A stretch of DNA of 53,689 bases, taken from IMG/VR virus record IMGVR_UViG_3300037313_001510. One strand, written 5' to 3'. The notes below the pieces were generated by a model. That model was not told where the DNA came from. It saw only the letters and a list, made by a program, of their open reading frames with translations, and made no database searches. The stretch is from a virus. Shown here one piece after another: positions 1 through 53,689 of the stretch; the first letter of the stretch is position 1; every line of letters starts with the position of its first letter. The position numbers and the translations under genes were made by a program.

Positions 1-127
1 CGCCTTCGCATTGAGCAAAGAGGATGCCGGCAAGGCCATCTATTGGCGCGAGATGGATGCCAGAAAGAACGCGGTCCAGATGACGGCGCGTTGCCACTTC
101 TCGGCCAAGGCCCTGCACCAGAAGCAT
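1..127. repeat. Left copy of 127-bp exact terminal duplication (circular overlap)
   Basis: Base-for-base identical to 53563..53689 (checked by eye). Confidence 0.95.
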
Positions 128-379
128 ATGGATGATCAGTTGGCGATGCTGGCCTCGGTCGGTGTTGACTTCGACGCTCTGCCATCATTCTTCCGGCGAG
201 GAACGCTGATCAAGCGGGTGACAACCGTTCGCGAGATGACCGAACAGGAGTTGGCTCGCATACCCGAACAGTACCGACCAGTCGGGCCCATAGAGCGCAC
301 CGATGTCGTTGAGGTGCCGATGCCCGATCTGCGCGGCGCCGACGACAAGAGCGCGTTGCTCCTCCCCGCTATCGCTTAA
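2..379 (+). CDS. Thg1-like protein (TLP, 3'-5' nucleotidyltransferase family), C-terminal part; the 5' part is 53159..53689
   Basis: The frame continues from the window end through the 127-bp overlap. The joined product is about 260 aa, with stop TAA at 377-379. Confidence 0.8.
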   Translation, partial: AFALSKEDAGKAIYWREMDARKNAVQMTARCHFSAKALHQKHMDDQLAMLASVGVDFDALPSFFRRGTLIKRVTTVREMTEQELARIPEQYRPVGPIERTDVVEVPMPDLRGADDKSALLLPAIA

Positions 380-623
380 ACGGGCTCGTCAGATCGCCAG
401 TCGGCCGCTGGTCCACATGAATGGTGATGCCGACGTTCTTGGAGCCGCAGACGGAGCATTTGAGCAGCGGGACCAGGCTATCGTGCATCGTCCCATGATC
501 CGGCCCGAGCTTGGCCTTCAGCGCCACCAGATCGAGTTCGCGGCTTGGGCTATAGCAAGTCGGCGACTGACAGTGCGCCATGATGCGCTCGCCGCGGTCG
601 ATGCGCTCCTGGATGGTGCTCAC
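369..623 (-). CDS. Hypothetical Cys-rich protein (possible zinc ribbon), 84 aa
   Basis: Cys pairs HCQSPTC ... CSVCG. ATGA overlap with the upstream gene 620..802. Confidence 0.55.
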   Translation of the reverse strand: MSTIQERIDRGERIMAHCQSPTCYSPSRELDLVALKAKLGPDHGTMHDSLVPLLKCSVCGSKNVGITIHVDQRPTGDLTSPFKR

Positions 624-802
624 AGATCACCCCTGCCCGGCGGGATGACTTCCAGCTTACAGCGTTGCCCGTCCTGCTCGAGCGATCCCACCAGATAATT
701 CGCCTCGTCGCGATCCTTCGTCCTGAGCAGGATGCGGATCAGGTTCTGGCCGCTCTTCTGCTTCTCGACAATGCTGACTTGGTAGATCGTGCCTTCGCTC
801 AT
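620..802 (-). CDS. Hypothetical small protein, 60 aa
   Basis: Start reset to ATG 802 (MSEGTIYQ...). No SD is present. TATATC (815-810) lies 7 nt upstream of the ATG, which suggests a leaderless transcript. Confidence 0.5.
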   Translation of the reverse strand: MSEGTIYQVSIVEKQKSGQNLIRILLRTKDRDEANYLVGSLEQDGQRCKLEVIPPGRGDL

Positions 803-834
803 GCGAGCGGATATAGCGTGGCCCCAGACGCACG

Positions 835-870
835 AAAAGGCCCGCGCATCCCCGAAGGAACACGCGGGCC
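835..870 (-). terminator. Rho-independent terminator ending the late/lysis operon
   Basis: 8-bp GC stem GGCCCGCG/CGCGGGCC (839-846 and 863-870), followed on the - strand by UUUU (838-835). It lies 32 nt after the stop of 902..1432. Confidence 0.7.
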
Positions 871-901
871 GAGGCAAGCGCATGGCGGCGCTTGGGAGGT
901 T

Positions 902-1432
902 CTAAGGGTCTGGCGTTAACGGTGCGACCGCGACCGGCGCCGGCGTGATCATGAAGCGCACAGGCGGCGCATCGACCACGATGGGGTAGGCCAGTTTCTG
1001 GAGAATGTTGCAGGTGTACGTGAAACGCGCGTCGTAGCGCGCCGGGCCTACTGAGGCCGCCAGGGGCACGGTGATCGAGCGATGATAGGTTTCGCGACCC
1101 TCCGGCGGATAGCCCTCGATCAGGGCCTGCTTGCCTACCGTATAGGTCGACGGGACATGCACGTTGCCGTCGACGTCGGTGATGTAGCGCTCGACGCTGG
1201 CCGTGCAGACGCGGTTCTGGACGACCGTGTATTGGACATCGAGAACGCCGCCCTGTGGCACTTCAGCCGTCAGGGCCGTGGCGACTTCGAACACGGTCGG
1301 AGGATCACGATCCAGCATCGACGATATCGCTGCGGCAATGCCGACGCCGGCCAGACAGGCCAGGATGAAGATTGTGGCCGACGGCGCGTCCATCTTGTGC
1401 CGGAAGGATTCCCACGACCGCCATAGCCTCAT
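902..1432 (-). CDS. Membrane-anchored protein of unknown function, 176 aa
   Basis: Start reset to ATG 1432 (MRLWRS...), giving an ATGA overlap with 1429..1758. N-terminal TM helix IFILACLAGVGIAAAISS. Confidence 0.6.
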   Translation of the reverse strand: MRLWRSWESFRHKMDAPSATIFILACLAGVGIAAAISSMLDRDPPTVFEVATALTAEVPQGGVLDVQYTVVQNRVCTASVERYITDVDGNVHVPSTYTVGKQALIEGYPPEGRETYHRSITVPLAASVGPARYDARFTYTCNILQKLAYPIVVDAPPVRFMITPAPVAVAPLTPDP

Positions 1433-1758
1433 GGCTTGCTCCCGGACGACGCGAAGTAGGCGAGCACCTGGTTGATCGCCACCAGCGTCCCCGCCACCAG
1501 AAGCAGCAGCTTGGTCGAGGTCCGCGCGATCCAGCTTACCTTGGTCCACAGTTCGACGACCTGGAACCCGGCCTGGAACTTCTCCTTTTCCAGCGCCAGG
1601 AAGAGGTCGAGGCGATGGCGCTTTTCCTGCGACAGCTTGCCGGCCCACATAAGAGCCATTCGTTCTTCGGTGTTCAGGCGATCCAGCCATAGGATGGTGT
1701 CCTCATCGAGGTCGATCAGCCGGCGCGGTAGCTTTCGCTCTTCATCGTCATCGGCCAT
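1429..1758 (-). CDS. Membrane protein of unknown function, 109 aa
   Basis: Acidic N-terminus and C-terminal TM helix LLLLVAGTLVAINQVLAYF. Lies downstream of the spanin genes. Confidence 0.6.
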   Translation of the reverse strand: MADDDEERKLPRRLIDLDEDTILWLDRLNTEERMALMWAGKLSQEKRHRLDLFLALEKEKFQAGFQVVELWTKVSWIARTSTKLLLLVAGTLVAINQVLAYFASSGSKP

Positions 1759-1802
1759 TCTTTGTCACCCGCCCATGCACTGCTATGTGAATTGCATGCC
1801 GC

Positions 1803-1952
1803 TCAGTATCTCACGACGCCGAGAAGCAAGAGCACGATCAGGATGATGACGATCGCGATGTTGAGGGCCGGCTGCGGCAGGCGTGAACCCGCGAGCTTGT
1901 CGCCGAAATAGACGATCAGGACGATGAGCAATACATCGAAACGCTGCAGCAT
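1803..1952 (-). CDS. Small two-TM membrane protein, 49 aa
   Basis: Below the ORF-track cutoff. ATG at 1952 is preceded by GGAGAAG. Translation MLQRFDVLLIVLIVYFG...IAIVIILIVLLLLGVVRY, stop at 1803-1805. Confidence 0.45.
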   Translation of the reverse strand: MLQRFDVLLIVLIVYFGDKLAGSRLPQPALNIAIVIILIVLLLLGVVRY

Positions 1953-1975
1953 GGGTCTTCTCCGTCAGTTGAGTC

Positions 1976-2287
1976 TCAGGGCAATGAGGCGGGCGCCTGG
2001 TTGTCCCATTCGATGATCTTGTCCACCTGAGCCGAGCACTTGATCAACCCAGCCTCGTTGATGTCGCCGCGGTCGAGCAGGTCGCCGGCGGATTTGGCGC
2101 CGCGCAAACGATCACCAGCAACAGCACCCTGCTTCGTCCATATCTTCTGGCATTTGCGCTTCAGCACCGCCGGGATATGCCGCTCGACGGGCCGAAGTTC
2201 AGTGATGACCTGCGGCTTTGGATTCGTCGTACAGGCTGAGCAAATCAGCAGGGATAGGAGTGCTGAGAAAATCGTTGACCGTCGCAT
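1976..2287 (-). CDS. o-spanin candidate (Rz1-like lipoprotein)
   Basis: Signal peptide with lipobox-like LICSAC, then a Pro-rich mature end. The start lies inside the i-spanin gene in another frame (overlapped architecture). Confidence 0.6.
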   Translation of the reverse strand: MRRSTIFSALLSLLICSACTTNPKPQVITELRPVERHIPAVLKRKCQKIWTKQGAVAGDRLRGAKSAGDLLDRGDINEAGLIKCSAQVDKIIEWDNQAPASLP

Positions 2288-2585
2288 TGTGCGCCCTCAA
2301 GTCGGAAAGCTTGGTTGCCACGTCCAGAGTGGACTGGTTCGCGGTGTCGATCTGATCCTGAAGCTCGGAGACCAGCTTGTCGGACCTGGCCGCGTCGGCT
2401 TCCGCCTTGAGCCTGGCTGCTTCATTGTTCTTGTTGGTGGTGACGGCCAGATCGCGATCGCGGACAGCGGCATCGCGCGCGACAAGTGCATCTCGCGCCG
2501 CGACCTTGTAGTGATAGGCGACCAGCCCAAGGCCCATGAAGGCGATGATGACGGCGCCCAGGATGATGAGACGAGCCTGGATCAT
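2199..2585 (-). CDS. i-spanin candidate (Rz-like)
   Basis: N-terminal TM helix LIILGAVIIAFMGLGLVAY plus a charged coiled-coil-like periplasmic domain. ATGA overlap with 2582..2716. Confidence 0.65.
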   Translation of the reverse strand: MIQARLIILGAVIIAFMGLGLVAYHYKVAARDALVARDAAVRDRDLAVTTNKNNEAARLKAEADAARSDKLVSELQDQIDTANQSTLDVATKLSDLRAHNATVNDFLSTPIPADLLSLYDESKAAGHH

Positions 2586-2716
2586 GCCCACACCATGTAG
2601 ATCGCGGCGGCAATGGCGAGCATGACCAGATAGGGCACGCTGCGCTCGAACAGGTAGACCAGCCCGTAGGCGCCGATCCTGCCCCAGAAATCTGGATTGT
2701 TGCCGCCACCACCCAT
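2582..2716 (-). CDS. Small membrane protein, 44 aa, between endolysin and spanins
   Basis: MGGGGNNPDFWGRIGAYGLVYLFERSVPYLVMLAIAAAIYMVWA. The start codon overlaps the endolysin stop (TGATG). Confidence 0.45.
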   Translation of the reverse strand: MGGGGNNPDFWGRIGAYGLVYLFERSVPYLVMLAIAAAIYMVWA

Positions 2717-3297
2717 CAGATGCCGCTCACGCAAAGCTCGGCCTCGCCGATGCGGCCGGCGTCGCCCATCTCGCGGCGCTTGACCAGGCCGATGACCACG
2801 CGGCCGCCGGCTTTGTTGAACGCGGTCGCCGCGATGCAGCTGTCGTGGAACATGTTTCGGATGCCGAAGTCCGCCGCGCGGGAGTTGCAGGCCGCGCGGG
2901 AGCCGATGTTCCAAGCCAGGCTGTCCATCATGGCCCGCCACGAGATCGGTTTGCTGTTGAAGCCGGGGATGCATTTAACCAGCGCTGGCCGGAATTCCTG
3001 CGTCATGCGCCTTTCCAGGCGGGCCTTGCAGCCCTTCGGCGTCTCGACCATGCCGGGCTTCACGTTCTGCGTATCGCCGGCGCAGATGGTCCAGATCGGC
3101 GGATCGGCCACGCGGTCGAGGTAGGCCTTCAGCACCTCGCCTTCCCAGGGGTTGACCAGGTAGTCCGAGGCCAGCACGACGTCATCCGGCGTGCCGTTGA
3201 TGTAGCGGACGCCGCCGATGACGACGGCGACCATCGCCATGACTGCGGCAATTGCGTTGCCGGCACGACGGCTGGGCCGGATGCTATTGATCGGCAT
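2716..3297 (-). CDS. SAR-type endolysin, T4-lysozyme-like (GH24)
   Basis: Catalytic signature WEGEVLKAYLDRVADPPIWTICAGDT (E..D..T). Gly/Ala-rich weakly hydrophobic N-terminal helix AIAAVMAMVAVVIGGV. Confidence 0.85.
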   Translation of the reverse strand: MPINSIRPSRRAGNAIAAVMAMVAVVIGGVRYINGTPDDVVLASDYLVNPWEGEVLKAYLDRVADPPIWTICAGDTQNVKPGMVETPKGCKARLERRMTQEFRPALVKCIPGFNSKPISWRAMMDSLAWNIGSRAACNSRAADFGIRNMFHDSCIAATAFNKAGGRVVIGLVKRREMGDAGRIGEAELCVSGI

Positions 3298-3538
3298 CGG
3301 TGTCTCCTGAAATGCTTTTTTGCTTTGTGACGCGCAGCACCGGCACGATCGCCGCCGCGATGCCAGCCGCGGCCGTCAGCACGCCATTGGCGACGATGAG
3401 CTGACGCGACGGGTACATCTGCGTGATGGTGTAGAAGTAGAGGCTGGTCGCGATGCCGCTGAGGATGGCGGCGGCGATGCCGGCCCAGACCGCCCAGCTT
3501 CGAAAGAGGACGGTCCGCCAGTTTTCAACAAGGCGCAT
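3284..3538 (-). CDS. Holin candidate (two TM helices, pinholin-like)
   Basis: 84 aa, two hydrophobic helices and a charged C-terminus. Lies immediately upstream of the endolysin and overlaps it by 14 nt. Confidence 0.65.
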   Translation of the reverse strand: MRLVENWRTVLFRSWAVWAGIAAAILSGIATSLYFYTITQMYPSRQLIVANGVLTAAAGIAAAIVPVLRVTKQKSISGDTDADQ

Positions 3539-3593
3539 GGAAGTGCTTTCCGTGATCGCGGAAGTTGCAGTTTCAGATTTTGCGGAAATCGAC

Positions 3594-4580
3594 CTAGGCG
3601 GTGGGCGACACGCGCCGGGAGCCGAGGGACCGAATAGGCTTTTCGATCAGCTCATAGGACGCGCAGGCAATCAGCCAGGAGGACGCGCTGACGAAAATGA
3701 AGAGCGGAAGTGGCGAGACCTTGCCGGCCAGCACCAACACAATCGGATAGTGCCAAAGATAGATCGAGTAGGAAATCTCACCCGTATAAGCCAGTTGACG
3801 GGGCAAGAGCCCGGAATTTCGCGCCATAGCCGAGATCAGAACAGCGGCCAACAGATCGACCGCAAGAGGCGTGACTGTGAGCGTACTCGCCGAATAGAAC
3901 GGAGCCAAAGCAGCGATGACGATCAACGCCGCACCCGCCACGAATGCCCACCTTCTTGCGACCGCGAACGCCGCGAAAGCGCCGGCCGAGCCAATGGCCA
4001 GTCCGCTCAGATTGGTGTCGAAGCGATAGAAGGTCCGATAAAAATCGGACCAGATCAGTGCATCGGACCACCGCCATGCCGTTGCCAAAAACCAGAATGC
4101 CACCAGGATCAGGAACGCTTGACGACGCGGAAGACGTGCCAGCACCAGGATCGCCAGCGGCCAAACCAGATAGAAATGCTCCTCGACCGCAAGGCTCCAT
4201 GTGTGGATGAGGAAAAACGGCTCCTGCCAGAACGCTACCGAATAGTCGGATAGATATAGGCCCGCCAGGAGCACGTCGCGCGCTGCGTTGGTTACTGGGA
4301 AGACGAACGGCGAGACGAGCGCATAGGCGGCCAGCATCAACATCAGCGGCGGCCATAGGCGCCCGGCGCGTCGAAAATAGAACCTGACGAGATCGATGCC
4401 GCCGGTGCGGTCGAATTCTCCCAGCAAGTGGCCGGTGATTAAATAGCCCGACAGGACGAAGAACACCTCGACGCCAATCCATCCGCCTGCCGAGGCAAAC
4501 GGCAGGTGGTGGCAATGAAACGCCACGACCGAATACGCGGCTACCGCCCGAAGTCCGTCGAAAGACCTGTTACGGTCCAT
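3594..4580 (-). CDS. Acyltransferase family 3 integral membrane protein (O-antigen/polysaccharide O-acetyltransferase-like)
   Basis: N-terminal FDGLRAVAAYSVVAFH motif, VFFVLSGYLIT, and about 10 predicted TM helices. Confidence 0.8.
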   Translation of the reverse strand: MDRNRSFDGLRAVAAYSVVAFHCHHLPFASAGGWIGVEVFFVLSGYLITGHLLGEFDRTGGIDLVRFYFRRAGRLWPPLMLMLAAYALVSPFVFPVTNAARDVLLAGLYLSDYSVAFWQEPFFLIHTWSLAVEEHFYLVWPLAILVLARLPRRQAFLILVAFWFLATAWRWSDALIWSDFYRTFYRFDTNLSGLAIGSAGAFAAFAVARRWAFVAGAALIVIAALAPFYSASTLTVTPLAVDLLAAVLISAMARNSGLLPRQLAYTGEISYSIYLWHYPIVLVLAGKVSPLPLFIFVSASSWLIACASYELIEKPIRSLGSRRVSPTA

Positions 4581-4611
4581 ACAGTGGAAGCCCTCCCCGC
4601 CTCCACCCTAG

Positions 4612-6225
4612 TTAGCTGACGGCGTAAAAGCCAGTCTGCATCCACGACGCATATTCTGCGGCAAGCCACGCTGCGGAGAGTTCTCCATTGCGCAGATAGA
4701 TCATCCCTAGATCACCCTGAAAGATTTCGCCGCCAGATGATGGAGTTCCCGACCCGATGACGAAAGCATCGCCGTTTGCTCCAGGCCTTGCCGCATTGCC
4801 GGTATGGGTTCCGCGCAACACCCCGTCCTTGTAGATCTTTCGATAGGTCGTCCCATTGTAGACTTCATGCCCTCGATGCAGCCCATTGGCCTGGCCGCCA
4901 TCGCTGCTGTCGAGCCAGCTATCGGTGGAGTTCCATATCCCGTAATTGTTCGTTGCGCCGCGGTCGAGCAAGGTTGCCCTATTACTGCTGTCGCTAGAGT
5001 TGTCCGTATATGAGACCATCGACATATTGCTGCCGCTGGCAGACGGATTCGACGAGGCCCCAGCGGTCCAGGTGGTCCGCTTTGTAAGCCCGGTCACATA
5101 GAGATACCCGGTCGCATTGATGAGGTGAGCCCAGCCATTCGAAGCGAAGCTTACGCCGGTTCCGGAAATGGCAGCATCATGTCCAGACCCATTGCGGTTG
5201 GTGAGTCCGTTGATGATGACGACATCGTAATCTGCCCAGACCGCGTTCCGCCCATAGGTATCGGTCGCGGGCAACAGGTTGAGGCTCGAATCCCCATACT
5301 TGATCTTGAAGACCGTGTTCGATGCCGTCGCCACGTTCATTTTGACGAACAGTTCGCCGGTGTTGCCGGTCTTGTCGAACACCGTCAGATCGAAGGGCAG
5401 TTGCGTCGTGCCGTCGGCCGCGTAAGCACGTATGTCGCCACCGTCCGACTTGACCGCGCTCCAGAACCCGGACGGCATATCCGCCAGATTTACTCGAACC
5501 GGGAAATTGGTGAGGTCGGAACTGACATTTCCGGACGCGATGGTAATCGTCGATGTGAAGCCAACTGGTGCGGCCGCATCGGCGAACTGGTCAATGACGA
5601 TCGAGAACGGCCCGGCATCGGCGTTGTTGAACCAGAGCGCAATGCCGAAGGTGGTGACAGAGGACACGTTGGAGAATGGCGACGGTGTGACGCCGGTGAA
5701 CTCATCGGTCCAGGTTGAACCATCGGGACTGGTCTGGAACTTGTAGGTTGCGCCGTCGGCGGAAACGACCAGGCGAATCCAGTTCGGGCCGGCCTGCGTG
5801 CCATTGGCGGAAGCGCCGCCATCAGATGTGGTATGCCCGGTCTGGGCATTCCAGCCGTTCGGCGGTGTCCCGTAGACCTCATACTTGTGCAGCCCGGTCG
5901 AGCCATCCCCCCTGAGCCCGACGATGTGGAAGTCGTTGTTGTTCTTCAGCCCAAAGCCGACCATTGCCAGCTTGCCCTGCTGGGCGAGTTGCTGGAACTG
6001 CGGCGTGTAGCGGAAGGTGTATTGCCGGCCGGCGGCAATGGTCGCCAGCGGATAGACGAACTTGCCGAATGATCCAGCCTTGACCTTGCCCTTGATGGTC
6101 GTGTTGCCGGAGGCGGTCGTGGTGACGACGGGCTGGTCGACGAAGCCGCCATCGCTCGAGCCGCCGCCGCCGCCAGCGACAATGGCGGCGCCAGGGCCAG
6201 ATCGCCCGATCATGTGGGGAAACAT
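4612..6225 (-). CDS. Tail fibre / receptor-binding candidate with DUF2341-like and LamG (ConA-like) domains, 537 aa
   Basis: Central segment FPVRVNL...GGDIRAY..DGTTQLPFDL...ELFVKM...IKYGD resembles DUF2341. The C-terminal segment GDAFVIG...FQGDLGMIYLRNGELSAAWLAAEY resembles a LamG jelly roll. It is the last structural gene. Confidence 0.65.
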   Translation of the reverse strand: MFPHMIGRSGPGAAIVAGGGGGSSDGGFVDQPVVTTTASGNTTIKGKVKAGSFGKFVYPLATIAAGRQYTFRYTPQFQQLAQQGKLAMVGFGLKNNNDFHIVGLRGDGSTGLHKYEVYGTPPNGWNAQTGHTTSDGGASANGTQAGPNWIRLVVSADGATYKFQTSPDGSTWTDEFTGVTPSPFSNVSSVTTFGIALWFNNADAGPFSIVIDQFADAAAPVGFTSTITIASGNVSSDLTNFPVRVNLADMPSGFWSAVKSDGGDIRAYAADGTTQLPFDLTVFDKTGNTGELFVKMNVATASNTVFKIKYGDSSLNLLPATDTYGRNAVWADYDVVIINGLTNRNGSGHDAAISGTGVSFASNGWAHLINATGYLYVTGLTKRTTWTAGASSNPSASGSNMSMVSYTDNSSDSSNRATLLDRGATNNYGIWNSTDSWLDSSDGGQANGLHRGHEVYNGTTYRKIYKDGVLRGTHTGNAARPGANGDAFVIGSGTPSSGGEIFQGDLGMIYLRNGELSAAWLAAEYASWMQTGFYAVS

Positions 6226-7268
6226 CAGGCGGCTCCCTGGAAGCCTTCGGCGGTCAAGGTGAAAGTGGTGGAGTTGGCCGACGGGGTGAAGGCGTCAAGC
6301 GTCTGCAGCAGCGCAAACACCGTCTTGGCACTTGTGACGGGTGCAGTGATGATGCGCGTTCCCTCATCAGGGACGCAGACCGCACCGGCGCCATCGGAAA
6401 AGGCGCGGAAGGTGCCGGACATCGATCCGATGAACCCGGCCTGCTTCTGGCTCCATGCGGCGTTATCGCCGCCGCCTACACCGGAGTTCGCGGTCGGATC
6501 GGAATTGAACAGCCAGACGCGGAAGTTCTTGCCCTGCACACCGGTGTCAGTCGAGAGAATGCGGATGCGCTCGAGCGTGACCAGATCATCATTGACGTCA
6601 GACAGACTGAGGCTGATCGCCGTTACTGACCCAGCCGTGGCATTGTTCGAGACCGCATCGTTGGCAGTATAGGCCGTAGTATTGGCCGGGCGGGTATAGG
6701 CGGAAGCCGCAGCGACGATGAACTTGGTCTTGACCTTGCCGATCAGCGCCGTGCCGGCCGGCAGGCCGACATCGGTAGCCAGTGTGGTACGCAAGGCCGC
6801 TGCTGCCGTGCCGGTGCCGAGAGCATCAACCCAACGCTTCACCAAGCCGCGCAGATATTGCTGCACGGTGCCGTTGGCATCGGTGATGACGGCGGCACCA
6901 GTGGTCGCGCCAAGCGTCGCCACTGCCGGATCGTCAGATGCGTGTGTGACGCGCTGCGCCGCAGCAGCTGTGCCGGCGCCGAATACCATCAACTGAACCG
7001 AGGCGCTGATCTGCTTCCAGATCGAAATGCCGCTGGCGGACGTGGCATCGGTCGCCGTGCTTTTGGCATCCGTCGGCTCGCCGATCGGGATCAGGCCTGT
7101 TGCACTGCGGACCTGGACAGGCAACGGCTTGCCGGAGGCGATGTCGACATCGTTGCCGGTGCCGTCCGGGCCCCACGTCGCCTTGACGCGCTGATGGAGA
7201 GCGCCGCCGACATCGTCGGCAGCGATGGTGGTGCCTGCGCCTTGGGTGATTGCAACATTGTCAGCCAT
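6225..7268 (-). CDS. Tail fibre / tail-tip associated protein, 347 aa
   Basis: Ala/Thr/Gly-rich fibre-like composition. Coupled to the downstream fibre gene (TGATG). Confidence 0.5.
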   Translation of the reverse strand: MADNVAITQGAGTTIAADDVGGALHQRVKATWGPDGTGNDVDIASGKPLPVQVRSATGLIPIGEPTDAKSTATDATSASGISIWKQISASVQLMVFGAGTAAAAQRVTHASDDPAVATLGATTGAAVITDANGTVQQYLRGLVKRWVDALGTGTAAAALRTTLATDVGLPAGTALIGKVKTKFIVAAASAYTRPANTTAYTANDAVSNNATAGSVTAISLSLSDVNDDLVTLERIRILSTDTGVQGKNFRVWLFNSDPTANSGVGGGDNAAWSQKQAGFIGSMSGTFRAFSDGAGAVCVPDEGTRIITAPVTSAKTVFALLQTLDAFTPSANSTTFTLTAEGFQGAA

Positions 7269-7269
7269 G

Positions 7270-7398
7270 TCAGGAAGCCTTTGTCAGGATGAGGAGGAGG
7301 CCGATCGGCTGGCCGGCGGTGGACGAGCCGGAGGCGGCCGCGCCCTGCGCGGAGCCCTGGACGCCAAGCCCAAGGCCGAGACGATTGAAGCCGGCCAT
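7270..7398 (-). CDS. Possible small ORF, 42 aa
   Basis: MAGFNRLGLGLGVQGS...LLLILTKAS fills the gap between two coupled genes. There is no independent support. Confidence 0.25.
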   Translation of the reverse strand: MAGFNRLGLGLGVQGSAQGAAASGSSTAGQPIGLLLILTKAS

Positions 7399-7688
7399 CA
7401 GGAAGCCGCCTTCACTTTCACCTTCTCGCCGTCGGCGATGCCGAAGGTGTAGGGAACGTTGGCCTTGAGCTTGCGGACGTCGATGCCGTCGACATCCGGC
7501 GAGGCACCGACAGCAACCCAGCAGTCGGCGTCGGCCAGGAGTTCGACGATCGTCTCCCCCGAGGCTGTCAGGCCGCCCGTATTCGGTATGGTGATGGATT
7601 CCGTCCTGCAGCCGGACCCTTTTGCCACGGGCGGATCGTAATCGCGCGTCGCATCGATGCGCGAAAGGGTGACGACGAGCGTAGCCAT
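7398..7688 (-). CDS. Hypothetical virion-module protein, 96 aa
   Basis: ORF in the tail-tip gene series with high third-position GC. Confidence 0.5.
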   Translation of the reverse strand: MATLVVTLSRIDATRDYDPPVAKGSGCRTESITIPNTGGLTASGETIVELLADADCWVAVGASPDVDGIDVRKLKANVPYTFGIADGEKVKVKAAS

Positions 7689-7721
7689 CGGCGGTTTCCT
7701 TGTTCAGAAGTTTGGAGCAGA

Positions 7722-8408
7722 TCAGGCGGTGAGCGCCGGCAGATCGGTTGGATCGAGCGCCGGGTAGAAGGTAATCGACTTGATATAGGTCTGGAACAGT
7801 TGCCTGCCGTCGGCGGCGCCGTCCCAGCCGATCTGCGCCGCGCTCATGGTCGCCGCGGCATAATTCACGGTCTGCGTCACCGCTGCGTTGCCGTCATGGC
7901 ACCAGGCATATTCGTGGTCGCCGCCGCCGACGTCGCGGTTGAAGGTGAGCGCTATTTTGTGGGCGCCGGCACCGCTGATCGTGGCGGTTATGCCAAGCGA
8001 ATTGTCATCGTCGATGTCGCCGTCGATATAGGCCTGGTTCCAGAAGCTCGATGAATTGAAGTCGGCGTCGACGCCGATATAGATCAGGCAACCGCCGAGC
8101 GAGCTCGCGGTGGTGACGTCGAAGACCAGCGTCATGCCGGCGGCGACGCCCGCCACCAGCCTGGTCAAAAGCACGCCGATCGGCGTCGGCCGGTTCGAGT
8201 TCGAGGAATTGACGTACATGCCCGAGGCGGAAATTTCTCCGCTGTCGAAGCCGCCGCCGAGCATGGTGCCGATCTCGCGCAACTGGTTGGCGAGGTAATA
8301 CTGATCGTTGGCGAAATCGAGCATGCCGTCCGCGTCGCTCGGCACCCAGACGGGCCTGCCGGACGACGTGCCCGAGGGCGAAAGCTGGGCGACGGTTCCG
8401 GGCATCAT
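7722..8408 (-). CDS. Hypothetical tail-tip protein, 228 aa
   Basis: ATGA-coupled to 8405..9148. Beta-rich composition. Confidence 0.55.
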   Translation of the reverse strand: MMPGTVAQLSPSGTSSGRPVWVPSDADGMLDFANDQYYLANQLREIGTMLGGGFDSGEISASGMYVNSSNSNRPTPIGVLLTRLVAGVAAGMTLVFDVTTASSLGGCLIYIGVDADFNSSSFWNQAYIDGDIDDDNSLGITATISGAGAHKIALTFNRDVGGGDHEYAWCHDGNAAVTQTVNYAAATMSAAQIGWDGAADGRQLFQTYIKSITFYPALDPTDLPALTA

Positions 8409-9148
8409 GAAGTCGGCACCTCGCGCTTGAACAGGAAATATACCGTGCCGACCGGGAACGGATCGACATAGTTGAACGGCGGCACGGTGTTCTGGATCGT
8501 GGCGAGACCGAAGAAATGGAATGTATCGCCGCGGTAGCTTGCGGTCATGCCGGCCAGCGACAGGTGCATCTCCGAATGCTCGATATTGCCCGGCGTTCCA
8601 GGCGACTCCGGGAACCAGGTCATGCCGTCGACGCAGACCGCGCCCTCATTCTGCGCCCTGGCCTTCGACACCGCCTGTATCGACAGCGCATCCTTGAAGA
8701 ACATCGACGGATGGCCGGGCACCGGGATTTCGAGCGCCGCGCCTGCGTCGACGAACGCGGCCTGGTTGGGGAACTGCCAGACGTCGACGGCATGGTCGAA
8801 CAAGGTGCCATTGCCGGCATCAGGCGTTGCCGGGATGTCGGCGAAGGTGACGTTGTTGACCGACACCCACTCGCTGTTGTTCTTATAGCCCAGGCAGGAT
8901 CCGGTGAAGCCCGGCGAGGTCAGCCCGAGATAATAGCGCGTCTTGTCGATACAGCCGCTGTAATAGCCGGGATTGGGGTCAGGGAAGCCTGTGTCCGGAA
9001 AGCAGGTCGCCGACGGTCCCTGCGGATTGTCCGACTGCACCGTCGACTGATAGGCAAGGTAATCCAGCCGGCGCCAGCCGACCTCGACGATGCGGCTGAA
9101 CGGGCCGAGATCGACCGGGTGATCGCGCGAGCCAAAGGACTGAGGCAT
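8405..9148 (-). CDS. Hypothetical tail-tip protein, 247 aa
   Basis: Start reset to ATG 9148 (MPQSFG...). The upstream part of the 431-aa ORF is Arg-rich and overlaps 9148..9693. Confidence 0.6.
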   Translation of the reverse strand: MPQSFGSRDHPVDLGPFSRIVEVGWRRLDYLAYQSTVQSDNPQGPSATCFPDTGFPDPNPGYYSGCIDKTRYYLGLTSPGFTGSCLGYKNNSEWVSVNNVTFADIPATPDAGNGTLFDHAVDVWQFPNQAAFVDAGAALEIPVPGHPSMFFKDALSIQAVSKARAQNEGAVCVDGMTWFPESPGTPGNIEHSEMHLSLAGMTASYRGDTFHFFGLATIQNTVPPFNYVDPFPVGTVYFLFKREVPTS

Positions 9149-9693
9149 CAGGCCGTCACATCCTCCGCGAGGCGGCCGATCAGATCCCACTCGCCGCCGG
9201 CCGGGACGACCTTGGCCGTCACCGTCGAGCCCTGCCCCGCCGTCTGGTTGAGGAAGCCTTCCATGCCGTTGACCTGCACGTCTGTAGTCGACGGGAACAG
9301 GATCGGCCCGGCGCCGACCTGGCGGAAAGTGACTTCCGTATCGGCCGCGAGATCGCCCGGGAAAATGATCGTCAGCGAACTGCCGCCGGCATAGCGAAGA
9401 TAATGGTTGGCATGGGCAGACGTGACGGTGAAGGTGCCGTCGGTATCGGCATCGATGTCGACGCCGATCGAGGGCCGGAAATTCGCCTGCGGAACCGTGA
9501 AGGGACCGAAGGTGAGGCTGTCGGGGTAATAGAAGGTCAGTTGCGTCCCGACCAGCGTGATGTTGGACGGCGGCACGCCTACGATCGGGGCGTCCTCGAT
9601 GTCGCTCACGCGGCCGTCGAGATCGGTGAAATTGCCGTCGACCTCGGCGGGCGTGAGGTTCGAGCCCTTCACAGAGCGGAGCACAATTGCCAT
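9148..9693 (-). CDS. Tail-fibre N-terminal-type protein, 181 aa
   Basis: N-terminus MAIVLRSVKGSNLTPAEVDGNFTDL matches the widespread tail-fibre N-terminal motif (K/R-G-x-x-L-T-x-x-E-x-D-x-N-F). Confidence 0.6.
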   Translation of the reverse strand: MAIVLRSVKGSNLTPAEVDGNFTDLDGRVSDIEDAPIVGVPPSNITLVGTQLTFYYPDSLTFGPFTVPQANFRPSIGVDIDADTDGTFTVTSAHANHYLRYAGGSSLTIIFPGDLAADTEVTFRQVGAGPILFPSTTDVQVNGMEGFLNQTAGQGSTVTAKVVPAGGEWDLIGRLAEDVTA

Positions 9694-9696
9694 CTG

Positions 9697-10161
9697 TCAA
9701 GTTTCCTTGGCGCTCTTGAAGTTGAAGCCGCGGTAAAGGCCATCGTCGCGGCCCTGGAAGACGATCCGGAGCGTGTTCTTCACCATCACGTATTGTTCGG
9801 AATCGTCCGGGTTTTCGACGCGCAGCGTCTCGGTTTGCCGGAAGATCTCGTCGTATTCGATGATGTGGATATCCTTCGGCTCGTCGTCTTTCTTGCTGTC
9901 ATCCGGCGGCCAGTTGACCGTGACGGTCGGATTGGTCCGCTGCTCCGGCGTCGTCAGCGTGAAGCGCGACGCCTTGCCGAAGCGGAAATGCGCCTCACCG
10001 CCCTCATCCGGTTTAACCTTCGACAGCGCGCGCTTGAGCACGCTGTCGCCAGACGAGCCGCCGATGAGCGACGACAAATTGATGACACCAGTGCCTCGAC
10101 TGACGTTAATTACCGCTCCGGGGAAAACCCCTCTTGGGACGCCTGTTGAAATCAAGCCCAT
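9697..10161 (-). CDS. Hypothetical tail protein, 154 aa
   Basis: ORF coupled to 10161..11921 in the tail-tip series. Confidence 0.55.
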   Translation of the reverse strand: MGLISTGVPRGVFPGAVINVSRGTGVINLSSLIGGSSGDSVLKRALSKVKPDEGGEAHFRFGKASRFTLTTPEQRTNPTVTVNWPPDDSKKDDEPKDIHIIEYDEIFRQTETLRVENPDDSEQYVMVKNTLRIVFQGRDDGLYRGFNFKSAKET

Positions 10162-11921
10162 CAGGCGGCCTCGAGGTCGATCGTCTTCGGCACCATCAGC
10201 GCGCTCACCTCCAGCGGATAATCGGTGATGAACGGGCCGCCCTTGAGCACTTTCAAGTCCCCGTCGACCTCGGAGAAGACCTGGTTCAGCGCGTTCACCG
10301 CCGCGGAGATGTCGGGCATGAAGGCGTTGAGCACGGCGCGCTGCGTCGGCAGGGGATTGATGATGGTGATCTGCTCGACAAGCGTTGCCGGATCCATGGT
10401 GAGGAAGTCGACGCCGTCGTCGTTGGGCGGCACCAGCATATAATCCTCCGACAGCGTCACCTCGCCGGGGACAGGCATCACCGTGCGTCCGGAATAGGCC
10501 TGGTAACCGTCATCGACATAGCCTTCCTCGACATAGAGCGGATCGCCTGGAACCGTGGTGACGGTGTTGCCCTTGCCGACCGTGCAGCCGATGGTGATGG
10601 CGACAAGCGGCGCGCCGTTGGAGACGGTGATGGAGTAACCGATGATCTTGCTGGCCGCCTCGCCGCCGGGAAGACGCGGATCGGCGATACGGGCATTCAT
10701 GCGGCAGGACAGCGTCTCGGCCAGATCCGGCGTCAGCGGCGCCGAGAAGCCGATGGAGACGGCGCGCGAGCGCTCCAGGATGTTGCGGCGGGCAAGGCAG
10801 ATCAGGAAGTCGATGCTGCGCCGGCCGCGTTGCGTAGTCAGATAGGCCCGCCTGCGAACGTCGCCGATCGGCGGCGCGCCGTCTGGAAAATCGGTGGTTG
10901 CCGGATCGCAGGGCTCGTCGGCATCGCCCGAAACCTTAATCTCCTGCACCTCCTCTCCGCCCGGCTCGGTGACGATCGCCTGGCAGTCGGCGACGAGCGT
11001 GAAGGACACCGTCTCCTGCCGGTTGCGCGAAACGTCATAGTCGGCGAGGAACACCGGCTTCATCGCCCAGACCGGGAACTGTCCGGTGCCGTTGGTCATG
11101 ATGACCTGGTGGAAATCCTCCGGAACGATGGTGCCGTCGGCCCTGGTGATCGAGCCGTCGCCAAACGTCCAGCCGCCGCCGATGCGCTTGTCCTTTTCCG
11201 GATAATCCAGCATCAGCCCGTCGCCGGTCAGCGACTTGATCAGGTGCCCGTCGCCGGACCCGGCAAGGGTGAAGGCGCTCACCAGCTGCCTGGTGAAATC
11301 GACGGTGCCGGTCGCCGCCTGCGCCCAGTTGATCTCCGCCGAAACCTTGATCGAGGTCAGCGGCGGCTCGCCAGGGTCGGCGCCAAGGCTGTCGCGGATG
11401 AAATCCTCTCCGAAGTCGAGCAGCCCGTCCTCGCCGTCGAGGATGTCGGAGGCCGTCACCGCCAGCGACACGCGGTCGATGTGCCAGGCATGGGTGTAGC
11501 CCTGCAGCACCGTGTCGGGATCGTCGCGCGAATCCGCGTTGATGAACATCGGATCCCAATAGGGCGCGACCTTCATCGTCTCGGCCAGCGCACGCTTTTG
11601 CGCATCATAGGCCGAAGGCCGCGCCATGATGTTGAGCGTGACGGCATTGCCCTGCACCTGCTGCGGCACGCCGACGAGGCGACCGAACAGAAGCGGGATA
11701 ACCCCGGCCGTCGGGTTCTTCTCGTCGTGCCAGGACAGCCACGCCCACTGCTTGCGGCCCGGTGCCAGCAGCCCGACGCGCGGATTCCTGACCGTGATGT
11801 CGAGCGAGGCGAACGCGCCTTCCTTGTGGGTGAGCGCGATCGAGACGATGTCCTCGTCCACGACCTGGTGCTCCAGCCCGAAGGTGGTTTCCGTCTCGTC
11901 GACCCAGGCGAAGAAGAACAT
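10161..11921 (-). CDS. Large tail-tip / hub-like protein, 586 aa
   Basis: Its size and position, second gene after the tape measure, fit this role. Confidence 0.6.
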   Translation of the reverse strand: MFFFAWVDETETTFGLEHQVVDEDIVSIALTHKEGAFASLDITVRNPRVGLLAPGRKQWAWLSWHDEKNPTAGVIPLLFGRLVGVPQQVQGNAVTLNIMARPSAYDAQKRALAETMKVAPYWDPMFINADSRDDPDTVLQGYTHAWHIDRVSLAVTASDILDGEDGLLDFGEDFIRDSLGADPGEPPLTSIKVSAEINWAQAATGTVDFTRQLVSAFTLAGSGDGHLIKSLTGDGLMLDYPEKDKRIGGGWTFGDGSITRADGTIVPEDFHQVIMTNGTGQFPVWAMKPVFLADYDVSRNRQETVSFTLVADCQAIVTEPGGEEVQEIKVSGDADEPCDPATTDFPDGAPPIGDVRRRAYLTTQRGRRSIDFLICLARRNILERSRAVSIGFSAPLTPDLAETLSCRMNARIADPRLPGGEAASKIIGYSITVSNGAPLVAITIGCTVGKGNTVTTVPGDPLYVEEGYVDDGYQAYSGRTVMPVPGEVTLSEDYMLVPPNDDGVDFLTMDPATLVEQITIINPLPTQRAVLNAFMPDISAAVNALNQVFSEVDGDLKVLKGGPFITDYPLEVSALMVPKTIDLEAA

Positions 11922-11924
11922 GCG

Positions 11925-12374
11925 CTAGACCTCGATCAGGTCGAGCGACCAGTTGCAGGCCGCGCCCCACTCGTCGAACGAGAGGCGATAGTCCGCCACC
12001 ATCATGGTCAGCCGCGGCCGGTAGAAGGTGTAGGCGCCGTCTTCCCGCGTCGCCGGATCGTCGGTGGTCGAGGCGACGGTGCGCGACGGCGAGCCGCCGG
12101 CGGTGAGGTAGGAGAACTCGGTGGCGCAATCGACGGTCAGCACCATGCCGCGCCGCACGCCGTCCAGCGCCGGCATGTTCTGGTCGGTGCAGGTGATGGT
12201 CAGCTTGTACTTTTCGGCGGTGCCATCGCCGAGATCGATCAGCGTGTTGTTGACGGTGCGCGCCAACTGCGCGTCGCCGTCTAGGCCGAACTCCTCCGAA
12301 ATGCCGCGCGCCGAATAGGGCGGGACGGTGATCGGATCGAGCCGCAGGAGCGTCGGATTGTCGGCCGAGGTCAT
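11925..12374 (-). CDS. Distal tail protein candidate, 149 aa
   Basis: Immediately downstream of the tape measure and ATGA-coupled to it. Confidence 0.55.
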   Translation of the reverse strand: MTSADNPTLLRLDPITVPPYSARGISEEFGLDGDAQLARTVNNTLIDLGDGTAEKYKLTITCTDQNMPALDGVRRGMVLTVDCATEFSYLTAGGSPSRTVASTTDDPATREDGAYTFYRPRLTMMVADYRLSFDEWGAACNWSLDLIEV

Positions 12375-15300
12375 TTGCCAGGCCTCCGGCCGGCGCTGGT
12401 CTGCTGCTGGCGGATCGCGAACTGCTGCAACCTGGTCGCGGTGAATGTATCAGTCACCAAATCGAACACCTGATCGATGCCGAGACCGAAGTCGAGCTTG
12501 ACGCGCATGGTTCCACCCGCTTCGGCGGACGCACCGGCGGCAACGAGCGCGGGAACCATCCCCCCGCTGGCCATGCGCGGTACGGTCAAGGAACGGCTAA
12601 AACCATCGACGACGCCGCCGATATTGAAGCCGCGGATCGCCTTGAAGAAATCCCGCGGCAAGGTCATGTTGTTGAGCGCATGGAACACACCAGGACCATA
12701 ATAGGCGACCGCCTTTGCCCTGGTGATGAACTCCCCGAGCGATGCCCAGATCGGAATGCTGTCGCTGGTCGCGGTGCCGGGACCCGTCGCGAGATGGCCG
12801 CCATCAGCAAAGCCGCCATGCGAGCCGCCGCTGTCAGCCGCCGAGCCACTCGCCTGCGCGCGCAGTTGCCGCGCCGCTTCCGCCGCCGCCTGAAGCGCTG
12901 AGAGGATGCGCGAGATCGCGGCATCGATCTGGCCCGCAAGGCTGTTGACCGTGGCTGACAGTGCGGCGAAACCGTTTTGCACCAGCGATTGGATGCCGGA
13001 CAGGATCGAGCTGATCTTGCCGGGCAGGCCTTCGAATGGTGCCACCACGGCATCGGCGGCTTGCGCGGCCGAGCCGGCGTCTATCGAGGATAGGGCTGAA
13101 TTCGTCTCGTCCGCCGCCTGTTGCGCCGCTGGTGCGATGCGATTGACGTCAGTAACGATGGCGTCGACCCCGGCCGTAGCCGCATCCGGCTTGACTGCAT
13201 CGGAGATCGAGTTGGTGATCTCGCTAGAGACGTTCTTGATGTTTTCGCCGGCTGCCTTGGCACTCTCGGCCACGCCGTCAAGCGCGGCCTTCGATTGGTC
13301 GGCGCGATGAGCGACGCCATCCACGACATCGAAGACTTCCTTGGTCAGGCTGCCGCCAGGTCCGCCGCCCCGAAACACGGTGATCGTCTGACCGAGGCTT
13401 TCGACCTTCGTCTTAGCGGTATCGACAGCCGTTCCGAGATTATTGACGTCCGTGGTTGCCGCCTTGGCGTCGGCGCTGAATCCGGCGATGCCGAGCGCGG
13501 CCTGCTTGGCGGCGAACTCGCTGTCTGTGAGCTTGCCGGTCAGGAGACCGATGAAATTCGCGCTTTCCTGCCCATCCTGCGCCAGCTTGTGCGCATTGTT
13601 GGTGATGTCGAGGAACTGCTGCGCCAGTTTGCCAAGTTCGGGATTCTCGGCGCCGATCTTTGATACCTCGGCTCGGAATGCCTCGACGTCCTTGGTGCCC
13701 TGAAACTGCTTGAAGACATCGAAAAGCTTATCGGCCGCATGCGGGAGGAGACCATCGAACTGCTGGATCGCGTTGATCGCATCGTCGATCGCGCTGCTCA
13801 GTCCCTTGTTCGCCGCATCCTGAGACAGCCGGGCTTGGATGAGCGCAGCATCCTTGACCTGCTGCGACATCTCGGCGACCTTGCGGCCGGCCTGGTCGTA
13901 GGCACTGCCCACCTTGCCGATCAGGTCTTCATGCACGCGCAGCGCGGCCGTCGCCTGGTCGGTGCGCGTCACCCATAGGGCAATGCCGCCGGCGACGACC
14001 GTCAGCACAGCAAGCCATGGATTGGAGAGCAACGCGCGGCTGAACAGCGAAAGCGCGTTGATGGCGGTGAAGATGGCCGTGCGCAGCACCTGGAAGCCGC
14101 CAAGGATCTGGGTGATCGACCCCAGGATCAGCAGTTCACCGCTTGTGATGCTGGTGCCAAATATCTTGTTGAAGGCTTCGGTGACGAGGCCAGCACCTTC
14201 CCGCAGCAACTTGAATGCCGGCAGAACGACGCCGTTGACGACGTGAAATGCGTCCTGTCCGAAGCCGACGATGGCGTCCCGCCATTCGATGATCCACTTG
14301 TTGCTGACGTCGGCGTCGCGACCGGACAGGGCAGCAAAAAAGTCCGCGACCAGCACCTTGGCCTTGGCCAGCGCATTGTTGGCGAAATCAAGCACTGCCT
14401 GCTTGTTGCGCAGGATCAGATCGCGGAAGGCGTTGAACCCCGCAGTGAACGACGGAACAAAAATCAGGCCGATCTGCCGAAGCAGGCCGGAGATAGATTT
14501 CTTCAACTCGTTGAGGGAATCGTCGAAGGCGAGCGCCGCCTTGATCTGATCATCGGTGAAGACGATGCCAAGCGCCGCAGCCCTGGCCTTGAATTCCTCA
14601 ATGCCTGCGGCGCCTTTGTCAAGCAACGGGATGAGTTTCGCGCCCTCAAGGCCGAACAGCTTGATCGCGATCGCGGACTTGCGAGCGCCATCTGGCATTT
14701 TCTGAAAAGCGTTAGCGACCTCGGCGAGTAGTTCGTCATTGGTCTTCAGGGCGCCGCTGGCATTTTTGACCGAAATGCCGAGTTCATCGAAGCCGGTCTT
14801 CGTTTTCGCGGCGCCAGCCTTGGCTTTGTCGCCGGCGCCTTTGGTGTTCTCGCCGAAGCGCGTCACCTCGACATTGAGATCCTTGAATGTCTCGGTAGAG
14901 AAACCGACGCCTTGCTGGATATCGCGGCCCATCTGGGCACCGGCCTTGCCGGCCTTGGTGGTTTCTTCTGAAGTCCTGAGGATTTGCTTGTTGAACGTGT
15001 TCAGGGCCGTGCTGACCTGCGCCTGGCTGACGCCAACGCTGTCGGCGGCGAACGCCCACTCCTGATAGGACTTCGCCGACAGGCCGGCTGCCTGCGCTGC
15101 GTTGTTCGCCTGAACGGCTGCTTCCGCCCCCGATTTGGCGAGGAAAAACAGCGCGGCGCCTAGACCATCGGCCGCCACTTTTAGTGCGCCAAGCGCAATT
15201 ATCGACCGCGTGGCAAAGGTGCCGATATCGCCGATCAGGATGGACAGATCGTTGCCGAGCCCGCCGAACTGGACCTTCTCGGCTGCGCCCTGGATCGTCT

Positions 15301-15403
15301 CCATCGCCTTTTCGCCGGTCTCGCCGAGCTTCTTCAGCTCTTCGGTCATGGCTTCGCCGCCGAGCAGCTTGATCAGGACGGCGATTGCGTTGCGCTCGGC
15401 CAA
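12371..15403 (-). CDS. Tail tape measure protein, 1010 aa
   Basis: Supported by length, Ala/Gly/Lys-rich helical composition, internal hydrophobic segments, and position after the chaperone genes. Confidence 0.85.
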   Translation of the reverse strand: MAERNAIAVLIKLLGGEAMTEELKKLGETGEKAMETIQGAAEKVQFGGLGNDLSILIGDIGTFATRSIIALGALKVAADGLGAALFFLAKSGAEAAVQANNAAQAAGLSAKSYQEWAFAADSVGVSQAQVSTALNTFNKQILRTSEETTKAGKAGAQMGRDIQQGVGFSTETFKDLNVEVTRFGENTKGAGDKAKAGAAKTKTGFDELGISVKNASGALKTNDELLAEVANAFQKMPDGARKSAIAIKLFGLEGAKLIPLLDKGAAGIEEFKARAAALGIVFTDDQIKAALAFDDSLNELKKSISGLLRQIGLIFVPSFTAGFNAFRDLILRNKQAVLDFANNALAKAKVLVADFFAALSGRDADVSNKWIIEWRDAIVGFGQDAFHVVNGVVLPAFKLLREGAGLVTEAFNKIFGTSITSGELLILGSITQILGGFQVLRTAIFTAINALSLFSRALLSNPWLAVLTVVAGGIALWVTRTDQATAALRVHEDLIGKVGSAYDQAGRKVAEMSQQVKDAALIQARLSQDAANKGLSSAIDDAINAIQQFDGLLPHAADKLFDVFKQFQGTKDVEAFRAEVSKIGAENPELGKLAQQFLDITNNAHKLAQDGQESANFIGLLTGKLTDSEFAAKQAALGIAGFSADAKAATTDVNNLGTAVDTAKTKVESLGQTITVFRGGGPGGSLTKEVFDVVDGVAHRADQSKAALDGVAESAKAAGENIKNVSSEITNSISDAVKPDAATAGVDAIVTDVNRIAPAAQQAADETNSALSSIDAGSAAQAADAVVAPFEGLPGKISSILSGIQSLVQNGFAALSATVNSLAGQIDAAISRILSALQAAAEAARQLRAQASGSAADSGGSHGGFADGGHLATGPGTATSDSIPIWASLGEFITRAKAVAYYGPGVFHALNNMTLPRDFFKAIRGFNIGGVVDGFSRSLTVPRMASGGMVPALVAAGASAEAGGTMRVKLDFGLGIDQVFDLVTDTFTATRLQQFAIRQQQTSAGRRPGK

Positions 15404-15442
15404 GGCTTATTTCCTTATGGGCGTGAAAGGCGGGAGGATGTT

Positions 15443-15679
15443 TTGGCGGTCAGGTACAGGGTCTATTCGCGACCACGGCTGAATGGCGATGGCATCTGGG
15501 GCGCGTGGCTTGTGGTCGTTTCGCCGATACTCAACGCGCTGTCCTGGAGATGGTATTTTGCGGTCCCGGAGTGGTTAGCAGTCGCTGCCCTGGCGATCAC
15601 CGGCGTCGCGTTCTTCGCCGGCTTCGTCATGTTGATGATCGGCCGCGATTACGACAGCACTATCGACCAGATCGACTAG
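15443..15679 (+). CDS. Opposite-strand two-TM membrane protein, 78 aa (moron candidate)
   Basis: TTG start 6 nt after GGGAGG (15431-15436). Two hydrophobic helices. The stop overlaps the stop of the convergent gene 15676..16290. Confidence 0.45.
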   Translation: MAVRYRVYSRPRLNGDGIWGAWLVVVSPILNALSWRWYFAVPEWLAVAALAITGVAFFAGFVMLMIGRDYDSTIDQID

Positions 15680-16290
15680 TCTCCGCCGCCATTGAACACG
15701 CCGGCGAAGATCCCGGGAAGTTCCGCCGCAACCTTCTCGGCGACCTCGCGGATGGCGAACTTGTCGGCGATGGACACGGTGCTGATGCCGACGAACATCG
15801 GGACGGTGCGCAGTTGCACCCCACCCCGCTTGCCGCGCTGACCTGTCCTGATCTGAGCCGCCAGCAACGGCGGCTTGCCAGGACGCTGGATCGTGAACAG
15901 CTTGCCGACATGGCTGGCGTAGAGCGCCGGCGTGACCTTGGCCTTGCCGATCCTCGGCGGCGCCGCCGGAAGCGGAAGCCACAGGAACGGGTGACCGGAG
16001 ATCGACCCGCCCTGCTCGAATATGTTGGAATATTCGATCTTGCTGTAGAGCAGCACGGTCGGCTGCGGCGACAGCGTCTTTTGCGGGTAGACGATGGTCG
16101 TCAACGTGTTCTGCCATTTCTGGCTGAAACCGGCCGCCGCGATGTTTGCCCTGCCCTCGCGCTTCGCCATGTCGGCGGCGATGTTTGCCGCCTTCATCGC
16201 CCCGACGGAAAGTTCCTTCGTCGCCTGCGCCATCGCCTTGTCGAACTGGCCCGATGCCGCTTCGACGAAGACCTTGAGGCTGCTAGTCAT
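15676..16290 (-). CDS. Hypothetical tail-module protein, 204 aa
   Basis: ORF between the chaperone-position genes and the tape measure. Confidence 0.6.
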   Translation of the reverse strand: MTSSLKVFVEAASGQFDKAMAQATKELSVGAMKAANIAADMAKREGRANIAAAGFSQKWQNTLTTIVYPQKTLSPQPTVLLYSKIEYSNIFEQGGSISGHPFLWLPLPAAPPRIGKAKVTPALYASHVGKLFTIQRPGKPPLLAAQIRTGQRGKRGGVQLRTVPMFVGISTVSIADKFAIREVAEKVAAELPGIFAGVFNGGGD

Positions 16291-16486
16291 CCCGCAAGTC
16301 CTCGATCTGCCTGGCTACTTCCTTCGGATCGCCGCGCGCCGCGTTCAGTCCGATGACCAGTTCATCAGCCATTTCCTGCCGCGCGTCGATCTCGCCGAAA
16401 TGCAGCCATGCGGCCATCTGGCGCGGCGTGTAGTGCATGATCTCGGTCGCCGAATGGCCAAGGCGCTTCAGCCGCGCCGCGGCCAT
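16283..16486 (-). CDS. Small tail-assembly-associated protein, 67 aa (gpT position)
   Basis: Follows the chaperone-position gene and has its own ATG 2 nt after the preceding stop. Confidence 0.55.
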   Translation of the reverse strand: MAAARLKRLGHSATEIMHYTPRQMAAWLHFGEIDARQEMADELVIGLNAARGDPKEVARQIEDLRDD

Positions 16487-16488
16487 GG

Positions 16489-16878
16489 CTAGGCTTTCGC
16501 CGGCTGACCTGTCGCGCTGTCGCTGCCGGTCAGCCTTGCCAGCGCCTCGAGGAAAGGGCCGGCTGGGCTCGGCACCGTGAGAAGCAGGATGCGCGAGATC
16601 AGCAGCGCGCGTTCGCCAGGCGTAAGGTTGGCGGCGTCCGCTTCCCTGATCCTGTCAATGCCGGCCGCCACGAGGGCCGACTGCAGGGCGACAGAAAGAG
16701 TGCTGAAGGTCTTCGGATCGACCTTCGCCTTGCCCTTCATGTCGAAGAGCTTGGCGACCTCGGGAAAGCGCATGACGATCTGCGCGATGTCGGTCAATTC
16801 GACACCGCGCACCGTCACCTCGTGGCCGCGCACCTTCTCGGTGAAGGTGAGCGGCGCGATGTCGATGAAGGCGGTCAT
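16489..16878 (-). CDS. Tail assembly chaperone candidate, 129 aa (gpG position)
   Basis: Lies directly after the tail tube gene. Confidence 0.6.
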   Translation of the reverse strand: MTAFIDIAPLTFTEKVRGHEVTVRGVELTDIAQIVMRFPEVAKLFDMKGKAKVDPKTFSTLSVALQSALVAAGIDRIREADAANLTPGERALLISRILLLTVPSPAGPFLEALARLTGSDSATGQPAKA

Positions 16879-16881
16879 GCT

Positions 16882-17397
16882 TTAAGCCTGCTGGCGGATG
16901 GTGAAGCGACCGTAGCGGCCATCCTTCTTGTTGACGTCTGCGACCAACGGGATCTGCGCGAAGTCGTCATTGTCAGCCATCAGGTTGAAGTCGCCCGACG
17001 GGCTGATGGTGACGTTGCCCTCGAAGTCGATCATCGGGCCGACCGTGTTGGTGGCGGTCAGCTTGATGTCGACGGTGAGGTTGGGCGCCGTCAGCGGATC
17101 GATGATCTCGTCGCCGTCAGTGTTGGTGTCGACCGCGCCGAGCAGGAACATGGCGACGTTGCGGGCGGTGTTCTCGTCGAGCGTCGCCTTGATCGAGGCG
17201 GCGACCTGGGTGACGGCGGTGAAGTCTTTCGCGCGGATGCCGACGCGGCCGGAAAAGTGTTCCTTTTTGGTCACGCTCGGCGTGTAGACGAAGTTGACGA
17301 GGTTGCCGGCGTCGACATAGTCGATATCGGTCGACTTCTTGATCGCCACGGCGGCGGCCGGGATGCGGTAATTGGCGGTATCGGGAGAAGCGCCCAT
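16882..17397 (-). CDS. Major tail tube protein candidate, 171 aa
   Basis: Positioned between the neck genes and the chaperones, with beta-rich composition. Confidence 0.65.
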   Translation of the reverse strand: MGASPDTANYRIPAAAVAIKKSTDIDYVDAGNLVNFVYTPSVTKKEHFSGRVGIRAKDFTAVTQVAASIKATLDENTARNVAMFLLGAVDTNTDGDEIIDPLTAPNLTVDIKLTATNTVGPMIDFEGNVTISPSGDFNLMADNDDFAQIPLVADVNKKDGRYGRFTIRQQA

Positions 17398-17459
17398 AGG
17401 TCTTTCCTTTCGGTGACGATGCCCGTCCCAAGTTCACGCGGGTGTTGGGCGGTTGAAAA

Positions 17460-17909
17460 TCAGAGGGTGGCGGGATCGAGGTAGTAGGGAATGGCGAAGG
17501 CCACGCCCATTTCGCCGAGCATAGAGCGGCCCCAGGCGAGCGAGGTCTGGGTGGAGTGAAGGCGCCCGCCGAGCCGGTTGGTGGTCAGCGCCATCAGGTC
17601 GGCGTCGGTCGCTATGGCTTTGATCAGCGCAGCGCGATGGCCGTTTAGCACCGTGCCGACATCTTCAGACTTCTCCGGCAGCACGATCAGCATCTGCGGC
17701 GTCATGGTCATCCGGCGCGGCCCGCGTGAGCCGCGGCTGTTCGGGTCATTCTCGTCGCCCATTTCGTCGCCATCCAGAATCAGGATCGCCGGCAGGTTCG
17801 CCTCGGGGGGGCGCATGTTGTTGCGATATACCGCTTTGATGCCTCTGGTCGTCTTGAAGGTCTCGGCGATTGCTACGAGGCGCTGCAGGATGGCTTCGCG
17901 GGTATCCAT
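17460..17909 (-). CDS. Tail terminator / tail completion candidate, 149 aa
   Basis: Lies immediately upstream of the tail tube gene. Confidence 0.5.
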   Translation of the reverse strand: MDTREAILQRLVAIAETFKTTRGIKAVYRNNMRPPEANLPAILILDGDEMGDENDPNSRGSRGPRRMTMTPQMLIVLPEKSEDVGTVLNGHRAALIKAIATDADLMALTTNRLGGRLHSTQTSLAWGRSMLGEMGVAFAIPYYLDPATL

Positions 17910-18265
17910 CAGCGGGCCTCAGTCAGGATGAGCAGGATCTCGCCGTCCACCTCGCCGTTCGGTGACGGCCGGAAGGCGTGGTTCTCGACGGTCCAGGTCT
18001 TGCCGTTCATTTCGAGCGTGGCGCCGTGCAGATCGGCCTTGTCGATGTTCGCGATGTCGCCGGCACGCACAGCGGCCGCTGGCGAGATCGTCTCGACCTC
18101 GGCATTGAACCGTCCGCCTGAACTGCCCGTCACGATGCCGGCCGTCTTATCGATCGCCCTGAGTTCGATCACCGCGCCGTCGGTGCCGGGCAGCGTCAGC
18201 ACGGCGGCGACGCCAAAGCCGGCTGTGCCATACATGGGTCCGTAGAGAAGCGAGAGATCATACAT
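17909..18265 (-). CDS. Head-tail joining (neck) protein candidate, 118 aa
   Basis: Called from position only. Coupled to 17460..17909. Confidence 0.5.
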   Translation of the reverse strand: MYDLSLLYGPMYGTAGFGVAAVLTLPGTDGAVIELRAIDKTAGIVTGSSGGRFNAEVETISPAAAVRAGDIANIDKADLHGATLEMNGKTWTVENHAFRPSPNGEVDGEILLILTEAR

Positions 18266-18290
18266 ATCAAGCAGCCTTGTCTACCGGCAT

Positions 18291-18953
18291 CTAAACGCCC
18301 CACACCGCTGCCTGGTCGGCGGCGCGCACGAAGATCATGTTGGAGCCGCACCAGGAATGCGGGATGAAGCCCTTGGTCGCCATCAGCGCAGCGAGCTCGT
18401 GGCTGGTATCGCCACCGCCGCAATCGGCCTCGACGATGACGACGTGCGGCGGATGAGCGCCGAAATCGGTGACGCGCAGCACGTCGATATCGAGGCCTTC
18501 GATGTCGAGCGAGAGCAGATCGGGCCAGATGCCGTTGCAGAACATGCCGTCGACGATCTCGTTCAGCGTGTAGACGACGACGGTCTCGGTGACGGTGATG
18601 CCCAACGTCATCGCCGTTGCCTTGTCGAAGGTGAACCGGCCGGGATCGGCGGCGACGTGATAGAAGGGCAGTTCGCCCGAGACCGGCGCTACGCCAGCAC
18701 GAATGTTGGTGTCCTCCGGCCTCGCCTTGCGGAAGGCTTCGAACAGCGCCGCGTTCGGCTCGACATTGATGCCGCGCGAGCCGCGCTCATAGAGCAGCGC
18801 CGTGTTCGACAGGTCGAACGGATGATAGGCGCCGACATCGAGATAGGACGGCTTTTCGATGCCGAGCCGCTTGAAGATGTTGAGCACGGCAAGATCGTCG
18901 CCATGCTGCGCATAGGTGCGGGAGCCGAACCACTGGTCGCGATGGCCGGTCAT
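18291..18953 (-). CDS. FkbM-family SAM-dependent methyltransferase, 220 aa
   Basis: Start reset to MTGHRD. Motifs YLDVGAYHP ... GINVEPNAALFEAF ... LSLDIEG are typical of the FkbM family. Confidence 0.75.
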   Translation of the reverse strand: MTGHRDQWFGSRTYAQHGDDLAVLNIFKRLGIEKPSYLDVGAYHPFDLSNTALLYERGSRGINVEPNAALFEAFRKARPEDTNIRAGVAPVSGELPFYHVAADPGRFTFDKATAMTLGITVTETVVVYTLNEIVDGMFCNGIWPDLLSLDIEGLDIDVLRVTDFGAHPPHVVIVEADCGGGDTSHELAALMATKGFIPHSWCGSNMIFVRAADQAAVWGV

Positions 18954-19198
18954 CAGATCGCGGCCTTTGACGCTACATGGCGACTGATGGCTTTGACGCG
19001 AACGCGCGGCTTTGTAGCGGGCGTCCATCCACGCAAAAGCGTATCCAGCACTCGACGACCCATCTCGCGCTCGGTGTATTCCTGCATGCGACACGGGCAG
19101 ACCGGATCGCCGTTACGAGGCCCGGTGCAGAAACATGCTCGCGGGGGCGGCTTTGGCCGATCCCGAAGCGACATCGCCTGCGGCTTGGGCACCTTCAT
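18953..19198 (-). CDS. Small basic Cys-containing protein, 81 aa
   Basis: Start reset to MKVPKPQ. Contains CFCTGPRNGDPVCPC. Coupled at both ends. Confidence 0.5.
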   Translation of the reverse strand: MKVPKPQAMSLRDRPKPPPRACFCTGPRNGDPVCPCRMQEYTEREMGRRVLDTLLRGWTPATKPRVRVKAISRHVASKAAI

Positions 19199-19539
19199 AG
19201 CCTGTCCTCCGATAACTGCTTGGCGAGGGCGGCCCATTCGGCAGCCGAAAGTCGAACGGTGACGGTTTCGCCGCAATAGGTCTGCTGGCAATCAAGAGGC
19301 GCGGCCTGCATCTTCCCCTTTTGAGGGGCCAAGTTGCAGTAGTTGTTGCAGTTCTCATCGCCGGGCGTGCATCGGCCGGGCCTGCCCTTGTCGGAAGCGT
19401 GACCACAGATGTAGCAGCCGTCCACCGTCTTCGGATCACCGCGCACCGTGATGACAACGGCACCGTCGTCGGCGATTGTGACATTGATATAGCCCGGGAA
19501 AAGCTGATCAAGTTTCGTGTAGGCAACGACATTGCTCAT
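19195..19539 (-). CDS. Cys-rich protein, 114 aa (7 Cys)
   Basis: Start reset to MSNVVAY, giving an ATGA overlap with the stop of the 915-aa gene. Confidence 0.55.
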   Translation of the reverse strand: MSNVVAYTKLDQLFPGYINVTIADDGAVVITVRGDPKTVDGCYICGHASDKGRPGRCTPGDENCNNYCNLAPQKGKMQAAPLDCQQTYCGETVTVRLSAAEWAALAKQLSEDRL

Positions 19540-22283
19540 GGCGCTCTCCCCTCGGCGATCGCCGCCTCGATCCAGTTGAAATGCTCGCCGATGACCTTGT
19601 GGTGGCCCTCGACGTCGGTCAGGTCGGCATGGCGCGATTTGTGGACCTCGCAAGCCTCGATCTCCTCGAAACCGGCGAAGAACAGGCAGGCCTCTAGCAG
19701 CGCCTGCGACCAGATCGCCTTGTGGCCATGCGCGTGGATGATGGCGTGCATGGCGCCGCGGCGGTCGGCCGATGGCGCCCATTTGTGCGCGAAATCGAAA
19801 TAGTCCTGGTCACCGCGCCGCCAGATATTTTCGAGGCTTGGCACGCAGATCCGGATGACGCCGCCCGGCTTCAGCACGCGCCGGCATTCTGCGAAGAAGC
19901 GCAGCGCGGCGTGATAGTCGACATGCTCGACGACATGCTCGGCATAGATGAAATCTGCATGATTGTCGGGAAACAGTAGTCGCTTCTCGATGTTGACCTC
20001 GGCGTCGAAGTTCAGCCAGCCGTCGAGCCTGTTGGTGCCGCAGCCGAAGTTCAGCTTGACGGCGTCCTCGACCGGCCGCACCGGCGGCTCCTGGGCCACT
20101 GTGGAGGCCACGAAGGCGTCATAGGCTTCCGGGCTTGCATGCGTGACCCAATCGAGCGCGGCGACGTTCTCCGCCGTGATCTGGCCCTTGTCGCCGCGCT
20201 CGGCCTTGAGAGGCAGCATCACCAGGTCATCGCCGAGGATGTCGAAGATCGCCTGCTCGGGATAGGGTTTCGGCTGGCGGTTCCACCAGTCGTATTTTTC
20301 GATGAACTTCGACTGCCAGAGATAGTCGACGCTGAAGAACATCAGGCCGGTCTCGGCCCAACCCTTCTCCTTGCGCTTGGTGCCTTCGACCGGGACCGAG
20401 GCCGCCTTGATACCTGCCGCCATCATCTGGCGGATGATCGGCAGCACCGGCCGCTTGAGCAGGCTGTCGCCCTCGATATGGGCGACATAGTCGTATTGCC
20501 CGTCGATCGCGATCTCCAGGCCCTTGCAGAAGGCCCTGCCCCAGCCGTCGCGGCCGCCGCGCGCGAGGTGGCCGATGTTGTCTGGGAAGGCGTATTTCTC
20601 CGCGCCCTGCTCGACGGCAAGCAGCGGCACCGGCGAGGCGCTGTCGACCAGCAGGAGATGGACCGCCGCGCCATTGATCTGCCGGTGCAGCACTTCCCAT
20701 TGAGCAGCCAGGCGCTGCTTGTCCGGCGTGTCGGAATAGACCGTGCCAAACACCAGCACCTTCGGCTGCTTGCCGTGCGCCGCCGCGAAGGCCTCGACCT
20801 TCGGCAGCGCCTCAGCCACGTCAATGGTCTTGTCGCACTGGTGATGACGGTCGAAGCACTCGCAGGGCTTCACCGGCTCGATCGGCAGCGTCGGCGCCAG
20901 ATGCGCGCCGACCACGTTGGTAAAGCGGAAGCTCTCGTTGCCGCCATAGACGACGATGTTCGGCGTGCCGACCGCCTGCGCCAGGATCGGCGTGAAGCCG
21001 GCATTGCCGAAGACCAGAGAGGCCTCGGCGAACAGCCCGGCCAGCGTCTCGAAATCGGCCTCGCCATGGTGCAGCTTCAGGTCGGCGTCCTGTTCCTCGC
21101 CGACGATGTGCTCGCCCTTCTGCGTTAGGTCGCAGACCGAGACCGTGAAGAACCGGTCCTTGATCGAGCGATAGAGCGCCGCGTAGGCGTCGGGATTCGG
21201 CGCCCGCGACGGGCACGGCCAGGTGCCGTTGAGCACGATCGGGCGATAGACCATGATCGGCCTGCCGCCCGTATCGCCCACGATCGCCCGAGCCGCTTCC
21301 CGCCATTGAGGTTTGACTGGCAGCGAGAAGTCCGCGCGTTCCGGCAACGTCAGGCCGACCGAGGCGAACATGGCGTTGAGCAGCGTGCCGTGCTTCTTGG
21401 TCTGGGCGTGATCGTAGCCGATTTTCCGATCGTGCTGCCGATTGCCCTTGCCGCCGCTGACGCCATTGCCCCTGTCGCGGATGCGCGGGTCGAGATGACT
21501 GGACACCAGAGTGACCTTGAGCCCTTCGGCGATCAGGTCGTGATACATGGCGGTGTAATAGGTCAGCAGCTCGACACTGCGCGTCTTCATCAATTCGCGC
21601 ACGACAGCGCGCTGAACGATGCAATCCCCCATACCGTACATGCTAAGCACGGAGATCGACGGCCTCGCCGACACGCGCTGCAGCATTGCGATCACCTCTT
21701 GAAAAGGAACTTTGGGCCAGACGTCGATGGCGCTGTCGGGGTTGGCGTTGATGACCTCGACGCCGCGCTTTGCCACCGATGGCGCGATGGCGCGGAACTC
21801 GGCGGCGTGCCTGTCGAAGCAGCCATTCACCAGCGGCCAGGGATACGCGATATCGTGATGATGCCGGCGGCCCTGGATGATCTGGCCATCGACGCCGAGC
21901 AGGACGATTCTAGACGCCCCGAAATGCACCGCCAGGTTGATGGCGCCGGTGACGCTCGTTGTTTCCAGCGCCAGCCGATCGGGCGTTTCCGCGATGCCCT
22001 TGCCCGGGGCGATTTTCTTCAAATTCTTGATGCGCTTGTCCGACCAGCCGCAAGTGGTGACGATCAGCCCGCCGAAGTCAGGATGGAACTTCGTCCACCA
22101 CCTTGTGTCGGCGAAGAACAGCACATCGGCTTGCGGATAGGTCTGCCAGGCCGAGTTGATGGCGATGACCCGTCGCCCGCAGAGGAGCGACAGGTCTTGG
22201 CCGAGAACGGACGGGCCGCCGGCCAGAATGATTGCGGTCTCGCCCCGCCATAGCGGCGGGGCGGACCAGTTCGGCGGCGACAC
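19536..22283 (-). CDS. Four-domain transferase fusion, 915 aa: MptE/Maf(DUF115)-like + GT9-like + GT-A-like + class I SAM methyltransferase
   Basis: GTG start 2 nt after the capsid stop.
- Domain 1 (about 21675-22247): ETAIILAGGPS ... VIAINSA ... LFFADTRWW.
- Domain 2 (about 20865-21659): GMGDCIVQRAVVRELMK ... LAGLFAEASLVFGNAGFTPILAQAVGTPNIVVYG.
- Domain 3 (about 20130-20768): LLLVDSAS ... AHIEGDS.
- Domain 4 (about 19545-20063): KLNFGCGTN ... LKPGGVIRICVP. Confidence 0.7.
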   Translation of the reverse strand: MSPPNWSAPPLWRGETAIILAGGPSVLGQDLSLLCGRRVIAINSAWQTYPQADVLFFADTRWWTKFHPDFGGLIVTTCGWSDKRIKNLKKIAPGKGIAETPDRLALETTSVTGAINLAVHFGASRIVLLGVDGQIIQGRRHHHDIAYPWPLVNGCFDRHAAEFRAIAPSVAKRGVEVINANPDSAIDVWPKVPFQEVIAMLQRVSARPSISVLSMYGMGDCIVQRAVVRELMKTRSVELLTYYTAMYHDLIAEGLKVTLVSSHLDPRIRDRGNGVSGGKGNRQHDRKIGYDHAQTKKHGTLLNAMFASVGLTLPERADFSLPVKPQWREAARAIVGDTGGRPIMVYRPIVLNGTWPCPSRAPNPDAYAALYRSIKDRFFTVSVCDLTQKGEHIVGEEQDADLKLHHGEADFETLAGLFAEASLVFGNAGFTPILAQAVGTPNIVVYGGNESFRFTNVVGAHLAPTLPIEPVKPCECFDRHHQCDKTIDVAEALPKVEAFAAAHGKQPKVLVFGTVYSDTPDKQRLAAQWEVLHRQINGAAVHLLLVDSASPVPLLAVEQGAEKYAFPDNIGHLARGGRDGWGRAFCKGLEIAIDGQYDYVAHIEGDSLLKRPVLPIIRQMMAAGIKAASVPVEGTKRKEKGWAETGLMFFSVDYLWQSKFIEKYDWWNRQPKPYPEQAIFDILGDDLVMLPLKAERGDKGQITAENVAALDWVTHASPEAYDAFVASTVAQEPPVRPVEDAVKLNFGCGTNRLDGWLNFDAEVNIEKRLLFPDNHADFIYAEHVVEHVDYHAALRFFAECRRVLKPGGVIRICVPSLENIWRRGDQDYFDFAHKWAPSADRRGAMHAIIHAHGHKAIWSQALLEACLFFAGFEEIEACEVHKSRHADLTDVEGHHKVIGEHFNWIEAAIAEGRAP

Positions 22284-22285
22284 GA

Positions 22286-23317
22286 TCAGGCGGAGCGCTT
22301 GCCGAGCATCAAGGTCTTCGGACGCGTGCAGATCGACAGCACATTGGACTGGCTGTCGAGGTTGACGCCCTTGCCGTTGTCCATCAGGAACTGCTTGGCA
22401 TACATGCGCTGGCCGATGGTGTTGACGGTCTCCATGTAGTCGCCCGGGGCGAAATAGGAGCGGAACAGGTTGGGCACGCCGATCGGCGCCAAGTGGCATT
22501 TGTCGGGGTTGACGAAGGCCGTATTGCCAACGGCGCCACGATAGTTTTCCCAGACGATGCCGCCGAACTCGAAAGCACCGTAGATCTTGTCGCCATTGGG
22601 CAGCACGTAGCCGGCGCGCAGCACGGCGGCCATGTCGGTGTTGAGGAAGCTCTTCACCACTTCGACATTGCCAAGCAGATCGTCGAAGAAATCACTGCCG
22701 CATTCTGCAAGCACGCCTTGATAAGGCAAGCCGCCGAGATTGTCGGCGATCTTGCGGACAACGCCGGCGCACTTCTTGCGCAGCGCGCCGGAAACCGGAT
22801 TCGCGTTGGCGAGATCGAAGGCAATTTCGGTTTCCTGGGAGACGCCGAACGCGTCGAAGAGGTTGACAGTCGATCCGTCGGCATAGGTGACGATGCCCTT
22901 GTAGGCGCCGATGCGGGCATATTCGATGGTCGCTTCCATCGACTGCGAATGGACAGCGAGCCTGTCGGCAACCTTGCCCATCACGGTTTCGACTTCGGAC
23001 ATCGAGCCCCAGGCGCGGACGTTCTGCACCTCATCGGCCATGACCGCGTCGTTGATCTCGAAATGCGGCACGACGAACGGGCGCACGGTGCGCAGCGGCT
23101 TGTCAAGGGTTTTGCCGGGGCCGCCGCGCGCCGTCGGCTCGATCAGGCTGAGGATGCCGTCGCGCTCCTCGATGACTGCGGTGGTGGTGGTGATGCCGCT
23201 TTCCTGAAACAGGCCGAGCTGACCGAGACGACCGGGCACGAACTTCAGCTTGTTGATGGAGTCGGTGAGCGAGACGACGCTGAAGGCATCGTCATTGAAA
23301 ACGTCGAGCATGGGCAT
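22286..23317 (-). CDS. Major capsid protein, lambda gpE family
   Basis: N-terminus MPMLDVFNDDAFSVVSLTDSINKLKFVPGRLGQLGLF is typical of the gpE family. Lies after the decoration gene. Confidence 0.85.
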   Translation of the reverse strand: MPMLDVFNDDAFSVVSLTDSINKLKFVPGRLGQLGLFQESGITTTTAVIEERDGILSLIEPTARGGPGKTLDKPLRTVRPFVVPHFEINDAVMADEVQNVRAWGSMSEVETVMGKVADRLAVHSQSMEATIEYARIGAYKGIVTYADGSTVNLFDAFGVSQETEIAFDLANANPVSGALRKKCAGVVRKIADNLGGLPYQGVLAECGSDFFDDLLGNVEVVKSFLNTDMAAVLRAGYVLPNGDKIYGAFEFGGIVWENYRGAVGNTAFVNPDKCHLAPIGVPNLFRSYFAPGDYMETVNTIGQRMYAKQFLMDNGKGVNLDSQSNVLSICTRPKTLMLGKRSA

Positions 23318-23377
23318 GATGGTGGTCCTTCAGAACGCCGCTCTCAAAAGCGGGCTGTTGCGTGGAAAATGCCCGCC

Positions 23378-23707
23378 TTAGCGGACGATGATGTGCAGCG
23401 TGGCGAGACCGGCGAGCGCGCCAGCGTCCAGCGCCCCGTCGGTGGCTTCGGTCGAGGTCAGCATGTTGCCGTTGACCTCGGCGAGGCGGGCGATGTAGGC
23501 GACCAGGTCGCCGTCCTCGGCGGCATTGATGGCGATGCCGACGACAGTGCCGGAGCCGTCGTAGGAGACCAGCGTGCTGGCGGTGATCTTGACGACCTCG
23601 CCGGCCTTGAGCGTGCCGCCGGCGACAAGGCTTTCGCGCGAGATGTGGCCGTCGCCTTCCGAGATGATGAATTCAGCCGTGTGACGGGCTTCGGTGAGAG
23701 CAGTCAT
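23378..23707 (-). CDS. Head decoration protein (gpD-like), 109 aa
   Basis: Supported by size, position immediately before the capsid gene, and the AEFIISEGDGHISRE motif. Confidence 0.65.
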   Translation of the reverse strand: MTALTEARHTAEFIISEGDGHISRESLVAGGTLKAGEVVKITASTLVSYDGSGTVVGIAINAAEDGDLVAYIARLAEVNGNMLTSTEATDGALDAGALAGLATLHIIVR

Positions 23708-23764
23708 GGGAAAAGTTCCTTCGTGTTGGATCGACTGGAGAAGCGCCGCGACGGGCGCGGTTGC

Positions 23765-24253
23765 TTACTTCTTGCCGAAACGCGCGTTGACGCGCTCGAT
23801 GGTCTTGTCCCAGGCGTTGCCGTCGGGAGCGCCACCATCGGCATGCGTACGCAGCTCGCGGCCGGAAGCGTCGGCCTTGCCGGCGGTCACCGCGGCCTGG
23901 ACGTCGGCGAGCGACTTGCCTTCCTTGATGAAGGCCGAGGCCTTGGCCGACTGGTTGCCGATATGGCAGGTGGCGGCGATGTTGGCGTCGACATCGCGCG
24001 TCGCCGTGATGGCAGCCGCGACAGCGGCGGCGACCGCTTCGGCCTTTGCCTTCTCGGGATCTTCCGGCAGCGAGGCCGCGAAGGCAGTGAGATCGGCATC
24101 GATCTTGGCGCCGTCCTCATGGAGCGCGGCCAGTCGAGACGTTTGTTCGGCGGTAATACTGCCTTCCGCCTTGTCGATAGCGGCGCCAATCGCGTCCGCC
24201 TCGGTCTTCAGCGCGCGCCTCTTATCGAGAAGCGCCATAAGCACTTTCTGCAT
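23765..24253 (-). CDS. Scaffold-like head assembly protein, 162 aa
   Basis: Ala/Glu/Lys-rich helical protein between the protease and decoration genes. Confidence 0.5.
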   Translation of the reverse strand: MQKVLMALLDKRRALKTEADAIGAAIDKAEGSITAEQTSRLAALHEDGAKIDADLTAFAASLPEDPEKAKAEAVAAAVAAAITATRDVDANIAATCHIGNQSAKASAFIKEGKSLADVQAAVTAGKADASGRELRTHADGGAPDGNAWDKTIERVNARFGKK

Positions 24254-24341
24254 TGTCTGTTCCTTTCGAGGTTATTTTCCGGGAGGCGATACGATTCGTG
24301 ATGCCGTACCGCGCCCGGAGCGCCGACGGCCGAAACTGGGG

Positions 24342-25250
24342 TCAGACGAACTGGCGGGCCGCAGCGCCGGCGTTCATGCCGGAGCGTTTGCCGCCCCTGG
24401 CGAGGCGAGCGATCGTGTCTTCCAGCGTCGCCACGCGGTCGGCCATGCCGAGCTTAACCGCTTCCTGCGCGAGAACGGCACGGCCGCCCCCGAAATTCTT
24501 GGGCTGCGTTTCGGGATCGGCCTTGACCACGGAGACCGGAACGCCCCGGCCCTTGGAGACGTCGCCGGCGAACATGCCGTAGAAGGTGTTGACATTGCCG
24601 AGCAGCGCGGCGCGCCCGGCATCGTCAAGCGGCTGGAATGGATTGCCCTCGACCTTGCGCGGCCCGGCCGAAATCAGCGTCACGTTGACGCCGTCGGCCT
24701 CGAGCGCGGCCGAGACATCCTCATGCACGGTGTAGACGCCGATCGACCCGACCGCGCCCGAAGGCGACACCACGATCTCGTCGGCGGCGCTGGCGATCCA
24801 ATAGGCGGCCGACAAGGCGATGGTGTTGGCGACGGCGACGATCGGCCGGCTGGAATTGCGCGCGGCGCGGATCATCGCGGCGGTTTCGGGCACCAGGTCG
24901 ACGCGACCGCCGGGTGAATCGATCTCTATGACGATCGCCGACAAGGTGGCATCGTTCGCCACCTGGCTGAAGGCGAGGCGGAAATCGGTCATCAGCGCCG
25001 CCGGCTGAGAAACATCGGTGATGGCCTCGGCGCGCGGCAGGATCGGGCCGACGAGGCGCAGCAGCGCGACGCTGCCGCGTTGCTCGCGCGCCGCAGGCCG
25101 GTCTGCCGGCGCGGCGCGATAGGATTCGGCGCGCGGCCCATGCTCGTTGCGAAACAGCAGCATCGCCGCCAGCTGGTCGGCCTTGCGCGGGTCAATGAAC
25201 CATGCATCGCTTGCGAACGCGCGCAGCAGGCGGTTGATTTCATGCGCCAT
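24342..25250 (-). CDS. Head maturation protease, S49 (SppA/ClpP fold; lambda gpC-like)
   Basis: IEIDSPGGRV ... ALSAAYWIASAADEIVVSPSGAVGSIGV. Start set to the second ATG (MAHEINR), 9 nt after GGGAG. ATG 25259 is an alternative start. Confidence 0.8.
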   Translation of the reverse strand: MAHEINRLLRAFASDAWFIDPRKADQLAAMLLFRNEHGPRAESYRAAPADRPAAREQRGSVALLRLVGPILPRAEAITDVSQPAALMTDFRLAFSQVANDATLSAIVIEIDSPGGRVDLVPETAAMIRAARNSSRPIVAVANTIALSAAYWIASAADEIVVSPSGAVGSIGVYTVHEDVSAALEADGVNVTLISAGPRKVEGNPFQPLDDAGRAALLGNVNTFYGMFAGDVSKGRGVPVSVVKADPETQPKNFGGGRAVLAQEAVKLGMADRVATLEDTIARLARGGKRSGMNAGAAARQFV

Positions 25251-26802
25251 TCTGGCCATCTCCCGGTTGGGGCGGCGTGTCCGCCGGTGGCGTCGCGTCC
25301 GAAGTGTTCGACTGCTGCGACGCCGCGGCTGCCGGCGTCGGGAAGGAAAGACCGAGGCTCTTTTCGCGCGCGCGGTCGGCGGCGATGCGGCGGTCGTTCT
25401 CTTCCGGATCAACGCCAAGCGCCTCGACCACATCGGAACGCGACTTGAAGCCATTGTCGACGGCAAGCTTTTCGGCCTGCAAATCCTTCAGCGGGTCGAT
25501 CCAGTCCCATTTTGGCGCGATGAATTTTGCCGCCCGGAACATGCGCTGGCCAGCAAGGTATGCGGACGGCGCGATCGGCACCGCGCCGGCCACGACGGCG
25601 TCGGACAGCCAGCGCTGCCAGACCGGCCGGCAGAACTGGAAGATCATCGAATGGTTCTGCGTCGCGGCGATCTCGCGGCGGAACTTCAGCATGCCGGCGC
25701 GCTGCGAACCGTAGGACGCCTGGCGCAGATCGCCGGTCATGTCGGCATAGGGCACGCCGGCGCCGGCCGAGACCTGCAAATTGGCGCGGTATTGATAGGC
25801 CTCATAATTGCCGCCGACATCGGCCGGCTCGGAAATGGTGATCTCCTCACCCTGCGCCAGCGTCACTACCGAGCCCGGCTCGAAGGCCAGCCCGTCGTCG
25901 ACACCGGCGGCGGCGGCTTCGGCCTCGCCTGGCGCCAGGATCGATTCCGCGTCCTCCGGCGCCGGCCTGGTGATGAAGGCGTTGAAGGCGGAAGCGAAGG
26001 CTTTGCGCTCGGATTCGTTGTCGTCGTAATTGTCGAGCTTTGTTGCGCGCAGGATCGCCGACAGCGTGTGCGGGATGCCCCTCACCTGCCCGGCTTCGAG
26101 CGGCCTGAAGATGTGCATCACCTCCGACGCCGGTACCGTTGTGAACTCGCCGGTGAAGTTGATGTCGCCAGGCCGCTCGCGATAGAAGCGATAGCCGAGA
26201 CGCCTGCCGATCGGGCTGAAGACGACGCCGTTGCGCACAGTGATGCCATTCTGCAGGTTCAGATTATCGGCGTGGTTGAGCATTTCCGACGGCAGCAGTT
26301 GCAGCTGTAGCGGCACCGACAGGCCGTCGCTGGCAAAGCGCGGACGGAAGCGCACGAAGCATTCGCCGGCATCGAACATCTCGCCGCCAATGATCGACTG
26401 CTGGCCGTAGAAATCGGTCAGGCCGTCGGCGTCGCTCTCGTCTGTCCATTCCAGCCAGGCCTGCATGATCTCATCGCGCAGCGCCGCGTCCTTGAGCAGC
26501 GACGACGGCTTGATGCCGTCACCAACCAGCGCGGCGATATAGGAGCGCTTGGCCGACGAGATCTGCGGGTTGTTGCGGGCGAGGTAGCGCGAGCGCGCCA
26601 CCACCGTGCGGCCATAGGACCGCATCAGCATGTTGATGTCCTGCACCGCCGTCGGCAGCGCCTTCATGCGGCGGCCGGACTGGCCGGCATCGAAGGCCTG
26701 CATCTGCTGCGGCTTCATCAGCCGCGGCGTGCCGACAAGGCCATCGGCGCCCACCGCCACGCGGTAGCGCGGCTTATCGGCCTTCACCGGAGCATTCATC
26801 AC
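25240..26802 (-). CDS. Portal protein, lambda gpB family, 520 aa
   Basis: Supported by size, position between gpW-like and the protease, and lambda-portal-like sequence. Confidence 0.85.
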   Translation of the reverse strand: MMNAPVKADKPRYRVAVGADGLVGTPRLMKPQQMQAFDAGQSGRRMKALPTAVQDINMLMRSYGRTVVARSRYLARNNPQISSAKRSYIAALVGDGIKPSSLLKDAALRDEIMQAWLEWTDESDADGLTDFYGQQSIIGGEMFDAGECFVRFRPRFASDGLSVPLQLQLLPSEMLNHADNLNLQNGITVRNGVVFSPIGRRLGYRFYRERPGDINFTGEFTTVPASEVMHIFRPLEAGQVRGIPHTLSAILRATKLDNYDDNESERKAFASAFNAFITRPAPEDAESILAPGEAEAAAAGVDDGLAFEPGSVVTLAQGEEITISEPADVGGNYEAYQYRANLQVSAGAGVPYADMTGDLRQASYGSQRAGMLKFRREIAATQNHSMIFQFCRPVWQRWLSDAVVAGAVPIAPSAYLAGQRMFRAAKFIAPKWDWIDPLKDLQAEKLAVDNGFKSRSDVVEALGVDPEENDRRIAADRAREKSLGLSFPTPAAAASQQSNTSDATPPADTPPQPGDGQNGA

Positions 26803-27020
26803 AGGCCTTTCGAGGACTGATAGGCTTTCTTGACGCGGGAGCGGCGCGTGCCGGTCGCGATGGCGATCTGGGTTTCGAGATCGTTGATCGCCGCCTTCAT
26901 GTCGGCATCGGTCTTGTAATCAACGCGCTCGTCGCCGTGGCGGATCATCAGCACGCCGGAGGCGCGTGCCCGGCGCAGCTGGTCGAGCATTGCCTGCAGT
27001 TCGATCGTCGTCAGGCTCAT
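26799..27020 (-). CDS. gpW-like head-tail joining protein, 73 aa
   Basis: Small protein between TerL and the portal, as in lambda. ATGA-coupled on both sides. Confidence 0.7.
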   Translation of the reverse strand: MSLTTIELQAMLDQLRRARASGVLMIRHGDERVDYKTDADMKAAINDLETQIAIATGTRRSRVKKAYQSSKGL

Positions 27021-29008
27021 GTCGGTCTCCGGATTGTTCTGACGATGCGGCGACCGGCGCGTGGCGGTGCGACAGGTGCGGGTGGCTTTTTCGGCGGTGG
27101 CGGCGGAGCGGGCAGGCCCTGCACCATCAGATCCTCAAGCTCGAATTGCTCGGCAGCCGGTGGCTGTTCGCGGTCGGCTTCATAGCGGTCCCACATCGCG
27201 TCGGGCATCGAGCGGACGCCGATCTTGATGGCGGCGGCCTCGGCCTGCAGATGCGTGTCGAGGCCTTCATTGGCCTGCGCCGGATCCTTCACCCATTCAT
27301 AAGCGATGAAGCCGGTCTTCAGCCGCTTGGCCCGCCGGCTCTCGGCGGTCAGCTGCTTGAAATATTCGTCGTCAAGGCCGCGCGGCAGGGCGACGAAGCC
27401 ACGCGCCAGCGGATCGTCCTTCACAAGATTGCGGTAGAGCCCCATTTTCAGGACCGACGTCGCGAAATTGTAGAAACGCCGGGAATAGGTGAGCAGCTTG
27501 CCGGAGCGGCTGCGTTCCTTCTTGACCCGGGCCAGCAGCGGCGCCGATTCCGACGCCAAGCCGCGCACCATGATCACCTTCGACGCCAGGTGCCGCTTTG
27601 CCCAGCCCCAGACGTCCTCGGTCCAGGCATTGCCGTCGATGGCCAGCAGGTCGATCCCGATACGGCGCCCATAGCCGTTGACGTACTCTTGCTTCACCAG
27701 GCCGTCGAGAAACGCCCAGCATTCCTTGGTCGAGATGTGACCCGGAAACACGCCGTAATCGACGACCGCGCGGCGGTAATCGCGCGCCCACGCCACCACC
27801 TGAAACTCAACCCTGTCGCCCTGGCAGTCGACGCCGACGGTGACGATCGGGAAGCCGACCGGGATCGTCTTGCGCGGATAGGGCGATTGCGATGCCCTGT
27901 CGCGCAAGGACTCCCAGGGCGGCGCTTCGCCCAGCGTTTTGTAGGCGCGGCCGATGACATCATTGAAGAACGTCTGTTCCGAAGCCGGATCGCCGCGGGC
28001 ATTCAGCCAGGAGCGCGCGATGCGCTCGAAGGATTGCAACAGCGAATAGGCCGACCACAGATGGAACGAGCGGTGGAAGCGCTTGGCCTTGGCGTTCTCG
28101 GCGCGCCAGACCTCGGTGCCGGCATCCTCCAGCGCCTTGGCCGCCTTGAACATCGCCGGACGGTGATGCTCCTCGATGACGCCACCGCACTCGCCACAGG
28201 AAAAGTGCGAATTCTCCGGCTGTTCCTCGTCTAGGTTGGCGAGGAAATTTTCCCACTCCAGCGTCTGCAGGTGGCCGCAGTGCGGGCACGGCAGCCAGAG
28301 CTTTTCCTGGCTGCCGTCCTCGAAATTCTTGGTGATGCGGCAACCGGGATCGACGAGCGGCGTCGACACTTTCAGGATCTTGGCGAACTCATGCGCCTGG
28401 CTGCGGCTGTCGGCCTGCGTCTCCGGATCGCCGGCGTTGTTCATTTCCCACTTGGCCAGGTCATCCTGCACCTGGCGCTTCATCGTCACTTGGGAGAGTG
28501 ACGCCGGCGAGTTGGCGCCGGAGATCTGGATGGCGCCGCGACCGTCGATGCGTTCCTTGTACAGCACCGAATCGGAGCCATCGCGGGCCTTCATCGGGAA
28601 CACGGCGCGCAGGGCCGTGGTGCCCTTTAGCATCGGCACAAGCTTCATCTTCGACCAGCGCTGCGCGTTGTTCTCGGTCGGATGGACGTAGAGGAAATCG
28701 CCGGGGTCCATCGCCAGCGAGCCGCCGGTGAAGATATTGGCGACGACAGTCTTGCCGATCTGCGCCGAGCCGAGCAGCGAGACGATGCGGCAGGGATCGT
28801 CGGGCGACAGTGCCCGCAGGATCTCGTCGAAGTAGTAGAACAGGCTCCGATTGTATGGGCCGGGCAGCGGGCTTTCGCGTTGGGTGAAGACGATGTTGTC
28901 CTCGGCCCAGCGGAGATAGTCGACCGGCGGCGGTGGCGTCATCACCTCGGCCAGCACCTCGGCAGCGATTCGCTCGGCGTTGGCGACGTGGACGAAGTGC
29001 GCGGTCAA
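27017..29008 (-). CDS. terL: Terminase large subunit, GpA family, 663 aa
   Basis: Walker A LLGSAQIGKT and a Cys cluster CPHCG ... CGECG typical of GpA terminases. Confidence 0.9.
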   Translation of the reverse strand: MTAHFVHVANAERIAAEVLAEVMTPPPPVDYLRWAEDNIVFTQRESPLPGPYNRSLFYYFDEILRALSPDDPCRIVSLLGSAQIGKTVVANIFTGGSLAMDPGDFLYVHPTENNAQRWSKMKLVPMLKGTTALRAVFPMKARDGSDSVLYKERIDGRGAIQISGANSPASLSQVTMKRQVQDDLAKWEMNNAGDPETQADSRSQAHEFAKILKVSTPLVDPGCRITKNFEDGSQEKLWLPCPHCGHLQTLEWENFLANLDEEQPENSHFSCGECGGVIEEHHRPAMFKAAKALEDAGTEVWRAENAKAKRFHRSFHLWSAYSLLQSFERIARSWLNARGDPASEQTFFNDVIGRAYKTLGEAPPWESLRDRASQSPYPRKTIPVGFPIVTVGVDCQGDRVEFQVVAWARDYRRAVVDYGVFPGHISTKECWAFLDGLVKQEYVNGYGRRIGIDLLAIDGNAWTEDVWGWAKRHLASKVIMVRGLASESAPLLARVKKERSRSGKLLTYSRRFYNFATSVLKMGLYRNLVKDDPLARGFVALPRGLDDEYFKQLTAESRRAKRLKTGFIAYEWVKDPAQANEGLDTHLQAEAAAIKIGVRSMPDAMWDRYEADREQPPAAEQFELEDLMVQGLPAPPPPPKKPPAPVAPPRAGRRIVRTIRRPT

Positions 29009-29655
29009 GCTGCGCTTTCCTCGATGATCGCCTCGACGAATTCCGGCAGGCCGGAGGCGCGGCGGCGGGCGCGATCGGCGGCGCCCGCTTTCTTTTCGGC
29101 GCGCACCTTGCGCAAGAGATGCAGCACGTCGCGCTGCGGCAGCTTGAACTCGGCGGCGACCGCCGAGGCGAAGTCGGCGAGCATGCCGGCGTTCTCGTCA
29201 TCGACCGCCTGCGCAAGCTTGGTCATCTGGGCGCGGACGTGGGCAGCGTCGACCAGGCGGCCGCGGCGGGCTGCCTCGTCCTCGGCCGCCAGTCGGTTGC
29301 GCCGACGCTCGGCCTCAAGGCGCTGCTGCTTGAGTTCGTCGTCGACGCTGGTCGACTTCAACGAGCGGTCAGTGTCATCGGGCTTGCCGACTCCAGCGGG
29401 GAGGAGACCACTGGCGTCGGCTGCCTCTTCCGGGTCAAGCGCGAGCCGGGTCGAGAGGCCATTGCCCAGCGCCTGGCCGATATCGCGCTTGCGGGCGATC
29501 TGTTCCTTCGCCTTGGCGACGATCACCTTGGCGTTGCGGCCCTGCCCGTCGAGGGCATCGGGGCCGATCATGCCGGCCGCTATGTACTGGCTGACCCGCC
29601 CAGGCGTCACGCCGATGTGCGCCGCGAAGTCGCCCTTCGACAGGGTCATCTGCAT
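29005..29655 (-). CDS. Terminase small subunit candidate, 216 aa
   Basis: N-terminal HTH (LSKGDFAAHIGVTPGRVSQYIAAG). ATGA-coupled to TerL. Confidence 0.6.
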   Translation of the reverse strand: MQMTLSKGDFAAHIGVTPGRVSQYIAAGMIGPDALDGQGRNAKVIVAKAKEQIARKRDIGQALGNGLSTRLALDPEEAADASGLLPAGVGKPDDTDRSLKSTSVDDELKQQRLEAERRRNRLAAEDEAARRGRLVDAAHVRAQMTKLAQAVDDENAGMLADFASAVAAEFKLPQRDVLHLLRKVRAEKKAGAADRARRRASGLPEFVEAIIEESAA

Positions 29656-29660
29656 GGTTG

Positions 29661-29701
29661 TTTAGGTGCTCTTTAGGCTGCTGTTTAGCCGCCAGTTTAG
29701 G
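29661..29701. repeat. Four phased GTTTAGG(C) repeats abutting the terS start (cosB / TerS-binding or bending-site candidate)
   Basis: TTTAGG at 29661, 29672 and 29696; TTTAGC at 29684. Spacing is 11, 12 and 12 bp. Confidence 0.6.
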
Positions 29702-29879
29702 CTGCGAAAAACACGTCAGACTGAACGAGGCCAGCGCAACGCCGCCCCGCATACGGTTTTTGGGCCGGAAGGACCCGTCGATTTGTGCTGCGCGACATAG
29801 GTGGCGCTGCATCGCACCATGGGTCCTACCCTGCGTCGCATCGACCATGATGATTACGTCGTTGAATCTTTTCCATTGC

Positions 29880-29913
29880 GGTGAGGCGATGAGCAACTCG
29901 CTCTCGCCTCACC
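29880..29913. promoter_or_regulatory. 10-bp perfect inverted repeat in the nusG-like to terS leader
   Basis: GGTGAGGCGA (29880-29889) pairs with TCGCCTCACC (29904-29913), extendable by GAGC/GCTC. No U-tract on either strand. Confidence 0.5.
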
Positions 29914-29986
29914 TGGGGCCGGGCAGCGCTTCCCTCGTCTCACGACGGGTGCGCACATCAACCGACTCATCCAATGGATGGAATCG

Positions 29987-30664
29987 CTATTCCGATTTCG
30001 CGATCTGCGCAAGATCGAGCGTCACCAACGCCTCGCGACCGAACAGCCAGGTCAGCACGCGCACGTGTCGGCTGCCGATATAGCCTTCGAGCACGCCGCG
30101 CATCAGGGCCAACGGTCCATCCTCAATGACGACATGATCGCCAGGTTCGATAGCGAGCTCAGCCTTGCGCCGACGCTTCGCATCGACGGTCTGGTCCAGC
30201 CATCCCTTGTCGATCAAGCCCTTGACCTTGTTGATCTCTTTGATCCCTATCGGGCACGGTCCACCCATGCCGCATACGGCGCCAGAGACGAAGTCGACGC
30301 CGCGCAGCCACGACCAAGTCTCGGCTATCGGGGCGACGAAGACGAACACATAACCCGGAAAGGCAGGCACTTCCTTGACGATGCGAGGCGCCTTGTAGCG
30401 CGCGACGCGCCGCGCCGCCTCGACCTTCTTGCACGGCGCCCATGCCTCGAAGCCCGCCTTGAGCACTGAGTTTTCCACAGCGTTTTCGCTGTTGGGCGCG
30501 ACCGTCAGGGCAAACCATTTGCGCTCAGGTTCATCGATCGCCCGTCGCAACAGTTCCGCCCTCACCCGATTCTTCTCGCGCTGAACATCGCCAGCACGTT
30601 CCGCCCTGCTAGTATCGATCTTCACCGAACCATCGTTAAGCCGCTTCACGTCCACCGCCATCAT
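29987..30664 (-). CDS. NusG/RfaH-family transcription elongation/antitermination factor paralogue
   Basis: NGN-like segment WFALTV...VPAFPGYVFVFV...WSWLRGVDFVSG and KOW-like segment IEPGDHVVIEDGPLALMRGVLE...VRVLTWLFGRE. Confidence 0.8.
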   Translation of the reverse strand: MMAVDVKRLNDGSVKIDTSRAERAGDVQREKNRVRAELLRRAIDEPERKWFALTVAPNSENAVENSVLKAGFEAWAPCKKVEAARRVARYKAPRIVKEVPAFPGYVFVFVAPIAETWSWLRGVDFVSGAVCGMGGPCPIGIKEINKVKGLIDKGWLDQTVDAKRRRKAELAIEPGDHVVIEDGPLALMRGVLEGYIGSRHVRVLTWLFGREALVTLDLAQIAKSE

Positions 30665-31856
30665 TGGTCTTGTCCTCGCTTGCCTTGACCGCCTGTTCGA
30701 ATGCATCCAGTCCGTCCGGTCCGCCGACCGGGAAATACACCACCGGCATCTGGCCGGGATCGGGCAACCACGGCCAACCGCGCTTCTCGTGCTCGGCGAG
30801 CCAGAGTTGCCATATCTCGCCGCGCACCGGCACGGGCTCCATCAGCGCCGCCAAGGCCTCGAGCTCCGGCGCGACCGTGATGCCGCGCCGGCTCTCCGCC
30901 GCCTCATGCATCCGGTTGACTGATGGCCAGCCATGCGCGGCCTGCCTGGTCAGCCGCGCCTGCCTGCCCTTGGCGTCGTCCTGCGCCAGCAAGGCCGCCA
31001 TGAAGCCCTTCGCCGGAGGCGCTTCAGCCGGCGGCGAGGTGAGCAGCATGCGCAGCCTGACCGCGCTCCAAACCGGACCGAAGGGCGGCGCAACGATCAC
31101 TGTCGGCTTTTCTTCAGCCGGCTCCGGCACGTCGCGCCAGAGCTTCTGTCCGAAATAGCTCGACGGTGCCGGGATGTGGGTTTTCTTCTGCGCCTTGAGC
31201 AGCGCCAGCCAATGCGGGAATAGCCTGATCGCCTCGACACGATCGACCGCGTCGAGGCCGAGCCACACCTTCAGCGCCGGTTCCTTCGGCATGCCGGCGA
31301 AGCCCGGCCAGTCCTTCAGCAGCGCCCAGCCGTCGCGCTCGATCTTTTTGCGATCCTCATCCCCGTCTCTCTCGCGCGCTTGCGCGCCCGGTTGAGAGGT
31401 TCCAAGGACGGTTCCATTGGACGGTTCTTCTATAGAGGGCTGCTGCTGGTTGCCGGTAGGACGGTGCCCATTGCCGGTAGGTTCGGCGTCTGGTTGCCGG
31501 TTGGTCCTACCGGCAATTTCTGCCGGTAGGACATCCGAATCCGCCTCGCCGCCGCGCAGCCGCTCTGCCCCGTCCAGCACCTTGGTACCGAGCTTGAGCA
31601 TGATCAGGTCGGTAGCCCGCGCGCCTTTGGCGCCGGTGCGGCGCGAGCGCTCGATCAGGCCCCAGTCCTCGAGCCTCTGCAGCCATTCGCGCGCCGTGCG
31701 TTCAGACACTTCGGCATCGGCGGCGAGCTGCTCCTGGCTTGGCCAGCACTGCGCCTTTTCCGGGTCGGCATAGTCGCCGAGGCACAGGATGATCGACTTC
31801 GCCGCCGGCGAGCCGAGCCGCTGTTCCTTCGCCCATGCTGAGGCTTTCCAGCTCAT
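30636..31856 (-). CDS. Replication initiator-like protein (N-terminal winged HTH), 406 aa
   Basis: N-terminus AKSIILCLGDYAD...SQEQLAADAEVSERTAREWLQRLEDWGLIER. An iteron cluster lies in the linker-coding region. Confidence 0.65.
   Translation of the reverse strand: MSWKASAWAKEQRLGSPAAKSIILCLGDYADPEKAQCWPSQEQLAADAEVSERTAREWLQRLEDWGLIERSRRTGAKGARATDLIMLKLGTKVLDGAERLRGGEADSDVLPAEIAGRTNRQPDAEPTGNGHRPTGNQQQPSIEEPSNGTVLGTSQPGAQARERDGDEDRKKIERDGWALLKDWPGFAGMPKEPALKVWLGLDAVDRVEAIRLFPHWLALLKAQKKTHIPAPSSYFGQKLWRDVPEPAEEKPTVIVAPPFGPVWSAVRLRMLLTSPPAEAPPAKGFMAALLAQDDAKGRQARLTRQAAHGWPSVNRMHEAAESRRGITVAPELEALAALMEPVPVRGEIWQLWLAEHEKRGWPWLPDPGQMPVVYFPVGGPDGLDAFEQAVKASEDKTNDGGGREAA
31448..31530. repeat. Iteron cluster, candidate origin of replication
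   Basis: TTGCCGGTAGG-type 11-mers at 31448, 31469, 31492 (variant) and 31518, plus an inverted copy at 31504-31514. An adjacent GGACGGTTC x2 lies at about 31406-31428. Confidence 0.7.
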
Positions 31857-32746
31857 ACGAACATCCCCACCTGCTCGTCGTATCGCTCACGCGTCTTAGC
31901 CGACCTGCGATAGTCGGCAAATGGCGTCTTTCGCCAGATCATCGGCGAGTTCGCCCAGCGAGCCACGTCGCGCAGGAGCTGCTCATTCCAGTCGAAACGT
32001 GGATGCGGCCGGCGCTCAAGGGAGTTTAGCTTCATGAACGGCTGGACGTGCGGTTCGCCGCCCCAGGCCATCACCTCGCCGATGCGCTGCATGCATGCTT
32101 CGAAGGGTTCGTTCCCGATCAGGACATAGACGCGTTTCTGTCGGGGCGACACACCGGCAAGCATGCGCATGACACGCTCGACAAACGGACGTTCCGCCAT
32201 GTCGTCATACGCAAACCGCCACGGACCTCGATTGATGGTCTTCCATCGCGCGTAGACGTCATCGTCGAACGTGCGTGGCTCGAATCCGCTGTTGGCATCG
32301 AGCAGAGGCACGCCGGCCGACATGTAGCGCGCCACGATGTGTTCCTGATAATCAGCGGGCAAGGCCGATAGGTTGTTGTCGCACAGCACAGGCCGAACCG
32401 GGAAATCCGGCAGCAGCGTGAACGCCTTGCCCTCCATCTTCGGCACGATGCAGAACCAGCAGCCGACCGGACAGCCACGGCTGGCGATCGTCGCCATCGG
32501 ATTGTGCCGTGCGACGACGTCGTCGATCGAACCACCGATTTCGGCCACATCGGCAAGGAAGTGCTTGCGCGTGAAGACGCCAGGGCCGCCAACCCGCACG
32601 TTCAGGCCATCAGCGCGATGCCAGCAGGCGCGCTGATAGGCGTCGTTAAGACGCCACGTGAAGGCCACTGAAATAAAGGCGGTGTCGCCTTCGATCCATT
32701 CGGCAATACCGCCCGACCAACGGCCAAGATCATAACCGTTGCTCAC
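31853..32746 (-). CDS. Radical-SAM-like enzyme, 297 aa
   Basis: CxxxCxxC cluster ASRGCPVGCWFCIVP (codons at 32450-32473), followed by VLCDNNLSAL, which resembles the DDNF motif of Elp3/B12-type radical SAM enzymes. Confidence 0.6.
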   Translation of the reverse strand: MSNGYDLGRWSGGIAEWIEGDTAFISVAFTWRLNDAYQRACWHRADGLNVRVGGPGVFTRKHFLADVAEIGGSIDDVVARHNPMATIASRGCPVGCWFCIVPKMEGKAFTLLPDFPVRPVLCDNNLSALPADYQEHIVARYMSAGVPLLDANSGFEPRTFDDDVYARWKTINRGPWRFAYDDMAERPFVERVMRMLAGVSPRQKRVYVLIGNEPFEACMQRIGEVMAWGGEPHVQPFMKLNSLERRPHPRFDWNEQLLRDVARWANSPMIWRKTPFADYRRSAKTRERYDEQVGMFV

Positions 32747-34686
32747 TCCGCCGCCTCCAGCACCAGCTCACGGCGCACGTTGCATTGTGCCAAAAGCTCG
32801 ATCATGCGCGGCGGCACGCTGTTGCCGACTAGGTGATATTTCTCCGTCTTGGTCAGCCGGCGCTTCCTGCCGTCGATCGTGATCTCGGCCGGCAACGCGC
32901 CAGGCCTGAAGCCATGCGCGGCCGCGCCCTCCTCCGGCTCCAGCATGCGGATGCCGATGTCGTCGATGTAGTGGCGCACGCCCTTGACGATCACCTCGAC
33001 GAGGCCGTAGCGCGCCTTGCCGGTCAGCGCGCCGAGCGGCTGGCGCACGTCGTCGTCCTGCTTGCCCGAGCCGAAATAGTGCTGCAGGAAGCCGAGGATC
33101 AGATGAGCATGGCTGCCGCCGGCCGCGATCGTCGCCAGCGGCTCCTCGATCGGCCGCCCATCCTGGTTGGTGCCATGCAGGTTGCCGAGCGTCGCCGCGA
33201 CGACGCCCTGCGTCGAGCCGAGCGTGACGATGGTCGACACAGGATCCTCGGCCGAGCGACCCGGCGCGCCGGTGTTATGCTGCGCCAGGAAGGCCGCCAC
33301 AAGCGCCGCCTTGCTGCCGCCGACCTGCGTGCCCGCCGGCTCCTCGAGGTCGAGCACGCGCGGCGCCTGCCCTTCCCGCTCGCCATAGCCGGTCTGGATC
33401 AGGCTGGCCGCCACCACCGCATGCCGCGGCGCGCCGGCCATGACCGTGTCGAGCGGCTCGGTCGGCATGGTGCCGACGCCGTTCTGGTTGAATTTCGTTA
33501 GATGCGCGGCGACCAGCAGCCGATCTTCCTTGCCCGTCGTCGTGCCGAGCGGCTCGGCGAGGTCGCGCGGTGCCGATTGTGCGGCACGCCCACCGGCGCC
33601 GACGATGGTCGCGCCAAGCACCGCCATCCCCGACGATGTGTGCAGCGTGTTGATCGGCTCTTCGGCCGAATTGACGCCGTTGCGCGCCGCCGCGCTCTGC
33701 TGGTCCGTGCGAATCAGGACCGGCGCCACCACGGCCATCTCGCCGCGATGCGCGGCGGTCAGCGTGCGCAGCGGTTCCGCCGCGTCGTGCACGCGGTCGT
33801 CGCCGGCATGGGTGATCGGCACGATGAACGGCTTTGCCGCGTCGACGACGTAGCGCATCACGCCGCGCGCCGTGCGCCGCAGCGTCGCCTCGGCCAGCGG
33901 CTTCTTGCGCCCGAAGATCGACTTCACCGGCAGCGACCAGTCGATGATCGTGTGCGCGCCGACCCACGGCTTCAGGCCGAGTCGCTTCGCCTCCTTACGC
34001 GGCGCATGCGTGCGCGCCGGCCACACGATCGACCGGCCATCCGCCTGGGCGATGCCGAAGAAGCGTTTCCTGATCGTCGGCACGCCATAGTCGGCGCAGA
34101 CCAGCACGCGGTGCTCGAAATTGTAGCCGAGGCCGCGCATATGCTTCAGCCAGGCGCGCCAGATCCGGCCCTTGTGGCGCGGGTCCGGGATCAGCCATTG
34201 CTCGGCGACCGGCACCCGCTCGCCCTTGGCCGCGACTGACCCGTCGAGCCGCAGCACGCGCCCGCTCGCCGGGTCGCGCTTGGCGATCAGCGGCCCCCAG
34301 GTGGTGATCTCCTGCACATTCTCCATGGTGATGGTCTCGGGCCGCACGGTGCCCGCCCAGCGGCAGATCACCCACGCCAGCGAGCGCCGCCGCTTCGACA
34401 CCGGCTTCGAGCCCTTGGCGACGGAGAAATGCGTGCAGTCGGGCGAGGCGTGCATCGCGCGTACGCCGCGCCCGGCAGTCACCTTGCGGGGATCGGCCTC
34501 GAACACGTCGCAGCGCAGGTGCCTGGTGTGCGGATGCCGCCTCTCGTGCACAGCGACCGCGACCGGATCGTGGTTGATGGCGACATGGACATGGAAGCCG
34601 GCATCCTCCAGCCCGTCGCAGCCACCGCCCATGCCGGCGAACAGCACGACCGTCATGCGATTGTCGAGCGAAAATGGTGCGTTCAT
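32743..34686 (-). CDS. DNA (cytosine-5) methyltransferase with about 8 tandem TRD-like modules, 647 aa
   Basis: Motif I LFAGMGGG, IV SPDCTHFS, VI ENV, VIII TIRKRFF, X GNSVPP. The variable region carries repeated E-P-x-x-T-(L/I/V) modules. Confidence 0.85.
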   Translation of the reverse strand: MNAPFSLDNRMTVVLFAGMGGGCDGLEDAGFHVHVAINHDPVAVAVHERRHPHTRHLRCDVFEADPRKVTAGRGVRAMHASPDCTHFSVAKGSKPVSKRRRSLAWVICRWAGTVRPETITMENVQEITTWGPLIAKRDPASGRVLRLDGSVAAKGERVPVAEQWLIPDPRHKGRIWRAWLKHMRGLGYNFEHRVLVCADYGVPTIRKRFFGIAQADGRSIVWPARTHAPRKEAKRLGLKPWVGAHTIIDWSLPVKSIFGRKKPLAEATLRRTARGVMRYVVDAAKPFIVPITHAGDDRVHDAAEPLRTLTAAHRGEMAVVAPVLIRTDQQSAAARNGVNSAEEPINTLHTSSGMAVLGATIVGAGGRAAQSAPRDLAEPLGTTTGKEDRLLVAAHLTKFNQNGVGTMPTEPLDTVMAGAPRHAVVAASLIQTGYGEREGQAPRVLDLEEPAGTQVGGSKAALVAAFLAQHNTGAPGRSAEDPVSTIVTLGSTQGVVAATLGNLHGTNQDGRPIEEPLATIAAGGSHAHLILGFLQHYFGSGKQDDDVRQPLGALTGKARYGLVEVIVKGVRHYIDDIGIRMLEPEEGAAAHGFRPGALPAEITIDGRKRRLTKTEKYHLVGNSVPPRMIELLAQCNVRRELVLEAAE

Positions 34687-35231
34687 CGTTCCGCCTTCAG
34701 CCATGCGCCAAAGCTCGCGCGCAGCGCTTTCCACGCGTGCGCCGCCCTGGCGTCTTCGTTGAGTTCCGCGCGCGAGGTCACCCCGAGGATCGAGCGCACC
34801 TTCTGCGCCGCGCGCTCATTGTTCAGCGGCGGCTCGAGCCCGTGCCGCTCCGCCAGGAATTGCTGGAAGCGCCGCTCCGCGCATTTGATCGCGCATTCGG
34901 CGGCGAAATCCTTCGGGTCGCGCACAGGCGCGTTACTTGCCTCGTCGAAGGCCTGGCCGGCCTTCAACTCGCGGATCGCGGCAAAGGCCTGGTCGAGCAG
35001 GGTGAGCAGGAAGCCGACATAGTCGGGCGCATCGGCCATGAAGATCACTTCCGCAACGCTCGCCGCATCGAACCGTGCCAGCACGAAGCGCTCGCCATTG
35101 CCGGCCTCGGCCTCGATCAGCGCGCCGTTCTCGTCATGCGCGCGCGTCCACCGTGCCGGCGCGATCGCCGCATAGGCCGTGCGGACCGCCTTGAGACGGG
35201 CAGCATCGGGCGAGCGCGCGGCGGCATTCAT
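34683..35231 (-). CDS. Hypothetical protein, 182 aa
   Basis: Start reset to MNAAARS. ATGA-coupled on both sides. Confidence 0.55.
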   Translation of the reverse strand: MNAAARSPDAARLKAVRTAYAAIAPARWTRAHDENGALIEAEAGNGERFVLARFDAASVAEVIFMADAPDYVGFLLTLLDQAFAAIRELKAGQAFDEASNAPVRDPKDFAAECAIKCAERRFQQFLAERHGLEPPLNNERAAQKVRSILGVTSRAELNEDARAAHAWKALRASFGAWLKAER

Positions 35232-35572
35232 GGCAACGCCTCGGCCTTGCCGTTGAACCATTCATAGAAGCGCGATGGTCCGCATGTGCAGCGCCAGCCG
35301 TTCTTGCGGAGCGTCGCGAGAAGACACTTGGCCTCGGCGCGGGGAAGCTCATATCGATTCCAGCACCAGTTGCCGAACCAGTCCTTGGAACCGACGATCT
35401 TGAAGTTTCGCCTGTCGATGCGAATGAAGCCAACACCCGTCGAAAAGGAAAAGCTCTGCCAGCCCGGCGACTCCAGTTCGATGTCGCCATAGGTCGCCAT
35501 CATGGCCTTGCCGGAAAACAGGCCGTTATCCGGATCGTTGCAGGCAAAATCAATGTAGGCTGTCCGCTTCAT
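35228..35572 (-). CDS. Hypothetical protein, 114 aa
   Basis: Start reset to MKRTAYIDF. ATGA-coupled. Confidence 0.55.
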   Translation of the reverse strand: MKRTAYIDFACNDPDNGLFSGKAMMATYGDIELESPGWQSFSFSTGVGFIRIDRRNFKIVGSKDWFGNWCWNRYELPRAEAKCLLATLRKNGWRCTCGPSRFYEWFNGKAEALP

Positions 35573-36072
35573 CCGCGCTCCTCCGTCAGTTCGCGAAACA
35601 CCGACTTGCCGCGCCAGGTCAGCTTCCAGTGCCTGTTCTTCAGCCGGCCGCCGACTTCCTCGACCAGGCCGCGCTCGACCAGCACCGGCAGGATCGAGGC
35701 GACATGGTTCTGCGAGCCCTTGCCGAGGATCAGGCCGATCTTGGTCGTCTGGTAGCGGAACACGCCGTCGTCGTCGGCATGGAAGCCGAGCACATAGATC
35801 ACGCCGCATTGAAGCTCTGTCAGCGTGCCCTCGACATTCTGGAAGGCCATGCGGCCCTGGCCGACCGCCTCCGGTTCGGGTTCATCGGCGATCGGCGCCA
35901 GCAGCTCGTCGGCCAGCTCGCCGTAGATGACGCGGTGCATCAATTGCGCCACCATCGCCGGCGCATGGTCGCCGCGAAGTGCTGCCAGCTCGCGCACCGC
36001 CTCGGCGAGGTTCCCGGGCAGCGCCACATGCAGTGGCGGCGGCGTGACGGCGCGGCGCATGGCGAGGGTCAT
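35569..36072 (-). CDS. Winged-helix (MarR-like) DNA-binding protein candidate, 167 aa
   Basis: Start reset to MTLAMRR. C-terminal segment TKIGLILGKGSQNHVASILPVLVERGLVEE. Confidence 0.5.
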   Translation of the reverse strand: MTLAMRRAVTPPPLHVALPGNLAEAVRELAALRGDHAPAMVAQLMHRVIYGELADELLAPIADEPEPEAVGQGRMAFQNVEGTLTELQCGVIYVLGFHADDDGVFRYQTTKIGLILGKGSQNHVASILPVLVERGLVEEVGGRLKNRHWKLTWRGKSVFRELTEERG

Positions 36073-36362
36073 TGACCACCTCCCCGCGCGAAAACGGCGA
36101 GGCTGTCGCGGCATTTGTCGGCAATGCCGGAAAGTTCGGCCGGCGCGCGGCCGTCGGCGTCGCGCACCGCAAGCAAGATCGACGTGCGCAGGTCGACGAA
36201 GGCGAGCCCGACCTCGAAAGAGGCGCGCCGGCAGCATTCGACGATCGAGCCGCGATATTTCAGCATCACCGAATCCGGCATGCGCAACAGGATGTCCGCG
36301 CGCGCATGGTCGCCGTCGGCATCGTAGAGCTGGCGCAGCATCGGCAGCATGGTGTCGGTCAA
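36069..36362 (-). CDS. Hypothetical protein, 97 aa
   Basis: Coupled ORF in the early operon. Confidence 0.5.
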   Translation of the reverse strand: MTDTMLPMLRQLYDADGDHARADILLRMPDSVMLKYRGSIVECCRRASFEVGLAFVDLRTSILLAVRDADGRAPAELSGIADKCRDSLAVFARGGGQ

Positions 36363-36661
36363 CGGTTTACCCCCTGTGTTTCACATGGCACAGGCGCTGT
36401 AACAGCCTGTTGCAAAATGGTTTTTCGCGTCACGCGGCGGCGTTTCACGCCCTCGACATGGAAGTCCAGCGGCAGCAGCCGAAGCGCCTTGCACATTGCG
36501 AGGAAACTGCCGATCGTCAGGTTCTCACCGTTGCGGGCGCGGCTGATCATGGCGACGTTGAGCGCCGGCCAGGTCGCCACCGCCTGGCGCATCGAGATGC
36601 CGTCAAGCCGCCGGCGCACTGTGGCGGCAAAGCGCGCGCGATCGAAGGGATCAGGCATCAC
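36359..36661 (-). CDS. HTH (XRE-like) DNA-binding protein, 100 aa
   Basis: ISMRQAVATWPALNVAMISRARNGENLTIGSFLAMCKAL. Confidence 0.5.
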   Translation of the reverse strand: MMPDPFDRARFAATVRRRLDGISMRQAVATWPALNVAMISRARNGENLTIGSFLAMCKALRLLPLDFHVEGVKRRRVTRKTILQQAVTAPVPCETQGVNR

Positions 36662-36860
36662 CGCCGCCCTCCGCTTCGCGTAGCTTGCGGTCGAGCGCCC
36701 GCTTCAGCCGTTTCATCTCGCGTTCGGTTTGAGGATCGGCCACGCGTTCCCTGGGCGCCGGCCAATGCGTGTCGCCGCGCAGCCGCTTGGCCTCGACCGC
36801 GGCGTAGTAGGAGCCGACCGCATCGGCCTCCGGATCGTAATCGCGACGGCCAACGCTCAT
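36651..36860 (-). CDS. Hypothetical protein, 69 aa
   Basis: Coupled ORF in the early operon. Confidence 0.45.
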   Translation of the reverse strand: MSVGRRDYDPEADAVGSYYAAVEAKRLRGDTHWPAPRERVADPQTEREMKRLKRALDRKLREAEGGGDA

Positions 36861-37687
36861 GCCGCACCGCCAGTCTCGCGTTCGGCGAGCAGGTCAACGA
36901 ACCAGAATTTCTCGACCTTGCGGATGTCGACAGCGGCAATATTTTCGATGATGAAGCGTCGGATGTCGCGCCGGTGAATCCACCAGAAATCGTCCGTGGC
37001 TGTCGCGTCCCGCCGTTTCGCCCGCAGCCAGCCCTTGGCGATCCATCCGCTTACGGTCTTACGGTCGACGCCCATGACGCCAGCAAGCTGGTTGGCGTTG
37101 AGATGATGCGGATCGGTGCGATCGGCGCCGAGCCGCTTCAGCTTGACGACGATCGCCGTCTCGGTCCGCTCGAATCCCTGCTTTTTCAGGAGCCGCCGCA
37201 GCGAGGCCGGCGATTTGTGAGCATTCTCGCCGAGCAGGTCGAGTTCGGCCTCGCTCCATGGCGGCTGCTTGAAGCGCGGCGTCACCAGGCCGAGTTTCGC
37301 CGCCCGTTTCGAGATCCACCAGCGCGGCCGGCCGCAGGTCGCGGCGCAAGCCTGCACGTCTTTCTTGGTCGGCGTCTTCTGGTAGGCGCGGCGTATGATA
37401 TCGTCGATCGCGGCGCTCGACGCCCACGCCTGCCGCTCATTGACCTTGCCGTTGGCGCAGGGGATGCGAAGACCAAGGATCGCCGCGCGCTGATAGATCG
37501 ACGACGCCGAGCGCCCTGGGAGCACCGCCAGGCAGGCCGAGACGCCGCCGGTCGCGTAATGCTCGCGCAGCAGCTTTTCCTCGCGTCCGGTCCAGAACCG
37601 CCGGGCTCCGGCGCGCATTTCGCCGACGACCGGATTGAGGTCGAGCAATTCGCGGATACCGCCGACTTCGCGCGCGATGGCGTTCAT
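36857..37687 (-). CDS. DNA-binding protein with two SANT/Myb-like repeats and a MerR/excisionase-type HTH, 276 aa
   Basis: WTGREEKLLREHY and WSEAELDLLGENA repeats. HTH segment LNANQLAGVMGVDRKTVSGWIAKGWL. Confidence 0.5.
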   Translation of the reverse strand: MNAIAREVGGIRELLDLNPVVGEMRAGARRFWTGREEKLLREHYATGGVSACLAVLPGRSASSIYQRAAILGLRIPCANGKVNERQAWASSAAIDDIIRRAYQKTPTKKDVQACAATCGRPRWWISKRAAKLGLVTPRFKQPPWSEAELDLLGENAHKSPASLRRLLKKQGFERTETAIVVKLKRLGADRTDPHHLNANQLAGVMGVDRKTVSGWIAKGWLRAKRRDATATDDFWWIHRRDIRRFIIENIAAVDIRKVEKFWFVDLLAERETGGAA

Positions 37688-39111
37688 GCCGGCACCTCGC
37701 CGGCGGCTTCGATGAGGCGCCCAAGCTCAGCCAAGCGCTTGGCGCCGCCGACCGAGAGTTCCCGGCCGGCCCAGATCAGGCCGCGTTCCTTCAGCATTTC
37801 GAACAGTTTGCCGTCGCATTTCGCGCCGGCTGCCACCGCCGAGAGCAGATCGAATTCGGCGCGCTCGTCGGTCATCACCGATGGGCGAATGGAAAGGGAC
37901 GCCGGTACGGCAAGCGGCTGCGGGGATGCCGTGGCCTCGCCCTCCTCCGCCGGGCCGAACATCGTGGCGTTCTCGAACACCTTCCAGTCGACGCGCAGCA
38001 CCTCGTGCGGGCCGTCATAGGCTTCCGAGCCGTCCGGCTGAGGCCGCAGCTCCCAGACGAACCAGGCGGTGTTCATGCGGCTCGACGCCTCCGGGCCGTC
38101 CCAGCCGTCGCGGTGCATCATCGGCAGGCGCCGGCTGAAGACGTAGGTCATCGCTGGCGGATTGTCGTCGAGGGCAAAGCAGCGGTCGGGATCGTCGAAG
38201 CCGCACAGGAAATTCAGGTTCAGCAGCAACGCCATGCGGCGCGGCCGGTGCGCGCGCAGCGCATGCGCGACGAAGGCGTTGAGATCGGTGCCATAGGGCG
38301 GATTGGTGACAATGTCCGGCCGCTCCGGATCGTCGGCGCGCGCCGCGCTGGCGAGAAAATTCTCGACGCGCTGCAATTCGCCGTCCTTGGTCGCGGTGCC
38401 ATAGTCGACCAGGTCGGCAAGCTCGACCTCGTAGCCGGCATCTTCCAGCATGCGGCTGATCGCGCCCTTGCCGCAGGCCGGCTCCAGCACACACTTCGAA
38501 AACCGCATGAAGGAGAGCAGCGTGCGCATCGCCTCCGGCGGCGTCTCGTAAAGGTTGTTGCCGCGCTCGGCGGCGGTGGCGCTGTCGGTGCCGACGGCGG
38601 CGCGCAGGTTGGCGGCACGCTTGAGCCCTGCCCGCGTCGGTTCGCTGCCGGCTGCCAGCATCTGGTCGAGCGCGCGGCGCACGATGCCAGGATCCTGTTC
38701 GATGACGTCGCGCATCTGGCGCGCCTCGAACACTTCCTTGCGGGTAAGCCCGGCATCTTCGGCTGTCGGAACCTTGTTCTCGGCCGGAACAAGGTCGGTG
38801 CGCTGGCCCTTCCTGCCGATCTCGCCGCGTCCCTGTGCGGCATCATATTCATCGGCCAGCCGGCGCTTCGCCATGCTTTCGATTTCGAGCGAGTCGGCCT
38901 GCACGCGATAGGTCGCGGCGATCAGCTCGTCATGCGCACGCTTGGCCTTCTGCAGGCGAGCCGTGCGCTTGGCCGCGTCATAGGTGGCCGTCGCCATGTC
39001 GCGCGCGGCCAGCACCTCAGCGGCGCTGGTGGCGCGCGCGAGCGCCGCCGCCGCCTCTTTCACCAGAGACGGCAGCGGCTTCTGTTCGGCGGTGGTGACA
39101 GCTTTTGACAT
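37684..39111 (-). CDS. DNA amino-methyltransferase (N6-A or N4-C), 475 aa
   Basis: Motif I VLEPACGKGAIS lies about 60 aa before motif IV IVTNPPYG. Long N- and C-terminal extensions. Confidence 0.75.
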   Translation of the reverse strand: MSKAVTTAEQKPLPSLVKEAAAALARATSAAEVLAARDMATATYDAAKRTARLQKAKRAHDELIAATYRVQADSLEIESMAKRRLADEYDAAQGRGEIGRKGQRTDLVPAENKVPTAEDAGLTRKEVFEARQMRDVIEQDPGIVRRALDQMLAAGSEPTRAGLKRAANLRAAVGTDSATAAERGNNLYETPPEAMRTLLSFMRFSKCVLEPACGKGAISRMLEDAGYEVELADLVDYGTATKDGELQRVENFLASAARADDPERPDIVTNPPYGTDLNAFVAHALRAHRPRRMALLLNLNFLCGFDDPDRCFALDDNPPAMTYVFSRRLPMMHRDGWDGPEASSRMNTAWFVWELRPQPDGSEAYDGPHEVLRVDWKVFENATMFGPAEEGEATASPQPLAVPASLSIRPSVMTDERAEFDLLSAVAAGAKCDGKLFEMLKERGLIWAGRELSVGGAKRLAELGRLIEAAGEVPA

Positions 39112-39281
39112 CAGGCCGAAGCTCCGTCCTTTTCACCGGCGACCTTGATGCCTTTGGTCTCGCCGCATTTTGGGCAGGCGGCGCGCGTCGCCAGCTGCAC
39201 CGCCTTCGCCAGTTCCATCGGCAGATGAGCGACGACCCAGACGTGGCCGCATTGGCATTTTCCGCGAAGATCGCTGGTCAA
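39111..39281 (-). CDS. Zinc-ribbon protein, 56 aa
   Basis: Below the ORF-track cutoff. TTG start (TTGA overlap) after GGAGG. Translation MTSDLRGKCQCGHVW...CPKCGETKG. The stop overlaps the MTase ATG. Confidence 0.5.
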   Translation of the reverse strand: MTSDLRGKCQCGHVWVVAHLPMELAKAVQLATRAACPKCGETKGIKVAGEKDGASA

Positions 39282-40231
39282 GGATGCCTCCGTTTCAGTG
39301 GCACGACGGAGCCGCCATCTGCGGCGGTTCCATCAGGCGGATAGGACGAGGCGTCCTGCAGCAGAGGCCAGGGAAAGAGCGGCAACGAGCGGTCGGCCGT
39401 TCCCTGATTCCAGAGACGCGGCAGCCCGAGATCGGGATGCGGCTTCACCGTCTCCAATACGCGCGAGATCACCGCGTCGCGGCTCATCTCCCAGCCTGCC
39501 TTCGGGCCGACGATGATCTGCCGCTTTATGTTCTCGGCGAACGACCGCATCAGCGCCGGAGAGGCCGTTTCCATGGCGGTTGAAAGCGCCGCGAGAGCCG
39601 GTTCCGGCAGCACGAACGGCGCGAAATAACGCTCCAGAATGCGGCGACGCTCGTGATCGCCGGGCAAGGCCAGTTCGACATGGATCTCGAAGCGGCGCCA
39701 CACGGCAGGATCGACGCGGTCGCCGAAATTGGTGGCGGCAACCGCAAAGCCCTCATAGCGATCGAGGTTGGCCAACAGAGTGTTAATGGTGTGGTTGTGA
39801 TCCTGCTCACCGACGGCGTTCATCTGGCCGTGCATGCGCGCTGCGGCGAGGCTGTCGAACTCGTCGAAGAACAGGAAAACCGGTTCTTCCAATGCTCGAA
39901 CGCAATCAAACATCCGGCCGAGGTTCGCAGCGCTTTCGCTGACATAGGTTGTCTTGAAACGCTCCGGACGGATGACGAGCATCGGCAGGCCAAGCCTACC
40001 CGCCAGATGGTGGGCAAGCGTCGTCTTTCCGGTCCCGGGCGCGCCGTGGAAAATCGCTCTCTTGCGCGACTTGAGATTGACCGCTTCCAGTTCATCGGCA
40101 GCCCAGATTTCGGTCAGCCATTCCAGCAGCGCGGAGCGAACCGGCTTTGCCAGAATCGGCTCGCTCGCCTGGTCCGGCGCGAGGATCTCGCCGAAGTCTG
40201 CCACCTCGGCATTTCGCATCGACCGGAACAT
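39278..40231 (-). CDS. AAA+ ATPase (classical AAA type), 317 aa
   Basis: Walker A GAPGTGKTT and Walker B LFFDEFDS. Confidence 0.8.
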   Translation of the reverse strand: MFRSMRNAEVADFGEILAPDQASEPILAKPVRSALLEWLTEIWAADELEAVNLKSRKRAIFHGAPGTGKTTLAHHLAGRLGLPMLVIRPERFKTTYVSESAANLGRMFDCVRALEEPVFLFFDEFDSLAAARMHGQMNAVGEQDHNHTINTLLANLDRYEGFAVAATNFGDRVDPAVWRRFEIHVELALPGDHERRRILERYFAPFVLPEPALAALSTAMETASPALMRSFAENIKRQIIVGPKAGWEMSRDAVISRVLETVKPHPDLGLPRLWNQGTADRSLPLFPWPLLQDASSYPPDGTAADGGSVVPLKRRHP

Positions 40232-40908
40232 TATTTTTCTTCCGGCCCCATGCCATCGGTGCCGCTCGCCTCGCGCCAGCCTGCGTCAAACTCCTGGCGC
40301 CGCTTGTCGCCGAACGGGAACGGGTTTGAGACGATCGGCTGGTTTTCCCGGTAGGCGACGCGACCGAGTTCTTTTGCCCCAGCGGCGTCGACAGCCGGCA
40401 CATCGCGCTTTTCCCGCTCCGGCATCGCCGAGGCCGGTTTCGAGGCCGGCTTCGGCTTCTCGACGACATCCTCGGCCTGTGCCTCGCCGTTCTTGTCGCG
40501 ATAGAGCCGCACCGGCTGTGCGCCGATCTTGACGATGATCTCGCCTTCCGTCGGCACAAGCAGCTTAAAGGCCGCGATCACCTCGTCGCGCGCGGCGAGA
40601 TCGACGCTCATCTGGCCAACCGAACGGAACAGCGGCGTCTCCGTCGCCATGCCGAGTGCATGCAGGTACATGTCGAGCTGCGCCTGGGCTTCCTCAAGGT
40701 CGGCCGGCTTGGCGGCGCGGCGCTTCAGCACGTCGCGCACCCGCGCCGGCGTGAAACCGGCCGCCGCGAGCTCCGCGAAGATCAGTTTTTCGTCTTCGTT
40801 GAGCTGCTTCTTTTCCTCGCGGACGCGTTCGATGCGCTCGACGAAGCCTTGCAGCTGCTGTCCGGATACGGTGTTGCGGCCGATCGCCGCCATGTCACGC
40901 TTTGCCAT
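40231..40908 (-). CDS. GapR-like (DUF2312) nucleoid-associated domain fused to a C-terminal extension, 225 aa
   Basis: QLQGFVERIERVREEKKQLNEDEKLIFAELAAAGFTPARVRDVLKRR...LDMYLHALG parallels Caulobacter GapR. Confidence 0.7.
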   Translation of the reverse strand: MAKRDMAAIGRNTVSGQQLQGFVERIERVREEKKQLNEDEKLIFAELAAAGFTPARVRDVLKRRAAKPADLEEAQAQLDMYLHALGMATETPLFRSVGQMSVDLAARDEVIAAFKLLVPTEGEIIVKIGAQPVRLYRDKNGEAQAEDVVEKPKPASKPASAMPEREKRDVPAVDAAGAKELGRVAYRENQPIVSNPFPFGDKRRQEFDAGWREASGTDGMGPEEK

Positions 40909-40932
40909 GGTCGTCCCCTTTTTGATCTGTCC

Positions 40933-41247
40933 TCATTTCCGCCCCCGCCATGCCTTGAGAATCTTCTCGGCCAGTGCTGGCTTGACGCCGGTGGCCTTGG
41001 CGATCGCGGCGACGTCGGCCTGGCCGGCGCAGGCGAAGACCAGCCGCACCTGCTCGTCGAGCTCGACGTCGTCGGCCGGAAGGCCGCGCTCGTGGCCGAC
41101 GCGGGCGGCAAATGCCGCCTCGAACAGCAGCTTGGCGAAGCCGGTCGGCGACAGCCCCTTTTCGCGGGCGCGCTTGCTCACCGCCTCGAAAACAGTCGGC
41201 GAGACTTGGATGGCAAACTGCTTGCGTTCGGCCGGCTGGAAGTTCAT
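40933..41247 (-). CDS. Hypothetical protein, 104 aa
   Basis: ORF in the early operon. Confidence 0.5.
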   Translation of the reverse strand: MNFQPAERKQFAIQVSPTVFEAVSKRAREKGLSPTGFAKLLFEAAFAARVGHERGLPADDVELDEQVRLVFACAGQADVAAIAKATGVKPALAEKILKAWRGRK

Positions 41248-41528
41248 CAGCCCAGCCTTTCCAGCACGCGCGGTGCTGCGCGTTCAGACTCGGTGCCGCG
41301 ACCGGTTGAAAGGTTGCGATGAAACCGGCAGTAGCTGCCGCCGCTCTTGCCTGGCAGCCATTCGTCGGGCGCGATCTCGACGGCGCAGAAGCGTGTCGCG
41401 GCGCCCTCGCCGCGCAGCGGGAACCGGCACTGGTGGCTGGAAAGATCGGTCAGCCGGCGGCCGAGACTGTTGCAGCCCGGCGCCAGCGGCGCGTCAATCC
41501 CGGCGAGCATGGCGGCGACGGAACGCAT
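41247..41528 (-). CDS. GcrA-like (C-terminal domain type) protein, 93 aa
   Basis: Start reset to MRSVAAM. The segment CRFPLRGEG..TRFCAV......SYCRFH matches the GcrA C-terminal Cys pattern. Confidence 0.55.
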   Translation of the reverse strand: MRSVAAMLAGIDAPLAPGCNSLGRRLTDLSSHQCRFPLRGEGAATRFCAVEIAPDEWLPGKSGGSYCRFHRNLSTGRGTESERAAPRVLERLG

Positions 41529-41899
41529 CAGAACGACCTCGGCGGCACGAACAGGCAGATCGTCTTGCCGGCATCGAGGCCGGCGCGGTGCGCGCACCAG
41601 TGGAACTGCCCATCCGGGCTGTCCTTGACGCGCTTGTCCAACATCGGGATCAGCTCGCCGGTGGAACGGATTTCGTAGCCGCGCGCGCCCTCGACGATCG
41701 CGGACTCGGGCACCGCCTCGCAGTCGAAATTGGCGCAGCAGGCGAAGGGGTAGGCCCAGCCCTGCGGTTTGGCGGCCGTTGGCAGCGCATCATGCGGGAA
41801 GGCCTTGGTGGCAGCGCCGACGATGCCGAGCGCTGCAGCAGCGATCACGACGCCAACTGTCAGGGAAGCAAGCAGGAAACCGTGCCGCGTGCGGGCCAT
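41528..41899 (-). CDS. Secreted Cys-rich protein, 123 aa
   Basis: Start reset to MARTRHGF. Signal-peptide-like segment LLASLTVGVVIAAAALG. 6 Cys. Confidence 0.55.
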   Translation of the reverse strand: MARTRHGFLLASLTVGVVIAAAALGIVGAATKAFPHDALPTAAKPQGWAYPFACCANFDCEAVPESAIVEGARGYEIRSTGELIPMLDKRVKDSPDGQFHWCAHRAGLDAGKTICLFVPPRSF

Positions 41900-41979
41900 G
41901 GTCGTATCCGGTGTTCGAGAAACGCCATGGCCCGGCGCAGGCACTGAACGGGAAAGGAACGCTAAGGACGAGAAGGAAA

Positions 41980-42228
41980 TCAGCGCTTCGGCGCTGGCTT
42001 GTCGCAGCCGGGCGTCGCGCCGTTGTCGAGCTTTATGCGCGCAACGCCGGCGACAGGCTCGAGCCGCTGCTCGTCGAACCAGGCGCTCTCGTTGAGCGAT
42101 CCGTCATCCTTGACCTTGGGCTGCAGCAGCACCTGGTTGCAGCCGGTGATGTATTCGGCGCGGCCGGTCACCGCGCCGGCAAAGCCGGTGATGGTGTCGC
42201 GCATGGTCGATCCGAGAATGGCTTTCAT
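41980..42228 (-). CDS. Hypothetical protein, 82 aa
   Basis: ORF with its own intergenic spacers in the early operon. Confidence 0.55.
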   Translation of the reverse strand: MKAILGSTMRDTITGFAGAVTGRAEYITGCNQVLLQPKVKDDGSLNESAWFDEQRLEPVAGVARIKLDNGATPGCDKPAPKR

Positions 42229-42266
42229 GGCAAAAAACTCCCTTGGGTTGAAAATCAGATTGAAAA

Positions 42267-42758
42267 TCAGGCGTCGCCGTTGACGATCTTCAGGCCGCCG
42301 GCGGCCTTCACCCCGGCGAGCGCCTTGCGGTATTCGGAAAGTCCGTGCTCCAGCTGCGCCGCGGCGCGGTCGATCGCCGACGCCTCGTTCGGCGTCACCT
42401 TGCCGTCGGCGAAAGCGGCGGCACCCGCCTGCATCAGCTCGCCGGCCTGGATGATCGCCTCGGCGTGCCTGGCCATGACGCCGCCCTGCTGCGCCACCGC
42501 AGCGTCCGGATCGGCCAGCCGGCGCCCGTTGATTTCCGCAAGGGCTGCCGTCATGCAGGAGGAGTGCGTCGCTGCTTCGAGCCGGATCATGGCGTCGAGC
42601 GTCATCAGCGTCGCATCGTCAGGATTGTTCCAGCGCCCGACGGTCGAGCGGCCGGTGTTGCCGCCAAGCGCGGCCACGGCACCGTCGATGCCGCCGCAGC
42701 GGCCGATCAGCTCCGCCTGGGCGGCCTTGATCCTGGCGAGGCGTGCAATGAGGTTCAT
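42267..42758 (-). CDS. Regulatory protein candidate in CII position, 163 aa
   Basis: Third gene after cro-like, preceded by hairpins. Similarity to phage CII/CP76-type proteins is only an impression. Confidence 0.4.
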   Translation of the reverse strand: MNLIARLARIKAAQAELIGRCGGIDGAVAALGGNTGRSTVGRWNNPDDATLMTLDAMIRLEAATHSSCMTAALAEINGRRLADPDAAVAQQGGVMARHAEAIIQAGELMQAGAAAFADGKVTPNEASAIDRAAAQLEHGLSEYRKALAGVKAAGGLKIVNGDA

Positions 42759-42791
42759 GCCTGTTTCCCCCTGAAGACAAAGTGCAGTCCC

Positions 42792-42830
42792 GCGCCGGGA
42801 TGAGCCGGCGCCTAATCCCGTGGCGGGATT
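42792..42830 (-). promoter_or_regulatory. Two tandem 7-bp-stem hairpins (tR1-position attenuator candidate)
   Basis: GCGCCGG/CCGGCGC (42792-42811) and AATCCCG/CGGGATT (42814-42830). No clear U-tract. Confidence 0.3.
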
Positions 42831-42891
42831 GATGCGAAAGATTCAGTGTGCGGGTCAGCCCATCACGGAGGCCCGCATGACCAATTCAAAT

Positions 42892-43413
42892 TCATCGACG
42901 AACACCCCCTGGCCGCAGCGCTTTGCGCGCCCCGTCGACCGGTCGAAAACGCACCACTGCACTGCGCTCGAAGTCCGGCAGATCGCCGAGATCGTCGGGG
43001 AGGTTCTTCAGCGCCGTGCGGTCGCGCTCGTCGAGCACGGCGCGGGCGAGCGGCCCGGCGCCGATCTTGCGCACGTAGTCGGCCAGCGCGAACAGCACCG
43101 CTTCCTCATTGGAGCATCGCTCGTAACTGGCGACGGCGTTGAGCAGGATCAGCGCGTATTCGGAAAGGGAGACGGAGCAGCCGGCCGGGGTTTGGGTGGC
43201 GACCGGCCGCTCCGTCTTTTCGCGCGCCCCCGCGCGAAACTCATCAAGGCCCTCGGTGTAGTGCTGAAATGCTGCCGAGGCTTGTTCAGCCTCGGCGCCG
43301 CGGTCAGGCGCTTGGGGAGCCATGACCTCCGAAGCGCAAGGCGCGCAGGAGGACTTCGCGGAACGCGGCACGAGCCGCTCGGAAAATCCGGCGGGCGCGA
43401 CAAGCTGCGTCAT
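42892..43413 (-). CDS. Hypothetical protein, 173 aa
   Basis: ATGA-coupled to the cro-like gene. Confidence 0.5.
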   Translation of the reverse strand: MTQLVAPAGFSERLVPRSAKSSCAPCASEVMAPQAPDRGAEAEQASAAFQHYTEGLDEFRAGAREKTERPVATQTPAGCSVSLSEYALILLNAVASYERCSNEEAVLFALADYVRKIGAGPLARAVLDERDRTALKNLPDDLGDLPDFERSAVVRFRPVDGARKALRPGGVRR

Positions 43414-43679
43414 GCTGCGCTCTCCTGGTTGACCGGAATATCGGCCGGCTCGATCGGATAGAGGTCCGGCCGCAGCACGTGCCGCGAAATGCCAGAGGCT
43501 CGTTCGATCGGGATCGCCATTTCGGCAGGGATCATGCCACGCAACTTCCAGGTCGAGACGTGGCTCCGCGTCTTGCCGACCATCTCGGCGAGCCTCGCCT
43601 CGCCCCCCACGGCATCACAGGCTTTGGTGAGCGCCAGGCGGCGCTCGGCCTTGATTTGTTCCTTGAGGTCTTGATTCAT
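43410..43679 (-). CDS. Cro-like / YdaS-family HTH regulator
   Basis: GGEARLAEMVGKTRSHVSTWKLRGMIPAEMAIPIERAS. Divergent from the repressor gene. ATG at 43679, with GTG 43688 as an alternative. Confidence 0.65.
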   Translation of the reverse strand: MNQDLKEQIKAERRLALTKACDAVGGEARLAEMVGKTRSHVSTWKLRGMIPAEMAIPIERASGISRHVLRPDLYPIEPADIPVNQESAA

Positions 43680-43690
43680 GGTCGCCACTC

Positions 43691-43753
43691 ATACAAATGT
43701 AGGCAGCGTTGTCAATACCATTGTAGGCAACGCGCCGAGTACAATCGTAGGCA
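43691..43753. promoter_or_regulatory. OR-like operator cluster with divergent promoters
   Basis: - Operators: ATACAAATGTAGGCA (43691), ATACCATTGTAGGCA (43715), GTACAATCGTAGGCA (43739), at exactly 24-bp spacing.
- Leftward promoter: TTGACA (43715-43710), 16-nt spacer, TATGAG (43693-43688).
- Rightward promoter: TACAAT (43740-43745). Confidence 0.7.
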
Positions 43754-44091
43754 TGAGTACATTTGGCGATCGGGTAAGGGCGGAACGCCTCGCGCAGGGG
43801 CTGAGCTATCAAGAGCTTGCCGATCGCGTCAGCAAGGCGGCCGGCATCAAATGCCCACGTGTCACCATTGAGAAGATCGAGGACCGCTCGTCGAAAATGT
43901 CGCAATGGTCGATCAGCATAGCTGCGGCGTTGAACGTCGACCATGACTGGCTGCTCACGGGCAAGGGTCAGAAGAAAATTCTGACCAGCATCGACAAGCG
44001 GCTTCGCCGGCTGACGCCGGACGCCTCGGAGCGCCTGCATCGACAGATCAATCTTCTGATCGACGATGAGGAAAGTTCGAAGACGCACTAA
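43753..44091 (+). CDS. cI-like repressor (XRE-type HTH, no S24 peptidase domain), 112 aa
   Basis: FGDRVRAERLAQGLSYQELADRVS ... IAAALNVDHDWLLTGKG. The ATG lies 7 nt after TACAAT. Confidence 0.7.
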   Translation: MSTFGDRVRAERLAQGLSYQELADRVSKAAGIKCPRVTIEKIEDRSSKMSQWSISIAAALNVDHDWLLTGKGQKKILTSIDKRLRRLTPDASERLHRQINLLIDDEESSKTH

Positions 44092-44221
44092 ATAGTCTGT
44101 TAATGCTGCCTTCGCGAAGTTATCCACAGCCCTTGTATCGTGATTTGCATTCGGATCACGACCTGTCACGCTTGTAATCTTCTGTGAACAACACCGACAG
44201 AAGAAAACGCGGGGGTGCGCA

Positions 44222-44683
44222 ATGGGCGGGGTACGTGATGGCAATGCCGTTTCGGCGAGGGCGCCGAGTTTACTTGACCAAAGCAATATCGACGACGAGC
44301 GAGAACTTCTTGCCGTCAACGCGTCCATTCATCCGGACGGCAACGAGGCGCAGTTGACGTTGCACACGAGCATCGGCAGTTTTCCCTTTCTTGTCATGCA
44401 CGAGCAACTTTCGGCGGTCATCGCCGAGCTGCAAGCGGCCGCCGCTTTGATGCTTTCGCGCCAATCGATGCAGGCCGACGACGGCATGCTGGCCCTGGAG
44501 GATGCTTTCACAGCCGCCCTGAAGCCTGTCGAGACTTTTGTCAGGATCGATCCCGCGACCTCGGACCGGCTGTTCCTCATGCAGTTTCTCGACCGCCTGC
44601 CGCTGGCGATACGGATGGCGCCGGAGCAGGTCGCCGATTCGCTCGACCAGCTGATCCGGGTGACACGCCGATCAGCGAATTGA
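44222..44683 (+). CDS. Hypothetical protein downstream of the repressor, 153 aa
   Basis: Same orientation as the repressor gene and lies between the two operator sets. The start is uncertain. Confidence 0.5.
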   Translation: MGGVRDGNAVSARAPSLLDQSNIDDERELLAVNASIHPDGNEAQLTLHTSIGSFPFLVMHEQLSAVIAELQAAAALMLSRQSMQADDGMLALEDAFTAALKPVETFVRIDPATSDRLFLMQFLDRLPLAIRMAPEQVADSLDQLIRVTRRSAN

Positions 44684-44727
44684 CATAAAGGTCGCCATTA
44701 CCTGCGGTTTCTGAAGCGCCATTCGAC

Positions 44728-44763
44728 TGTCTACATTTGTATTTGACGTGCCTACGATTGTAT
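44728..44763. promoter_or_regulatory. OL-like operator pair (reverse orientation) with TTGACG hexamer
   Basis: TGTCTACATTTGTAT (44728-44742) and TGCCTACGATTGTAT (44749-44763) are reverse complements of the OR-type sites, with 1 mismatch each. TTGACG lies at 44743-44748. Confidence 0.6.
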
Positions 44764-44805
44764 GCGAATGTCGCGCCCGTTCATTCTTTTTGCGGGAGAG
44801 CGACA

Positions 44806-44988
44806 ATGGCCAAAGATCCCAAGGCATGTCCTTTCGATCATCCGGTTGAATCCGGTTCGGCGATCGAGGCGATCAACGATCATTTCCACGGCGTCTGCAA
44901 GGACTGCGGCGCGCAAGGCCCGGAGCGCGACAGCTACGCCGCCGCGCTCGTCGCCTGGAATTCCCGCCGCCGGGAGCAACGCCATTGA
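44806..44988 (+). CDS. Lar-family restriction-alleviation-like protein, 60 aa
   Basis: KACPF...GVCKDCGAQGPERDSYAAALVAWNSRR follows the Lar pattern (CPFCG...C..CGA.GP....EAI.AWN.R). GGGAGAG SD. Confidence 0.5.
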   Translation: MAKDPKACPFDHPVESGSAIEAINDHFHGVCKDCGAQGPERDSYAAALVAWNSRRREQRH

Positions 44989-45227
44989 ACCCCGCCGAGC
45001 AGCTGATCGCCGAGGCGGCGAAATCCCCCGAGCACGAGGCGTGGATTTCGCGCCAGATCCTTGCCGGCCAAAGACCATCGCAGATCCTGGCGACGCTCGG
45101 CCGCGCGGTCGACCCGGCGGCGCTGCTGCGCCAGGCCGGCGGCGACGGCCCGGTCGGGCTCACGGTCGCCTGCGTCATCATGTTCGCGCTGCCCTTCTTC
45201 GCGCTCGGCTTCCTGCTGCCGACATGA
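44985..45227 (+). CDS. Tail-anchored membrane protein, 80 aa
   Basis: TTG start (TTGA overlap). C-terminal TM helix LTVACVIMFALPFFALGFLL. Confidence 0.5.
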   Translation: MNPAEQLIAEAAKSPEHEAWISRQILAGQRPSQILATLGRAVDPAALLRQAGGDGPVGLTVACVIMFALPFFALGFLLPT

Positions 45228-45556
45228 GGACGCGCGACAAGCTGGCCGCCGAGCTTCGAAAGGTTGCCGCGAAGGCTTCGCCGGAGAACGCCGCGAAATA
45301 TGAGGCTTTCGCCCGGCGCGCGGCGACCGGCGAGTTCGACGACTATGCCGACACCTATGCCTGCCCGATCACCCAACTCTATTCGGAACTGACGGCCGCC
45401 GGTTTCAGCAAGTTCGCCGCGCGCGTCGCCGCTGGCCAGTTCGACGCGACCAAAGAGGAAAGCGATGAATGGGCGCGCAGCCCGTCCGGCCAGGATGCTG
45501 CCAAGCAACTCTCGCCAGAGATGCGCGAACTTCTTGGCCTGAAACTGAACAACTAG
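45224..45556 (+). CDS. Hypothetical protein, 110 aa
   Basis: Start reset to MRTRDKL (ATGA overlap). Confidence 0.55.
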   Translation: MRTRDKLAAELRKVAAKASPENAAKYEAFARRAATGEFDDYADTYACPITQLYSELTAAGFSKFAARVAAGQFDATKEESDEWARSPSGQDAAKQLSPEMRELLGLKLNN

Positions 45557-45571
45557 GAGGAAGGAAGTCGG

Positions 45572-45814
45572 ATGCCGCCTGAGATCAGCAATAAGGAAGC
45601 CATCGAAATGATGAACCGTTGCAAGGACGAGATTTTGTCCCTGCGAGCGCGCATCGATCATCTCCAGCCGAAGGCTGACGCCTATGACAACCTCGTTACT
45701 GTGCTGGGGCTGTTGCCTCGCAAGAGCATCGGTATTGGGGAAGACTTGGTGTGGACGCTTAACAAGCGCATCAGCGAATTGCAGCCGAAGCCAGAAGTAA
45801 GCCAGTCGGCATGA
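45572..45814 (+). CDS. Hypothetical protein, 80 aa
   Basis: AGGAGGAAGGAAG SD. Visibly lower GC than its neighbours. Confidence 0.6.
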   Translation: MPPEISNKEAIEMMNRCKDEILSLRARIDHLQPKADAYDNLVTVLGLLPRKSIGIGEDLVWTLNKRISELQPKPEVSQSA

Positions 45815-45861
45815 CCCGGAAAGGCATGCAGGTTTCCATGTTCTCAATGGAGTAAACGCCA

Positions 45862-46308
45862 ATGGAAGACAGGATCACTCACCTGACCGCCGACATCGTC
45901 TCGGCCTATGTCTCGAACAACGCGGTTCCGGCCGCCCAGCTGCCGGCGCTGATCGCCAGCGTCGATGCTTCCGTGCGCGGCCTGGGCGGTGCCGCTGCGG
46001 CCAAGCCGGCCGCATCCTTGGTGCCGGCCGTCAACCCGAAGCGCTCGATCTTCCCCGACTTCATCATCTGCCTTGAGGACGGGAAGAAATTCAAGTCGCT
46101 GAAGCGCCACCTCGCTACCGACCATGGCCTGACGCCGGAAGCCTATCGCGAAAAATGGGGCCTGCCCGCCGACTATCCAATGGTGGCGCCTAACTACTCC
46201 AAGACGCGCTCGGCGCTGGCCAAGGCCTCCGGCCTCGGCCGCGTCGGCAAGCCCTACGCCACCACGCGCCTGGACCTGTCCTCCGAAGCTGGCCGCAGGG
46301 TGGCGTAG
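45862..46308 (+). CDS. mucR: MucR/Ros-family zinc-finger transcriptional regulator
   Basis: IICLEDGKKFKSLKRHLATDHGLTPEAYREKWGLPADYPMVAPNYS. The second zinc ligand is Asp (CLEDG), as in some Mesorhizobium Ml paralogues. Confidence 0.85.
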   Translation: MEDRITHLTADIVSAYVSNNAVPAAQLPALIASVDASVRGLGGAAAAKPAASLVPAVNPKRSIFPDFIICLEDGKKFKSLKRHLATDHGLTPEAYREKWGLPADYPMVAPNYSKTRSALAKASGLGRVGKPYATTRLDLSSEAGRRVA

Positions 46309-46312
46309 GAGG

Positions 46313-46531
46313 ATGAACGAGCGGCTGAACCGCGCCACGCGGCGCGAGACGATCGTGCCGGTGTTCCAGGGCGAGCCGCGCCACACCTGCGCGCTCTATC
46401 CCGATTGCGAGTGCGGGAGCGACTGCACCGCCGGCGACGAGCGCCGGCGGGCCATCGCCATTGCCATCGGCCTTGCCGTCCTCACCGCCGCGCTCGCCGC
46501 AGGCCTTGTAATATGGAGCCTCCATACATGA
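46313..46531 (+). CDS. Tail-anchored Cys-rich membrane protein, 72 aa
   Basis: CALYPDCECGSDC followed by TM helix IAIAIGLAVLTAALAAGLVIW. Confidence 0.5.
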   Translation: MNERLNRATRRETIVPVFQGEPRHTCALYPDCECGSDCTAGDERRRAIAIAIGLAVLTAALAAGLVIWSLHT

Positions 46532-46614
46532 GCAACTTCAACTGGCTCTTCTGCCTCGCCATGTCGGCCAGCGTCTCTTTCGAGGCCTGGTTCGTTTGCC
46601 TGGTGCTGCGCTGA
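46528..46614 (+). CDS. Possible 28-aa hydrophobic peptide
   Basis: ATGA-coupled. Translation MSNFNWLFCLAMSASVSFEAWFVCLVLR. Confidence 0.25.
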   Translation: MSNFNWLFCLAMSASVSFEAWFVCLVLR

Positions 46615-46946
46615 TGGCTATTTCCGCACCAGATATCACCGCCGAGATCTATCGGCTGCTCGGCGAAAGCATGGATCCGCTGGAGCGCAGGAAGCGCATC
46701 GAGCAGCTGATCCACAATGCGCTGCACGGCACGATGCGGACTTTCGAAAGCCGCGTCGCCGCGCTGGAGGAGCTTGCGCACGAGCCGTTCGATTTCTCCG
46801 ACCTGATCAGGCGTATCGAAGCTCTTGAGATCGACGGCCATCACGAAAAACGGATGGCCGAGGCCGAGGAATCTATCCGGCGCGGTGCTCGCACATCGAA
46901 ACACCGGTTCAACCCGTCCTCCGAGGCCGAGCAGAGCGGGGCGTAG
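46614..46946 (+). CDS. Hypothetical protein, 110 aa
   Basis: Start reset to MAISAPD (TGATG overlap). Confidence 0.5.
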   Translation: MAISAPDITAEIYRLLGESMDPLERRKRIEQLIHNALHGTMRTFESRVAALEELAHEPFDFSDLIRRIEALEIDGHHEKRMAEAEESIRRGARTSKHRFNPSSEAEQSGA

Positions 46947-46950
46947 GAGG

Positions 46951-47199
46951 ATGGCCAATTTGCGCGTCGAGAATCCAGCGACCACCGAGACCTATCTGAA
47001 GGCGCTTGCCGAGTGCGGCGTGAAGTTGCCGCTCAACGTCGGCGCCGAACTCGGCGTCATCTACGATGCCGAAGGCCGCGACGTCATCACGATCGACGTG
47101 AACAACGAACGCGCCGACAGCCAGGTCGAGACCATAGCGCTCTGGATTGTCCTTGCCGTCAACACATGCGGCGGGTTTCGGGCGGAGGCGCAGCGATGA
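46951..47199 (+). CDS. Hypothetical protein, 82 aa
   Basis: Start reset to MANLRVE, directly after TAGGAGG. Confidence 0.5.
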   Translation: MANLRVENPATTETYLKALAECGVKLPLNVGAELGVIYDAEGRDVITIDVNNERADSQVETIALWIVLAVNTCGGFRAEAQR

Positions 47200-47462
47200 G
47201 CGCCGCATCGGACCTGCACAACCTGCTTTCCGCCCGCTTCGTGCGTGACGTGATCGGCCCGTCCGTCAAGAACGGCGCCACCTACGCCGGGCTGCTGGTT
47301 CTCTTCGAGAGCGTCCAGTTCGAAGCGCTCGATGGCGCTGTGCAGGCTTTCCTCGCAGAGGCCGGCGACGACCGGCGCGACGCGGCGGCCATCGCCCTCG
47401 CCGCCGGCCAAGTCGACCGCCTTACCGCCGCGCCCGACCTCTATTCGGAGGACCTCTGGTGA
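47196..47462 (+). CDS. Hypothetical protein, 88 aa
   Basis: Start reset to MSAASDL (ATGA overlap). Confidence 0.5.
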   Translation: MSAASDLHNLLSARFVRDVIGPSVKNGATYAGLLVLFESVQFEALDGAVQAFLAEAGDDRRDAAAIALAAGQVDRLTAAPDLYSEDLW

Positions 47463-48226
47463 GCGACCGCCCCATCCTTTTTTCCGCCCCGATGGTGCGC
47501 GCCCTGCTCGCCGGCAGGAAGACGCAGACGCGGCGCGTGCTTCGGGCAAGGCCAGGCATGACCATCGCCGACGCCACGGTCGACGCCGGCCCAGCCTTCG
47601 GCGGGATCGGCAGGCGGCTGGAATTGCCAGTCGATAAGCTGAAGGTGCCCTTCGCCGTGGGCGACCGCCTCTATGTCCGCGAGGCTTGGGCGACAGGCAG
47701 CGGCCCGAACGGACCACAGATCAGTTTCCGGGCGACACCGGATTTCTTTGACATCGACGCATGGGACGGTCCTAACGAAGGGGTAGGCCCGTCGTTCAAC
47801 TATGATCATTGCCCCTGCGCCCATTTTCACCACTGGCTGCCGGACATCCTTTCCAATGATGGGCCATGGCGCACGCCGCTACACATGCCGCGCTGGGCTT
47901 CCCGCCTGACGCTGACCGTCACCGGGGTGCGCGTCCAGCGGCTGCAGGAGATCACCAACGAGGACTGCATCGCCGAAGGCGTTGATATCCATCCCAACGA
48001 AAATGCCCCTCGCATCGGCCCCGTGCTGGATGATTTTGCTCGGAAGCACGGTCTCATTTCTCACTATGGCGCACAGTATCGCGACCTGTGGGATCACCTC
48101 AACGCCGCGCGCGGCTTCGGCTGGGATGCCAACCCGTGGGTGATTGCCGTCAGCTTCGGCGTGGGTCGTCACAACATCGACGCCCACAATCCAACATCAG
48201 TTGCAACCAGAAGGAAACCAGCATGA
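47459..48226 (+). CDS. ASCH/PUA-like phage protein (tentative), 255 aa
   Basis: N-terminus PILFSAPMVRALLAGRKTQTRR is a common phage ASCH-like signature. GTG start. Confidence 0.55.
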   Translation: MSDRPILFSAPMVRALLAGRKTQTRRVLRARPGMTIADATVDAGPAFGGIGRRLELPVDKLKVPFAVGDRLYVREAWATGSGPNGPQISFRATPDFFDIDAWDGPNEGVGPSFNYDHCPCAHFHHWLPDILSNDGPWRTPLHMPRWASRLTLTVTGVRVQRLQEITNEDCIAEGVDIHPNENAPRIGPVLDDFARKHGLISHYGAQYRDLWDHLNAARGFGWDANPWVIAVSFGVGRHNIDAHNPTSVATRRKPA

Positions 48227-49152
48227 CAAGCGCAGTCCTGAAATCCATTGCCTCGCCGTCGATCCTGACCAAGGCCGATCCAACCAGCCCGGCCTTTCGC
48301 GTCGAAGGCCGGAACCGCATCTTCCTCAAGGCAGGCACGGTGATTGCCTTCGGCGCCGGCGGCGTCGAAAATCAGTCCGACCACGAGATCGCGATGCATG
48401 CGGGGGACCTGGTTGCCGGCCGCGACTTTGCCGTCTTCGCCAGCGACGAAGGCGTGGTGACGGCGGCGCCGGCCGGCGATGGCGTCGCCGAAGGCCTGAT
48501 CCAGATTGGCGGCTTCCATTACGCGCCGGGCGGCAACGCCACCGGCCGCTCGGGCGGCGACGGCGAGCCGGCCATCAATCCCTATTCATGCTGGGATTTG
48601 ACCTTCCGCCCGGCATGCCCGGATCCGCACGGCATGACGCTGGTCGACTTGCCGGACGATCGCCGGATCTGGGTCGACATCTACAAGCTGAACGTCAACC
48701 ATCTCGCCGGCACAAGCCGTTTCGGCGTGACGATCGCCGATGGCGTCGACCTGCCGTTCCGCACCGACATTCCGGGCCATTGCGACAGGCTGGACTACGC
48801 GACCGCGGTCGCGATCTATGCGCATCATGGCAAGCAGTTGCTGTCCTATGACGAATTCCGCGCCGCCGCCTTCGGCGTCACCGAAAACACCAGCGCCGAG
48901 CGCGATCCAAAAATAACCGGGCTCGACGCCGCCCGCACCTCGCAGCGCGGCCTGATGCAGGCGACCGGCAATCTCTGGGATTGGGGCCATGACGGCGATC
49001 CGGACAATCCCCGCGCGTCCATTTTCGGCGGCTCGTGGTGGGACGGCGGCGACGCCGGCTCCCGCTACGCGTACCTCGGCAGCTGGCCGGGGAACTCGTG
49101 CGACAACATCTCCGCGCGCGGCCGCAGTGACCACCTGAAACCTGCCGCCTGA
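48223..49152 (+). CDS. DGR target protein, 309 aa, C-terminal C-type-lectin/FGE-like fold carrying the VR
   Basis: The C-terminus GNLWDWGHDG...IFGGSWWDGGDAGSRYAYLGSWPGNSCDNISARGRSD contains the VR. ATGA-coupled to the upstream gene. Confidence 0.85.
   Translation: MTSAVLKSIASPSILTKADPTSPAFRVEGRNRIFLKAGTVIAFGAGGVENQSDHEIAMHAGDLVAGRDFAVFASDEGVVTAAPAGDGVAEGLIQIGGFHYAPGGNATGRSGGDGEPAINPYSCWDLTFRPACPDPHGMTLVDLPDDRRIWVDIYKLNVNHLAGTSRFGVTIADGVDLPFRTDIPGHCDRLDYATAVAIYAHHGKQLLSYDEFRAAAFGVTENTSAERDPKITGLDAARTSQRGLMQATGNLWDWGHDGDPDNPRASIFGGSWWDGGDAGSRYAYLGSWPGNSCDNISARGRSDHLKPAA
49013..49131 (+). repeat. DGR variable repeat (VR), 119 bp
   Basis: Gap-free alignment to the TR (offset 574). There are 10 mismatches, all at TR adenines. 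Confidence 0.9.
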
Positions 49153-49170
49153 CCGGCGCGAAAGCGCCGG
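49153..49170 (+). promoter_or_regulatory. GC hairpin with GAAA loop downstream of VR (DGR target-recognition hairpin; possible terminator)
   Basis: CCGGCGC-GAAA-GCGCCGG, 1 nt after the target stop and 22 nt after the VR end. Confidence 0.7.
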
Positions 49171-49196
49171 TAGAACCGACAGCCCGGAAAATCGCC

Positions 49197-49568
49197 ATGG
49201 CCATCATACGCGACGAGCATGCGGCCACGCCCGGGCTAGCGATCATCGACAAATACGAGGAAGCCGTGACCTATCTCTACCCGATCCTGCAATGCTGCCC
49301 GCGCGCGCATGGCAATGTCCGTGACGCGATGATGGCCGGCTTGTTCGATCAGGTCGGCCTGTTCTACCAGGCGGCGAAATCGCGGCAGCCTTCACGTCTT
49401 TATGCGGCGGACGCCAACCTGGCGACGCTGCGTTTCTGGTTGCGCTTCGCATCCGATCCAAAGCTCAGGATCGTCACCCCGAACCAGAGCCGGCATGCGC
49501 ATCGCCTGCTGGCCGAGGTCGGCGCGATGCTGGGTCAATGGATCAAGGGCGCGAAGGGCAACGGATGA
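49197..49568 (+). CDS. avd: Accessory variability determinant (Avd-like four-helix-bundle protein), 123 aa
   Basis: Supported by size, its position between the target and the TR, and helical basic composition. Confidence 0.75.
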   Translation: MAIIRDEHAATPGLAIIDKYEEAVTYLYPILQCCPRAHGNVRDAMMAGLFDQVGLFYQAAKSRQPSRLYAADANLATLRFWLRFASDPKLRIVTPNQSRHAHRLLAEVGAMLGQWIKGAKGNG

Positions 49569-49586
49569 ACGGGGACATGATGCGGC

Positions 49587-49705
49587 GCGCATCCATTTTC
49601 GGCGGCTCGTGGTGGAACGGCGACAACGCCGGCTCCCGCTACGCGAACCTCGACAACTGGCCGGAGAACTCGAACGACAACATCTCCGCGCGCGGCCGCA
49701 GTGAC
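49587..49705 (+). repeat. DGR template repeat (TR), 119 bp
   Basis: AAC-rich donor copy of the VR with 24 adenines. A 14-nt G/C run lies at 49686-49699. Confidence 0.9.
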
Positions 49706-49900
49706 GGCCCATACCCGGCTCGGCGGCGGTCACGGCCACGCCGGCCCATCCACGTTGCGACATCCGCCTTGCGGCGGATGCGCATTGGTGGTCAGCCCGG
49801 TCATCCGGCTTCGGCGAACACATTGCACGGTCCGGTACAGCGGGGAGTAGCGGGCTTGCCCGTCGAAACCCGCGACCGGCAATTCAGCGGATGGCGACCC

Positions 49901-50911
49901 ATGGGCAAGAAGCACCGCAACCTCATCGGCGCGATCACCGCCGACGCCACCATGCTCGAGGCGCTGCGGCTGACCAGCCGAGGCAAGCGGCTGACGCCGG
50001 CGCGGCTGGAATTCAAGGAGTTTTCCATCCTCAACCTCGACCGCCTGGCGCATGACATGGCGAGCGGCGCCTACGTCCAGGGCGCGCCGCGCGAGTTCAA
50101 CATCTTCGATCCGAAGCTGCGCGTCATCTCGGCGCTGCCATTCCGCGACCGGATCGCCCAGCACGCCTTGTTCAAGATCATCGCGCCGATCTTCGAGGCG
50201 ACATTGCTGCCGAACACCTTCGCCTGCCGGCCGGGCAAGGGCACGCACGCCGCGGCGATCAGGCTGCAGGCCGACATACGGCGACTGACGCGCCGGCATG
50301 CGGACGGCAATGCCGCGCCGCTCTTCGTGCTCAAGACGGACTTTTCCAAGTATTTCGCGTCGATCGACCGCGCCGTGCTGTGGGGCTTGATCGAAGCGAA
50401 GATTAGCTGCGGCGCGACGCTGCGCCTGATCGAGGCGATGCTGCCGCGCCATGGAATCGGCCTGCCGATCGGCAGCCTAGTGTCGCAGATTTTCGCCAAT
50501 GTCTATGGCGGCATCGTCGACCGGCACCTGCAGCAGGATCTCGGCGAGCGTCACTGGTACCGCTACATGGACGACATGGTCGTGCTCGGCCGCTCCTCGG
50601 CGCATCTGCATGCGGTCAAGGCGTCGATCGAAACCCTCTCGCGCAACCAGCTCGGCTTGCGCTTTTCGAAATGGAGCATCCAGCCGGCAGGGCGCGGCGT
50701 CAACTTCGTCGGCTATCGCATCTGGGCCACGCATAAATTGCTGCGGCGCGACAGCGTCACCAGGGCGCGCCGCAAGATCAGGGCCTATCGCGCCGCCGGC
50801 GACGACGAGCGGCTGCACAGGTTCCTTGCCGCGTGGACGGGCCATGCCGGCTGGGCCGACAGCCGCAATCTCATGCGCAGCCTGGCGATCGAAGCGCGGG
50901 AGGACCGATGA
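49901..50911 (+). CDS. DGR reverse transcriptase, 336 aa
   Basis: RT motifs FRDRIAQHAL, IGSLVSQIFANVY (DGR-typical) and YRYMDDMVVLG. Confidence 0.9.
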   Translation: MGKKHRNLIGAITADATMLEALRLTSRGKRLTPARLEFKEFSILNLDRLAHDMASGAYVQGAPREFNIFDPKLRVISALPFRDRIAQHALFKIIAPIFEATLLPNTFACRPGKGTHAAAIRLQADIRRLTRRHADGNAAPLFVLKTDFSKYFASIDRAVLWGLIEAKISCGATLRLIEAMLPRHGIGLPIGSLVSQIFANVYGGIVDRHLQQDLGERHWYRYMDDMVVLGRSSAHLHAVKASIETLSRNQLGLRFSKWSIQPAGRGVNFVGYRIWATHKLLRRDSVTRARRKIRAYRAAGDDERLHRFLAAWTGHAGWADSRNLMRSLAIEAREDR

Positions 50912-51159
50912 TCGACGAGGCCCGAATCATCCCCCGTTTCATGACCGATGGCGAGCTGCGCGCCTGGTTCGGCCTGTCCGAGCGCGCGCTGAACCGGCTG
51001 CGCGCCACGCGCGAATTTCCCTGTCGTGACCAGCAGATCGGCAAGACCGACCGCCGCTCGGTCGAAGTTTTCTTTGACCGGCGCGCCGGTTTGGATTCTC
51101 CTGCCCTCGCCGGCGGCAATCCCGCCGCCGTCGATGGAAGGGAATATCTCGATGACTGA
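50908..51159 (+). CDS. AlpA/excisionase-type HTH protein (xis candidate), 83 aa
   Basis: MTDGELRAWFGLSERALNRLRATREFP. ATGA overlap with the RT stop. Its 3' end overlaps the int start. Confidence 0.6.
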   Translation: MIDEARIIPRFMTDGELRAWFGLSERALNRLRATREFPCRDQQIGKTDRRSVEVFFDRRAGLDSPALAGGNPAAVDGREYLDD

Positions 51160-52366
51160 ACAGAGAAAGGACCGGCCGGGCTACAAATACCGGCCGCGCT
51201 CCGACGGCAGCCGCGCTCACTACTGGGTGCCGCAACGCGCCGTGAAGCATGCGCCGGCAGCGCTCGACCCGCGGCCGATCACCGGGGCGATGATCGAGGC
51301 GGCGCTTGCCGCCGATCCAGACCTCGCCGATGCCGACGCCGCGATCGCAAAATTCTGCCGCGACTGGACCGATGAATTGCGCGGCGACCTCGAGGTGAGG
51401 GCGAAGGGGCCGGTCTATGACGGCTCGGTCTCCTCGCTGATCCTCTACTATCGCACGCATGAAAAATCGCCATTCAAGAAACTCAAGCATTCGACGCGTA
51501 TCCGCGACTATGAGCCGTCGCTGCGGCTGATAGCGAAAAGCGTCGGCGAGCGGCTGGTGCGCAACCTGGTCGGCTCGGATTTCACCCGCTGGTTCGAGTC
51601 CTGGGGCTCGAAGGGCCGCGCCAGGCGCGCCCACGGTGCGATCCGCAAGCTGCGCGCCGTGCTCTCCTTCGGCACTACCGAGCGACTGGACGGCTGCCGC
51701 CAGGCGCGCGAGATCCTGTCGCTGATGGAATTCGAGACGCCCGCCGCCCGCCGCGTCAAGATGGAGTACCGGCATGCGCTCAAGATCTGCGCCATGGCGA
51801 TACGGCTTGAGCGGCCATCGATCGCGCTCACCCAGGCGCTGCAGTGGGACACGGCGCTCAGACGCATCCACATCATCGGCGAGTGGCTGCCAATCGAGCA
51901 AGGCGAGGCCGGCGGCATCGTGCGCGGCCGCACCAAATGGCGCGGACTGACGGTGGCCGACATTTCGGGCAAGCAGGTGCTCACCGTGCCGCTGACCAGC
52001 AAGGGCAAGGACGCCACAGACCACGATCTCGGCAAGTGCGCGCTGGTGCAGATGGTGCTAAAACGGGTGAGGCTGCCCGCCTTCGGCCCGCTTATCGTCT
52101 CGGAAACCACCGGACTGCCTTACCGGGAAAACTATTACGCCACCGACTGGCGCGAGATCGCCACGGCGGCCGGCGTTCCCGAAACCGTCTGGTCGATGGA
52201 TGCGCGCGCCGGCGCGATCTCGGAAGCCGAGGAAGCGACCGACATCGAATCGGCCAGGAAAATGGCAGGCCACACCACGATCAAGACGACGCAAGGCTAC
52301 GTGAGAAACCGCGACCTCGCCAACAACGTCAAGGTCGCCGAAGCCCGCGCCAGGCTGAGGAAGTGA
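51152..52366 (+). CDS. int: Tyrosine integrase, 404 aa
   Basis: The C-terminal catalytic region MDARAGAISEA...AGHTTIKTTQGYV carries the R...H-x-x-R...Y pattern. Adjacent to attP. Confidence 0.85.
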   Translation: MTEQRKDRPGYKYRPRSDGSRAHYWVPQRAVKHAPAALDPRPITGAMIEAALAADPDLADADAAIAKFCRDWTDELRGDLEVRAKGPVYDGSVSSLILYYRTHEKSPFKKLKHSTRIRDYEPSLRLIAKSVGERLVRNLVGSDFTRWFESWGSKGRARRAHGAIRKLRAVLSFGTTERLDGCRQAREILSLMEFETPAARRVKMEYRHALKICAMAIRLERPSIALTQALQWDTALRRIHIIGEWLPIEQGEAGGIVRGRTKWRGLTVADISGKQVLTVPLTSKGKDATDHDLGKCALVQMVLKRVRLPAFGPLIVSETTGLPYRENYYATDWREIATAAGVPETVWSMDARAGAISEAEEATDIESARKMAGHTTIKTTQGYVRNRDLANNVKVAEARARLRK

Positions 52367-52390
52367 CACGGCAGTGACACGCGTGACACG
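52363..52390 (+). repeat. Three direct GTGACACG repeats (arm-type integrase site candidates)
   Basis: Copies at 52363-52370, 52374-52381 and 52383-52390. The first overlaps the int stop codon. Confidence 0.6.
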
Positions 52391-52437
52391 GCGCCCGATT
52401 TTTAAAGAGATTTCATCAACGTTTTCAGTTGGTTGGC

Positions 52438-52485
52438 TGGAGCGGGTAGCGGGAATCGAACCCGCATATTCAGCTTGGAAGGCTC
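52438..52485 (-). other. attP core: 3' about 48 nt of a tRNA-Gly(UCC) gene
   Basis: The - strand reads GAGCCTTCCAAGCTGAATATGCGGGTTCGATTCCCGCTACCCGCTCCA: anticodon loop CUUCCAA, T-arm, acceptor 3' strand, CCA. There is no D-arm or 5' acceptor strand. Confidence 0.75.
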
Positions 52486-52511
52486 CTGGAATTTCAATGA
52501 AATCAATGCGC

Positions 52512-52570
52512 CGTGTCACTCGGCCTTTTAGGCGTGTCAGAAGCGGGCGCGGTTTTCCGCCGCCGTGTCA
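52512..52570. repeat. Three inverted copies CGTGTCA(C) of the arm repeat on the other side of the core
   Basis: Copies at 52512-52519, 52533-52539 and 52564-52570. Confidence 0.55.
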
Positions 52571-52647
52571 AAGCCCAGCATCGGCTTAGAAGGCCGAAAG
52601 AAGCTGAGGCTTTTCGGCGATAGTTCCAACTTTGCGCAGGTGATAGC

Positions 52648-52836
52648 ATGCGGAACAATTCGGGAAACTTGGAACCGAAGGAGGACGGTGATGGGTCAAT
52701 GGGAGCGCAGAAAGAGCGGGATGCGAAGATCGCGGATGAATGGAACGACACGATTGGTGAGCCTGGTGGCGATGCCTCATTTCGAGGAACCGCCGTTGTG
52801 GCTCGGCTTGTCGCGACGGCCATCCGCCAGTCCTGA
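52648..52836 (+). CDS. Possible small acidic protein, 62 aa (alternative to 52691..52858)
   Basis: AGGTGA lies 4 nt before the ATG. Third-position GC is only about 63%, so coding status is uncertain. Confidence 0.3.
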   Translation: MRNNSGNLEPKEDGDGSMGAQKERDAKIADEWNDTIGEPGGDASFRGTAVVARLVATAIRQS

Positions 52837-52858
52837 TACCCAAGGAGAAGATGCATGA
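52691..52858 (+). CDS. Possible small basic protein, 55 aa (alternative frame)
   Basis: AAGGAGG lies 6 nt before the ATG, with an ATGA overlap to 52855. The Arg-rich translation is unconvincing. Confidence 0.3.
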   Translation: MGQWERRKSGMRRSRMNGTTRLVSLVAMPHFEEPPLWLGLSRRPSASPDTQGEDA

Positions 52859-53043
52859 GCGAGGCGTTTGAGATTTACGGCTATGGCGAAGATGGCAAGC
52901 CATTGAGGCGCCCGGCCGGGTTAGGCGCAGTGCTGACAGAAGCGCTCGCGGAATCACGCCGCCAGTACGATGCGTTTGTGCAAAGCTGCAATCGCATCAC
53001 GGATCGTGAGATCGATGAAAGCGAGCGGAAGCGCAAACCATGA
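52855..53043 (+). CDS. Hypothetical small protein, 62 aa
   Basis: AAGGAGAAG SD and a plausible soluble sequence MSEAFEIYGYGEDGKPL... Confidence 0.5.
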   Translation: MSEAFEIYGYGEDGKPLRRPAGLGAVLTEALAESRRQYDAFVQSCNRITDREIDESERKRKP

Positions 53044-53149
53044 TCCAGCGCCGGCCCGCCGTATCATCTCCCTGCTCTGGCTCTACTTGCTCGTAGGGGC
53101 TGGTGTGGCAGTGCTGGGATGGATGGGATTGATCGAAATTCACCAGTAG
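53015..53149 (+). CDS. Possible 44-aa single-TM peptide
   Basis: MKASGSANHDPAPARRIISLLWLYLLVGAGVAVLGWMGLIEIHQ. Weak SD. Its stop TAG is part of the Thg1-like SD. Confidence 0.25.
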   Translation: MKASGSANHDPAPARRIISLLWLYLLVGAGVAVLGWMGLIEIHQ

Positions 53150-53158
53150 GAGAACGAG

Positions 53159-53689
53159 ATGGCCGACACGCTTGGCGATTATCTGAAGGCACTCGAAGGC
53201 GTCGAGACCGGACGGCGCGCGCAGCCAGGACAAGCCGTCTATATCCGTATCGACGGCAACCGCTTCTCCAAGTTCACCAAGGGCATGGAGCGCCCGTTTG
53301 ATCCGCGCATGTCGGCGGCGATGATCGAGACCACGAAAGGGCTGGTGACTGAGTTCGGTGCCGCGCTTGGCTATACCCAGTCGGATGAGATTTCGTTGGT
53401 GCTTTGGGAAGACGCGCCGCAGAGCGAACTGGCCCACGGCGGCAAGTTTCAGAAGCTGGCGAGCCGCACGGCGTCAAAGGCCACGCATCTTTTCTACAAG
53501 GCGGCAAGGGCCGCTGGCTTGGTCGAATTCATCGACCGCCAGTTCCCCGAGTTCGACGCGCGCGCCTTCGCATTGAGCAAAGAGGATGCCGGCAAGGCCA
53601 TCTATTGGCGCGAGATGGATGCCAGAAAGAACGCGGTCCAGATGACGGCGCGTTGCCACTTCTCGGCCAAGGCCCTGCACCAGAAGCAT
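53159..53689 (+). CDS. Thg1-like protein (TLP), N-terminal 177 codons; continues at 128..379 after removing the overlap
   Basis: AGGAG SD. VYIRIDGNRFSKFTKGMERPFDPRMSAAMIETTKGLVTEFGAALGYTQSDEISLVLW matches the Thg1/TLP catalytic core (RIDG..F..FT...PFD...M..T......YTQSDEISL). Confidence 0.85.
   Translation, partial: MADTLGDYLKALEGVETGRRAQPGQAVYIRIDGNRFSKFTKGMERPFDPRMSAAMIETTKGLVTEFGAALGYTQSDEISLVLWEDAPQSELAHGGKFQKLASRTASKATHLFYKAARAAGLVEFIDRQFPEFDARAFALSKEDAGKAIYWREMDARKNAVQMTARCHFSAKALHQKH
53563..53689. repeat. Right copy of the 127-bp exact terminal duplication
   Basis: Identical to 1..127. Confidence 0.95.

Follow-up and report, generated by a model that had tools for sequence, protein, structure and literature searches.

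The window, by which we mean the whole 53,689-nucleotide stretch of viral DNA that was analysed (IMG/VR record IMGVR_UViG_3300037313_001510), carries head genes, an enzyme cassette and neck genes in one stretch on the minus strand. The major capsid protein (343 aa; 22286..23317, minus strand) is of the lambda gpE type (PF03864, E 3e-94; phrog_29, E 3e-53), and its TGA stop codon occupies positions 22288-22286. Reading 2 nt further brings one to a GTG at 22283 that starts a 915-codon ORF ending at 19536, and both this start and the motifs quoted for the product in the initial annotation (AGGPS 21-25, HIEGDS 602-607, LNFGCGT 744-750 and LKPGGV 804-809) were confirmed. No alternative in-frame ATG, GTG or TTG lies near that start, and independent gene calls on identical public contigs chose the same GTG. 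Three genes follow through overlapping stop and start codons, as had been described: ATGA for a 114-aa gene, ATGA for an 81-aa gene and TGATG for a 220-aa FkbM-type gene; the public calls include the first and last of these and omit the 81-aa ORF. The downstream boundary is a neck gene, encoding a gpFII-like head-tail joining protein (17909..18265, minus strand; PF05354, E 3e-6). No promoter-like or terminator-like signal above chance was found within the island, in agreement with its proposed place in the late head-neck operon. In GC3 the 915-aa and FkbM genes (both 0.85) were taken as the same as the capsid gene (0.83), while the 114-aa and 81-aa ORFs were lower (0.72 and 0.68). Apart from the cassette, the phage carries a membrane Acyl_transf_3 gene, which lies close to its tail-fibre genes and is of the usual type for a host-surface converter.

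No Shine-Dalgarno sequence precedes the GTG of the 915-aa gene, and such a start 2 nt past the capsid stop implies translation by termination-reinitiation, so that the protein would be made in smaller amounts than the capsid, as befits an enzyme. Coupling of this kind argues for catalytic amounts rather than the stoichiometric late expression first envisaged.

AlphaFold modelled the full-length 915-aa protein with a pLDDT of 93.6, and the model and fold searches together supported all four of the domains originally read from it. Structure searches found the anticipated glycosyltransferase and methyltransferase folds (Foldseek matches to GT-B, GT-A and SAM methyltransferases); profile searches bore out the methyltransferase half of that expectation, since Pfam recognised only the C-terminal methyltransferase domain in the fusion and no Pfam glycosyltransferase model matched the query or the 52 homologues scanned at E <= 0.01. 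Across 111 homologues, motifs of catalytic type (GxGD220, E604-G-D606, GCG and PGG) vary little or not at all, and no transmembrane segment was found in the cassette.

Domain 1 (D1; residues 1-205; 21669..22283, minus strand; model pLDDT 97) has a Rossmann fold like those of MptE/DUF115 and Cst-II (GT42) and is a putative sugar transferase. It matched phrog_4603 (E 5e-31), and residues G23, S25, D59, G130, D132 and H143 are invariant. Its likeness to the Maf/DUF115 and Cst-II families (PF01973, GT42) is one of fold (Cst-II 2x61, TM 0.53, Foldseek probability 1.0) and of sub-threshold matches to PF01973 in 60 of 89 homologues, but D1 comprises the ~200-aa core only and falls below the Pfam threshold. 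Because the top Foldseek match was the MptE HPPK (8sd5, E 2.6e-4), D1 could be a pyrophosphokinase-type enzyme instead of a transferase. In rhizobial prophages it is usually a stand-alone gene of ~200 aa.

Domain 2 (D2; residues 206-495; 20799..21668, minus strand; phrog_6804, E 3e-19) has a GT-B fold resembling GT9 heptosyltransferases, with Foldseek matches that include GT9 3tov and, best of all, WaaF 1psw (E 2e-8). With WaaC and WaaF (CAZy GT9, PF01075) it shares an N-terminal beta1-loop with a catalytic Asp, its invariant G217-x-G219-D220 forming a 'GDxLH' like the 'MGDVLH' of WaaC, as well as a conserved C-terminal nucleotide-sugar motif, 'G-x-P-x-I/V-x-x-Y-G'. These enzymes differ from D2 in belonging to an LPS core locus rather than a phage head operon; hhalign against both was weak (probability 4-15%), and PF01075 matched neither the query nor the 52 scanned homologues at E <= 0.01. 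A visual alignment of the C-terminal motifs placed 'NAG' in D2 at the 'DTG'/'DSG' of WaaC/WaaF (Asp261 in WaaC). The domain also matched TibC (4rap, E 2e-6), though WaaF scored better. TibC and Aah (the BAHT family) are cytoplasmic GT9-like GT-B enzymes that O-heptosylate proteins with ADP-heptose and have a Cys-coordinated metal finger in the C-lobe (PMC4358343). A conserved metal knuckle, C474-x-C476...H481-x-C483, likewise lies near the end of the D2 C-lobe, but it has three Cys and one His over 10 residues as against four Cys over 32, D2 lacks the N-terminal beta-barrel, and no autotransporter substrate is present.

Domain 3 (D3; residues 496-735; 20079..20798, minus strand) is alpha/beta and GT-A-like by the secondary structure of the model, and its conserved motifs are 'VDSxS' and 'HIEGDS', the latter a DxD equivalent in which E604, G605, D606 and S607 are kept. 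Since the Foldseek output has no query ranges, we infer that its GT-A matches (alpha-1,3-GalT 2jck, E 4e-5; GfsA 8yrl) belong to D3, and likewise the BFVD matches to phage 'Glyco_tranf_GTA_type' proteins. At the sequence level, neither D2 nor D3 could be placed in a known glycosyltransferase family. Domain 4 (D4; residues 736-915 plus the stop codon; 19536..20078, minus strand) is a class I SAM-dependent methyltransferase (PF08241, E 3.9e-9, 37.5 bits against a cut-off of 21.2) with Foldseek matches to SAM methyltransferases and conserved GCG and PGG motifs.

The FkbM-family methyltransferase (220 aa; 18291..18953, minus strand) was assigned correctly (PF05050, E 8e-13, above the Pfam cut-off; TIGR01444, E 5.5e-9) and is a conserved partner of the fusion. 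Close relatives have a copy after the fusion that is 70-85% identical, and in four others (L044, L047, L055 and L080) a copy of 46-51% identity sits between the D3 and D4 genes. The 114-aa protein (19195..19539, minus strand; Shine-Dalgarno GGGGAG) has seven Cys, an invariant C...C...CNNYC motif in the homologue alignment and 61 representative homologues at E <= 1e-3, and the 81-aa protein (18953..19198, minus strand; Shine-Dalgarno GGAGGA) has four Cys in a CxC...CxC motif, a weak codon signal and five homologues of 53-61% identity in other Mesorhizobium phage contexts. Both ORFs are real genes, since homologues exist elsewhere, for example near an endolysin gene (one homologue of the 114-aa protein) or beside an Acb2/Tad1-like gene. 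Both are absent from all close relatives, in which unrelated small ORFs fill the slot, and they are unrelated mobile cargo of a hypervariable slot, outside the enzyme system. The four-gene island of the initial annotation stands as a gene layout but not as a coherent unit: two of its genes are conserved and encode enzymes, and the other two are small and lineage-specific.

From comparison of homologues, the conserved unit is five enzyme modules (D1, D2, D3, FkbM and D4), which are split or fused in various ways among the relatives of the cassette, namely at least 202 viral contigs of IMG/VR and the phages D3, PAJU2 and Psp6. The position of the cassette is therefore not the unusual one it had been thought to be: these three cultured phages share it, and the usual site, across four capsid families, is just downstream of the major capsid gene. 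Non-lambdoid and jumbo phages also have the cassette, and phage P1 has a D1 homologue only, in the pmgO/pmgP region. A census of two genes upstream and two downstream at about 60 non-redundant loci found major head proteins to be the commonest upstream neighbours, in four PHROG families (18, 8, 6 and 6 members, counts that can overlap because a protein may match several of the families), along with head proteases, decoration proteins and adaptors. Downstream were gp6-like connectors (8) and head completion proteins (4), and also enzymes: Methyltransf_24 (12), Methyltransf_23 (5), TylF (2), polysaccharide pyruvyl transferase (2) and PfkB (2). Behind its homologue, relative L009 carries rfaE domains I (E 1.5e-85) and II (E 9e-29) together with ADP-heptose 6-epimerase (E 1.8e-79); the corresponding place in L051, which lacks D1 as fetched, is taken by an NDP-sugar dehydrogenase, a LegB-like dehydratase, a LegC/PseC-family aminotransferase and a NeuD-family acetyltransferase. 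As relatives add genes for ADP-heptose synthesis, a Leg/Pse-type sugar, pyruvyl transfer and sugar O-methylation, the cassette is very probably a genuine set of enzymes for building a glycan.

What the glycan is placed on is a more evenly balanced question. We give about an even chance to a small methylated sugar chain on a protein of the virus particle, which would be the best supported of the targets considered, and there are precedents. Chlorovirus PBCV-1 A064R is a GT-GT-methyltransferase fusion, the methyltransferase of which caps the glycan, and with A111/114R (three GT domains) it builds the glycan of the major capsid protein (PMC7826918). The cassette resembles it in joining several GT domains and a SAM methyltransferase on one virus-encoded polypeptide and in a cytoplasmic mode of action that does not depend on the glycosylation machinery of the host, and BFVD fold matches to the fusion include giant-virus GT+MT fusions. 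PBCV-1, however, is a eukaryotic giant virus with N-linked glycans and a proven target, where that of the cassette is proposed; its GTs are of other families with no sequence similarity detected to the cassette, which has GT9-like and MptE-like modules and a second (FkbM) methyltransferase. Another precedent is that of Che8 and related mycobacteriophages, tailed phages whose own GTs are proposed or shown to decorate capsid proteins as a glycan shield (Freeman et al. 2023, cited in PMC11256854). Their GT genes are near the right end of the genome and not inside the head operon, and the host is actinobacterial; no similarity to mycobacteriophage GTs was detected, since the matches of a tblastn search of the phage collection name no mycobacteriophage record. 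A literature search gave no paper describing such decoration for rhizobial phages, as had been supposed. Maf enzymes follow the same logic as that proposed here, a cytoplasmic structural protein being glycosylated before assembly, and the Leg/Pse-type sugar genes of L051 add to the likeness with Maf and Cst-II.

Remodelling of the host envelope, in which the infected or lysogenic cell has its LPS core, O-antigen or exopolysaccharide modified (e.g., with a methylated heptose), is a less likely alternative, and would block superinfection or keep progeny from re-adsorbing to debris. The phage is temperate and its hosts are rhizobia, in which surface glycans are often methylated; FkbM-family enzymes methylate glycans. 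The closest solved relative of the modelled D2 is an LPS heptosyltransferase, WaaF, and no protein glycosyltransferase, and D2 homologues carry the JGI name 'ADP-heptose:LPS heptosyltransferase'. In addition, an alignment of gpE-type capsids with and without the cassette found no cassette-specific insertion or Ser/Thr-rich tail or extension, so the capsid here, unlike in the mycobacteriophage case, has no acceptor signature; virion glycosylation, as first suggested, is still a plausible and the best reading. Against an envelope target, the island is translationally coupled inside the late operon, lacks both a promoter-like site to itself and membrane segments, and is also found in jumbo phages, presumably virulent; at the censused loci it adjoins genes for head proteins and connectors and not those for integrase or tail fibres, and this phage already has a typical converter in its membrane acyltransferase.

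Hypermodification of phage DNA, with sugars, possibly heptose, attached to a modified base before or during packaging, seems improbable. For 5hmC, phage GT-A/GT-B enzymes that attach hexose, HexNAc, heptose or Kdo are known, and some of their clusters adjoin structural genes (bioRxiv 10.1101/2023.12.21.572611); the window, for its part, has genes for two DNA methyltransferases, one of them a C5 cytosine DNA methylase, and for a radical-SAM-like protein. These methylases, however, lie 10-17 kb off in the early region, no 5mC dioxygenase or hydroxymethyl-base enzyme was found by Pfam or PHROG among the scanned genes around them, no sequence similarity to DNA glycosyltransferases was detected, and the conserved partners of the cassette are sugar O-methyltransferases, pyruvyl transferases and head genes rather than C5-MT/TET pairs. 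Least likely of all is a structural or morphogenetic role, with degenerate enzyme folds turned into accessory or assembly proteins of the head, to which the location among head and neck genes, the deposition of the PAJU2 D1 homologue (ORF010) as a 'structural protein' and the naming of the P1 homologues as 'putative morphogenetic function' might point, but more than 100 homologues keep the motifs of active-site type unchanged, the enzyme folds that travel as a group are of five different kinds and have nucleotide-sugar synthesis genes alongside in relatives, and the P1 homologues are non-essential.

The proposal of a virion glycan has its own counterpoints. At least four unrelated capsid families precede the cassette, so that, were the capsid the target, one enzyme family must recognise very different sequences; alternatively, the site may simply tolerate insertions. 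Phage P1 can form plaques without its D1 homologue, as expected for an accessory decoration. In the mechanism we favour, the carrier, a temperate lambda-like siphophage of a Mesorhizobium-type host, would transcribe its late, cytoplasmic cassette together with the head genes, and reinitiation past the capsid stop codon would yield the fusion in catalytic amounts. D1 (MptE/Cst-II-like), D2 (GT9-like, with ADP-heptose as its probable donor) and D3 (GT-A-like, dependent on a metal and an NDP-sugar) would act as serial transferases that jointly assemble a short oligosaccharide, to be O-methylated by D4 and FkbM. The acceptor would most likely be one of the virion proteins during assembly, probably a head protein (the capsid or a gpD-like decoration protein), and the outcome would be a coat of methyl-capped glycans.

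The genes discussed here, from the gpE-type major capsid gene to the gpFII-like gene, all lie on the minus strand, and their layout was as the initial annotation had read it, with a GTG 2 nt after the capsid stop and overlapping stop and start codons beyond. The stop codon of the capsid gene (22286..23317; PF03864, E 3e-94) is a TGA at 22288-22286, and the GTG at 22283 opens a fusion ORF of 915 codons that ends at 19536. This is followed through an ATGA overlap by the gene of a 114-aa protein with seven Cys (19195..19539), through a second ATGA by that of an 81-aa protein with four Cys (18953..19198), and through TGATG by an FkbM methyltransferase gene (18291..18953; 220 aa; PF05050, E 8e-13), after which a gap of 25 nt precedes the gpFII-like head-tail joining gene (17909..18265). 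The GTG is the sole plausible start of the fusion, there being no other ATG, GTG or TTG nearby in frame, and it is also used by the gene calls on identical public contigs, on which ground a frameshift fusion of capsid to enzyme was set aside. The fusion and FkbM genes have a GC3 of 0.85 and the capsid gene one of 0.83, against 0.72 and 0.68 in the 114-aa and 81-aa ORFs. The late operon is lambda-like in order (small and large terminase, portal, S49 protease, a 162-aa protein, a gpD-like decoration protein and capsid), with the island, gpFII, the major tail protein and the tape measure 3' of the capsid gene. A 689-aa ORF on the plus strand (22232-24301), antisense to the genes of the capsid and decoration proteins, is an artefact of high G+C, and its lesson for this window is that the length of an ORF is by itself no evidence.

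The closest homologues of the fusion occur in Mesorhizobium genomes, at no more than 86% identity, and when the 11-kb head region was compared with GenBank phages by megablast nothing matched, so there is no close cultured relative. No integrase-family match was found among the genes scanned in the window, a prophage boundary was not located, and the whole window is devoid of tRNA genes. A Ros/MucR-family regulator, of a kind typical of Rhizobiales, is encoded at 45862-46308 (E 7e-49) on the plus-strand side, beyond the phage early genes, and a NusG-like protein at 29987-30706.

Relatives of the fusion occur in at least 202 IMG/VR viral contigs, and its four domains (D1, residues 1-205; D2, 206-495; D3, 496-735; D4, 736-915) are found in a variety of arrangements: D1+D2, D2+D3+D4, all four fused (D1-D4), and fully split versions. 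In many rhizobial prophages D1 is a separate gene of ~200 aa; the cultured Pseudomonas phages D3, PAJU2 and Psp6 have three genes, corresponding to D1, D2 and a methyltransferase; and D1 stands alone in P1 (the PmgO/PmgP region), P7 (HdmB) and jumbo phages of Caulobacter and Brevundimonas. An FkbM gene follows the fusion in close relatives (70-85% identity) and lies between the D3 and D4 genes in four other viral loci (L044, L047, L055 and L080). From these varied architectures and the placement of FkbM, the conserved unit, as judged from its gene content, is a cassette of five enzyme modules whose fusion is variable. It is also accessory, since five of six related gpE-type capsid loci (43-69% identity) lack any part of it; the sixth, L015, has just a D1 homologue, ~2.7 kb downstream of the capsid gene.

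The initial annotation had proposed four domains for the fusion, two of them glycosyltransferases beside an MptE/Maf-like domain and one a methyltransferase, and profile and structure searches (AlphaFold, Foldseek, Pfam and PHROGs) did find glycosyltransferase and methyltransferase folds. The AlphaFold model, built on 111 homologues, has a pLDDT of 93.6, and its Foldseek matches in the PDB were GT9 heptosyltransferases, TibC, many SAM methyltransferases and GT-A enzymes. Pfam recognised solely the C-terminal class I methyltransferase (PF08241), none of its glycosyltransferase models matching at E <= 0.01 in the query and 52 homologues, and PDB sequence-profile searches with the whole family and with D1 gave just methyltransferases or noise; the glycosyltransferase domains are thus identifiable by comparison of predicted folds only. 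The fusion family has no membrane segments. For D1, the PHROG family phrog_4603, named 'alpha-2,3-sialyltransferase', covers residues 20-201 (E 5e-31). Modelled separately (pLDDT 97), D1 matched, with modest scores, the archaeal pyrophosphokinase MptE (8sd5, E 2.6e-4) and the sialyltransferase Cst-II (2x61, TM 0.53, probability 1.0), and as modelled it has the fold common to both. Against PF01973 (MptE-like/DUF115) it scored 19.1 bits, under the gathering cut-off of 34.6, and sub-threshold matches to that family at E <= 0.01 were obtained for 60 of 89 D1 homologues (best 1.9e-5).

D2 is covered over residues 212-489 by a PHROG family of unknown function, phrog_6804 (E 3e-19), and its model has a GT-B fold of two Rossmann domains nearest to that of WaaC/WaaF, with Foldseek matches, at probability 1.0, to WaaF (1psw; E 2e-8 and, by target, a TM of 0.57) and 3tov (E 6.5e-6), and a further one to the protein heptosyltransferase TibC (4rap, E 2e-6). 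PF01075 did not match D2 at E <= 1 in the query, nor at E <= 0.01 in the query and 52 homologues, and the PDB sequence-profile search found no glycosyltransferase for it. The motif GMGDCIV (family consensus GxGDxLH) aligns with the beta1-loop SMGDVLH of WaaC, in which Asp13 is the catalytic residue, and G217, G219 and D220 are invariant in 111/111 sequences. The hhalign match to E. coli WaaC and WaaF is weak and confined to the C-terminal motif GTPxIxVYGG, which the family conserves (E 0.0018, probability 15%, and E 0.011, probability 4%, respectively). At the end of the C-lobe is a Cys/His site (C474 in 111/111; C476, Cys in 100 and His in 9; H481, His in 91 and Cys in 16; C483 in 109/111), which recalls the iron finger of TibC, where four Cys (339, 342, 358 and 370) are inserted in the C-lobe (PMC4358343), although ligands and spacing are unlike. 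D2 also differs from TibC and Aah (the BAHT enzymes) in that it has no N-terminal beta-barrel, the Rossmann beta1 of its secondary structure following directly on D1, and no autotransporter substrate beside it, its neighbours being phage head and neck genes.

The GT-A matches included an alpha-1,3-galactosyltransferase (2jck, E 4e-5) and GfsA (8yrl), Foldseek printing no query ranges for these, and the conserved E604-G-D606 of D3 is a putative equivalent of the DxD motif. D3 had no Pfam family match in the query and 52 homologues, and since no Pfam glycosyltransferase model matches either domain, D2 and D3 are new at the level of sequence families. D4 can be assigned to the class I SAM methyltransferases with 37.5 bits against PF08241 (cut-off 21.2), a model matched by 33 of 53 sequences (the query and 52 homologues), and with conserved GCG and PGG motifs. 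Likewise, the 220-aa protein is placed by its profile score in the FkbM methyltransferase family (PF05050, 49.3 bits, cut-off 22.7); TIGR01444, at 36.6 bits, was slightly below its cut-off of 37.7.

The fusion and FkbM genes thus stand as a conserved pair from what had been proposed as an island of four genes; the two small Cys genes between them were present only in the identical phage, relatives having other small ORFs in that place. The 114-aa family has 61 representatives at E <= 1e-3 and an invariant C...C...CNNYC motif that is probably a metal site (in alignment A5 of the family, A6, T8, P15, R33, C45, C57 and C64-N-N-Y-C68 are invariant), and one homologue adjoins a Peptidase_M15_4 endolysin gene (L101). 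Five homologues of the 81-aa CxC...CxC protein (53-61% identity) occur in Mesorhizobium phage contigs, amid small accessory genes (L099, L100); one of them, in L100, is encoded two genes downstream of an Acb2/Tad1-hairpin (anti-defence) protein. Both are members of real small-protein families unrelated to the cassette. The idea that they serve the enzymes as partners or metal cofactors was rejected, as no related cassette has either of them and their homologues occur in unrelated phage contexts.

A census covered the two genes on each side of the cassette in about 60 non-redundant loci. Upstream were mostly major head proteins of four PHROG families (phrog_10, 18; phrog_29, 8; phrog_617, 6; phrog_4523, 6; one protein may match several), and also head proteases, decoration proteins, adaptors and portals. 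Downstream, extra methyltransferases (Methyltransf_24, 12; Methyltransf_23, 5; TylF, 2; Methyltransf_3, 2) and connectors (gp6-like, 8; head completion, 4) predominated, with occasional PfkB kinases, polysaccharide pyruvyl transferases, radical SAM/SPASM enzymes and UDP-glucose dehydrogenase. In L009 the genes after the homologue match rfaE domain I (E 1.5e-85), rfaE domain II (E 9e-29) and ADP-heptose 6-epimerase (E 1.8e-79), and those after it in L051 encode an NDP-sugar dehydrogenase, a LegB-like dehydratase, an aminotransferase of the LegC/PseC family and an acetyltransferase of the NeuD family. These neighbours indicate that the cassette handles activated sugars and that its predicted product is a modified glycan, and because sugar genes adjoin the cassettes of relatives, ADP-heptose is the most likely donor predicted for D2. 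In split cassettes radical SAM/SPASM enzymes lie between D2/D3 and FkbM (L055, 8659-9498; L080, 9594-10454), and proteins with F5/8 type C or ConA-like lectin domains come after the cassette in L020 (12717-13712) and L055 (11688-12767).

No promoter-like or terminator-like site in the island rose above the level of shuffled sequence, by a sigma-70 consensus that may not suit rhizobia; we propose that the cassette and the head genes are transcribed together, and on this same scan the possibility of an autonomous 'moron', which would have a promoter and a terminator of its own, was rejected. The initial annotation had argued for stoichiometric expression, a suggestion at odds with the start of the fusion: as this has no Shine-Dalgarno sequence and lies so close to the capsid stop, the protein would probably be made by reinitiation in small amounts, timed with capsid protein, which suits an enzyme. 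Soluble transferases would then assemble a short oligosaccharide from nucleotide sugars, and the two methyltransferases would cap it.

While the enzymology and the wide, patterned distribution of the cassette are solid, we infer the acceptor, a virion protein and probably one of the head, because in unrelated phages, among them jumbo phages (presumably virulent), the cassette constantly adjoins capsid genes, because its enzymes are cytoplasmic, and because related folds (TibC/Aah and Maf) carry out protein glycosylation in the cytoplasm. That the D1 homologues of P1 are dispensable for plaque formation fits an accessory decoration. Counting against a virion target, the position beside the capsid gene may be explained by a site tolerant of insertions, the best match of the D2 model is an LPS enzyme, and an alignment of gpE-type capsids (eight with the cassette and five without, plus one with D1 only, further downstream) had no cassette-specific insertion or Ser/Thr-rich tail as an acceptor signature. 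Modification of the host envelope by the cassette is the alternative that fares best, and we consider it unlikely. The phage has a separate membrane acyltransferase near its tail fibres (Acyl_transf_3, 3594-4580, minus strand, E 8e-27), which is consistent with a virion acceptor for the cassette; an enzyme of this type and position is usual for O-acylation of host surface polysaccharide in lysogenic conversion. Its gene adjoins tail-fibre-like genes (4612-6225, weak DUF2341 match) and a phage lysozyme (2716-3297). On the plus strand, within 47459-52366, the gene of a reverse transcriptase (49538-50911; RVT_1, E 9.5e-15) comes shortly after that of a protein matching the Mtd second domain (48088-49152; PF21916, E 2e-11), a pair that looks like a diversity-generating retroelement.

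Hypermodification of DNA with glycans is very improbable, even with a C5 DNA methylase in the window and a precedent for phage glycosyltransferases that can attach heptose to 5hmC (bioRxiv 10.1101/2023.12.21.572611), as the partners of the cassette are head genes and sugar O-methyltransferases, and no 5mC dioxygenase was matched in Pfam or PHROGs among the early-region genes scanned (31853-39111). That region, on the minus strand, encodes a radical-SAM-like protein (phrog_9298, 31853-32746), the C5 cytosine DNA methylase (663 aa, 32743-34734) and a second DNA methyltransferase (phrog_799, 37684-39111). That the cassette proteins are structural and non-catalytic, as the deposition of PAJU2 ORF010 as a 'structural protein' might suggest, is barely credible given their invariant catalytic motifs.

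To our knowledge, some mycobacteriophages are as yet the only tailed phages for which glycosylation of the particle by virus-encoded enzymes has been shown. Our literature searches found no description of the cassette or its function, nothing on capsid glycosylation in proteobacterial phages and, on PmgO/PmgP, just their non-essentiality in P1. Among the closest functional analogues are A111/114R and A064R of PBCV-1, the latter a GT-GT-methyltransferase fusion that builds a capsid glycan (PMC7826918), whereas the target of the cassette is inferred. Virion glycosylation of the mycobacteriophage Che8 type is another, its glycosyltransferase genes lying outside the head operon, at the end of the genome (PMC11256854). 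In its folds the cassette unites GT9/BAHT-like, MptE/GT42-like and GT-A-like modules, its domains falling outside both GT9 and PF01973 by sequence-level tests.

Tentatively, and with somewhat less than even confidence, we suggest that Gram-negative phages have a widespread, unrecognised form of virion glycosylation, in which a modular cassette adjacent to the capsid gene places methyl-capped heptose or nonulosonate glycans on head proteins. Its core would be an MptE-like transferase, a GT9-like protein heptosyltransferase and one or more O-methyltransferases, with the GT-A, FkbM, radical-SAM and sugar-synthesis genes optional. Components of the cassette are abundant in rhizobial prophages and present in the model phages D3 (D1, D2 and methyltransferase) and P1 (D1 homologue only), and such cultured phages allow it to be tested directly. 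If the suggestion is true, D2 and D3 would be two glycosyltransferase families novel in sequence and recognisable in structure, and phrog_4603, phrog_6804 and PmgO/PmgP of P1 would gain an assigned function. It would also bear on the reading of unexplained cryo-EM densities, and sugar-coated virions would be common among the phages of Proteobacteria, including D3 and those of soil and symbiotic rhizobia, with a bearing on particle stability, adsorption to host polysaccharides and immune recognition in phage therapy.

Follow-up and report, generated by a model that had tools for sequence, protein, structure and literature searches.

A radical SAM enzyme gene between a C5 DNA methylase and a replication initiator belongs to a widespread family of temperate phages

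Radical SAM enzymes linked to phage DNA modification comprise only QueE, which acts in 7-deazaguanine pathways, and gp53 of M6 (PMC8989533). M6 gp53 is a radical SAM isomerase of the 5-NedU thymidine hypermodification pathway and the only radical SAM enzyme reported as installing a DNA modification (PMC8989533). Here, we describe a further radical SAM enzyme, encoded in a stretch of viral DNA of 53,689 nucleotides (IMG/VR virus record IMGVR_UViG_3300037313_001510), referred to as the window. It is encoded by a phage, as is M6 gp53, and the cluster motifs of the two resemble each other (CPVGCWFC versus CTVGCAFC), but gp53 has 480 amino acids, resembles spore photoproduct lyase and is encoded within a 5-hmdU/kinase/PLP-decarboxylase cluster. 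Homology to gp53 was rejected, as hhalign gave a probability of 5.9% and BLASTP aligned the 10-residue Cys motif alone. Genes of the 5-hmdU pathway (hydroxymethylase, 5-HMUDK, aGPT-Pplase, PLP decarboxylase) were absent among the early proteins of the window that were scanned. An identity with QueE was discarded as well, since no QueE model was found among the Pfam, NCBIfam and PHROG matches at E ≤ 1. The initial annotation, which recognized the protein neither as QueE nor as any described phage DNA-modification radical SAM enzyme, was right in this respect.

The closest solved structures share only 10–14% identity with the family. MgmA (9ccb), TokK (7kdy) and CysS (9n1c/9n1d), cobalamin-dependent (class B) radical SAM C-methyltransferases, have the same order of parts as the family, with the B12-type Rossmann domain at the N-terminus and, behind it, a radical SAM partial TIM barrel with the CxxxCxxC motif. 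The model of the window protein aligns with MgmA at a TMq of 0.57, with 11–14% identity to the class B enzymes, but the window protein has no C-terminal domain and is shorter (297 versus 417–660 amino acids). Class B methylases belong to biosynthetic clusters or methanogenesis, whereas the family described here is phage-borne. AprD4 (6fd2), the best Foldseek match of the window model (E 2.3e-5, TMq 0.59, 13% identity), is a radical SAM 1,2-diol dehydratase of an aminoglycoside pathway with AprD3 as partner reductase. It shows that an enzyme can have a B12-like N-terminal domain and bind no cobalamin, but its type of context, the pathway and the AprD3 partner, is absent around the window gene. 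MiaB and RimO (7mjw, 4jc0) share with the family the flavodoxin-like N-terminal domain and the radical SAM barrel; the sequence matches of the family to them sit around the cluster motif, and many family members have a GFPG(E/T)T-like motif in strand 5, as in MiaB/RimO. The three-Cys auxiliary cluster of methylthiotransferases (in the UPF0004 N-terminal domain) and the TRAM domain are, however, both absent from the window protein. With these two missing and the NCBIfam models of MiaB and RimO scoring 10–12 bits against cut-offs above 250, a methylthiotransferase identity was rejected.

The gene and its immediate neighbours

The radical SAM gene lies on the minus strand of an early operon, with the following features:

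30636–31856, minus strand: replication initiator, HTH_36, phrog_270 (profile matches)
31853–31856, minus strand: ATGA overlap of the radical SAM stop codon TGA (31855–31853) with the initiator start codon ATG (31856–31854) (sequence)
31853–32746, minus strand: radical SAM enzyme gene, PHROG 9298 member, 297 amino acids, GTG start (ORF list and sequence, phrog_9298, AF2 model, fold matches)
32366–32389, minus strand: VLCDNNLS, residues 120–127, strand-2 motif with invariant D123 and N125 (conservation)
32450–32473, minus strand: CxxxCxxC motif C92-P-V-G-C96-W-F-C99, predicted 4Fe-4S ligands (invariance in 43 homologues)
32573–32707, minus strand: N-terminal remnant (residues ~14–58) of a B12-binding-type Rossmann domain (alignment, long-form model)
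32743–32758, minus strand: coupling to the upstream gene, with GGAGG (32758–32754), a 7-nt spacer and GTG (32746–32744) over the methylase stop codon TGA (32745–32743) (sequence)
32743–34734, minus strand: C5 cytosine DNA methylase, 663 amino acids, ~8 tandem EP(L/I)xT target-recognition-like modules (PF00145 2e-23, phrog_116 1e-80)

The gene is co-oriented with and translationally coupled to both neighbours. Upstream, its start overlaps the stop codon of the methylase, as the initial annotation had claimed, but the overlap is GTGA and not ATGA; the start codon is therefore GTG, and the Shine-Dalgarno sequence GGAGG is found 7 nt 5′ of it. Downstream, the ATGA overlap with the initiator gene was confirmed, and so were the iterons inside that gene: four copies of the iteron-like repeat TTGCCGGTAGG are present at 31446–31532. 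The upstream gene indeed encodes a multi-module C5 methylase, as seen from the PF00145 match and the repeated EP(L/I)xT modules. The window also has a second methylase, which is of a fourth type.

The two motifs described initially are both present in the 297-residue product. In an alignment of 43 homologues with 24–58% identity, G91, C92, C96, C99, D123, N125, R177, D181 and W253 are invariant, and nine invariant residues at such distances argue that the CPVGCWFC motif is not a product of chance. Outside CxxxCxxC, the same alignment contains no conserved Cys. As in the clades of B12 type and MiaB type, VLCDNNLS probably replaces the SAM-binding GGE motif, a role deduced from known radical SAM motifs. 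After the barrel follows a short C-terminal tail that is helical and disordered as well as basic; the median pI of the family is 8.5.

Family membership and fold

The window protein matched phrog_9298 with an E value of 1.9e-17 (residues 22–282 versus profile positions 43–294 of 305), and fusion proteins and distant homologues matched the same profile at 1e-25 to 1e-30. Together with the fold comparison (Foldseek probability 1.00) this supports the identification as a radical SAM protein made in the initial annotation. The label of PHROG 9298, 'radical SAM domain protein', is at the level of the superfamily and gives no function. There is no family-specific model for the window protein in Pfam, NCBIfam or PADLOC, a PADLOC search with it for components of known anti-phage defence returned 0 families at E ≤ 0.01 and a literature search found no paper on the family. 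PF04055 gave 17.5 bits, below its gathering cut-off of 29.5, with the match confined to residues 88–114; since the family is divergent, this score is a limit of sensitivity and not an exclusion, and 22 of the 43 family members are matched by PF04055 at E ≤ 0.01 (best 2.7e-7). PF02310 matched 12 of the 43, the window protein not among them.

The family is large, with 3337 clusters at 90% identity and 706 at 50%. We gathered 159 relatives on viral contigs and 61 on genome contigs, the latter mostly prophage-like; related loci were collected with the sub-alignments A3, A6 and A7, and single distant proteins as queries gave 0–1 loci. By tblastn, 9 of 50,697 records of cultured phages have a PHROG 9298 protein, whereas metagenomic and prophage members are counted in thousands. 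LoVEphage (a Bacteroides phage), Marinitoga camini virus 1 and Methanomassiliicoccales virus vir215 share the enzyme at 24–30% identity. The family thus occurs in phages of Alphaproteobacteria, Dehalococcoidia (Chloroflexi), Bacteroides, Thermotogae and archaea.

Could the protein be a degenerate, inactive relic, whose CxxxCxxC motif arose by chance or persists for structural or regulatory reasons? The PF04055 score under the threshold and the truncated N-terminal domain would fit, but the Cys triad and the motif residues of the barrel are invariant at 24–58% identity, conservation among relatives from different phyla is 60–92%, and the model has high confidence. In addition, one homologue (P0139) has an intein inserted directly before the third cluster Cys, which marks this site as catalytic and conserved. 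We consider the relic barely credible; judged from sequence conservation and model, the window protein is a genuine and probably active radical SAM enzyme.

The AF2 model of the window protein (pLDDT 93.8) combines a partial TIM barrel with a truncated N-terminal Rossmann domain. Foldseek matched it to AprD4, MgmA and MiaB with a probability of 1.00 and TMq values of 0.52–0.59, in support of a place in the B12-domain/Elp3-MiaB-type clade; a resemblance to the Elp3/B12 type had been suspected initially. A sequence search of the PDB with the single protein returned only noise, and the PDB sequence matches were obtained with the family profile, which matched the MgmA sequence at 4e-5, B12 domain included. 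A fold search of BFVD yielded only viral radical SAM and COG1032 proteins with generic names, topped by a viral methylthiotransferase.

The absence of an obvious cobalamin domain, claimed in the initial annotation, is true for the window protein as far as the full domain goes, but a truncated remnant is kept and the domain is complete in longer homologues. The remnant is ~45 residues long (beta-hairpin, helix, strand), with conserved S26, F29, W31 and G53-G54-P55; according to the alignment, the first beta-alpha-beta unit found in longer homologues is missing. In the model of the long-form homologue P0156 (pLDDT 91) a full B12-type domain is predicted, which in fold searches matched the cobalamin domains of MgmA, TokK, CysS, MetH and mutases. 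The whole P0156 model matched MgmA with an E value of 2.5e-10 and a TMq of 0.62, and also CysS, TokK and AprD4. Alignments and models together show that long members of PHROG 9298 have the full predicted architecture of cobalamin-dependent (class B) radical SAM C-methyltransferases. The closest folds thereby suggest radical C-methylation as the chemistry, but with the Rossmann domain shortened, cobalamin-dependent methylation may not apply to the window protein itself.

Genomic context of the relatives and proposed function

The relatives are encoded in highly mosaic early regions of phages, among replication, recombination and methylase genes; helicases, YqaJ/RecT, DnaB, Prim-Pol, NinG, RusA, NusG-like proteins and integrases are found as neighbours, and the contexts are nin-region-like. 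BLAST clustering of up to four neighbours per side (811 proteins in 690 clusters, and 703 in 610) revealed no constant partner gene. The radical SAM protein is thus a stand-alone enzyme without a conserved partner gene. DNA methylases are the commonest identifiable class of neighbours, present within about 5 kb in 79 of 209 loci and directly adjacent in 19 (N6/N4 in 8, C5 in 7, Dam in 3, and in 1 a type like the second methylase of the window), counts that are lower bounds because the detection misses MT-A70 and other classes and ORF-based gene calling is crude in GC-rich loci. Almost all neighbouring methylase genes (93 of 98) share the strand of the radical SAM gene.

Is this proximity specific? 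Over 0–5 kb from the radical SAM gene the density of methylases falls from 10.0 to 2.1 per 100 kb, and that of pooled control genes (DnaB, DUF5131, an IstB-like loader, the replication initiator and two unnamed neighbour clusters) from 6.8 to 1.0 per 100 kb. The two distance distributions do not differ (chi-square p=0.36). Since the controls decay alike, the decay was dismissed as evidence for a specific methylase linkage; methylases cluster no more tightly than other early genes, so that their proximity is explicable by a shared location in the module.

From the coupling to the C5 methylase it was proposed initially that the enzyme acts after the co-translated methylase and turns 5-methylcytosine or 5-hydroxymethyl pyrimidines into a hypermodified base by radical chemistry. 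Apart from the coupling in the window and the seven loci with a directly adjacent C5 methylase, a TET-associated glycosyltransferase next to the radical SAM gene in one other locus speaks for such a pathway. But the arrangement is not conserved: any C5 methylase is found in the flanks of only 25 of 209 loci, and directly adjacent methylases are no less often N6/N4 and Dam than C5. Homologues of the window methylase lie within 6 kb in only 9 of 114 loci of the close subfamily, with an identity of only 23–42% even where the radical SAM protein is 92% identical, and in one relative of 92% identity (L006) an extra gene separates the two. Moreover, those early-region proteins of the window that were scanned include no TET/JBP, hydroxymethylase, 5-HMU kinase or glycosyltransferase. 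The C5 methylase is a neighbour in this phage and not a conserved partner of the radical SAM enzyme, and the proposal as it stands is very unlikely.

A second line of context comes from fusions. Single proteins join the radical SAM enzyme to a Dam methylase (P0211), to ParB_N (P0192) and to HTH_36 (P0212). P0211 is unique in 5.8 billion sequences, and P0192 was seen on one 2.4-kb contig; the Dam and ParB fusions are one-off events.

Our best guess for the role of the enzyme is nonetheless modification of DNA, or of nucleic acid. The putative link to DNA comes from methylases as the commonest class of neighbours, the rare fusions to DNA domains, and the basic pI and tail. The methylase clustering, however, does not differ from that of other early genes, the Dam and ParB fusions did not recur and the closest structures act on protein (MgmA), small molecules (AprD4, TokK, CysS) or tRNA (MiaB). 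All in all, we tentatively favour, at somewhat less than even chances, a phage radical SAM enzyme that modifies a carbon centre, most likely on phage DNA or its nucleotides. The enzyme would cleave SAM reductively to a 5′-deoxyadenosyl radical; the carbon then modified would belong to a macromolecule of universal occurrence, with phage DNA, or nucleotides on their way into it, as the likeliest candidate. The enzyme would be a self-contained item of the DNA-modification and anti-restriction toolkit of the phage, standing beside ordinary SAM methylases and independent of them, and the 5mC product of neighbouring methylases would not be processed by it. A bolder version, in which PHROG 9298 consists of stand-alone DNA-modifying enzymes such as cobalamin-assisted C-methylases of a nucleobase or sugar in duplex DNA, is doubtful. 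To our knowledge, a carbon-linked modification of duplex DNA by cobalamin-assisted radical C-methylation is not known chemistry.

The fold matches to enzymes acting on small molecules and protein are also an argument for a different substrate: a small molecule, the nucleotide pool or a host protein, in counter-defence or an AprD4-like dehydration, with the early region being merely a site for accessory genes. The missing conserved partner would agree with this, as would mosaic contexts with the anti-defence protein Acb3 (2 loci) or ribonucleotide reductases (3 loci) and a methylase proximity no stronger than that of other early genes. Yet there is no match to PADLOC models or to any characterised family, conservation across phages of distant hosts, archaea included, argues for a universal target, methylases remain the commonest neighbours and each of the rare fusion partners is a DNA-binding or DNA-modifying domain. 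We regard a substrate of this kind as unlikely, though well worth keeping in mind.

RNA has to be considered, too. The enzyme could modify tRNA or rRNA, as do MiaB, RimO, RlmN and Cfr, and thereby tune or protect translation during infection. RNA-bound MiaB (7mjw) is matched by the fold with a probability of 1.00 and a TMq of 0.52, RimO and MiaB are matched in sequence at the cluster motif and the top BFVD hit is a viral methylthiotransferase; an RtcB-type tRNA ligase is encoded near the gene in LoVEphage, and the basic pI would suit RNA as well. On the other hand, conserved Cys for an auxiliary cluster are missing, as is a TRAM or other RNA-binding domain, the long form is nearer to cobalamin-dependent methylases than to MiaB, and genes of DNA metabolism overwhelmingly dominate the neighbourhood. 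An RNA substrate is therefore improbable, and modification of a carbon centre on phage DNA or its nucleotides is the reading that we retain.

The window protein is a genuine member of a very widespread family of temperate phages whose function is uncharacterised. The family is unrelated to QueE and M6 gp53, and it is strongly conserved while its surroundings vary. With about 295 amino acids the enzyme is small and self-contained, which makes it experimentally tractable. If its target is another one than DNA, the family would still be among the largest functionally blank enzyme families of temperate phages. If it modifies DNA, both the modification of the base or sugar and the enzymatic route to it would be new, with consequences for the evasion of restriction, for the detection of modifications by sequencing and for enzyme tools. 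And if it is a C-methylase of DNA, thousands of temperate phages would have, in their anti-restriction repertoire, a second class of DNA 'methylase' with an unrelated mechanism.

The radical SAM gene and its flanking genes

The initial annotation had described a radical SAM enzyme encoded between a C5 methylase and a replication initiator with internal repeats, and profile matches bear out these flanks.

Features of the window around the radical SAM gene
31853-32746, minus strand: radical SAM gene, ORF of 297 aa
32473-32450, minus strand: codons of CPVGCWFC (residues 92-99), read from the sequence
32743-34734, minus strand: C5 cytosine methylase, 663 aa, upstream of the radical SAM gene (PF00145, 2e-23; phrog_116, 1e-80)
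34683-35261, minus strand: phrog_10379 protein (3.9e-49; function not assigned), encoded immediately upstream of the C5 methylase gene
31446-31532: within the initiator gene, four iteron-like repeats (core TTGCCGGTAGG) at a spacing of 21-31 nt
29987-30706, minus strand: NusG-like protein (PF02357, 3e-13; phrog_6386, transcription antiterminator, 4e-28)
37684-39111, minus strand: second DNA methylase of the same early operon (phrog_799, 2.9e-71)
39278-40231, minus strand: AAA ATPase of the phage early region (PADLOC IetA models of the IetAS defence system, 1e-45)

Translation of the ORF puts the cysteine motif and VLCDNNLS (residues 120-127) where they had been read before. The stop codon TGA (31855-31853) shares bases with the ATG (31856-31854) of the following gene, again as described. 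The start does overlap the stop of the upstream gene, but it is a GTG and not the ATG proposed (GTGA at 32746-32743); GGAGG at 32758-32754 precedes it with a spacer of 7 nt. The downstream gene encodes a lambda-O-like initiator (HTH_36; phrog_270, 3e-44), and its repeats match a lambda-type origin embedded in an O-like gene. This block is part of the minus-strand early operon of the prophage and is followed by the NusG-like antiterminator and then by terminase and portal. The NusG-like gene, located between the initiator and terminase genes, probably encodes a late-gene antiterminator; since its longest ORF overlaps the 3' end of the initiator by 71 nt, translation probably begins further downstream.

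The C5 methylase contains, from residue ~310 to 580, about eight tandem EP(L/I)xT modules of ~32-36 aa each, which look like target-recognition domains stacked as in a multispecific methylase. In its motif IV region, SPDCTHFS takes the place of the usual PCQ. The second methylase had no Pfam match at E<=0.001, and relatives of it are found near the radical SAM gene in 8 of 209 loci. The gene downstream of the AAA ATPase (40231-40908) encodes a GapR-like DNA-binding domain.

Assignment to the radical SAM superfamily

The single sequence by itself gives weak evidence: its PF04055 match reaches 17.5 bits (cut-off 29.5) and covers only the cysteine motif, and NCBIfam models of B12-type radical SAM enzymes and MiaB/RimO match the same stretch with 10-14 bits. 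At the level of the family the evidence is strong. The profile and structure comparison suggested in the initial annotation led to PHROG 9298, 'radical SAM domain protein' (1.9e-17 over nearly the full length), and to the folds of AprD4, MgmA and MiaB. In an alignment of 43 homologues (24-58% identity), G53, G91, C92, C96, C99, D123, N125, R177, D181 and W253 are invariant; PF04055 is matched by 22 of these homologues and the B12-binding domain PF02310 by 12. At the sequence level, the family profile also finds MgmA at 4e-5, with an alignment that reaches into its B12 domain. One homologue, P0139, carries a Hint/LAGLIDADG intein exactly before the third cysteine (...CPVNCSF[C...intein...HN]CIVP...), a position that would fit a catalytic, highly conserved site. 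Such inteins occur in two family members, P0139 and P0246, both outside the window; in the archaeal plasmid record LC711081.1, a radical SAM enzyme with intein is annotated under the match.

An AlphaFold2 model built from 77 sequences (pLDDT 93.8, pTM 0.88) has AprD4 (TMq 0.59), MgmA (0.57) and MiaB (0.52) as its only significant PDB matches, all of them radical SAM enzymes that carry a Rossmann or flavodoxin-like domain at the N-terminus. MgmA, whose fold the model resembles, is a cobalamin-dependent glutamine methylase. Roughly half of the family has ~40 additional N-terminal residues. P0156 is one of these long forms; its model (pLDDT 91.1) has a complete Rossmann domain and matches MgmA at 2.5e-10 as well as CysS, TokK and AprD4. 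Taken by itself, the N-domain of this model matches cobalamin domains from MetH, mutases, AerR and photocobilins. With high confidence, the models and profiles thus identify the protein as a genuine radical SAM enzyme that falls in the B12-domain (class-B-like) clade, and the earlier impression of a B12/Elp3-type protein was sound. That it lacks a cobalamin domain is true only in part: the window protein, a short form, misses the first beta-alpha-beta unit, but keeps the conserved S26...G53-G54-P55 part. With this shortened N-domain it may or may not use cobalamin; AprD4 is a precedent for a B12-like domain that works without cobalamin. With motif and predicted barrel intact, an inactive relic is hardly credible.

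Several known identities were rejected. No QueE model was among the Pfam, NCBIfam and PHROG matches, as anticipated. The M6 protein gp53 is a radical SAM isomerase in thymidine hypermodification (PMC8989533). It shares only the cluster motif with the window protein (hhalign probability 5.9%; BLASTP aligns 10 residues), which agrees with the view that this is not a described phage DNA-modification enzyme. Alignment and model exclude a methylthiotransferase, as auxiliary-cluster cysteines and a TRAM domain are missing, and no PADLOC model of a known defence component was matched. PHROGs already gives the superfamily assignment, and relatives go under the name 'radical SAM protein' in some GenBank records; no paper on the PHROG 9298 family was found in the literature searched. 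The gene is an uncharacterised addition to a known enzyme kind, not a new type of system.

Distribution of the family and its neighbours

The family comprises 3337 clusters at 90% identity and 706 representatives at 50% identity, with 159 close relatives in IMG/VR. The closest relatives of the window protein (92% identity) are Mesorhizobium hypothetical proteins. The 61 genome relatives are from Alphaproteobacteria, Gammaproteobacteria, Dehalococcoidia, Acidobacteria, Bacillota and others, and most of them have a prophage-like setting. At greater distance the family is represented in Bacteroides LoVEphage-type phages, Marinitoga camini virus 1 and one archaeal virus. Among 50,697 deposited phage genomes, only 9 encode a member, and this rarity among cultured phages may help account for the unassigned function.

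The protein is conserved at 60-92% across hosts, whereas its gene surroundings are extremely mosaic. With up to four neighbours per side, 811 neighbour proteins from 114 distinct loci of the close subfamily fell into 690 BLAST clusters, and 703 from 98 loci of the distant subfamily into 610. None of these was a constant partner, which argues that the enzyme works alone. Neighbours recognised by Pfam (helicases, YqaJ/RecT, DnaB, Prim-Pol/D5, DUF1376, HTH_36 initiators, NinG, RusA, NusG-like proteins, integrases, DUF5131 and, in 3 loci, ribonucleotide reductase) are typical early-region, nin-region-like genes. The uncharacterised DUF5131 (PF07505, phage Gp37/Gp68) lies within ~5 kb of the radical SAM gene in 25 of 209 loci, with no preferred position. 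In the LoVEphage OY731433.1, the deposited annotation has a '5S ribosomal RNA' (barrnap; L001 4095-4200) ~0.7 kb upstream of the radical SAM gene; close by are a PAPS reductase-like gene and DNA methylase ORFs that are split.

The coupling to the C5 methylase had been taken as a functional clue, but this arrangement is specific to the present phage. Only 9 of the 114 close loci have a homologue of the window methylase within 6 kb, and its identity is just 23-42% even where that of the radical SAM protein reaches 92%. One such 92% relative comes from locus L006, where a phrog_10379 homologue (58% identical) abuts the radical SAM gene and separates it from the methylase; only the phrog_10379 gene, the initiator and the NusG-like gene are neighbours shared by this locus and the window. 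A search with iterated local HMMs (N6/N4, C5, Dam and the second methylase type) found a methylase in the flanks of 79 of 209 loci, within 2.5 kb in 59 and directly adjacent in 19 (N6/N4 8, C5 7, Dam 3, second type 1). Methylases are the commonest neighbour class identified, yet they are of every chemical class, which argues against a dependence on 5mC. With a C5 enzyme in just 25 loci, specific hypermodification of 5mC is very unlikely; the early-region proteins of the window that were scanned also included no TET/JBP, hydroxymethylase, nucleobase kinase or glycosyltransferase. Moving away from the radical SAM gene, methylase density drops from 10.0 to 2.1 per 100 kb, but that of control early genes falls similarly and the distance distributions do not differ (p=0.36). 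Proximity, which could simply reflect a shared module, failed against the control genes as support for a role on DNA.

Possible substrate and significance

The data show a stand-alone early-operon enzyme, translationally coupled to its neighbours, with cluster motif and modelled barrel intact and an architecture that, by the models, is derived from cobalamin-dependent radical SAM methylases. It would form a 5'-deoxyadenosyl radical that modifies a carbon centre of some substrate which all these hosts and phages share. DNA would be the best candidate because of the setting rich in DNA metabolism and methylases and because fusions are only to DNA-binding or DNA-methylating domains: one to Dam, unique in the database searched, one to ParB_N, on a 2.4-kb contig, and one to HTH_36. 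Though rare, these appear to point towards DNA, as do the median family pI of 8.5 and the basic, disordered C-terminal tail. RNA as the substrate is improbable, and a small-molecule or protein target, including one in counter-defence, is unlikely. Modification of DNA is a possible, still tentative, function, and the chemistry may be radical C-methylation, as the nearest folds suggest. The family is of interest because it is abundant, self-sufficient and, against a mosaic background, strongly conserved, and for the possibility, on circumstantial grounds, of a radical chemistry on DNA of a kind not yet described.

Follow-up and report, generated by a model that had tools for sequence, protein, structure and literature searches.

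A BPP-1-type DGR cassette in the predicted integrase-proximal early operon of a lambda-like temperate siphovirus

Results

A complete DGR of the BPP-1 type occupies positions 48223–50911 of the DNA analysed here (the window, 53,689 nucleotides), with all four parts, the cis hairpin and a single target gene (Table 1). Its variable repeat (VR) and template repeat (TR) form a 120-nt pair with 10 differences, all 10 at adenines of the TR; with 24 adenines in 120 nt, chance would produce this with a probability of about 1e-7. The hairpin that follows the target has a 7-bp GC stem and a GAAA loop and is kept after every VR in the relatives. It agrees with the rule given for such elements, a GC stem of 7–10 bp with a 4-nt GRNA loop just 3′ of the VR (PMC3240598). 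The spacer between TR and reverse transcriptase (RT) would, by analogy with BPP-1, be part of the DGR RNA. All cassette ORFs are intact. The target protein is identical, VR included, on 7–9 metagenome contigs, so that no VR turnover is seen at the consensus level. Scans of metagenome and viral collections for VR variants recovered neither variants nor the phage itself. A full-length search with the TR adenines set to N and a search with 40-mers at up to 3 mismatches found no further VR-like copy in the full window, which extends an earlier sequence-only reading that had seen none in the tail-tip and fibre genes.

Table 1. Features of the DGR locus and of the surrounding phage genome (positions in the window).
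Feature	Position	Strand	Basis or remark
Terminal direct repeat	1..127		Identical to 53563-53689
Distal tail-fibre-type gene	4612..6225	-	End of late operon, after tape measure; no family match
cro-like HTH gene	43410..43688	-	First gene of minus-strand early and late run
Three TGCCTACRWTTGTA operator repeats, OR-type	43692..43753	-	24-bp spacing; between cro and cI
cI-like XRE-type repressor	43754..44091	+	Weak RstR/DicA matches; position relative to operators
Two TGCCTACRWTTGTA copies flanking TTGACG (44743-44748)	44728..44762	+	Candidate OL/PL-type promoter; faces + operon
Early-left operon genes	44806..46531	+	Include MucR/Ros regulator; part common to DGR-less sibling
MucR/Ros regulator	45862..46308	+	ROS_MUCR 6.7e-49
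Replaceable module, 4.39 kb	46520..50906	+	Five small ORFs, ASCH-like gene, whole DGR
phrog_874 protein, weakly ASCH-like fold	47459..48226	+	phrog_874 4e-53; ATGA overlap with target gene
DGR target, 309 aa	48223..49152	+	Mtd-family, receptor-binding-type; beta-sandwich and C-type lectin domain
Variable repeat (VR)	49012..49131	+	Codons 264-303 of target
Hairpin CCGGCGC-GAAA-GCGCCGG	49154..49171	+	2 nt past target stop; DGR target-recognition element
bAvd accessory variability determinant	49197..49568	+	PF22296 1.5e-26; phrog_3206; 52% identity to BPP-1 Avd
Template repeat (TR)	49586..49705	+	24 adenines, seven AAC codons
Non-coding TR-RT spacer	49706..49900	+	Position alone
DGR reverse transcriptase, 336 aa	49901..50911	+	RVT_1 4e-15; phrog_1423 3e-105; 54% identity to Brt
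xis-like small gene	50908..51159	+	Position; 90% identity to int-adjacent counterpart in sibling
Putative tyrosine-recombinase-type integrase	51152..52366	+	phrog_1 5.5e-12; adjoins attP
attP core	52438..52478	-	3′ ~41 nt of tRNA-Gly, anticodon loop to CCA

The target protein, whose N-terminal ~200 residues had been described as uncharacterised, proves to be an Mtd homologue over its whole length. Residues 25–125 match the Pfam family mtd_2nd, the beta-sandwich second domain, above its gathering score (PF21916, 1.5e-11), and a family profile searched against the PDB aligns target positions 11–299 to Mtd residues 53–379 (E 2e-75). Identity to the Mtd proteins of BPP-1, BMP-1 and BIP-1 is 38–40% at 95% query coverage. 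Structure prediction, which had been suggested as a check, gave an AlphaFold model (pLDDT 87, low over residues 1–11) that superposes on Mtd structures 1YU0–1YU4 in Foldseek with TM values of 0.83–0.84 (E 1e-28). In this model the overall fold is that of Mtd, and the C-terminal C-type lectin domain carries the VR. The N-terminal beta-prism of Mtd (~1–50) is absent: the target has about 12–24 residues ahead of the sandwich and is without the first ~52 residues of Mtd. This is not special to the phage, because the N-termini are phage-specific docking parts that diverge in most Mtd homologues, and elsewhere too similarity to BPP-1 Mtd mostly begins only near residue 50. Inspection of the target N-terminus by eye revealed neither a hydrophobic stretch nor a lipobox.

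The cassette is embedded in a tight chain of genes. The GTG start of the gene at 47459 overlaps the preceding stop, and an ATGA at 48223–48226 couples this gene to the target. This coupling stands as the sequence-only reading had it; the ASCH/PUA-like label attached to the gene fared less well. Its product has no match in Pfam or NCBIfam, the ASCH sequence profile included, and none of its more than 7,900 homologues carries a Pfam domain. The top 16 Foldseek matches of its model (pLDDT 88) all belong to the ASCH family, among them 1t62, 3s9x, 2z0t, 5guq and YqfB, but are weak (E 5e-3 to 0.5, TMq ~0.3). Downstream, a second ATGA (50908–50911) joins the RT stop to the xis-like start, and the xis-like stop at 51157–51159 overlaps the start of int, both as previously noted. 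Family searches gave no match for the xis-like product. For the integrase, the phrog_1 'integrase' match covers residues 264–387, and sequence searches against Pfam, NCBIfam and the PDB were without match; we place its start at 51152, where the JGI call has 51134. No intact tRNA is present in the window, and in integrated relatives an intact tRNA on the minus strand comes after int, where the prophage ends. Around attP lie two further window-specific cargo genes, one Thg1-like and one for an O-antigen acetyltransferase.

The cassette lies in the cI-side, int-proximal early operon and outside the late operon, as had been proposed. The window contains five copies of a 14-nt motif, TGCCTACRWTTGTA, where 0.2 are expected: three between cro and cI and two at 44728–44762. 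Because the cro/cI operators recur only there, the earlier proposal of a PL-type promoter near 44.74 kb appears plausible, and the site may act as a repressor-controlled promoter. A divergent repressor and cro with repeated operators, together with a second operator site, correspond to a lambda-type immunity region, although the HTH assignments are weak: the cro-like gene has weak YdaS_toxin and Phage_CI_repr matches (in L073, a second contig of the phage) and a carph-isopro domain match at 1e-5. The cI-like gene probably starts at ATG 43754 (the first possible ORF start is 43678), and the JGI call is a 112-aa gene. The uninterrupted ORF chain suggests that a transcript from the PL-type promoter would run through the DGR, xis and int.

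With its 127-bp terminal repeat, the window represents the entire 53,562-bp genome in circularly permuted form, and L073, which is permuted differently, confirms the circular map with the unbroken order int, Thg1, lysozyme, acyltransferase, fibre. Since the genome is permuted, the separation of more than 36 kb formerly given between target and tail-fibre gene exists only on the linear map; through attP, 9,022 nt separate the target stop from the fibre gene. The two genes do lie on opposite strands and converge. The minus strand carries the genes for terminase, portal, capsid, major tail protein and tape measure, and the phage is a 53.6-kb lambda-like temperate siphovirus that probably infects Mesorhizobium or one of its close relatives. 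Family searches gave no match for the genes at 4612..12374, downstream of the tape measure. Their position supports an assignment as tail-tip and fibre genes, backed by the product of 4612..6225, in which the N-terminal ~220 residues are conserved across relatives and the C-terminus is variable.

A sibling phage, L148, has no DGR. Its identity to the window is 86% in int, 90% in xis, 83% in MucR and 79–84% in the fibres. Homology covers 45880–46519, and blastn places the breakpoints at 46519 and 50907, the right edge of the module coinciding exactly with the RT-stop/xis-start ATGA. At the module site the sibling holds DUF5131 and one small gene (2.2 kb; tblastn map). On this comparison the cassette is swappable cargo, because a sibling with the same xis/int and tail is without it. 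As that tail is closely related to the one encoded here, it follows that the tail does not need the Mtd-like protein, which we regard as an accessory protein of the phage.

Synteny shows that the layout, which had been taken as peculiar to this phage, is typical of a clade of Hyphomicrobiales prophages; dozens of related prophages share it. We counted gene placement within a six-gene neighbourhood at 56 non-redundant close viral loci. At 44 of the 56, early markers (replication, methylase or other) lay within six genes; terminase or portal genes were nearby at only two, and a same-strand integrase lay within six genes downstream at 15. Mesorhizobium sp. B2-3-4 has the order cI ... mtd, mtd, avd, RT, small gene, int, tRNA-Asp, host genes, and loci in Mesorhizobium, Rhizobium, Rhizomicrobium, Nitrobacter and uncultured Hyphomicrobiales and Rhizobiaceae genomes have the same placement, again with integrase and tRNA downstream. 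In a contrast group, Mtd homologues of at most 46% identity adjoin genes for a tail fibre, an internal virion protein, capsid, or bbp4/endolysin lysis genes. The list of Mtd contigs includes none of the 12 viral contigs that carry a homologous fibre. The literature searched yielded no description of the Hyphomicrobiales Mtd-DGR clade or of its placement.

Discussion

The usual view of a phage DGR is of a device belonging to the tail module, with a target made together with the tail. The present phage and dozens of Hyphomicrobiales prophages have the entire cassette in a putatively repressor-controlled early operon, fused to xis-int. We consider it reasonably probable that the DGR is the last cargo module of this leftward operon and that an early-made Mtd-like protein joins virions. 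Loss of the repressor, on induction or infection, would allow the PL-type promoter to transcribe the operon, and because of this proposed transcription the target, Avd, TR RNA and RT would be made alongside Xis and Int rather than with the late genes. In the next step Avd and RT would reverse-transcribe the TR RNA, inserting random nucleotides wherever the template has an adenine, and the 3′ end of the VR together with the GAAA hairpin would direct the cDNA into the place of the VR. As many as 17 codons that contain adenine (seven are AAC) could be rewritten on the binding face of the lectin fold. The trimeric Mtd-like protein, supplied in trans, would be added to virions as an accessory protein for receptor binding, while the conventional fibre encoded at 4612..6225 stays in place. 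Several observations weigh against this scheme: the sibling's tail does without the protein, the beta-prism and a homologue of the BPP-1 fibre bbp9 are missing, the contigs with a homologous fibre are absent from the Mtd list, and the VR is identical on all contigs that carry the target. A role as detachable receptor-binding adaptor, one of those first suggested, would fit the target because Mtd is such an adaptor.

The timing in this scheme depends on the upstream promoter. The cassette or its target could be driven from an internal promoter, possibly late-activated, within upstream coding sequence; expression would then coincide with tail assembly, and the early-operon site would be an accident of insertion. 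The 4.39-kb module came as a unit whose five small upstream ORFs could carry such a promoter, and the position of the cassette inside the operon varies between relatives. Against this, ORFs 45862–49152 abut or overlap by 1–4 nt and therefore leave no intergenic gap for another promoter, and in relatives the target likewise overlaps or nearly abuts the gene upstream. A scan with consensus promoters detected no promoter-like site on the + strand, although the sigma-70 consensus is unreliable in this GC-rich genome, and a terminator scan was uninformative as well. We judge an internal promoter unlikely, while giving it some weight.

The fate of the protein could also differ from that proposed. 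If it never entered virions, it could serve as an early hypervariable binder acting within an infected or induced cell or at its surface, for example in anti-defence, in superinfection exclusion or as a surface factor. Across the clade its neighbours in the early operon include methylases, DUF5131 and ASCH-like genes, which is in line with such a function, as are the cassette-less sibling with the same tail, the conventional fibre with a variable C-terminus that the phage already has and the missing beta-prism. The last point loses force given how commonly Mtd homologues resemble BPP-1 Mtd only from about residue 50, and the end-to-end homology to a known virion receptor-binding protein, beta-sandwich included, speaks for a place on the particle. 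The N-terminus inspected by eye argues against a surface location, and exclusion by the lysogen loses support if the repressor controls the promoter, since lysogens would then not make the protein. A non-virion protein is accordingly improbable in our view. More doubtful still is a clade-wide re-purposing of the Hyphomicrobiales DGR, in which an Mtd-fold protein, made early under direct control of the lysogeny switch, would act away from the virion as a hypervariable binder, for example of variable components of the host's defences or surface, with diversification timed to induction and excision, not to particle assembly. That the DGR is an inert, decaying passenger kept by linkage to xis-int is very improbable: the identical VR on several contigs and the sibling without a cassette would agree with it, but the ORFs and hairpin are intact, all VR/TR differences fall at adenines, the RT shares 54% identity with active Brt, and many lineages have kept the cassette, frequently with two or three diversified targets.

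Should transcription proceed as suggested for the favoured early-operon scheme, diversification and the supply of a receptor-binding protein would be tied to the lysis-lysogeny switch and not to the late programme. Such a protein could then be an add-on from outside the morphogenetic operon, and DGR cassettes could travel as att-proximal cargo, gained or lost while the tail stays as it is. The sibling pair, with and without the cassette and with closely related tails, offers a natural test of what the accessory protein contributes to host range.

Comparison with known systems

The closest parallel is the BPP-1 DGR (mtd-avd-TR-brt), which has the same four components in the same order, with identities of 54% for RT, 52% for Avd and 38% for Mtd. 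Both systems place a C-terminal VR in a C-type lectin fold, show adenine-specific changes and carry a GC-stem/GAAA hairpin after the VR. Both cassettes are also near attP, and since the BPP-1 DGR lies 1.7 kb from it, on the late side, the contrast originally drawn with the Bordetella paradigm was overstated. In BPP-1 the late operon ends with the tail-fibre gene bbp9 and then the cassette, with lysis genes after it, whereas the present cassette lies across attP, as the last part of the cI-side early operon, joined to xis-int. The two phages have unrelated backbones (BPP-1 is a podovirus): brt, avd and mtd are the only BPP-1 genes that match the window, in which no homologue of bbp9 was found. 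The present target, moreover, is without Mtd residues 1–52.

Paired Mtd-homologous targets are described for Faecalibacterium phage Lagaffe_CP and other phage DGRs (PMC11792537). Relatives of the present phage also have paired targets, but the host phylum differs.

Much closer are the prophage DGRs of Hyphomicrobiales such as Mesorhizobium sp. B2-3-4 and M. captivum, whose ~300-aa Mtd homologues, named 'phage major tropism determinant' in UniRef, are 72–76% identical to the present target. They share the early-operon placement, and several loci end with RT, small gene, int and tRNA. Most of them differ in that one TR serves two or three diversified mtd genes in tandem, whereas a single mtd is present here. 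Their integrases differ as well, with tRNA-Asp, tRNA-Cys and tRNA-Lys as targets in place of tRNA-Gly.

In lambdoid phages, cargo genes (morons) occupy positions flanking attP, as in the b region and distal PL operon of lambda and the gtr locus of P22. The present cassette resembles these morons in being an att-proximal swappable module, absent from a sibling and bounded by sharp homology breakpoints. It differs in that the cargo is a whole retroelement with its target, translationally coupled to xis and not an independent transcription unit.

Genome organisation

Bases 1–127 of the window are identical to bases 53563–53689 by sequence comparison, and the window represents the complete genome of the phage in circularly permuted form. 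This terminal identity of 127 nt, together with the differently permuted contig L073 of the same phage, sets the genome unit at 53,562 bp. On L073, which comes from another JGI sample, int, two small genes, Thg1, lysozyme, acyltransferase and a 537-aa fibre follow one another in unbroken order. The window holds the 3′ part of a tRNA-Gly and no intact tRNA, as expected of a free phage genome, and an att repeat was not found within it, which fits a free circular genome and not an integrated prophage.

The minus strand carries a single long gene run, which includes regulatory, AAA, GapR and methylase genes after its first gene. On the plus strand, a cI-like repressor is followed by a run of about 17 genes ending in xis-like, int and attP. 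Family searches with the xis-like, int and tail-tip genes returned almost no matches; their roles are assigned from position and relatives.

Coordinates of phage and DGR features in the window
Feature	Coordinates	Strand	Remark
cro-like gene	43410..43688	-	head of minus-strand run
Small terminase	29005..29655	-	
Large terminase	27017..29008	-	
Portal, protease		-	within structural run, terminase to capsid
Major capsid	22286..23317	-	
Major tail	16882..17397	-	
Tape measure	12371..15403	-	
Seven genes without family match	tape measure down to 4612	-	
O-antigen acetylase/acyltransferase	3594..4580	-	phrog_6705 2e-50, Acyl_transf_3
Endolysin	2716..3297	-	
DGR target	48223..49152	+	
VR	49012-49131	+	inside target
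bAvd	49197..49568	+	PF22296, 1.5e-26
TR	49586-49705	+	
Spacer, 195 nt	between TR and RT	+	
RT	49901..50911	+	phrog_1423, 3e-105
attP	52438-52478	-	3′ ~41 nt of tRNA-Gly

A 260-aa Thg1-like gene (tRNA-His guanylyltransferase family, PF04446) crosses the window junction just beyond attP (53159..53689 into 128..379, plus strand) and is missing from the sibling phage L148; it has the look of cargo carried next to att and may act in tRNA repair. The acyltransferase, which immediately follows the distal fibre gene, is also missing from L148, like the C-terminal half of the fibre, and is probably a lysogenic-conversion gene modifying the likely receptor. Inside the structural module, between capsid and tail genes, lies a 987-aa protein (19536..22499, minus strand); it combines a region resembling sialyltransferases (phrog_4603, 6e-31) with a methyltransferase domain at its C-terminus (PF08241, 4e-9), an unusual finding at such a position. 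A C-5 cytosine DNA methyltransferase is found in the early-right region (32743..34734, minus strand; PF00145, 2e-23), and the 475-aa product of 37684..39111 (minus strand) is methyltransferase-like by eye, without a Pfam match. In relatives, ParB-MT-A70 and N6_N4 methylases adjoin the DGR.

A canonical DGR with an Mtd homologue as its target

The element is a genuine, canonical DGR. VR and TR differ at 10 positions, all of them TR adenines; with 24 adenines in 120 nt, the chance of such a pattern is about 1e-7. Seventeen VR codons correspond to TR codons with adenine, seven of the 17 being AAC, and divergence begins past ...AGTGAC, an IMH-like boundary. Two nucleotides past the target stop codon starts the hairpin CCGGCGC-GAAA-GCGCCGG, which fits the 7–10 bp GC stem and GRNA loop required for BPP-1 homing (PMC3240598). 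The same type of hairpin lies 3′ of each VR in all relatives examined. No further VR-like copy exists across the whole window, and searching metagenome_contigs and viral_contigs, collections that do not contain the phage itself, with a pattern of TR(A->N) and the VR flanks yielded 0 matches.

The 309-aa target, VR included, is identical on 7–9 JGI metagenome contigs, and no VR turnover is visible at consensus level among these assemblies. The window has one target; in most relatives two or three mtd paralogues in tandem precede avd, and L086 and L104 have three copies each. In four such loci (L071, L072, L006, and L002 at about 10000-12000), the VRs of both mtd copies match the one TR, their changes again being adenine-specific, and a separate GC-stem hairpin, its loop GAAA or GGAA, comes after every VR.

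Comparing the target with known proteins indicates homology to Mtd along its whole length. It shares 38–40% identity over 95% of the protein with Mtd of BPP-1, BMP-1 and BIP-1 (tblastn), and phrog_11262 'tail protein' spans residues 6–305 (1.5e-80). The N-terminal 200 aa, previously read as uncharacterised, are in fact covered: Pfam mtd_2nd matches residues 25–125 (1.5e-11), a 74-sequence family profile aligns at positions 11–299 to residues 53–379 of PDB Mtd (E 2e-75), and the AlphaFold model (pLDDT 87, pTM 0.87) superposes on 1YU0-1YU4 with TM values of 0.83–0.84. The only part of Mtd without a counterpart is its N-terminal ~52 residues, the beta-prism. Since in most Mtd homologues elsewhere similarity to the BPP-1 protein is likewise lost ahead of residue ~50, the N-terminus looks like a phage-specific docking part. 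A link between beta-prism loss and cassette relocation was ruled out, as most homologues in either context diverge before this point, and so was a docking partner shared with BPP-1, whose bbp9 fibre is absent from the window.

The cassette lies in a putative repressor-controlled operon

The ORFs from 45862 to 49152 overlap or abut throughout. As the sequence-only reading had proposed, an ATGA joins the 47459 gene to the target, and a second ATGA (50908-50911) unites the stop of RT with the start of the xis-like gene, which in turn overlaps int. The first of these ORFs (45862..46308, plus strand) encodes a MucR/Ros-family zinc-finger regulator (PF05443, 6.7e-49) also present in L075.

Five copies of the motif TGCCTACRWTTGTA are present, against 0.2 expected for the window, and all fall in two clusters. 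Three of them, at 24-bp spacing, occupy the interval from cro to the probable start of cI (43692-43753), and two flank TTGACG (44728-44762); at both sites the orientation follows the downstream operon. Such a distribution is the hallmark of OR and OL and supports the PL-type promoter proposed in the sequence-only reading at ~44.74 kb, putatively under repressor control. Transcription itself we infer, because consensus scans gave nothing useful: between 43 and 53.7 kb, the single promoter-like site lay on the strand opposite to the operon, and terminator-like sites were no commoner than in shuffles, those on the plus strand all lying within ORFs. Neither scan is informative for this GC-rich genome. 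Transcription of the cassette from an internal or late promoter instead appears unlikely.

Sibling and relatives

The 47-kb IMG/VR contig L148 represents a sibling phage (int 86%, xis 90%, MucR 83%, tape measure 64% and fibre proteins 79–84% identity), in which mtd, avd, RT and the ASCH-like gene are all absent. DNA homology ends at 46519 and restarts at 50907, the first base ahead of the xis start; in place of the window's 4.39 kb, L148 has DUF5131 and a small gene. The DGR cassette is thus swappable cargo. L148 has a tail and no mtd, so its tail works without Mtd; the fibre 4612..6225, with a conserved N-terminus and a variable C-terminus, has the architecture of a conventional receptor-binding fibre. 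The Mtd-like protein is accordingly an accessory.

Homologues of the ASCH-like gene (phrog_874) adjoin the DGR in L011 (12616-13299), L058 (14261-15004) and L079 (9264), either just past RT or just ahead of mtd. This association may be coincidental, since the family, with >7,900 members, is not confined to DGRs.

The target family comprises >1,100 members of ~300 aa, chiefly from Mesorhizobium, Bradyrhizobium, Rhizobium and other Hyphomicrobiales. For the viral survey, ORFs were called in 69 IMG/VR loci and clustered; counts cover the 56 non-redundant loci with Mtd at least 49% identical. Replication, methylase or other early markers (DUF5131, beta clamp, ParB-MT-A70, AAA, GapR and others) lie within six genes in 44 of the 56, terminase or portal genes in two. 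A CP76/YmfL-like regulator lies upstream on the opposite strand in 24/56, and an integrase on the same strand follows within six genes in 15/56. Mesorhizobium sp. B2-3-4 reads cI(S24) ... DUF5131, DUF4031, mtd, mtd, avd, RT, then a 96-aa gene, int, an intact tRNA-Asp and host genes. This layout recurs, with differing integrases, in Mesorhizobium, Rhizobium, Rhizomicrobium, Nitrobacter and uncultured Hyphomicrobiales/Rhizobiaceae loci (downstream tRNA in 4/8 genome loci). Six more loci, including Shinella, Rhizobium and Agrobacterium, have a minus-strand tRNA downstream and no integrase matched by the queries used.

Homologues at most 46% identical, from beta- and gamma-proteobacteria and other groups, have a different gene context: they sit past tail-fibre, internal-virion or capsid genes, ahead of bbp4 and endolysin. 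In one case the location is between terminase and portal. In Parvibaculum indicum (L126, 7344-16956), mtd, avd, brt and bbp4 lie between large-terminase and portal homologues, a third kind of cassette position. The early-operon placement is not peculiar to this phage: it is a trait of the clade.

Proposed function and comparison with BPP-1

We consider it fairly probable that a standard DGR serves to diversify an Mtd-type receptor-binding protein with an accessory role, that the early-left operon would express the cassette along with xis and int, and that the protein would reach virions in trans. That the protein acts off the virion, as a hypervariable binder made early, is improbable, somewhat more so than a separate promoter. 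A lysogen-surface or exclusion role is disfavoured because the promoter looks repressor-controlled and the protein has no export signal obvious by eye. That the cassette is an inert passenger is very hard to credit.

The DGR element itself is already known. As far as the literature searched shows, its placement, probable regulatory coupling and clade-wide conservation are undescribed; neither placement in an early/lysogeny operon nor rhizobial prophage DGRs of this kind were discussed there, in a limited search that is not proof of novelty. The placement is less striking than first claimed, because the target belongs with ordinary Mtd homologues, the BPP-1 DGR is also att-proximal, and the target–tail separation of >36 kb was an artefact of linear display. 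On the circular map, the target stop and the fibre gene are 9,022 nt apart via attP, and the two genes converge.

In the cultured phages P12026 and S-CBS3, the Mtd homologue lies within the structural module. In the BPP-1 proteome, matches to the window genome are limited to brt (54%), avd (52%) and mtd (38%): the two phages have the cassette in common, and their backbones are unrelated. BPP-1 has the order attP, bbp1, lysis genes, brt-TR-avd-mtd and tail fibre bbp9..., all in the late direction, with xis-int across attP from the DGR. Both DGRs are thus att-proximal, whereas they occupy opposite sides of attP and opposite transcription units.

Follow-up and report, generated by a model that had tools for sequence, protein, structure and literature searches.

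Does the segment between positions 48223 and 50911 of the IMG/VR record IMGVR_UViG_3300037313_001510 hold a complete diversity-generating retroelement (DGR), and what would such an element do for the phage that carries it? The window analyzed here is the whole stretch of viral DNA, 53,689 nucleotides long. A complete DGR had been proposed at this place in an original prediction made from the sequence by itself, and each of the components that define the class of Bordetella phage BPP-1 has now been checked and is present (Table 1). The parts follow one another in the canonical order of target gene with its variable region (VR), hairpin, avd, template repeat (TR), spacer RNA, and reverse transcriptase (RT), and the three open reading frames (target, avd, and RT) are all intact. 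The segment is very probably a complete BPP-1-class DGR, borne by a temperate siphophage whose host is probably Mesorhizobium. Judging from its sequence, the element is apparently intact and apparently functional. A search of the whole window found no second or remote VR. The device itself, by which a phage remodels the tip of a protein of the receptor-binding type, is already well known from BPP-1 and its family is large; the present locus adds a member.

Table 1. Parts of the retroelement and the features that follow it in the 53,689-nt window.
Feature	Position	Strand	Description
DGR target gene	48223..49152	+	309-aa homologue of Mtd (major tropism determinant); PDB 1yu3, PF21916, phrog_11262
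Variable region (VR)	49012..49131	+	Target codons 264-303; 120-nt gapless repeat of TR
IMH-like VR 3' end (putative)	49112..49146	+	(G/C)14 at 49112-49125, then AGTGAC common to TR, then divergence from 49132
GC-rich hairpin/cruciform	49152..49171	+	8-bp stem, GAAA loop; begins 21 nt past the end of TR/VR homology
avd, accessory variability determinant	49197..49568	+	123 aa; NF033474, Pfam bAvd, PDB 4dwl
Template repeat (TR)	49586..49705	+	24 adenines; seven AAC codons in the VR frame; (G/C)14 at 49686-49699
Spacer (Sp) of DGR RNA	49706..49900	+	Rfam Phage_DGR over 49758-49880
DGR reverse transcriptase	49901..50911	+	336 aa; 8ub7_A, phrog_1423, Pfam RVT_1
83-aa ORF	50908..51159	+	Overlaps the RT stop; possibly an excisionase-like DNA-binding protein
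Tyrosine integrase	51152..52366	+	phrog_1 integrase, 5.5e-12
attP-like region	52363..52519		Three direct and one inverted GTGACAC around a tRNA-like piece

The differences between the two repeats are confined to a single base of the template. VR and TR align without gaps over 120 nt and differ at 10 positions. The repeat had been described as 119 bp long (49013-49131 and 49587-49705); its gapless alignment is reproduced, but it extends one base further on the 5' side, to 49012 and 49586. Realignment of the two 119-bp segments returns exactly the 10 mismatches that had been listed, all of them at TR adenines (49591, 49616, 49623, 49625, 49646, 49653, 49656, 49665, 49673, and 49674), with eight changes from A to G and two from A to T. 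On recount, 10 of the 24 TR adenines are altered. A mismatch at any other TR base had been named as grounds for abandoning the claim, and re-inspection finds none among the 95 non-A positions. The probability that all 10 differences hit an adenine by chance is 1.8e-8 (hypergeometric; 24 A, 95 non-A). The changes are biased toward AAC codons, as had been noticed (6 of 10), and the other altered codons are two GAC, one GAG, and one silent GCA. Nearly all TR adenines (23 of 24) occupy codon position 1 or 2 in the VR frame, and no A substitution in the TR can lead to a stop codon. The TR and VR peptides given earlier match the translation.

This adenine-specific divergence is found throughout the family. 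A set of 122 related loci supplies 117 distinct TR/VR pairs, in which 48.9% of the TR adenines are changed, as against 1.1% of the non-A positions. The substitutions are A to G (52%), A to T (27%), and A to C (21%), a spectrum that the eight G and two T of the window fit. When 51 homologues of the target are compared, the mean VR codon entropy is 2.2 bits for codons with a TR adenine and 3.05 bits for AAC codons, versus 0.47 bits for the other VR codons, and the hypervariable columns coincide with the TR-adenine codons of the window. The TR-adenine codons situated 3' of the (G/C)14 tract, S302 and D303, are not variable among these 51 homologues, which is the expectation if transfer ends within the GC tract.

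The 14-nt run of G and C only, CCGCGCGCGGCCGC, can be read in the VR and in the TR where it had been reported. Beyond it, the repeats part ways from 49132 and 49706, so that the IMH and the IMH* are not identical. Alignment with the VR 3' end of BPP-1 shows that GTGACCACCTGA is conserved. The VR has a GC-rich IMH with a non-identical counterpart in the TR, and its part in homing is putative, read from sequence likeness. The 7-bp GC stem with a GAAA loop that had been proposed at 49153-49170 is real (CCGGCGC-GAAA-GCGCCGG), and inclusion of the A-T pair 49152/49171 lengthens it to 8 bp. Folded as DNA, the hairpin has a centroid energy of -11.9 kcal/mol (z=-2.98), and none of 200 shuffled sequences does as well. 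A hairpin/cruciform is required in BPP-1, and the reported ones, separated from the VR by 4-34 bp, have GC stems of 7-10 bp and GRNA loops (PMC3240598). The structure found here lies a short way past the VR and has a GC stem of that length and a GRNA loop of 4 nt. Of 139 VRs in relatives, 89 are followed within 80 nt by a 4-nt loop on a perfect stem of 6 bp or more, the loops being nearly all GRNA; downstream of the TR the same search gives 14 of 139, none with a GRNA loop. The hairpin is kept across relatives while the stem sequences vary.

The gene that has the VR at its 3' end is of the Mtd type, as both the sequence alignment and the predicted fold indicate. Residues 15-305 of the target align with residues 57-378 of Mtd, through the VR (PDB 1yu3, E=8.2e-50). 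The two proteins are 39-40% identical over both remaining domains, a beta-sandwich "Mtd second domain" and a C-terminal domain with the C-type-lectin fold. The target also matches Pfam PF21916 and belongs to phrog_11262, annotated as a tail protein (1.5e-80). A C-type-lectin/FGE fold had been expected of it, and the fold of the AlphaFold model (pTM 0.73) is that of Mtd (TM 0.68 to 1YU0; Foldseek matches to 1yu0-1yu4 with E~1e-21 and TMq 0.68), with low confidence over the VR, since the model is unreliable at residues 247-309. The ATG overlaps the stop codon of the upstream gene (ATGA) and is preceded by GAAGGAAA. The N-terminal domain of Mtd, of about 50 residues, is lacking, as it is in the listed homologues of about 300 aa. 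Because this domain is missing, we can only infer that the target is attached to the virion.

The Avd-like gene and the RT with IGSLVSQIFANVY and YMDD that had been proposed to complete the cassette are both there. Avd, whose gene lies after the target and before the TR, scores 109.8 bits with NCBIfam NF033474 (DivGenRetAVD; equivalog cut-off 80) and matches Pfam bAvd, PDB 4dwl (E=1.9e-28), and chain B of 8ub7. The spacer matches Rfam RF03022 with 73.6 bits (gathering score 50; E=9.6e-11). With this model the BPP-1 spacer scores 104.7 bits, and 10 of 11 scanned relatives are matched. Column mapping places the priming adenosine of BPP-1, Sp A56, at 49794, inside the conserved GGTGGTCAGCC, and the TR alignment places TR G117 and U118 at 49701 and 49702. 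Sp A56 and G57 and TR G117 and U118 are all conserved; their roles in BPP-1 are documented, TR G117 being the first base that is reverse-transcribed (PMC6182149). Read from the sequence, seven of the eight positions of Sp 49787-49794 can pair with TR 49702-49709. The locus has a structured spacer RNA that carries the predicted priming adenosine.

The RT is closest to bRT (PDB 8ub7_A, residues 1-325, E=1.1e-111, 376 bits); the next-best PDB match is the group II RT 6ar1 (2.8e-8, 37 bits). It also matches phrog_1423 (3.3e-105) and Pfam RVT_1. In region 4, DGR RTs have the motif (I/L/V)GxxxSQ rather than QGxxxSP (PMC3521204). The enzyme encoded here has the "SQ" motif as IGSLVSQ, together with YMDD, and residues R74 and I181 of bRT are conserved. 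Motif and bRT match place it in the DGR clade. A longer open reading frame, 49538-50911, which runs through the TR into the RT, was considered as a real gene and dropped because the alignment of the RT with bRT starts at its own methionine at 49901.

By analogy with BPP-1, a transcript comprising the 3' end of avd, the TR, and the spacer of about 195 nt would fold into the conserved DGR RNA and be bound by the RT-Avd complex. The cDNA would be primed from the 2'-OH of the spacer adenosine at 49794, begin at TR G49701, and proceed 5' through the TR, with template adenines miscopied about half the time and the non-A bases copied faithfully. This cDNA would then take the place of the VR in the Mtd-like gene, targeted there by the (G/C)14/IMH with which the VR ends and by the GAAA hairpin. 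Such a reaction would vary 14 codons (AAC in seven cases) on the ligand-binding face of the C-type-lectin fold and give up to ~3e12 protein variants, with stop codons in none. The switching of host-receptor specificity is the most likely role.

How close is the element to its model? In BPP-1 the gene order is the same, and the RT, Avd, and target are homologous to those of the window (E=1e-111, 2e-28, and 8e-50, respectively), the RT DNA being 66-67% identical. The RF03022 spacer RNA is common to both, with the priming A and the TR G/U conserved. In BPP-1, too, (G/C)14 closes both repeats, GTGACCACCTGA comes next in the VR, and the hairpin with its GAAA loop is at the same place; tract and hairpin agree with their BPP-1 counterparts base for base, and 9 of the 12 variable residues of Mtd are variable codons in the target of the window. 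In both phages the cassette lies at the att-proximal end of the genome and is transcribed toward attP. The differences are mainly around the cassette. The mtd gene of BPP-1 encodes 381 aa and comes after the tail fiber gene bbp9, whereas the shorter target of the window comes after a phrog_874 gene of unassigned role. The stretch from brt to attP contains endolysin genes in BPP-1; the corresponding stretch here, from RT to attP, contains xis/int. The carrier also differs: it is a siphophage whose tape measure protein has 1010 aa. From the annotated TR end to the brt start, the BPP-1 spacer measures 144 nt; that of the window measures about 195 nt, and the difference includes an extra hairpin on the 5' side. 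Finally, TR and VR diverge 6 nt past the GC tract, and thus the IMH and IMH* differ more in the window than in BPP-1.

Mtd/Avd DGRs with an RT identity of 72-85% are found in alphaproteobacterial prophages (Mesorhizobium, Rhizobium, Agrobacterium, Shinella, and others; genome and IMG/VR data). They likewise have Mtd-like targets of about 300 aa, some of them named "phage major tropism determinant" in UniRef. As here, the TR is about 120 nt long and precedes the RT by about 200-300 nt, the TR/VR mismatches are adenine-specific, and GRNA hairpins follow the VR. In many of these relatives mtd is repeated in tandem, as two or three paralogues that each have a VR, whereas the window has one. In the nearest relative, L001 (M. 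norvegicum), a VR x TR deletion has removed avd, whereas the window keeps it. Conservation does not extend to the flanking genes: 4 of the 122 loci have the p255 gene, and 9 have the integrase of the window. Only 4 of the 122 loci carry the phrog_874 gene that lies upstream, and it was therefore rejected as a conserved partner of the DGR. A complete BPP-1-class DGR is added for a phage of a nitrogen-fixing-symbiont lineage (Mesorhizobium-like), and the biochemically defined cis elements of BPP-1 (priming adenosine, cDNA start, GC tract, and GAAA hairpin) can be mapped in it to the single base. By analogy, the BPP-1 mechanism would carry over unchanged to a large family of alphaproteobacterial prophages. 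Existing knowledge of DGRs is unaltered, and a second tractable system is on offer.

Could the repeat be an ordinary segmental duplication, or the RT that of a group II intron or retron lying by chance beside it? The RT does give weak scores with such families (90.7 bits with the group II model TIGR04416, cut-off 300; 40.1 with retron St85, cut-off 235), but these are far below the curated NCBIfam cut-offs. The original prediction had accepted that grouping with group II or retron RTs would speak against it. The profile comparison prefers bRT (E=1e-111 vs 2.8e-8 for group II, 376 vs 37 bits), so this test does not refute it. In Rfam, neither intron RNA domains nor retron msr/msd are matched, whereas the Phage_DGR RNA is, and membership of the RT in these groups was rejected. 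With the motif IGSLVSQ instead of QGxxxSP (PMC3521204) and the P of 1.8e-8 for mismatches all on A, this explanation is already refuted and retains practically no probability. It is also very improbable that a once-active DGR has become a fixed relic, its parts recognizable, its homing ceased, and its VR frozen. The VR is identical in the available independent assemblies: the exact target protein, sole member of its 90% cluster, is on nine JGI contigs, and two Logan assemblies from other runs have the VR of the window. Decay does occur in the lineage, L001 being without avd. However, the assemblies may all stem from one clonal lysogen. The Logan contigs retrieved by exact-protein look-up break at a 31-nt word shared by TR and VR, and one of them stops at 49016, immediately short of the first variable site (49017). 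This last break is unexplained by any 31-mer common to TR and VR and hints at VR heterogeneity in the sample. A search of metagenome and viral collections, from which the source contig itself is evidently absent, with a flank pattern and a TR-derived pattern (N at each adenine) gave 0 matches. The VR has no difference at the 95 non-A positions, though between close relatives the orthologous TRs are about 12% divergent, which argues for recent homing; and the ORFs, catalytic motifs, priming site, GC tract, and hairpin are all intact. The element is presumably active today.

A functional DGR could also have a target other than the receptor-binding protein of the virion, namely a product of the early or lysogenic strand such as a lysogen-surface or soluble factor. 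The cassette is outside the tail module, after small early-type genes and before xis/int. It shares the + strand with cI-like, ROS/MucR, xis, and int genes, and the head, tail, and lysis genes are all on the opposite one. Directly upstream is the phrog_874 gene, not a tail fiber gene, and the first ~50 residues of Mtd are missing. Yet both remaining domains resemble those of Mtd, and the PHROG family is annotated as a tail protein. In a gammaproteobacterial relative (L020), the homologue comes directly after a gene for a gpJ-type central tail fiber, and the cassette of BPP-1 is also att-proximal and transcribed toward attP. We consider a non-virion target unlikely, and a virion protein that switches receptor specificity is preferred. 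An N-terminally truncated Mtd-like target that belongs to an operon of the early or lysogeny side beside xis/int, here and in the alphaproteobacterial relatives, may act unlike the Mtd of BPP-1, either as a detachable tail-docking adaptor or as a protein made by the lysogen. This is quite improbable; if true, it would take the use of DGRs by phages beyond classical tail-fiber tropism switching.

The carrier is an otherwise undescribed temperate siphophage. INPHARED has no phage that resembles the rest of the genome, and megablast matches of the window to deposited phages are confined to methyltransferase genes. The 83-aa ORF that follows the RT has no family match in NCBIfam, Pfam, or PHROG; it is among the genes called on Logan contig L124. 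ARAGORN detects no complete or partial tRNA at the tRNA-like piece of the attP-like region, and neither does Rfam. The piece (52440-52490, minus strand) resembles the 3' half of a tRNA and, examined by eye, may be Gly-UCC-like.

The window element is a complete diversity-generating retroelement (DGR) of the class of Bordetella phage BPP-1, whose reference DGR comprises Mtd, Avd and bRT, and it is new to a large, well-described family. The original prediction of a complete DGR at 48223-50911 was correct: the reverse transcriptase (RT), the accessory variability determinant (Avd), the target gene, the template repeat (TR) and variable region (VR), the spacer RNA (Sp), the GC tract and the hairpin are all found. 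The RT, which carries IGSLVSQ, the DGR “SQ” motif (PMC3521204), as well as YMDD, is of the DGR type as proposed, and group II intron and retron RTs are far behind, their curated cut-offs being widely missed. Alignment shows that bRT residues R74 and I181 are kept. The Avd-like gene exceeds the NCBIfam Avd equivalog cut-off, and its product also matches the Avd structures 4DWL and 8UB7. The Rfam model found between TR and RT also has matches in the BPP-1 spacer (104.7 bits) and in 10 of 11 relatives that were scanned.

Features of the DGR cassette and of the region 3' of the integrase gene
Feature	Coordinates	Strand	Remarks
Target gene	48223-49152		309 aa; Mtd crystal-structure match, E=8e-50
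VR	49012-49131	+	120-nt gapless repeat of TR
TR	49586-49705		
Hairpin	49152-49171		8-bp stem counting the closing A-T pair; GAAA loop
Avd	49197-49568		NCBIfam equivalog model, 109.8 bits vs cut-off 80
Spacer RNA	49758-49880		Rfam Phage_DGR RF03022, 73.6 bits vs gathering score 50
RT	49901-50911		bRT match (bRT-Avd-RNA structures, 8UB7 series), E=1e-111, from the first RT residue
GTGACAC, direct copies	52363, 52374, 52383		3' of the integrase stop codon
GTGACAC, inverted copy	52513-52519		
tRNA 3'-half-like piece	52440-52490	-	T-arm GCGGGTTCGATTCCCGC; flanked by GTGACAC copies

VR and TR align without gaps as predicted, over a repeat one base longer than first given, and there is no further copy elsewhere in the 53.7-kb window. 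Exactly 10 positions differ, all at the TR adenines predicted, with VR carrying G at eight of these and T at two. Given a TR composition of 24 adenines and 95 other bases, the probability of 10 random mismatches all falling on adenines is 1.8e-8. In the target reading frame, 23 of the 24 TR adenines occupy the first or second codon position; there are seven AAC codons, and a stop codon cannot arise by substitution of any adenine. The coding capacity is about 2.8e12 peptides counting 14 effective codons, and 4.5e13 once the last two TR-adenine codons (S302 and D303) are included.

Near their 3' ends, VR and TR share the predicted 14-nt run of G and C only, CCGCGCGCGGCCGC, followed in both by AGTGAC, beyond which they diverge. 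The hairpin 3' of VR is borne out by DNA folding, with a centroid energy of -11.9 kcal/mol that 0 of 200 shuffled sequences equal. In both the window and BPP-1, VR is followed by GTGACCACCTGA and then by a GC stem with a GAAA loop. Guo et al. (PMC3240598) showed this structure to be necessary for homing and described GC stems of 7-10 bp with GRNA loops, located 4-34 bp from VR. Alignment of the TR-spacer region with BPP-1 (locus L123) places A49794, inside the conserved GGTGGTCAGCC, opposite Sp A56, and G49795 opposite Sp G57, while G49701 and T49702 are the counterparts of TR G117 and U118. In BPP-1, the 2'-OH of Sp A56 primes cDNA synthesis and TR G117 is the first base copied (PMC6182149). 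By direct inspection of the sequence, seven of the eight positions of Sp 49787-49794 are able to pair with TR 49702-49709, one pair being U-A where BPP-1 has a U-C mismatch. By analogy, the mechanism is predictable from BPP-1 almost base for base.

Residues 15-305 of the target align to Mtd residues 57-378, so that the match passes through VR. Its profile matches include the Pfam “Mtd second domain” and a PHROG whose annotation is tail protein. With 51 homologues as input, AlphaFold gave a model of pTM 0.73, for which the five Mtd entries are the only significant Foldseek matches (E ~1e-21, TM 0.68, 39-40% identity). Residues 247-309 are not reliably modelled, which is expected given a hypervariable alignment and a native protein that is an intertwined trimer. 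Unlike BPP-1 Mtd, the target does not have the first ~50 residues, and the homologues listed are typically of this shorter form (about 290-330 aa). In a gammaproteobacterial relative (L020), the target homologue directly follows a gpJ-type fibre gene. The target is presumably located on the virion.

RT scans yielded a family of 42 genomic and 80 viral loci. The closest RTs are from Mesorhizobium norvegicum (85% identity) and Mesorhizobium sp. B2-3-4 (84%); those of Rhizobium, Agrobacterium, Shinella and others come next. In nearly all loci, TR lies about 200-300 nt 5' of the RT with one to three VRs further upstream, and mismatches are adenine-specific. The 117 distinct TR/VR pairs, chosen on the basis that at least 75% of their mismatches are at A, have 48.9% of TR adenines altered vs 1.1% of non-A bases, with a spectrum of 52% A-to-G, 27% A-to-T and 21% A-to-C. 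The window, with 42% of TR adenines changed (eight to G and two to T), is typical of the family. Of 139 VRs, 89 have, within the next 80 nt on the 3' side, a 4-nt loop closed by a perfect stem of 6 bp or more; the loop is nearly always GRNA, and the stem sequence varies by locus. The identical search 3' of TRs finds 14 stems in 139, none with a GRNA loop. Among the 51 target homologues, mean entropy is 3.05 bits at the AAC codons of the window, 2.2 at all TR-adenine codons, and 0.47 at the remaining VR positions. S302 and D303, whose codons lie 3' of the GC tract, are conserved in this alignment, as expected if information transfer stops within the tract.

Several family loci differ in their target genes. 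Two tandem mtd paralogues occur in each of L002, L003, L004, L007 and L034, and three in L041. In most of these loci, though not L007, each copy comes with a VR and a GRNA hairpin of its own, and the copies are all templated by one TR; the window has a single target only. In the M. norvegicum locus (L001 4894-7011; NZ_SMYZ01000064.1), whose RT is the one with 85% identity, mtd ends in a VR/TR hybrid with a VR-like 5' flank and a TR-like 3' flank; there is no avd, and the spacer RNA and RT lie immediately downstream. The locus is the product of a VR x TR recombination deletion, and its DGR is dead.

All 95 non-A positions are identical between VR and TR, even though close relatives show ~12% difference between orthologous TRs; this argues for recent homing. 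The exact target sequence forms a singleton cluster and is on nine JGI contigs, and two Logan assemblies have the same VR as the window. Scans of metagenome and viral collections for VR variants gave 0 matches, and none to the window itself. Assemblies built from k-mers end at shared words, and the Logan contigs with the same VR end at a 31-nt word common to VR and TR (49101-49131). Another Logan contig (L128, SRR35144446) stops at 49016, immediately before the first variable site (49017), and no 31-mer shared by VR and TR accounts for this break. For that sample, the break hints weakly at a heterogeneous VR.

By PHROG and Pfam scans, the carrier is a temperate siphophage, and none of the deposited phages resembles its genome. 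The minus strand carries genes for endolysin, an O-antigen acetylase, tail proteins (including a 1010-aa tape measure protein), the major tail protein, portal and terminase, along with replication and methyltransferase genes. The plus strand, from about 43.7 kb, has a cI-like gene, ROS/MucR, small ORFs, a phrog_874 protein, the DGR, a small xis-like ORF and the integrase. In BPP-1, mtd follows the tail fibre gene, whereas the window cassette is separated from the tail module and lies on the other strand. Only two features are mildly unusual, the truncated target and the position of the cassette beside xis/int, and other members of the wider family share both.

At the attP-like region, the GTGACAC repeats, the partial tRNA-like piece and the absence of a complete tRNA point to the attP of a non-integrated genome, and 52363-52519 is probably this attP with integrase arm sites. 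Just past it, an ORF running off the window end (53159-53689, +) has a Thg1-like tRNA-His guanylyltransferase domain (PF04446, E=2.9e-25) and apparently encodes a Thg1-like protein carried by the phage. The gene at 19536-22499 (-), located between portal and tail genes, encodes a 987-aa protein with a C-terminal SAM-dependent methyltransferase domain and the PHROG label sialyltransferase; no major capsid protein is recognisable near this gene. Accessory cargo at 3594-4580 (-), 32743-34734 (-), 37684-39111 (-) and 45862-46308 (+) comprises an O-antigen acetyltransferase moron, two large DNA methyltransferases and a ROS/MucR-family regulator. One of the large methyltransferase genes has ~82% DNA identity to genes of Rhizobium phage PPF1.
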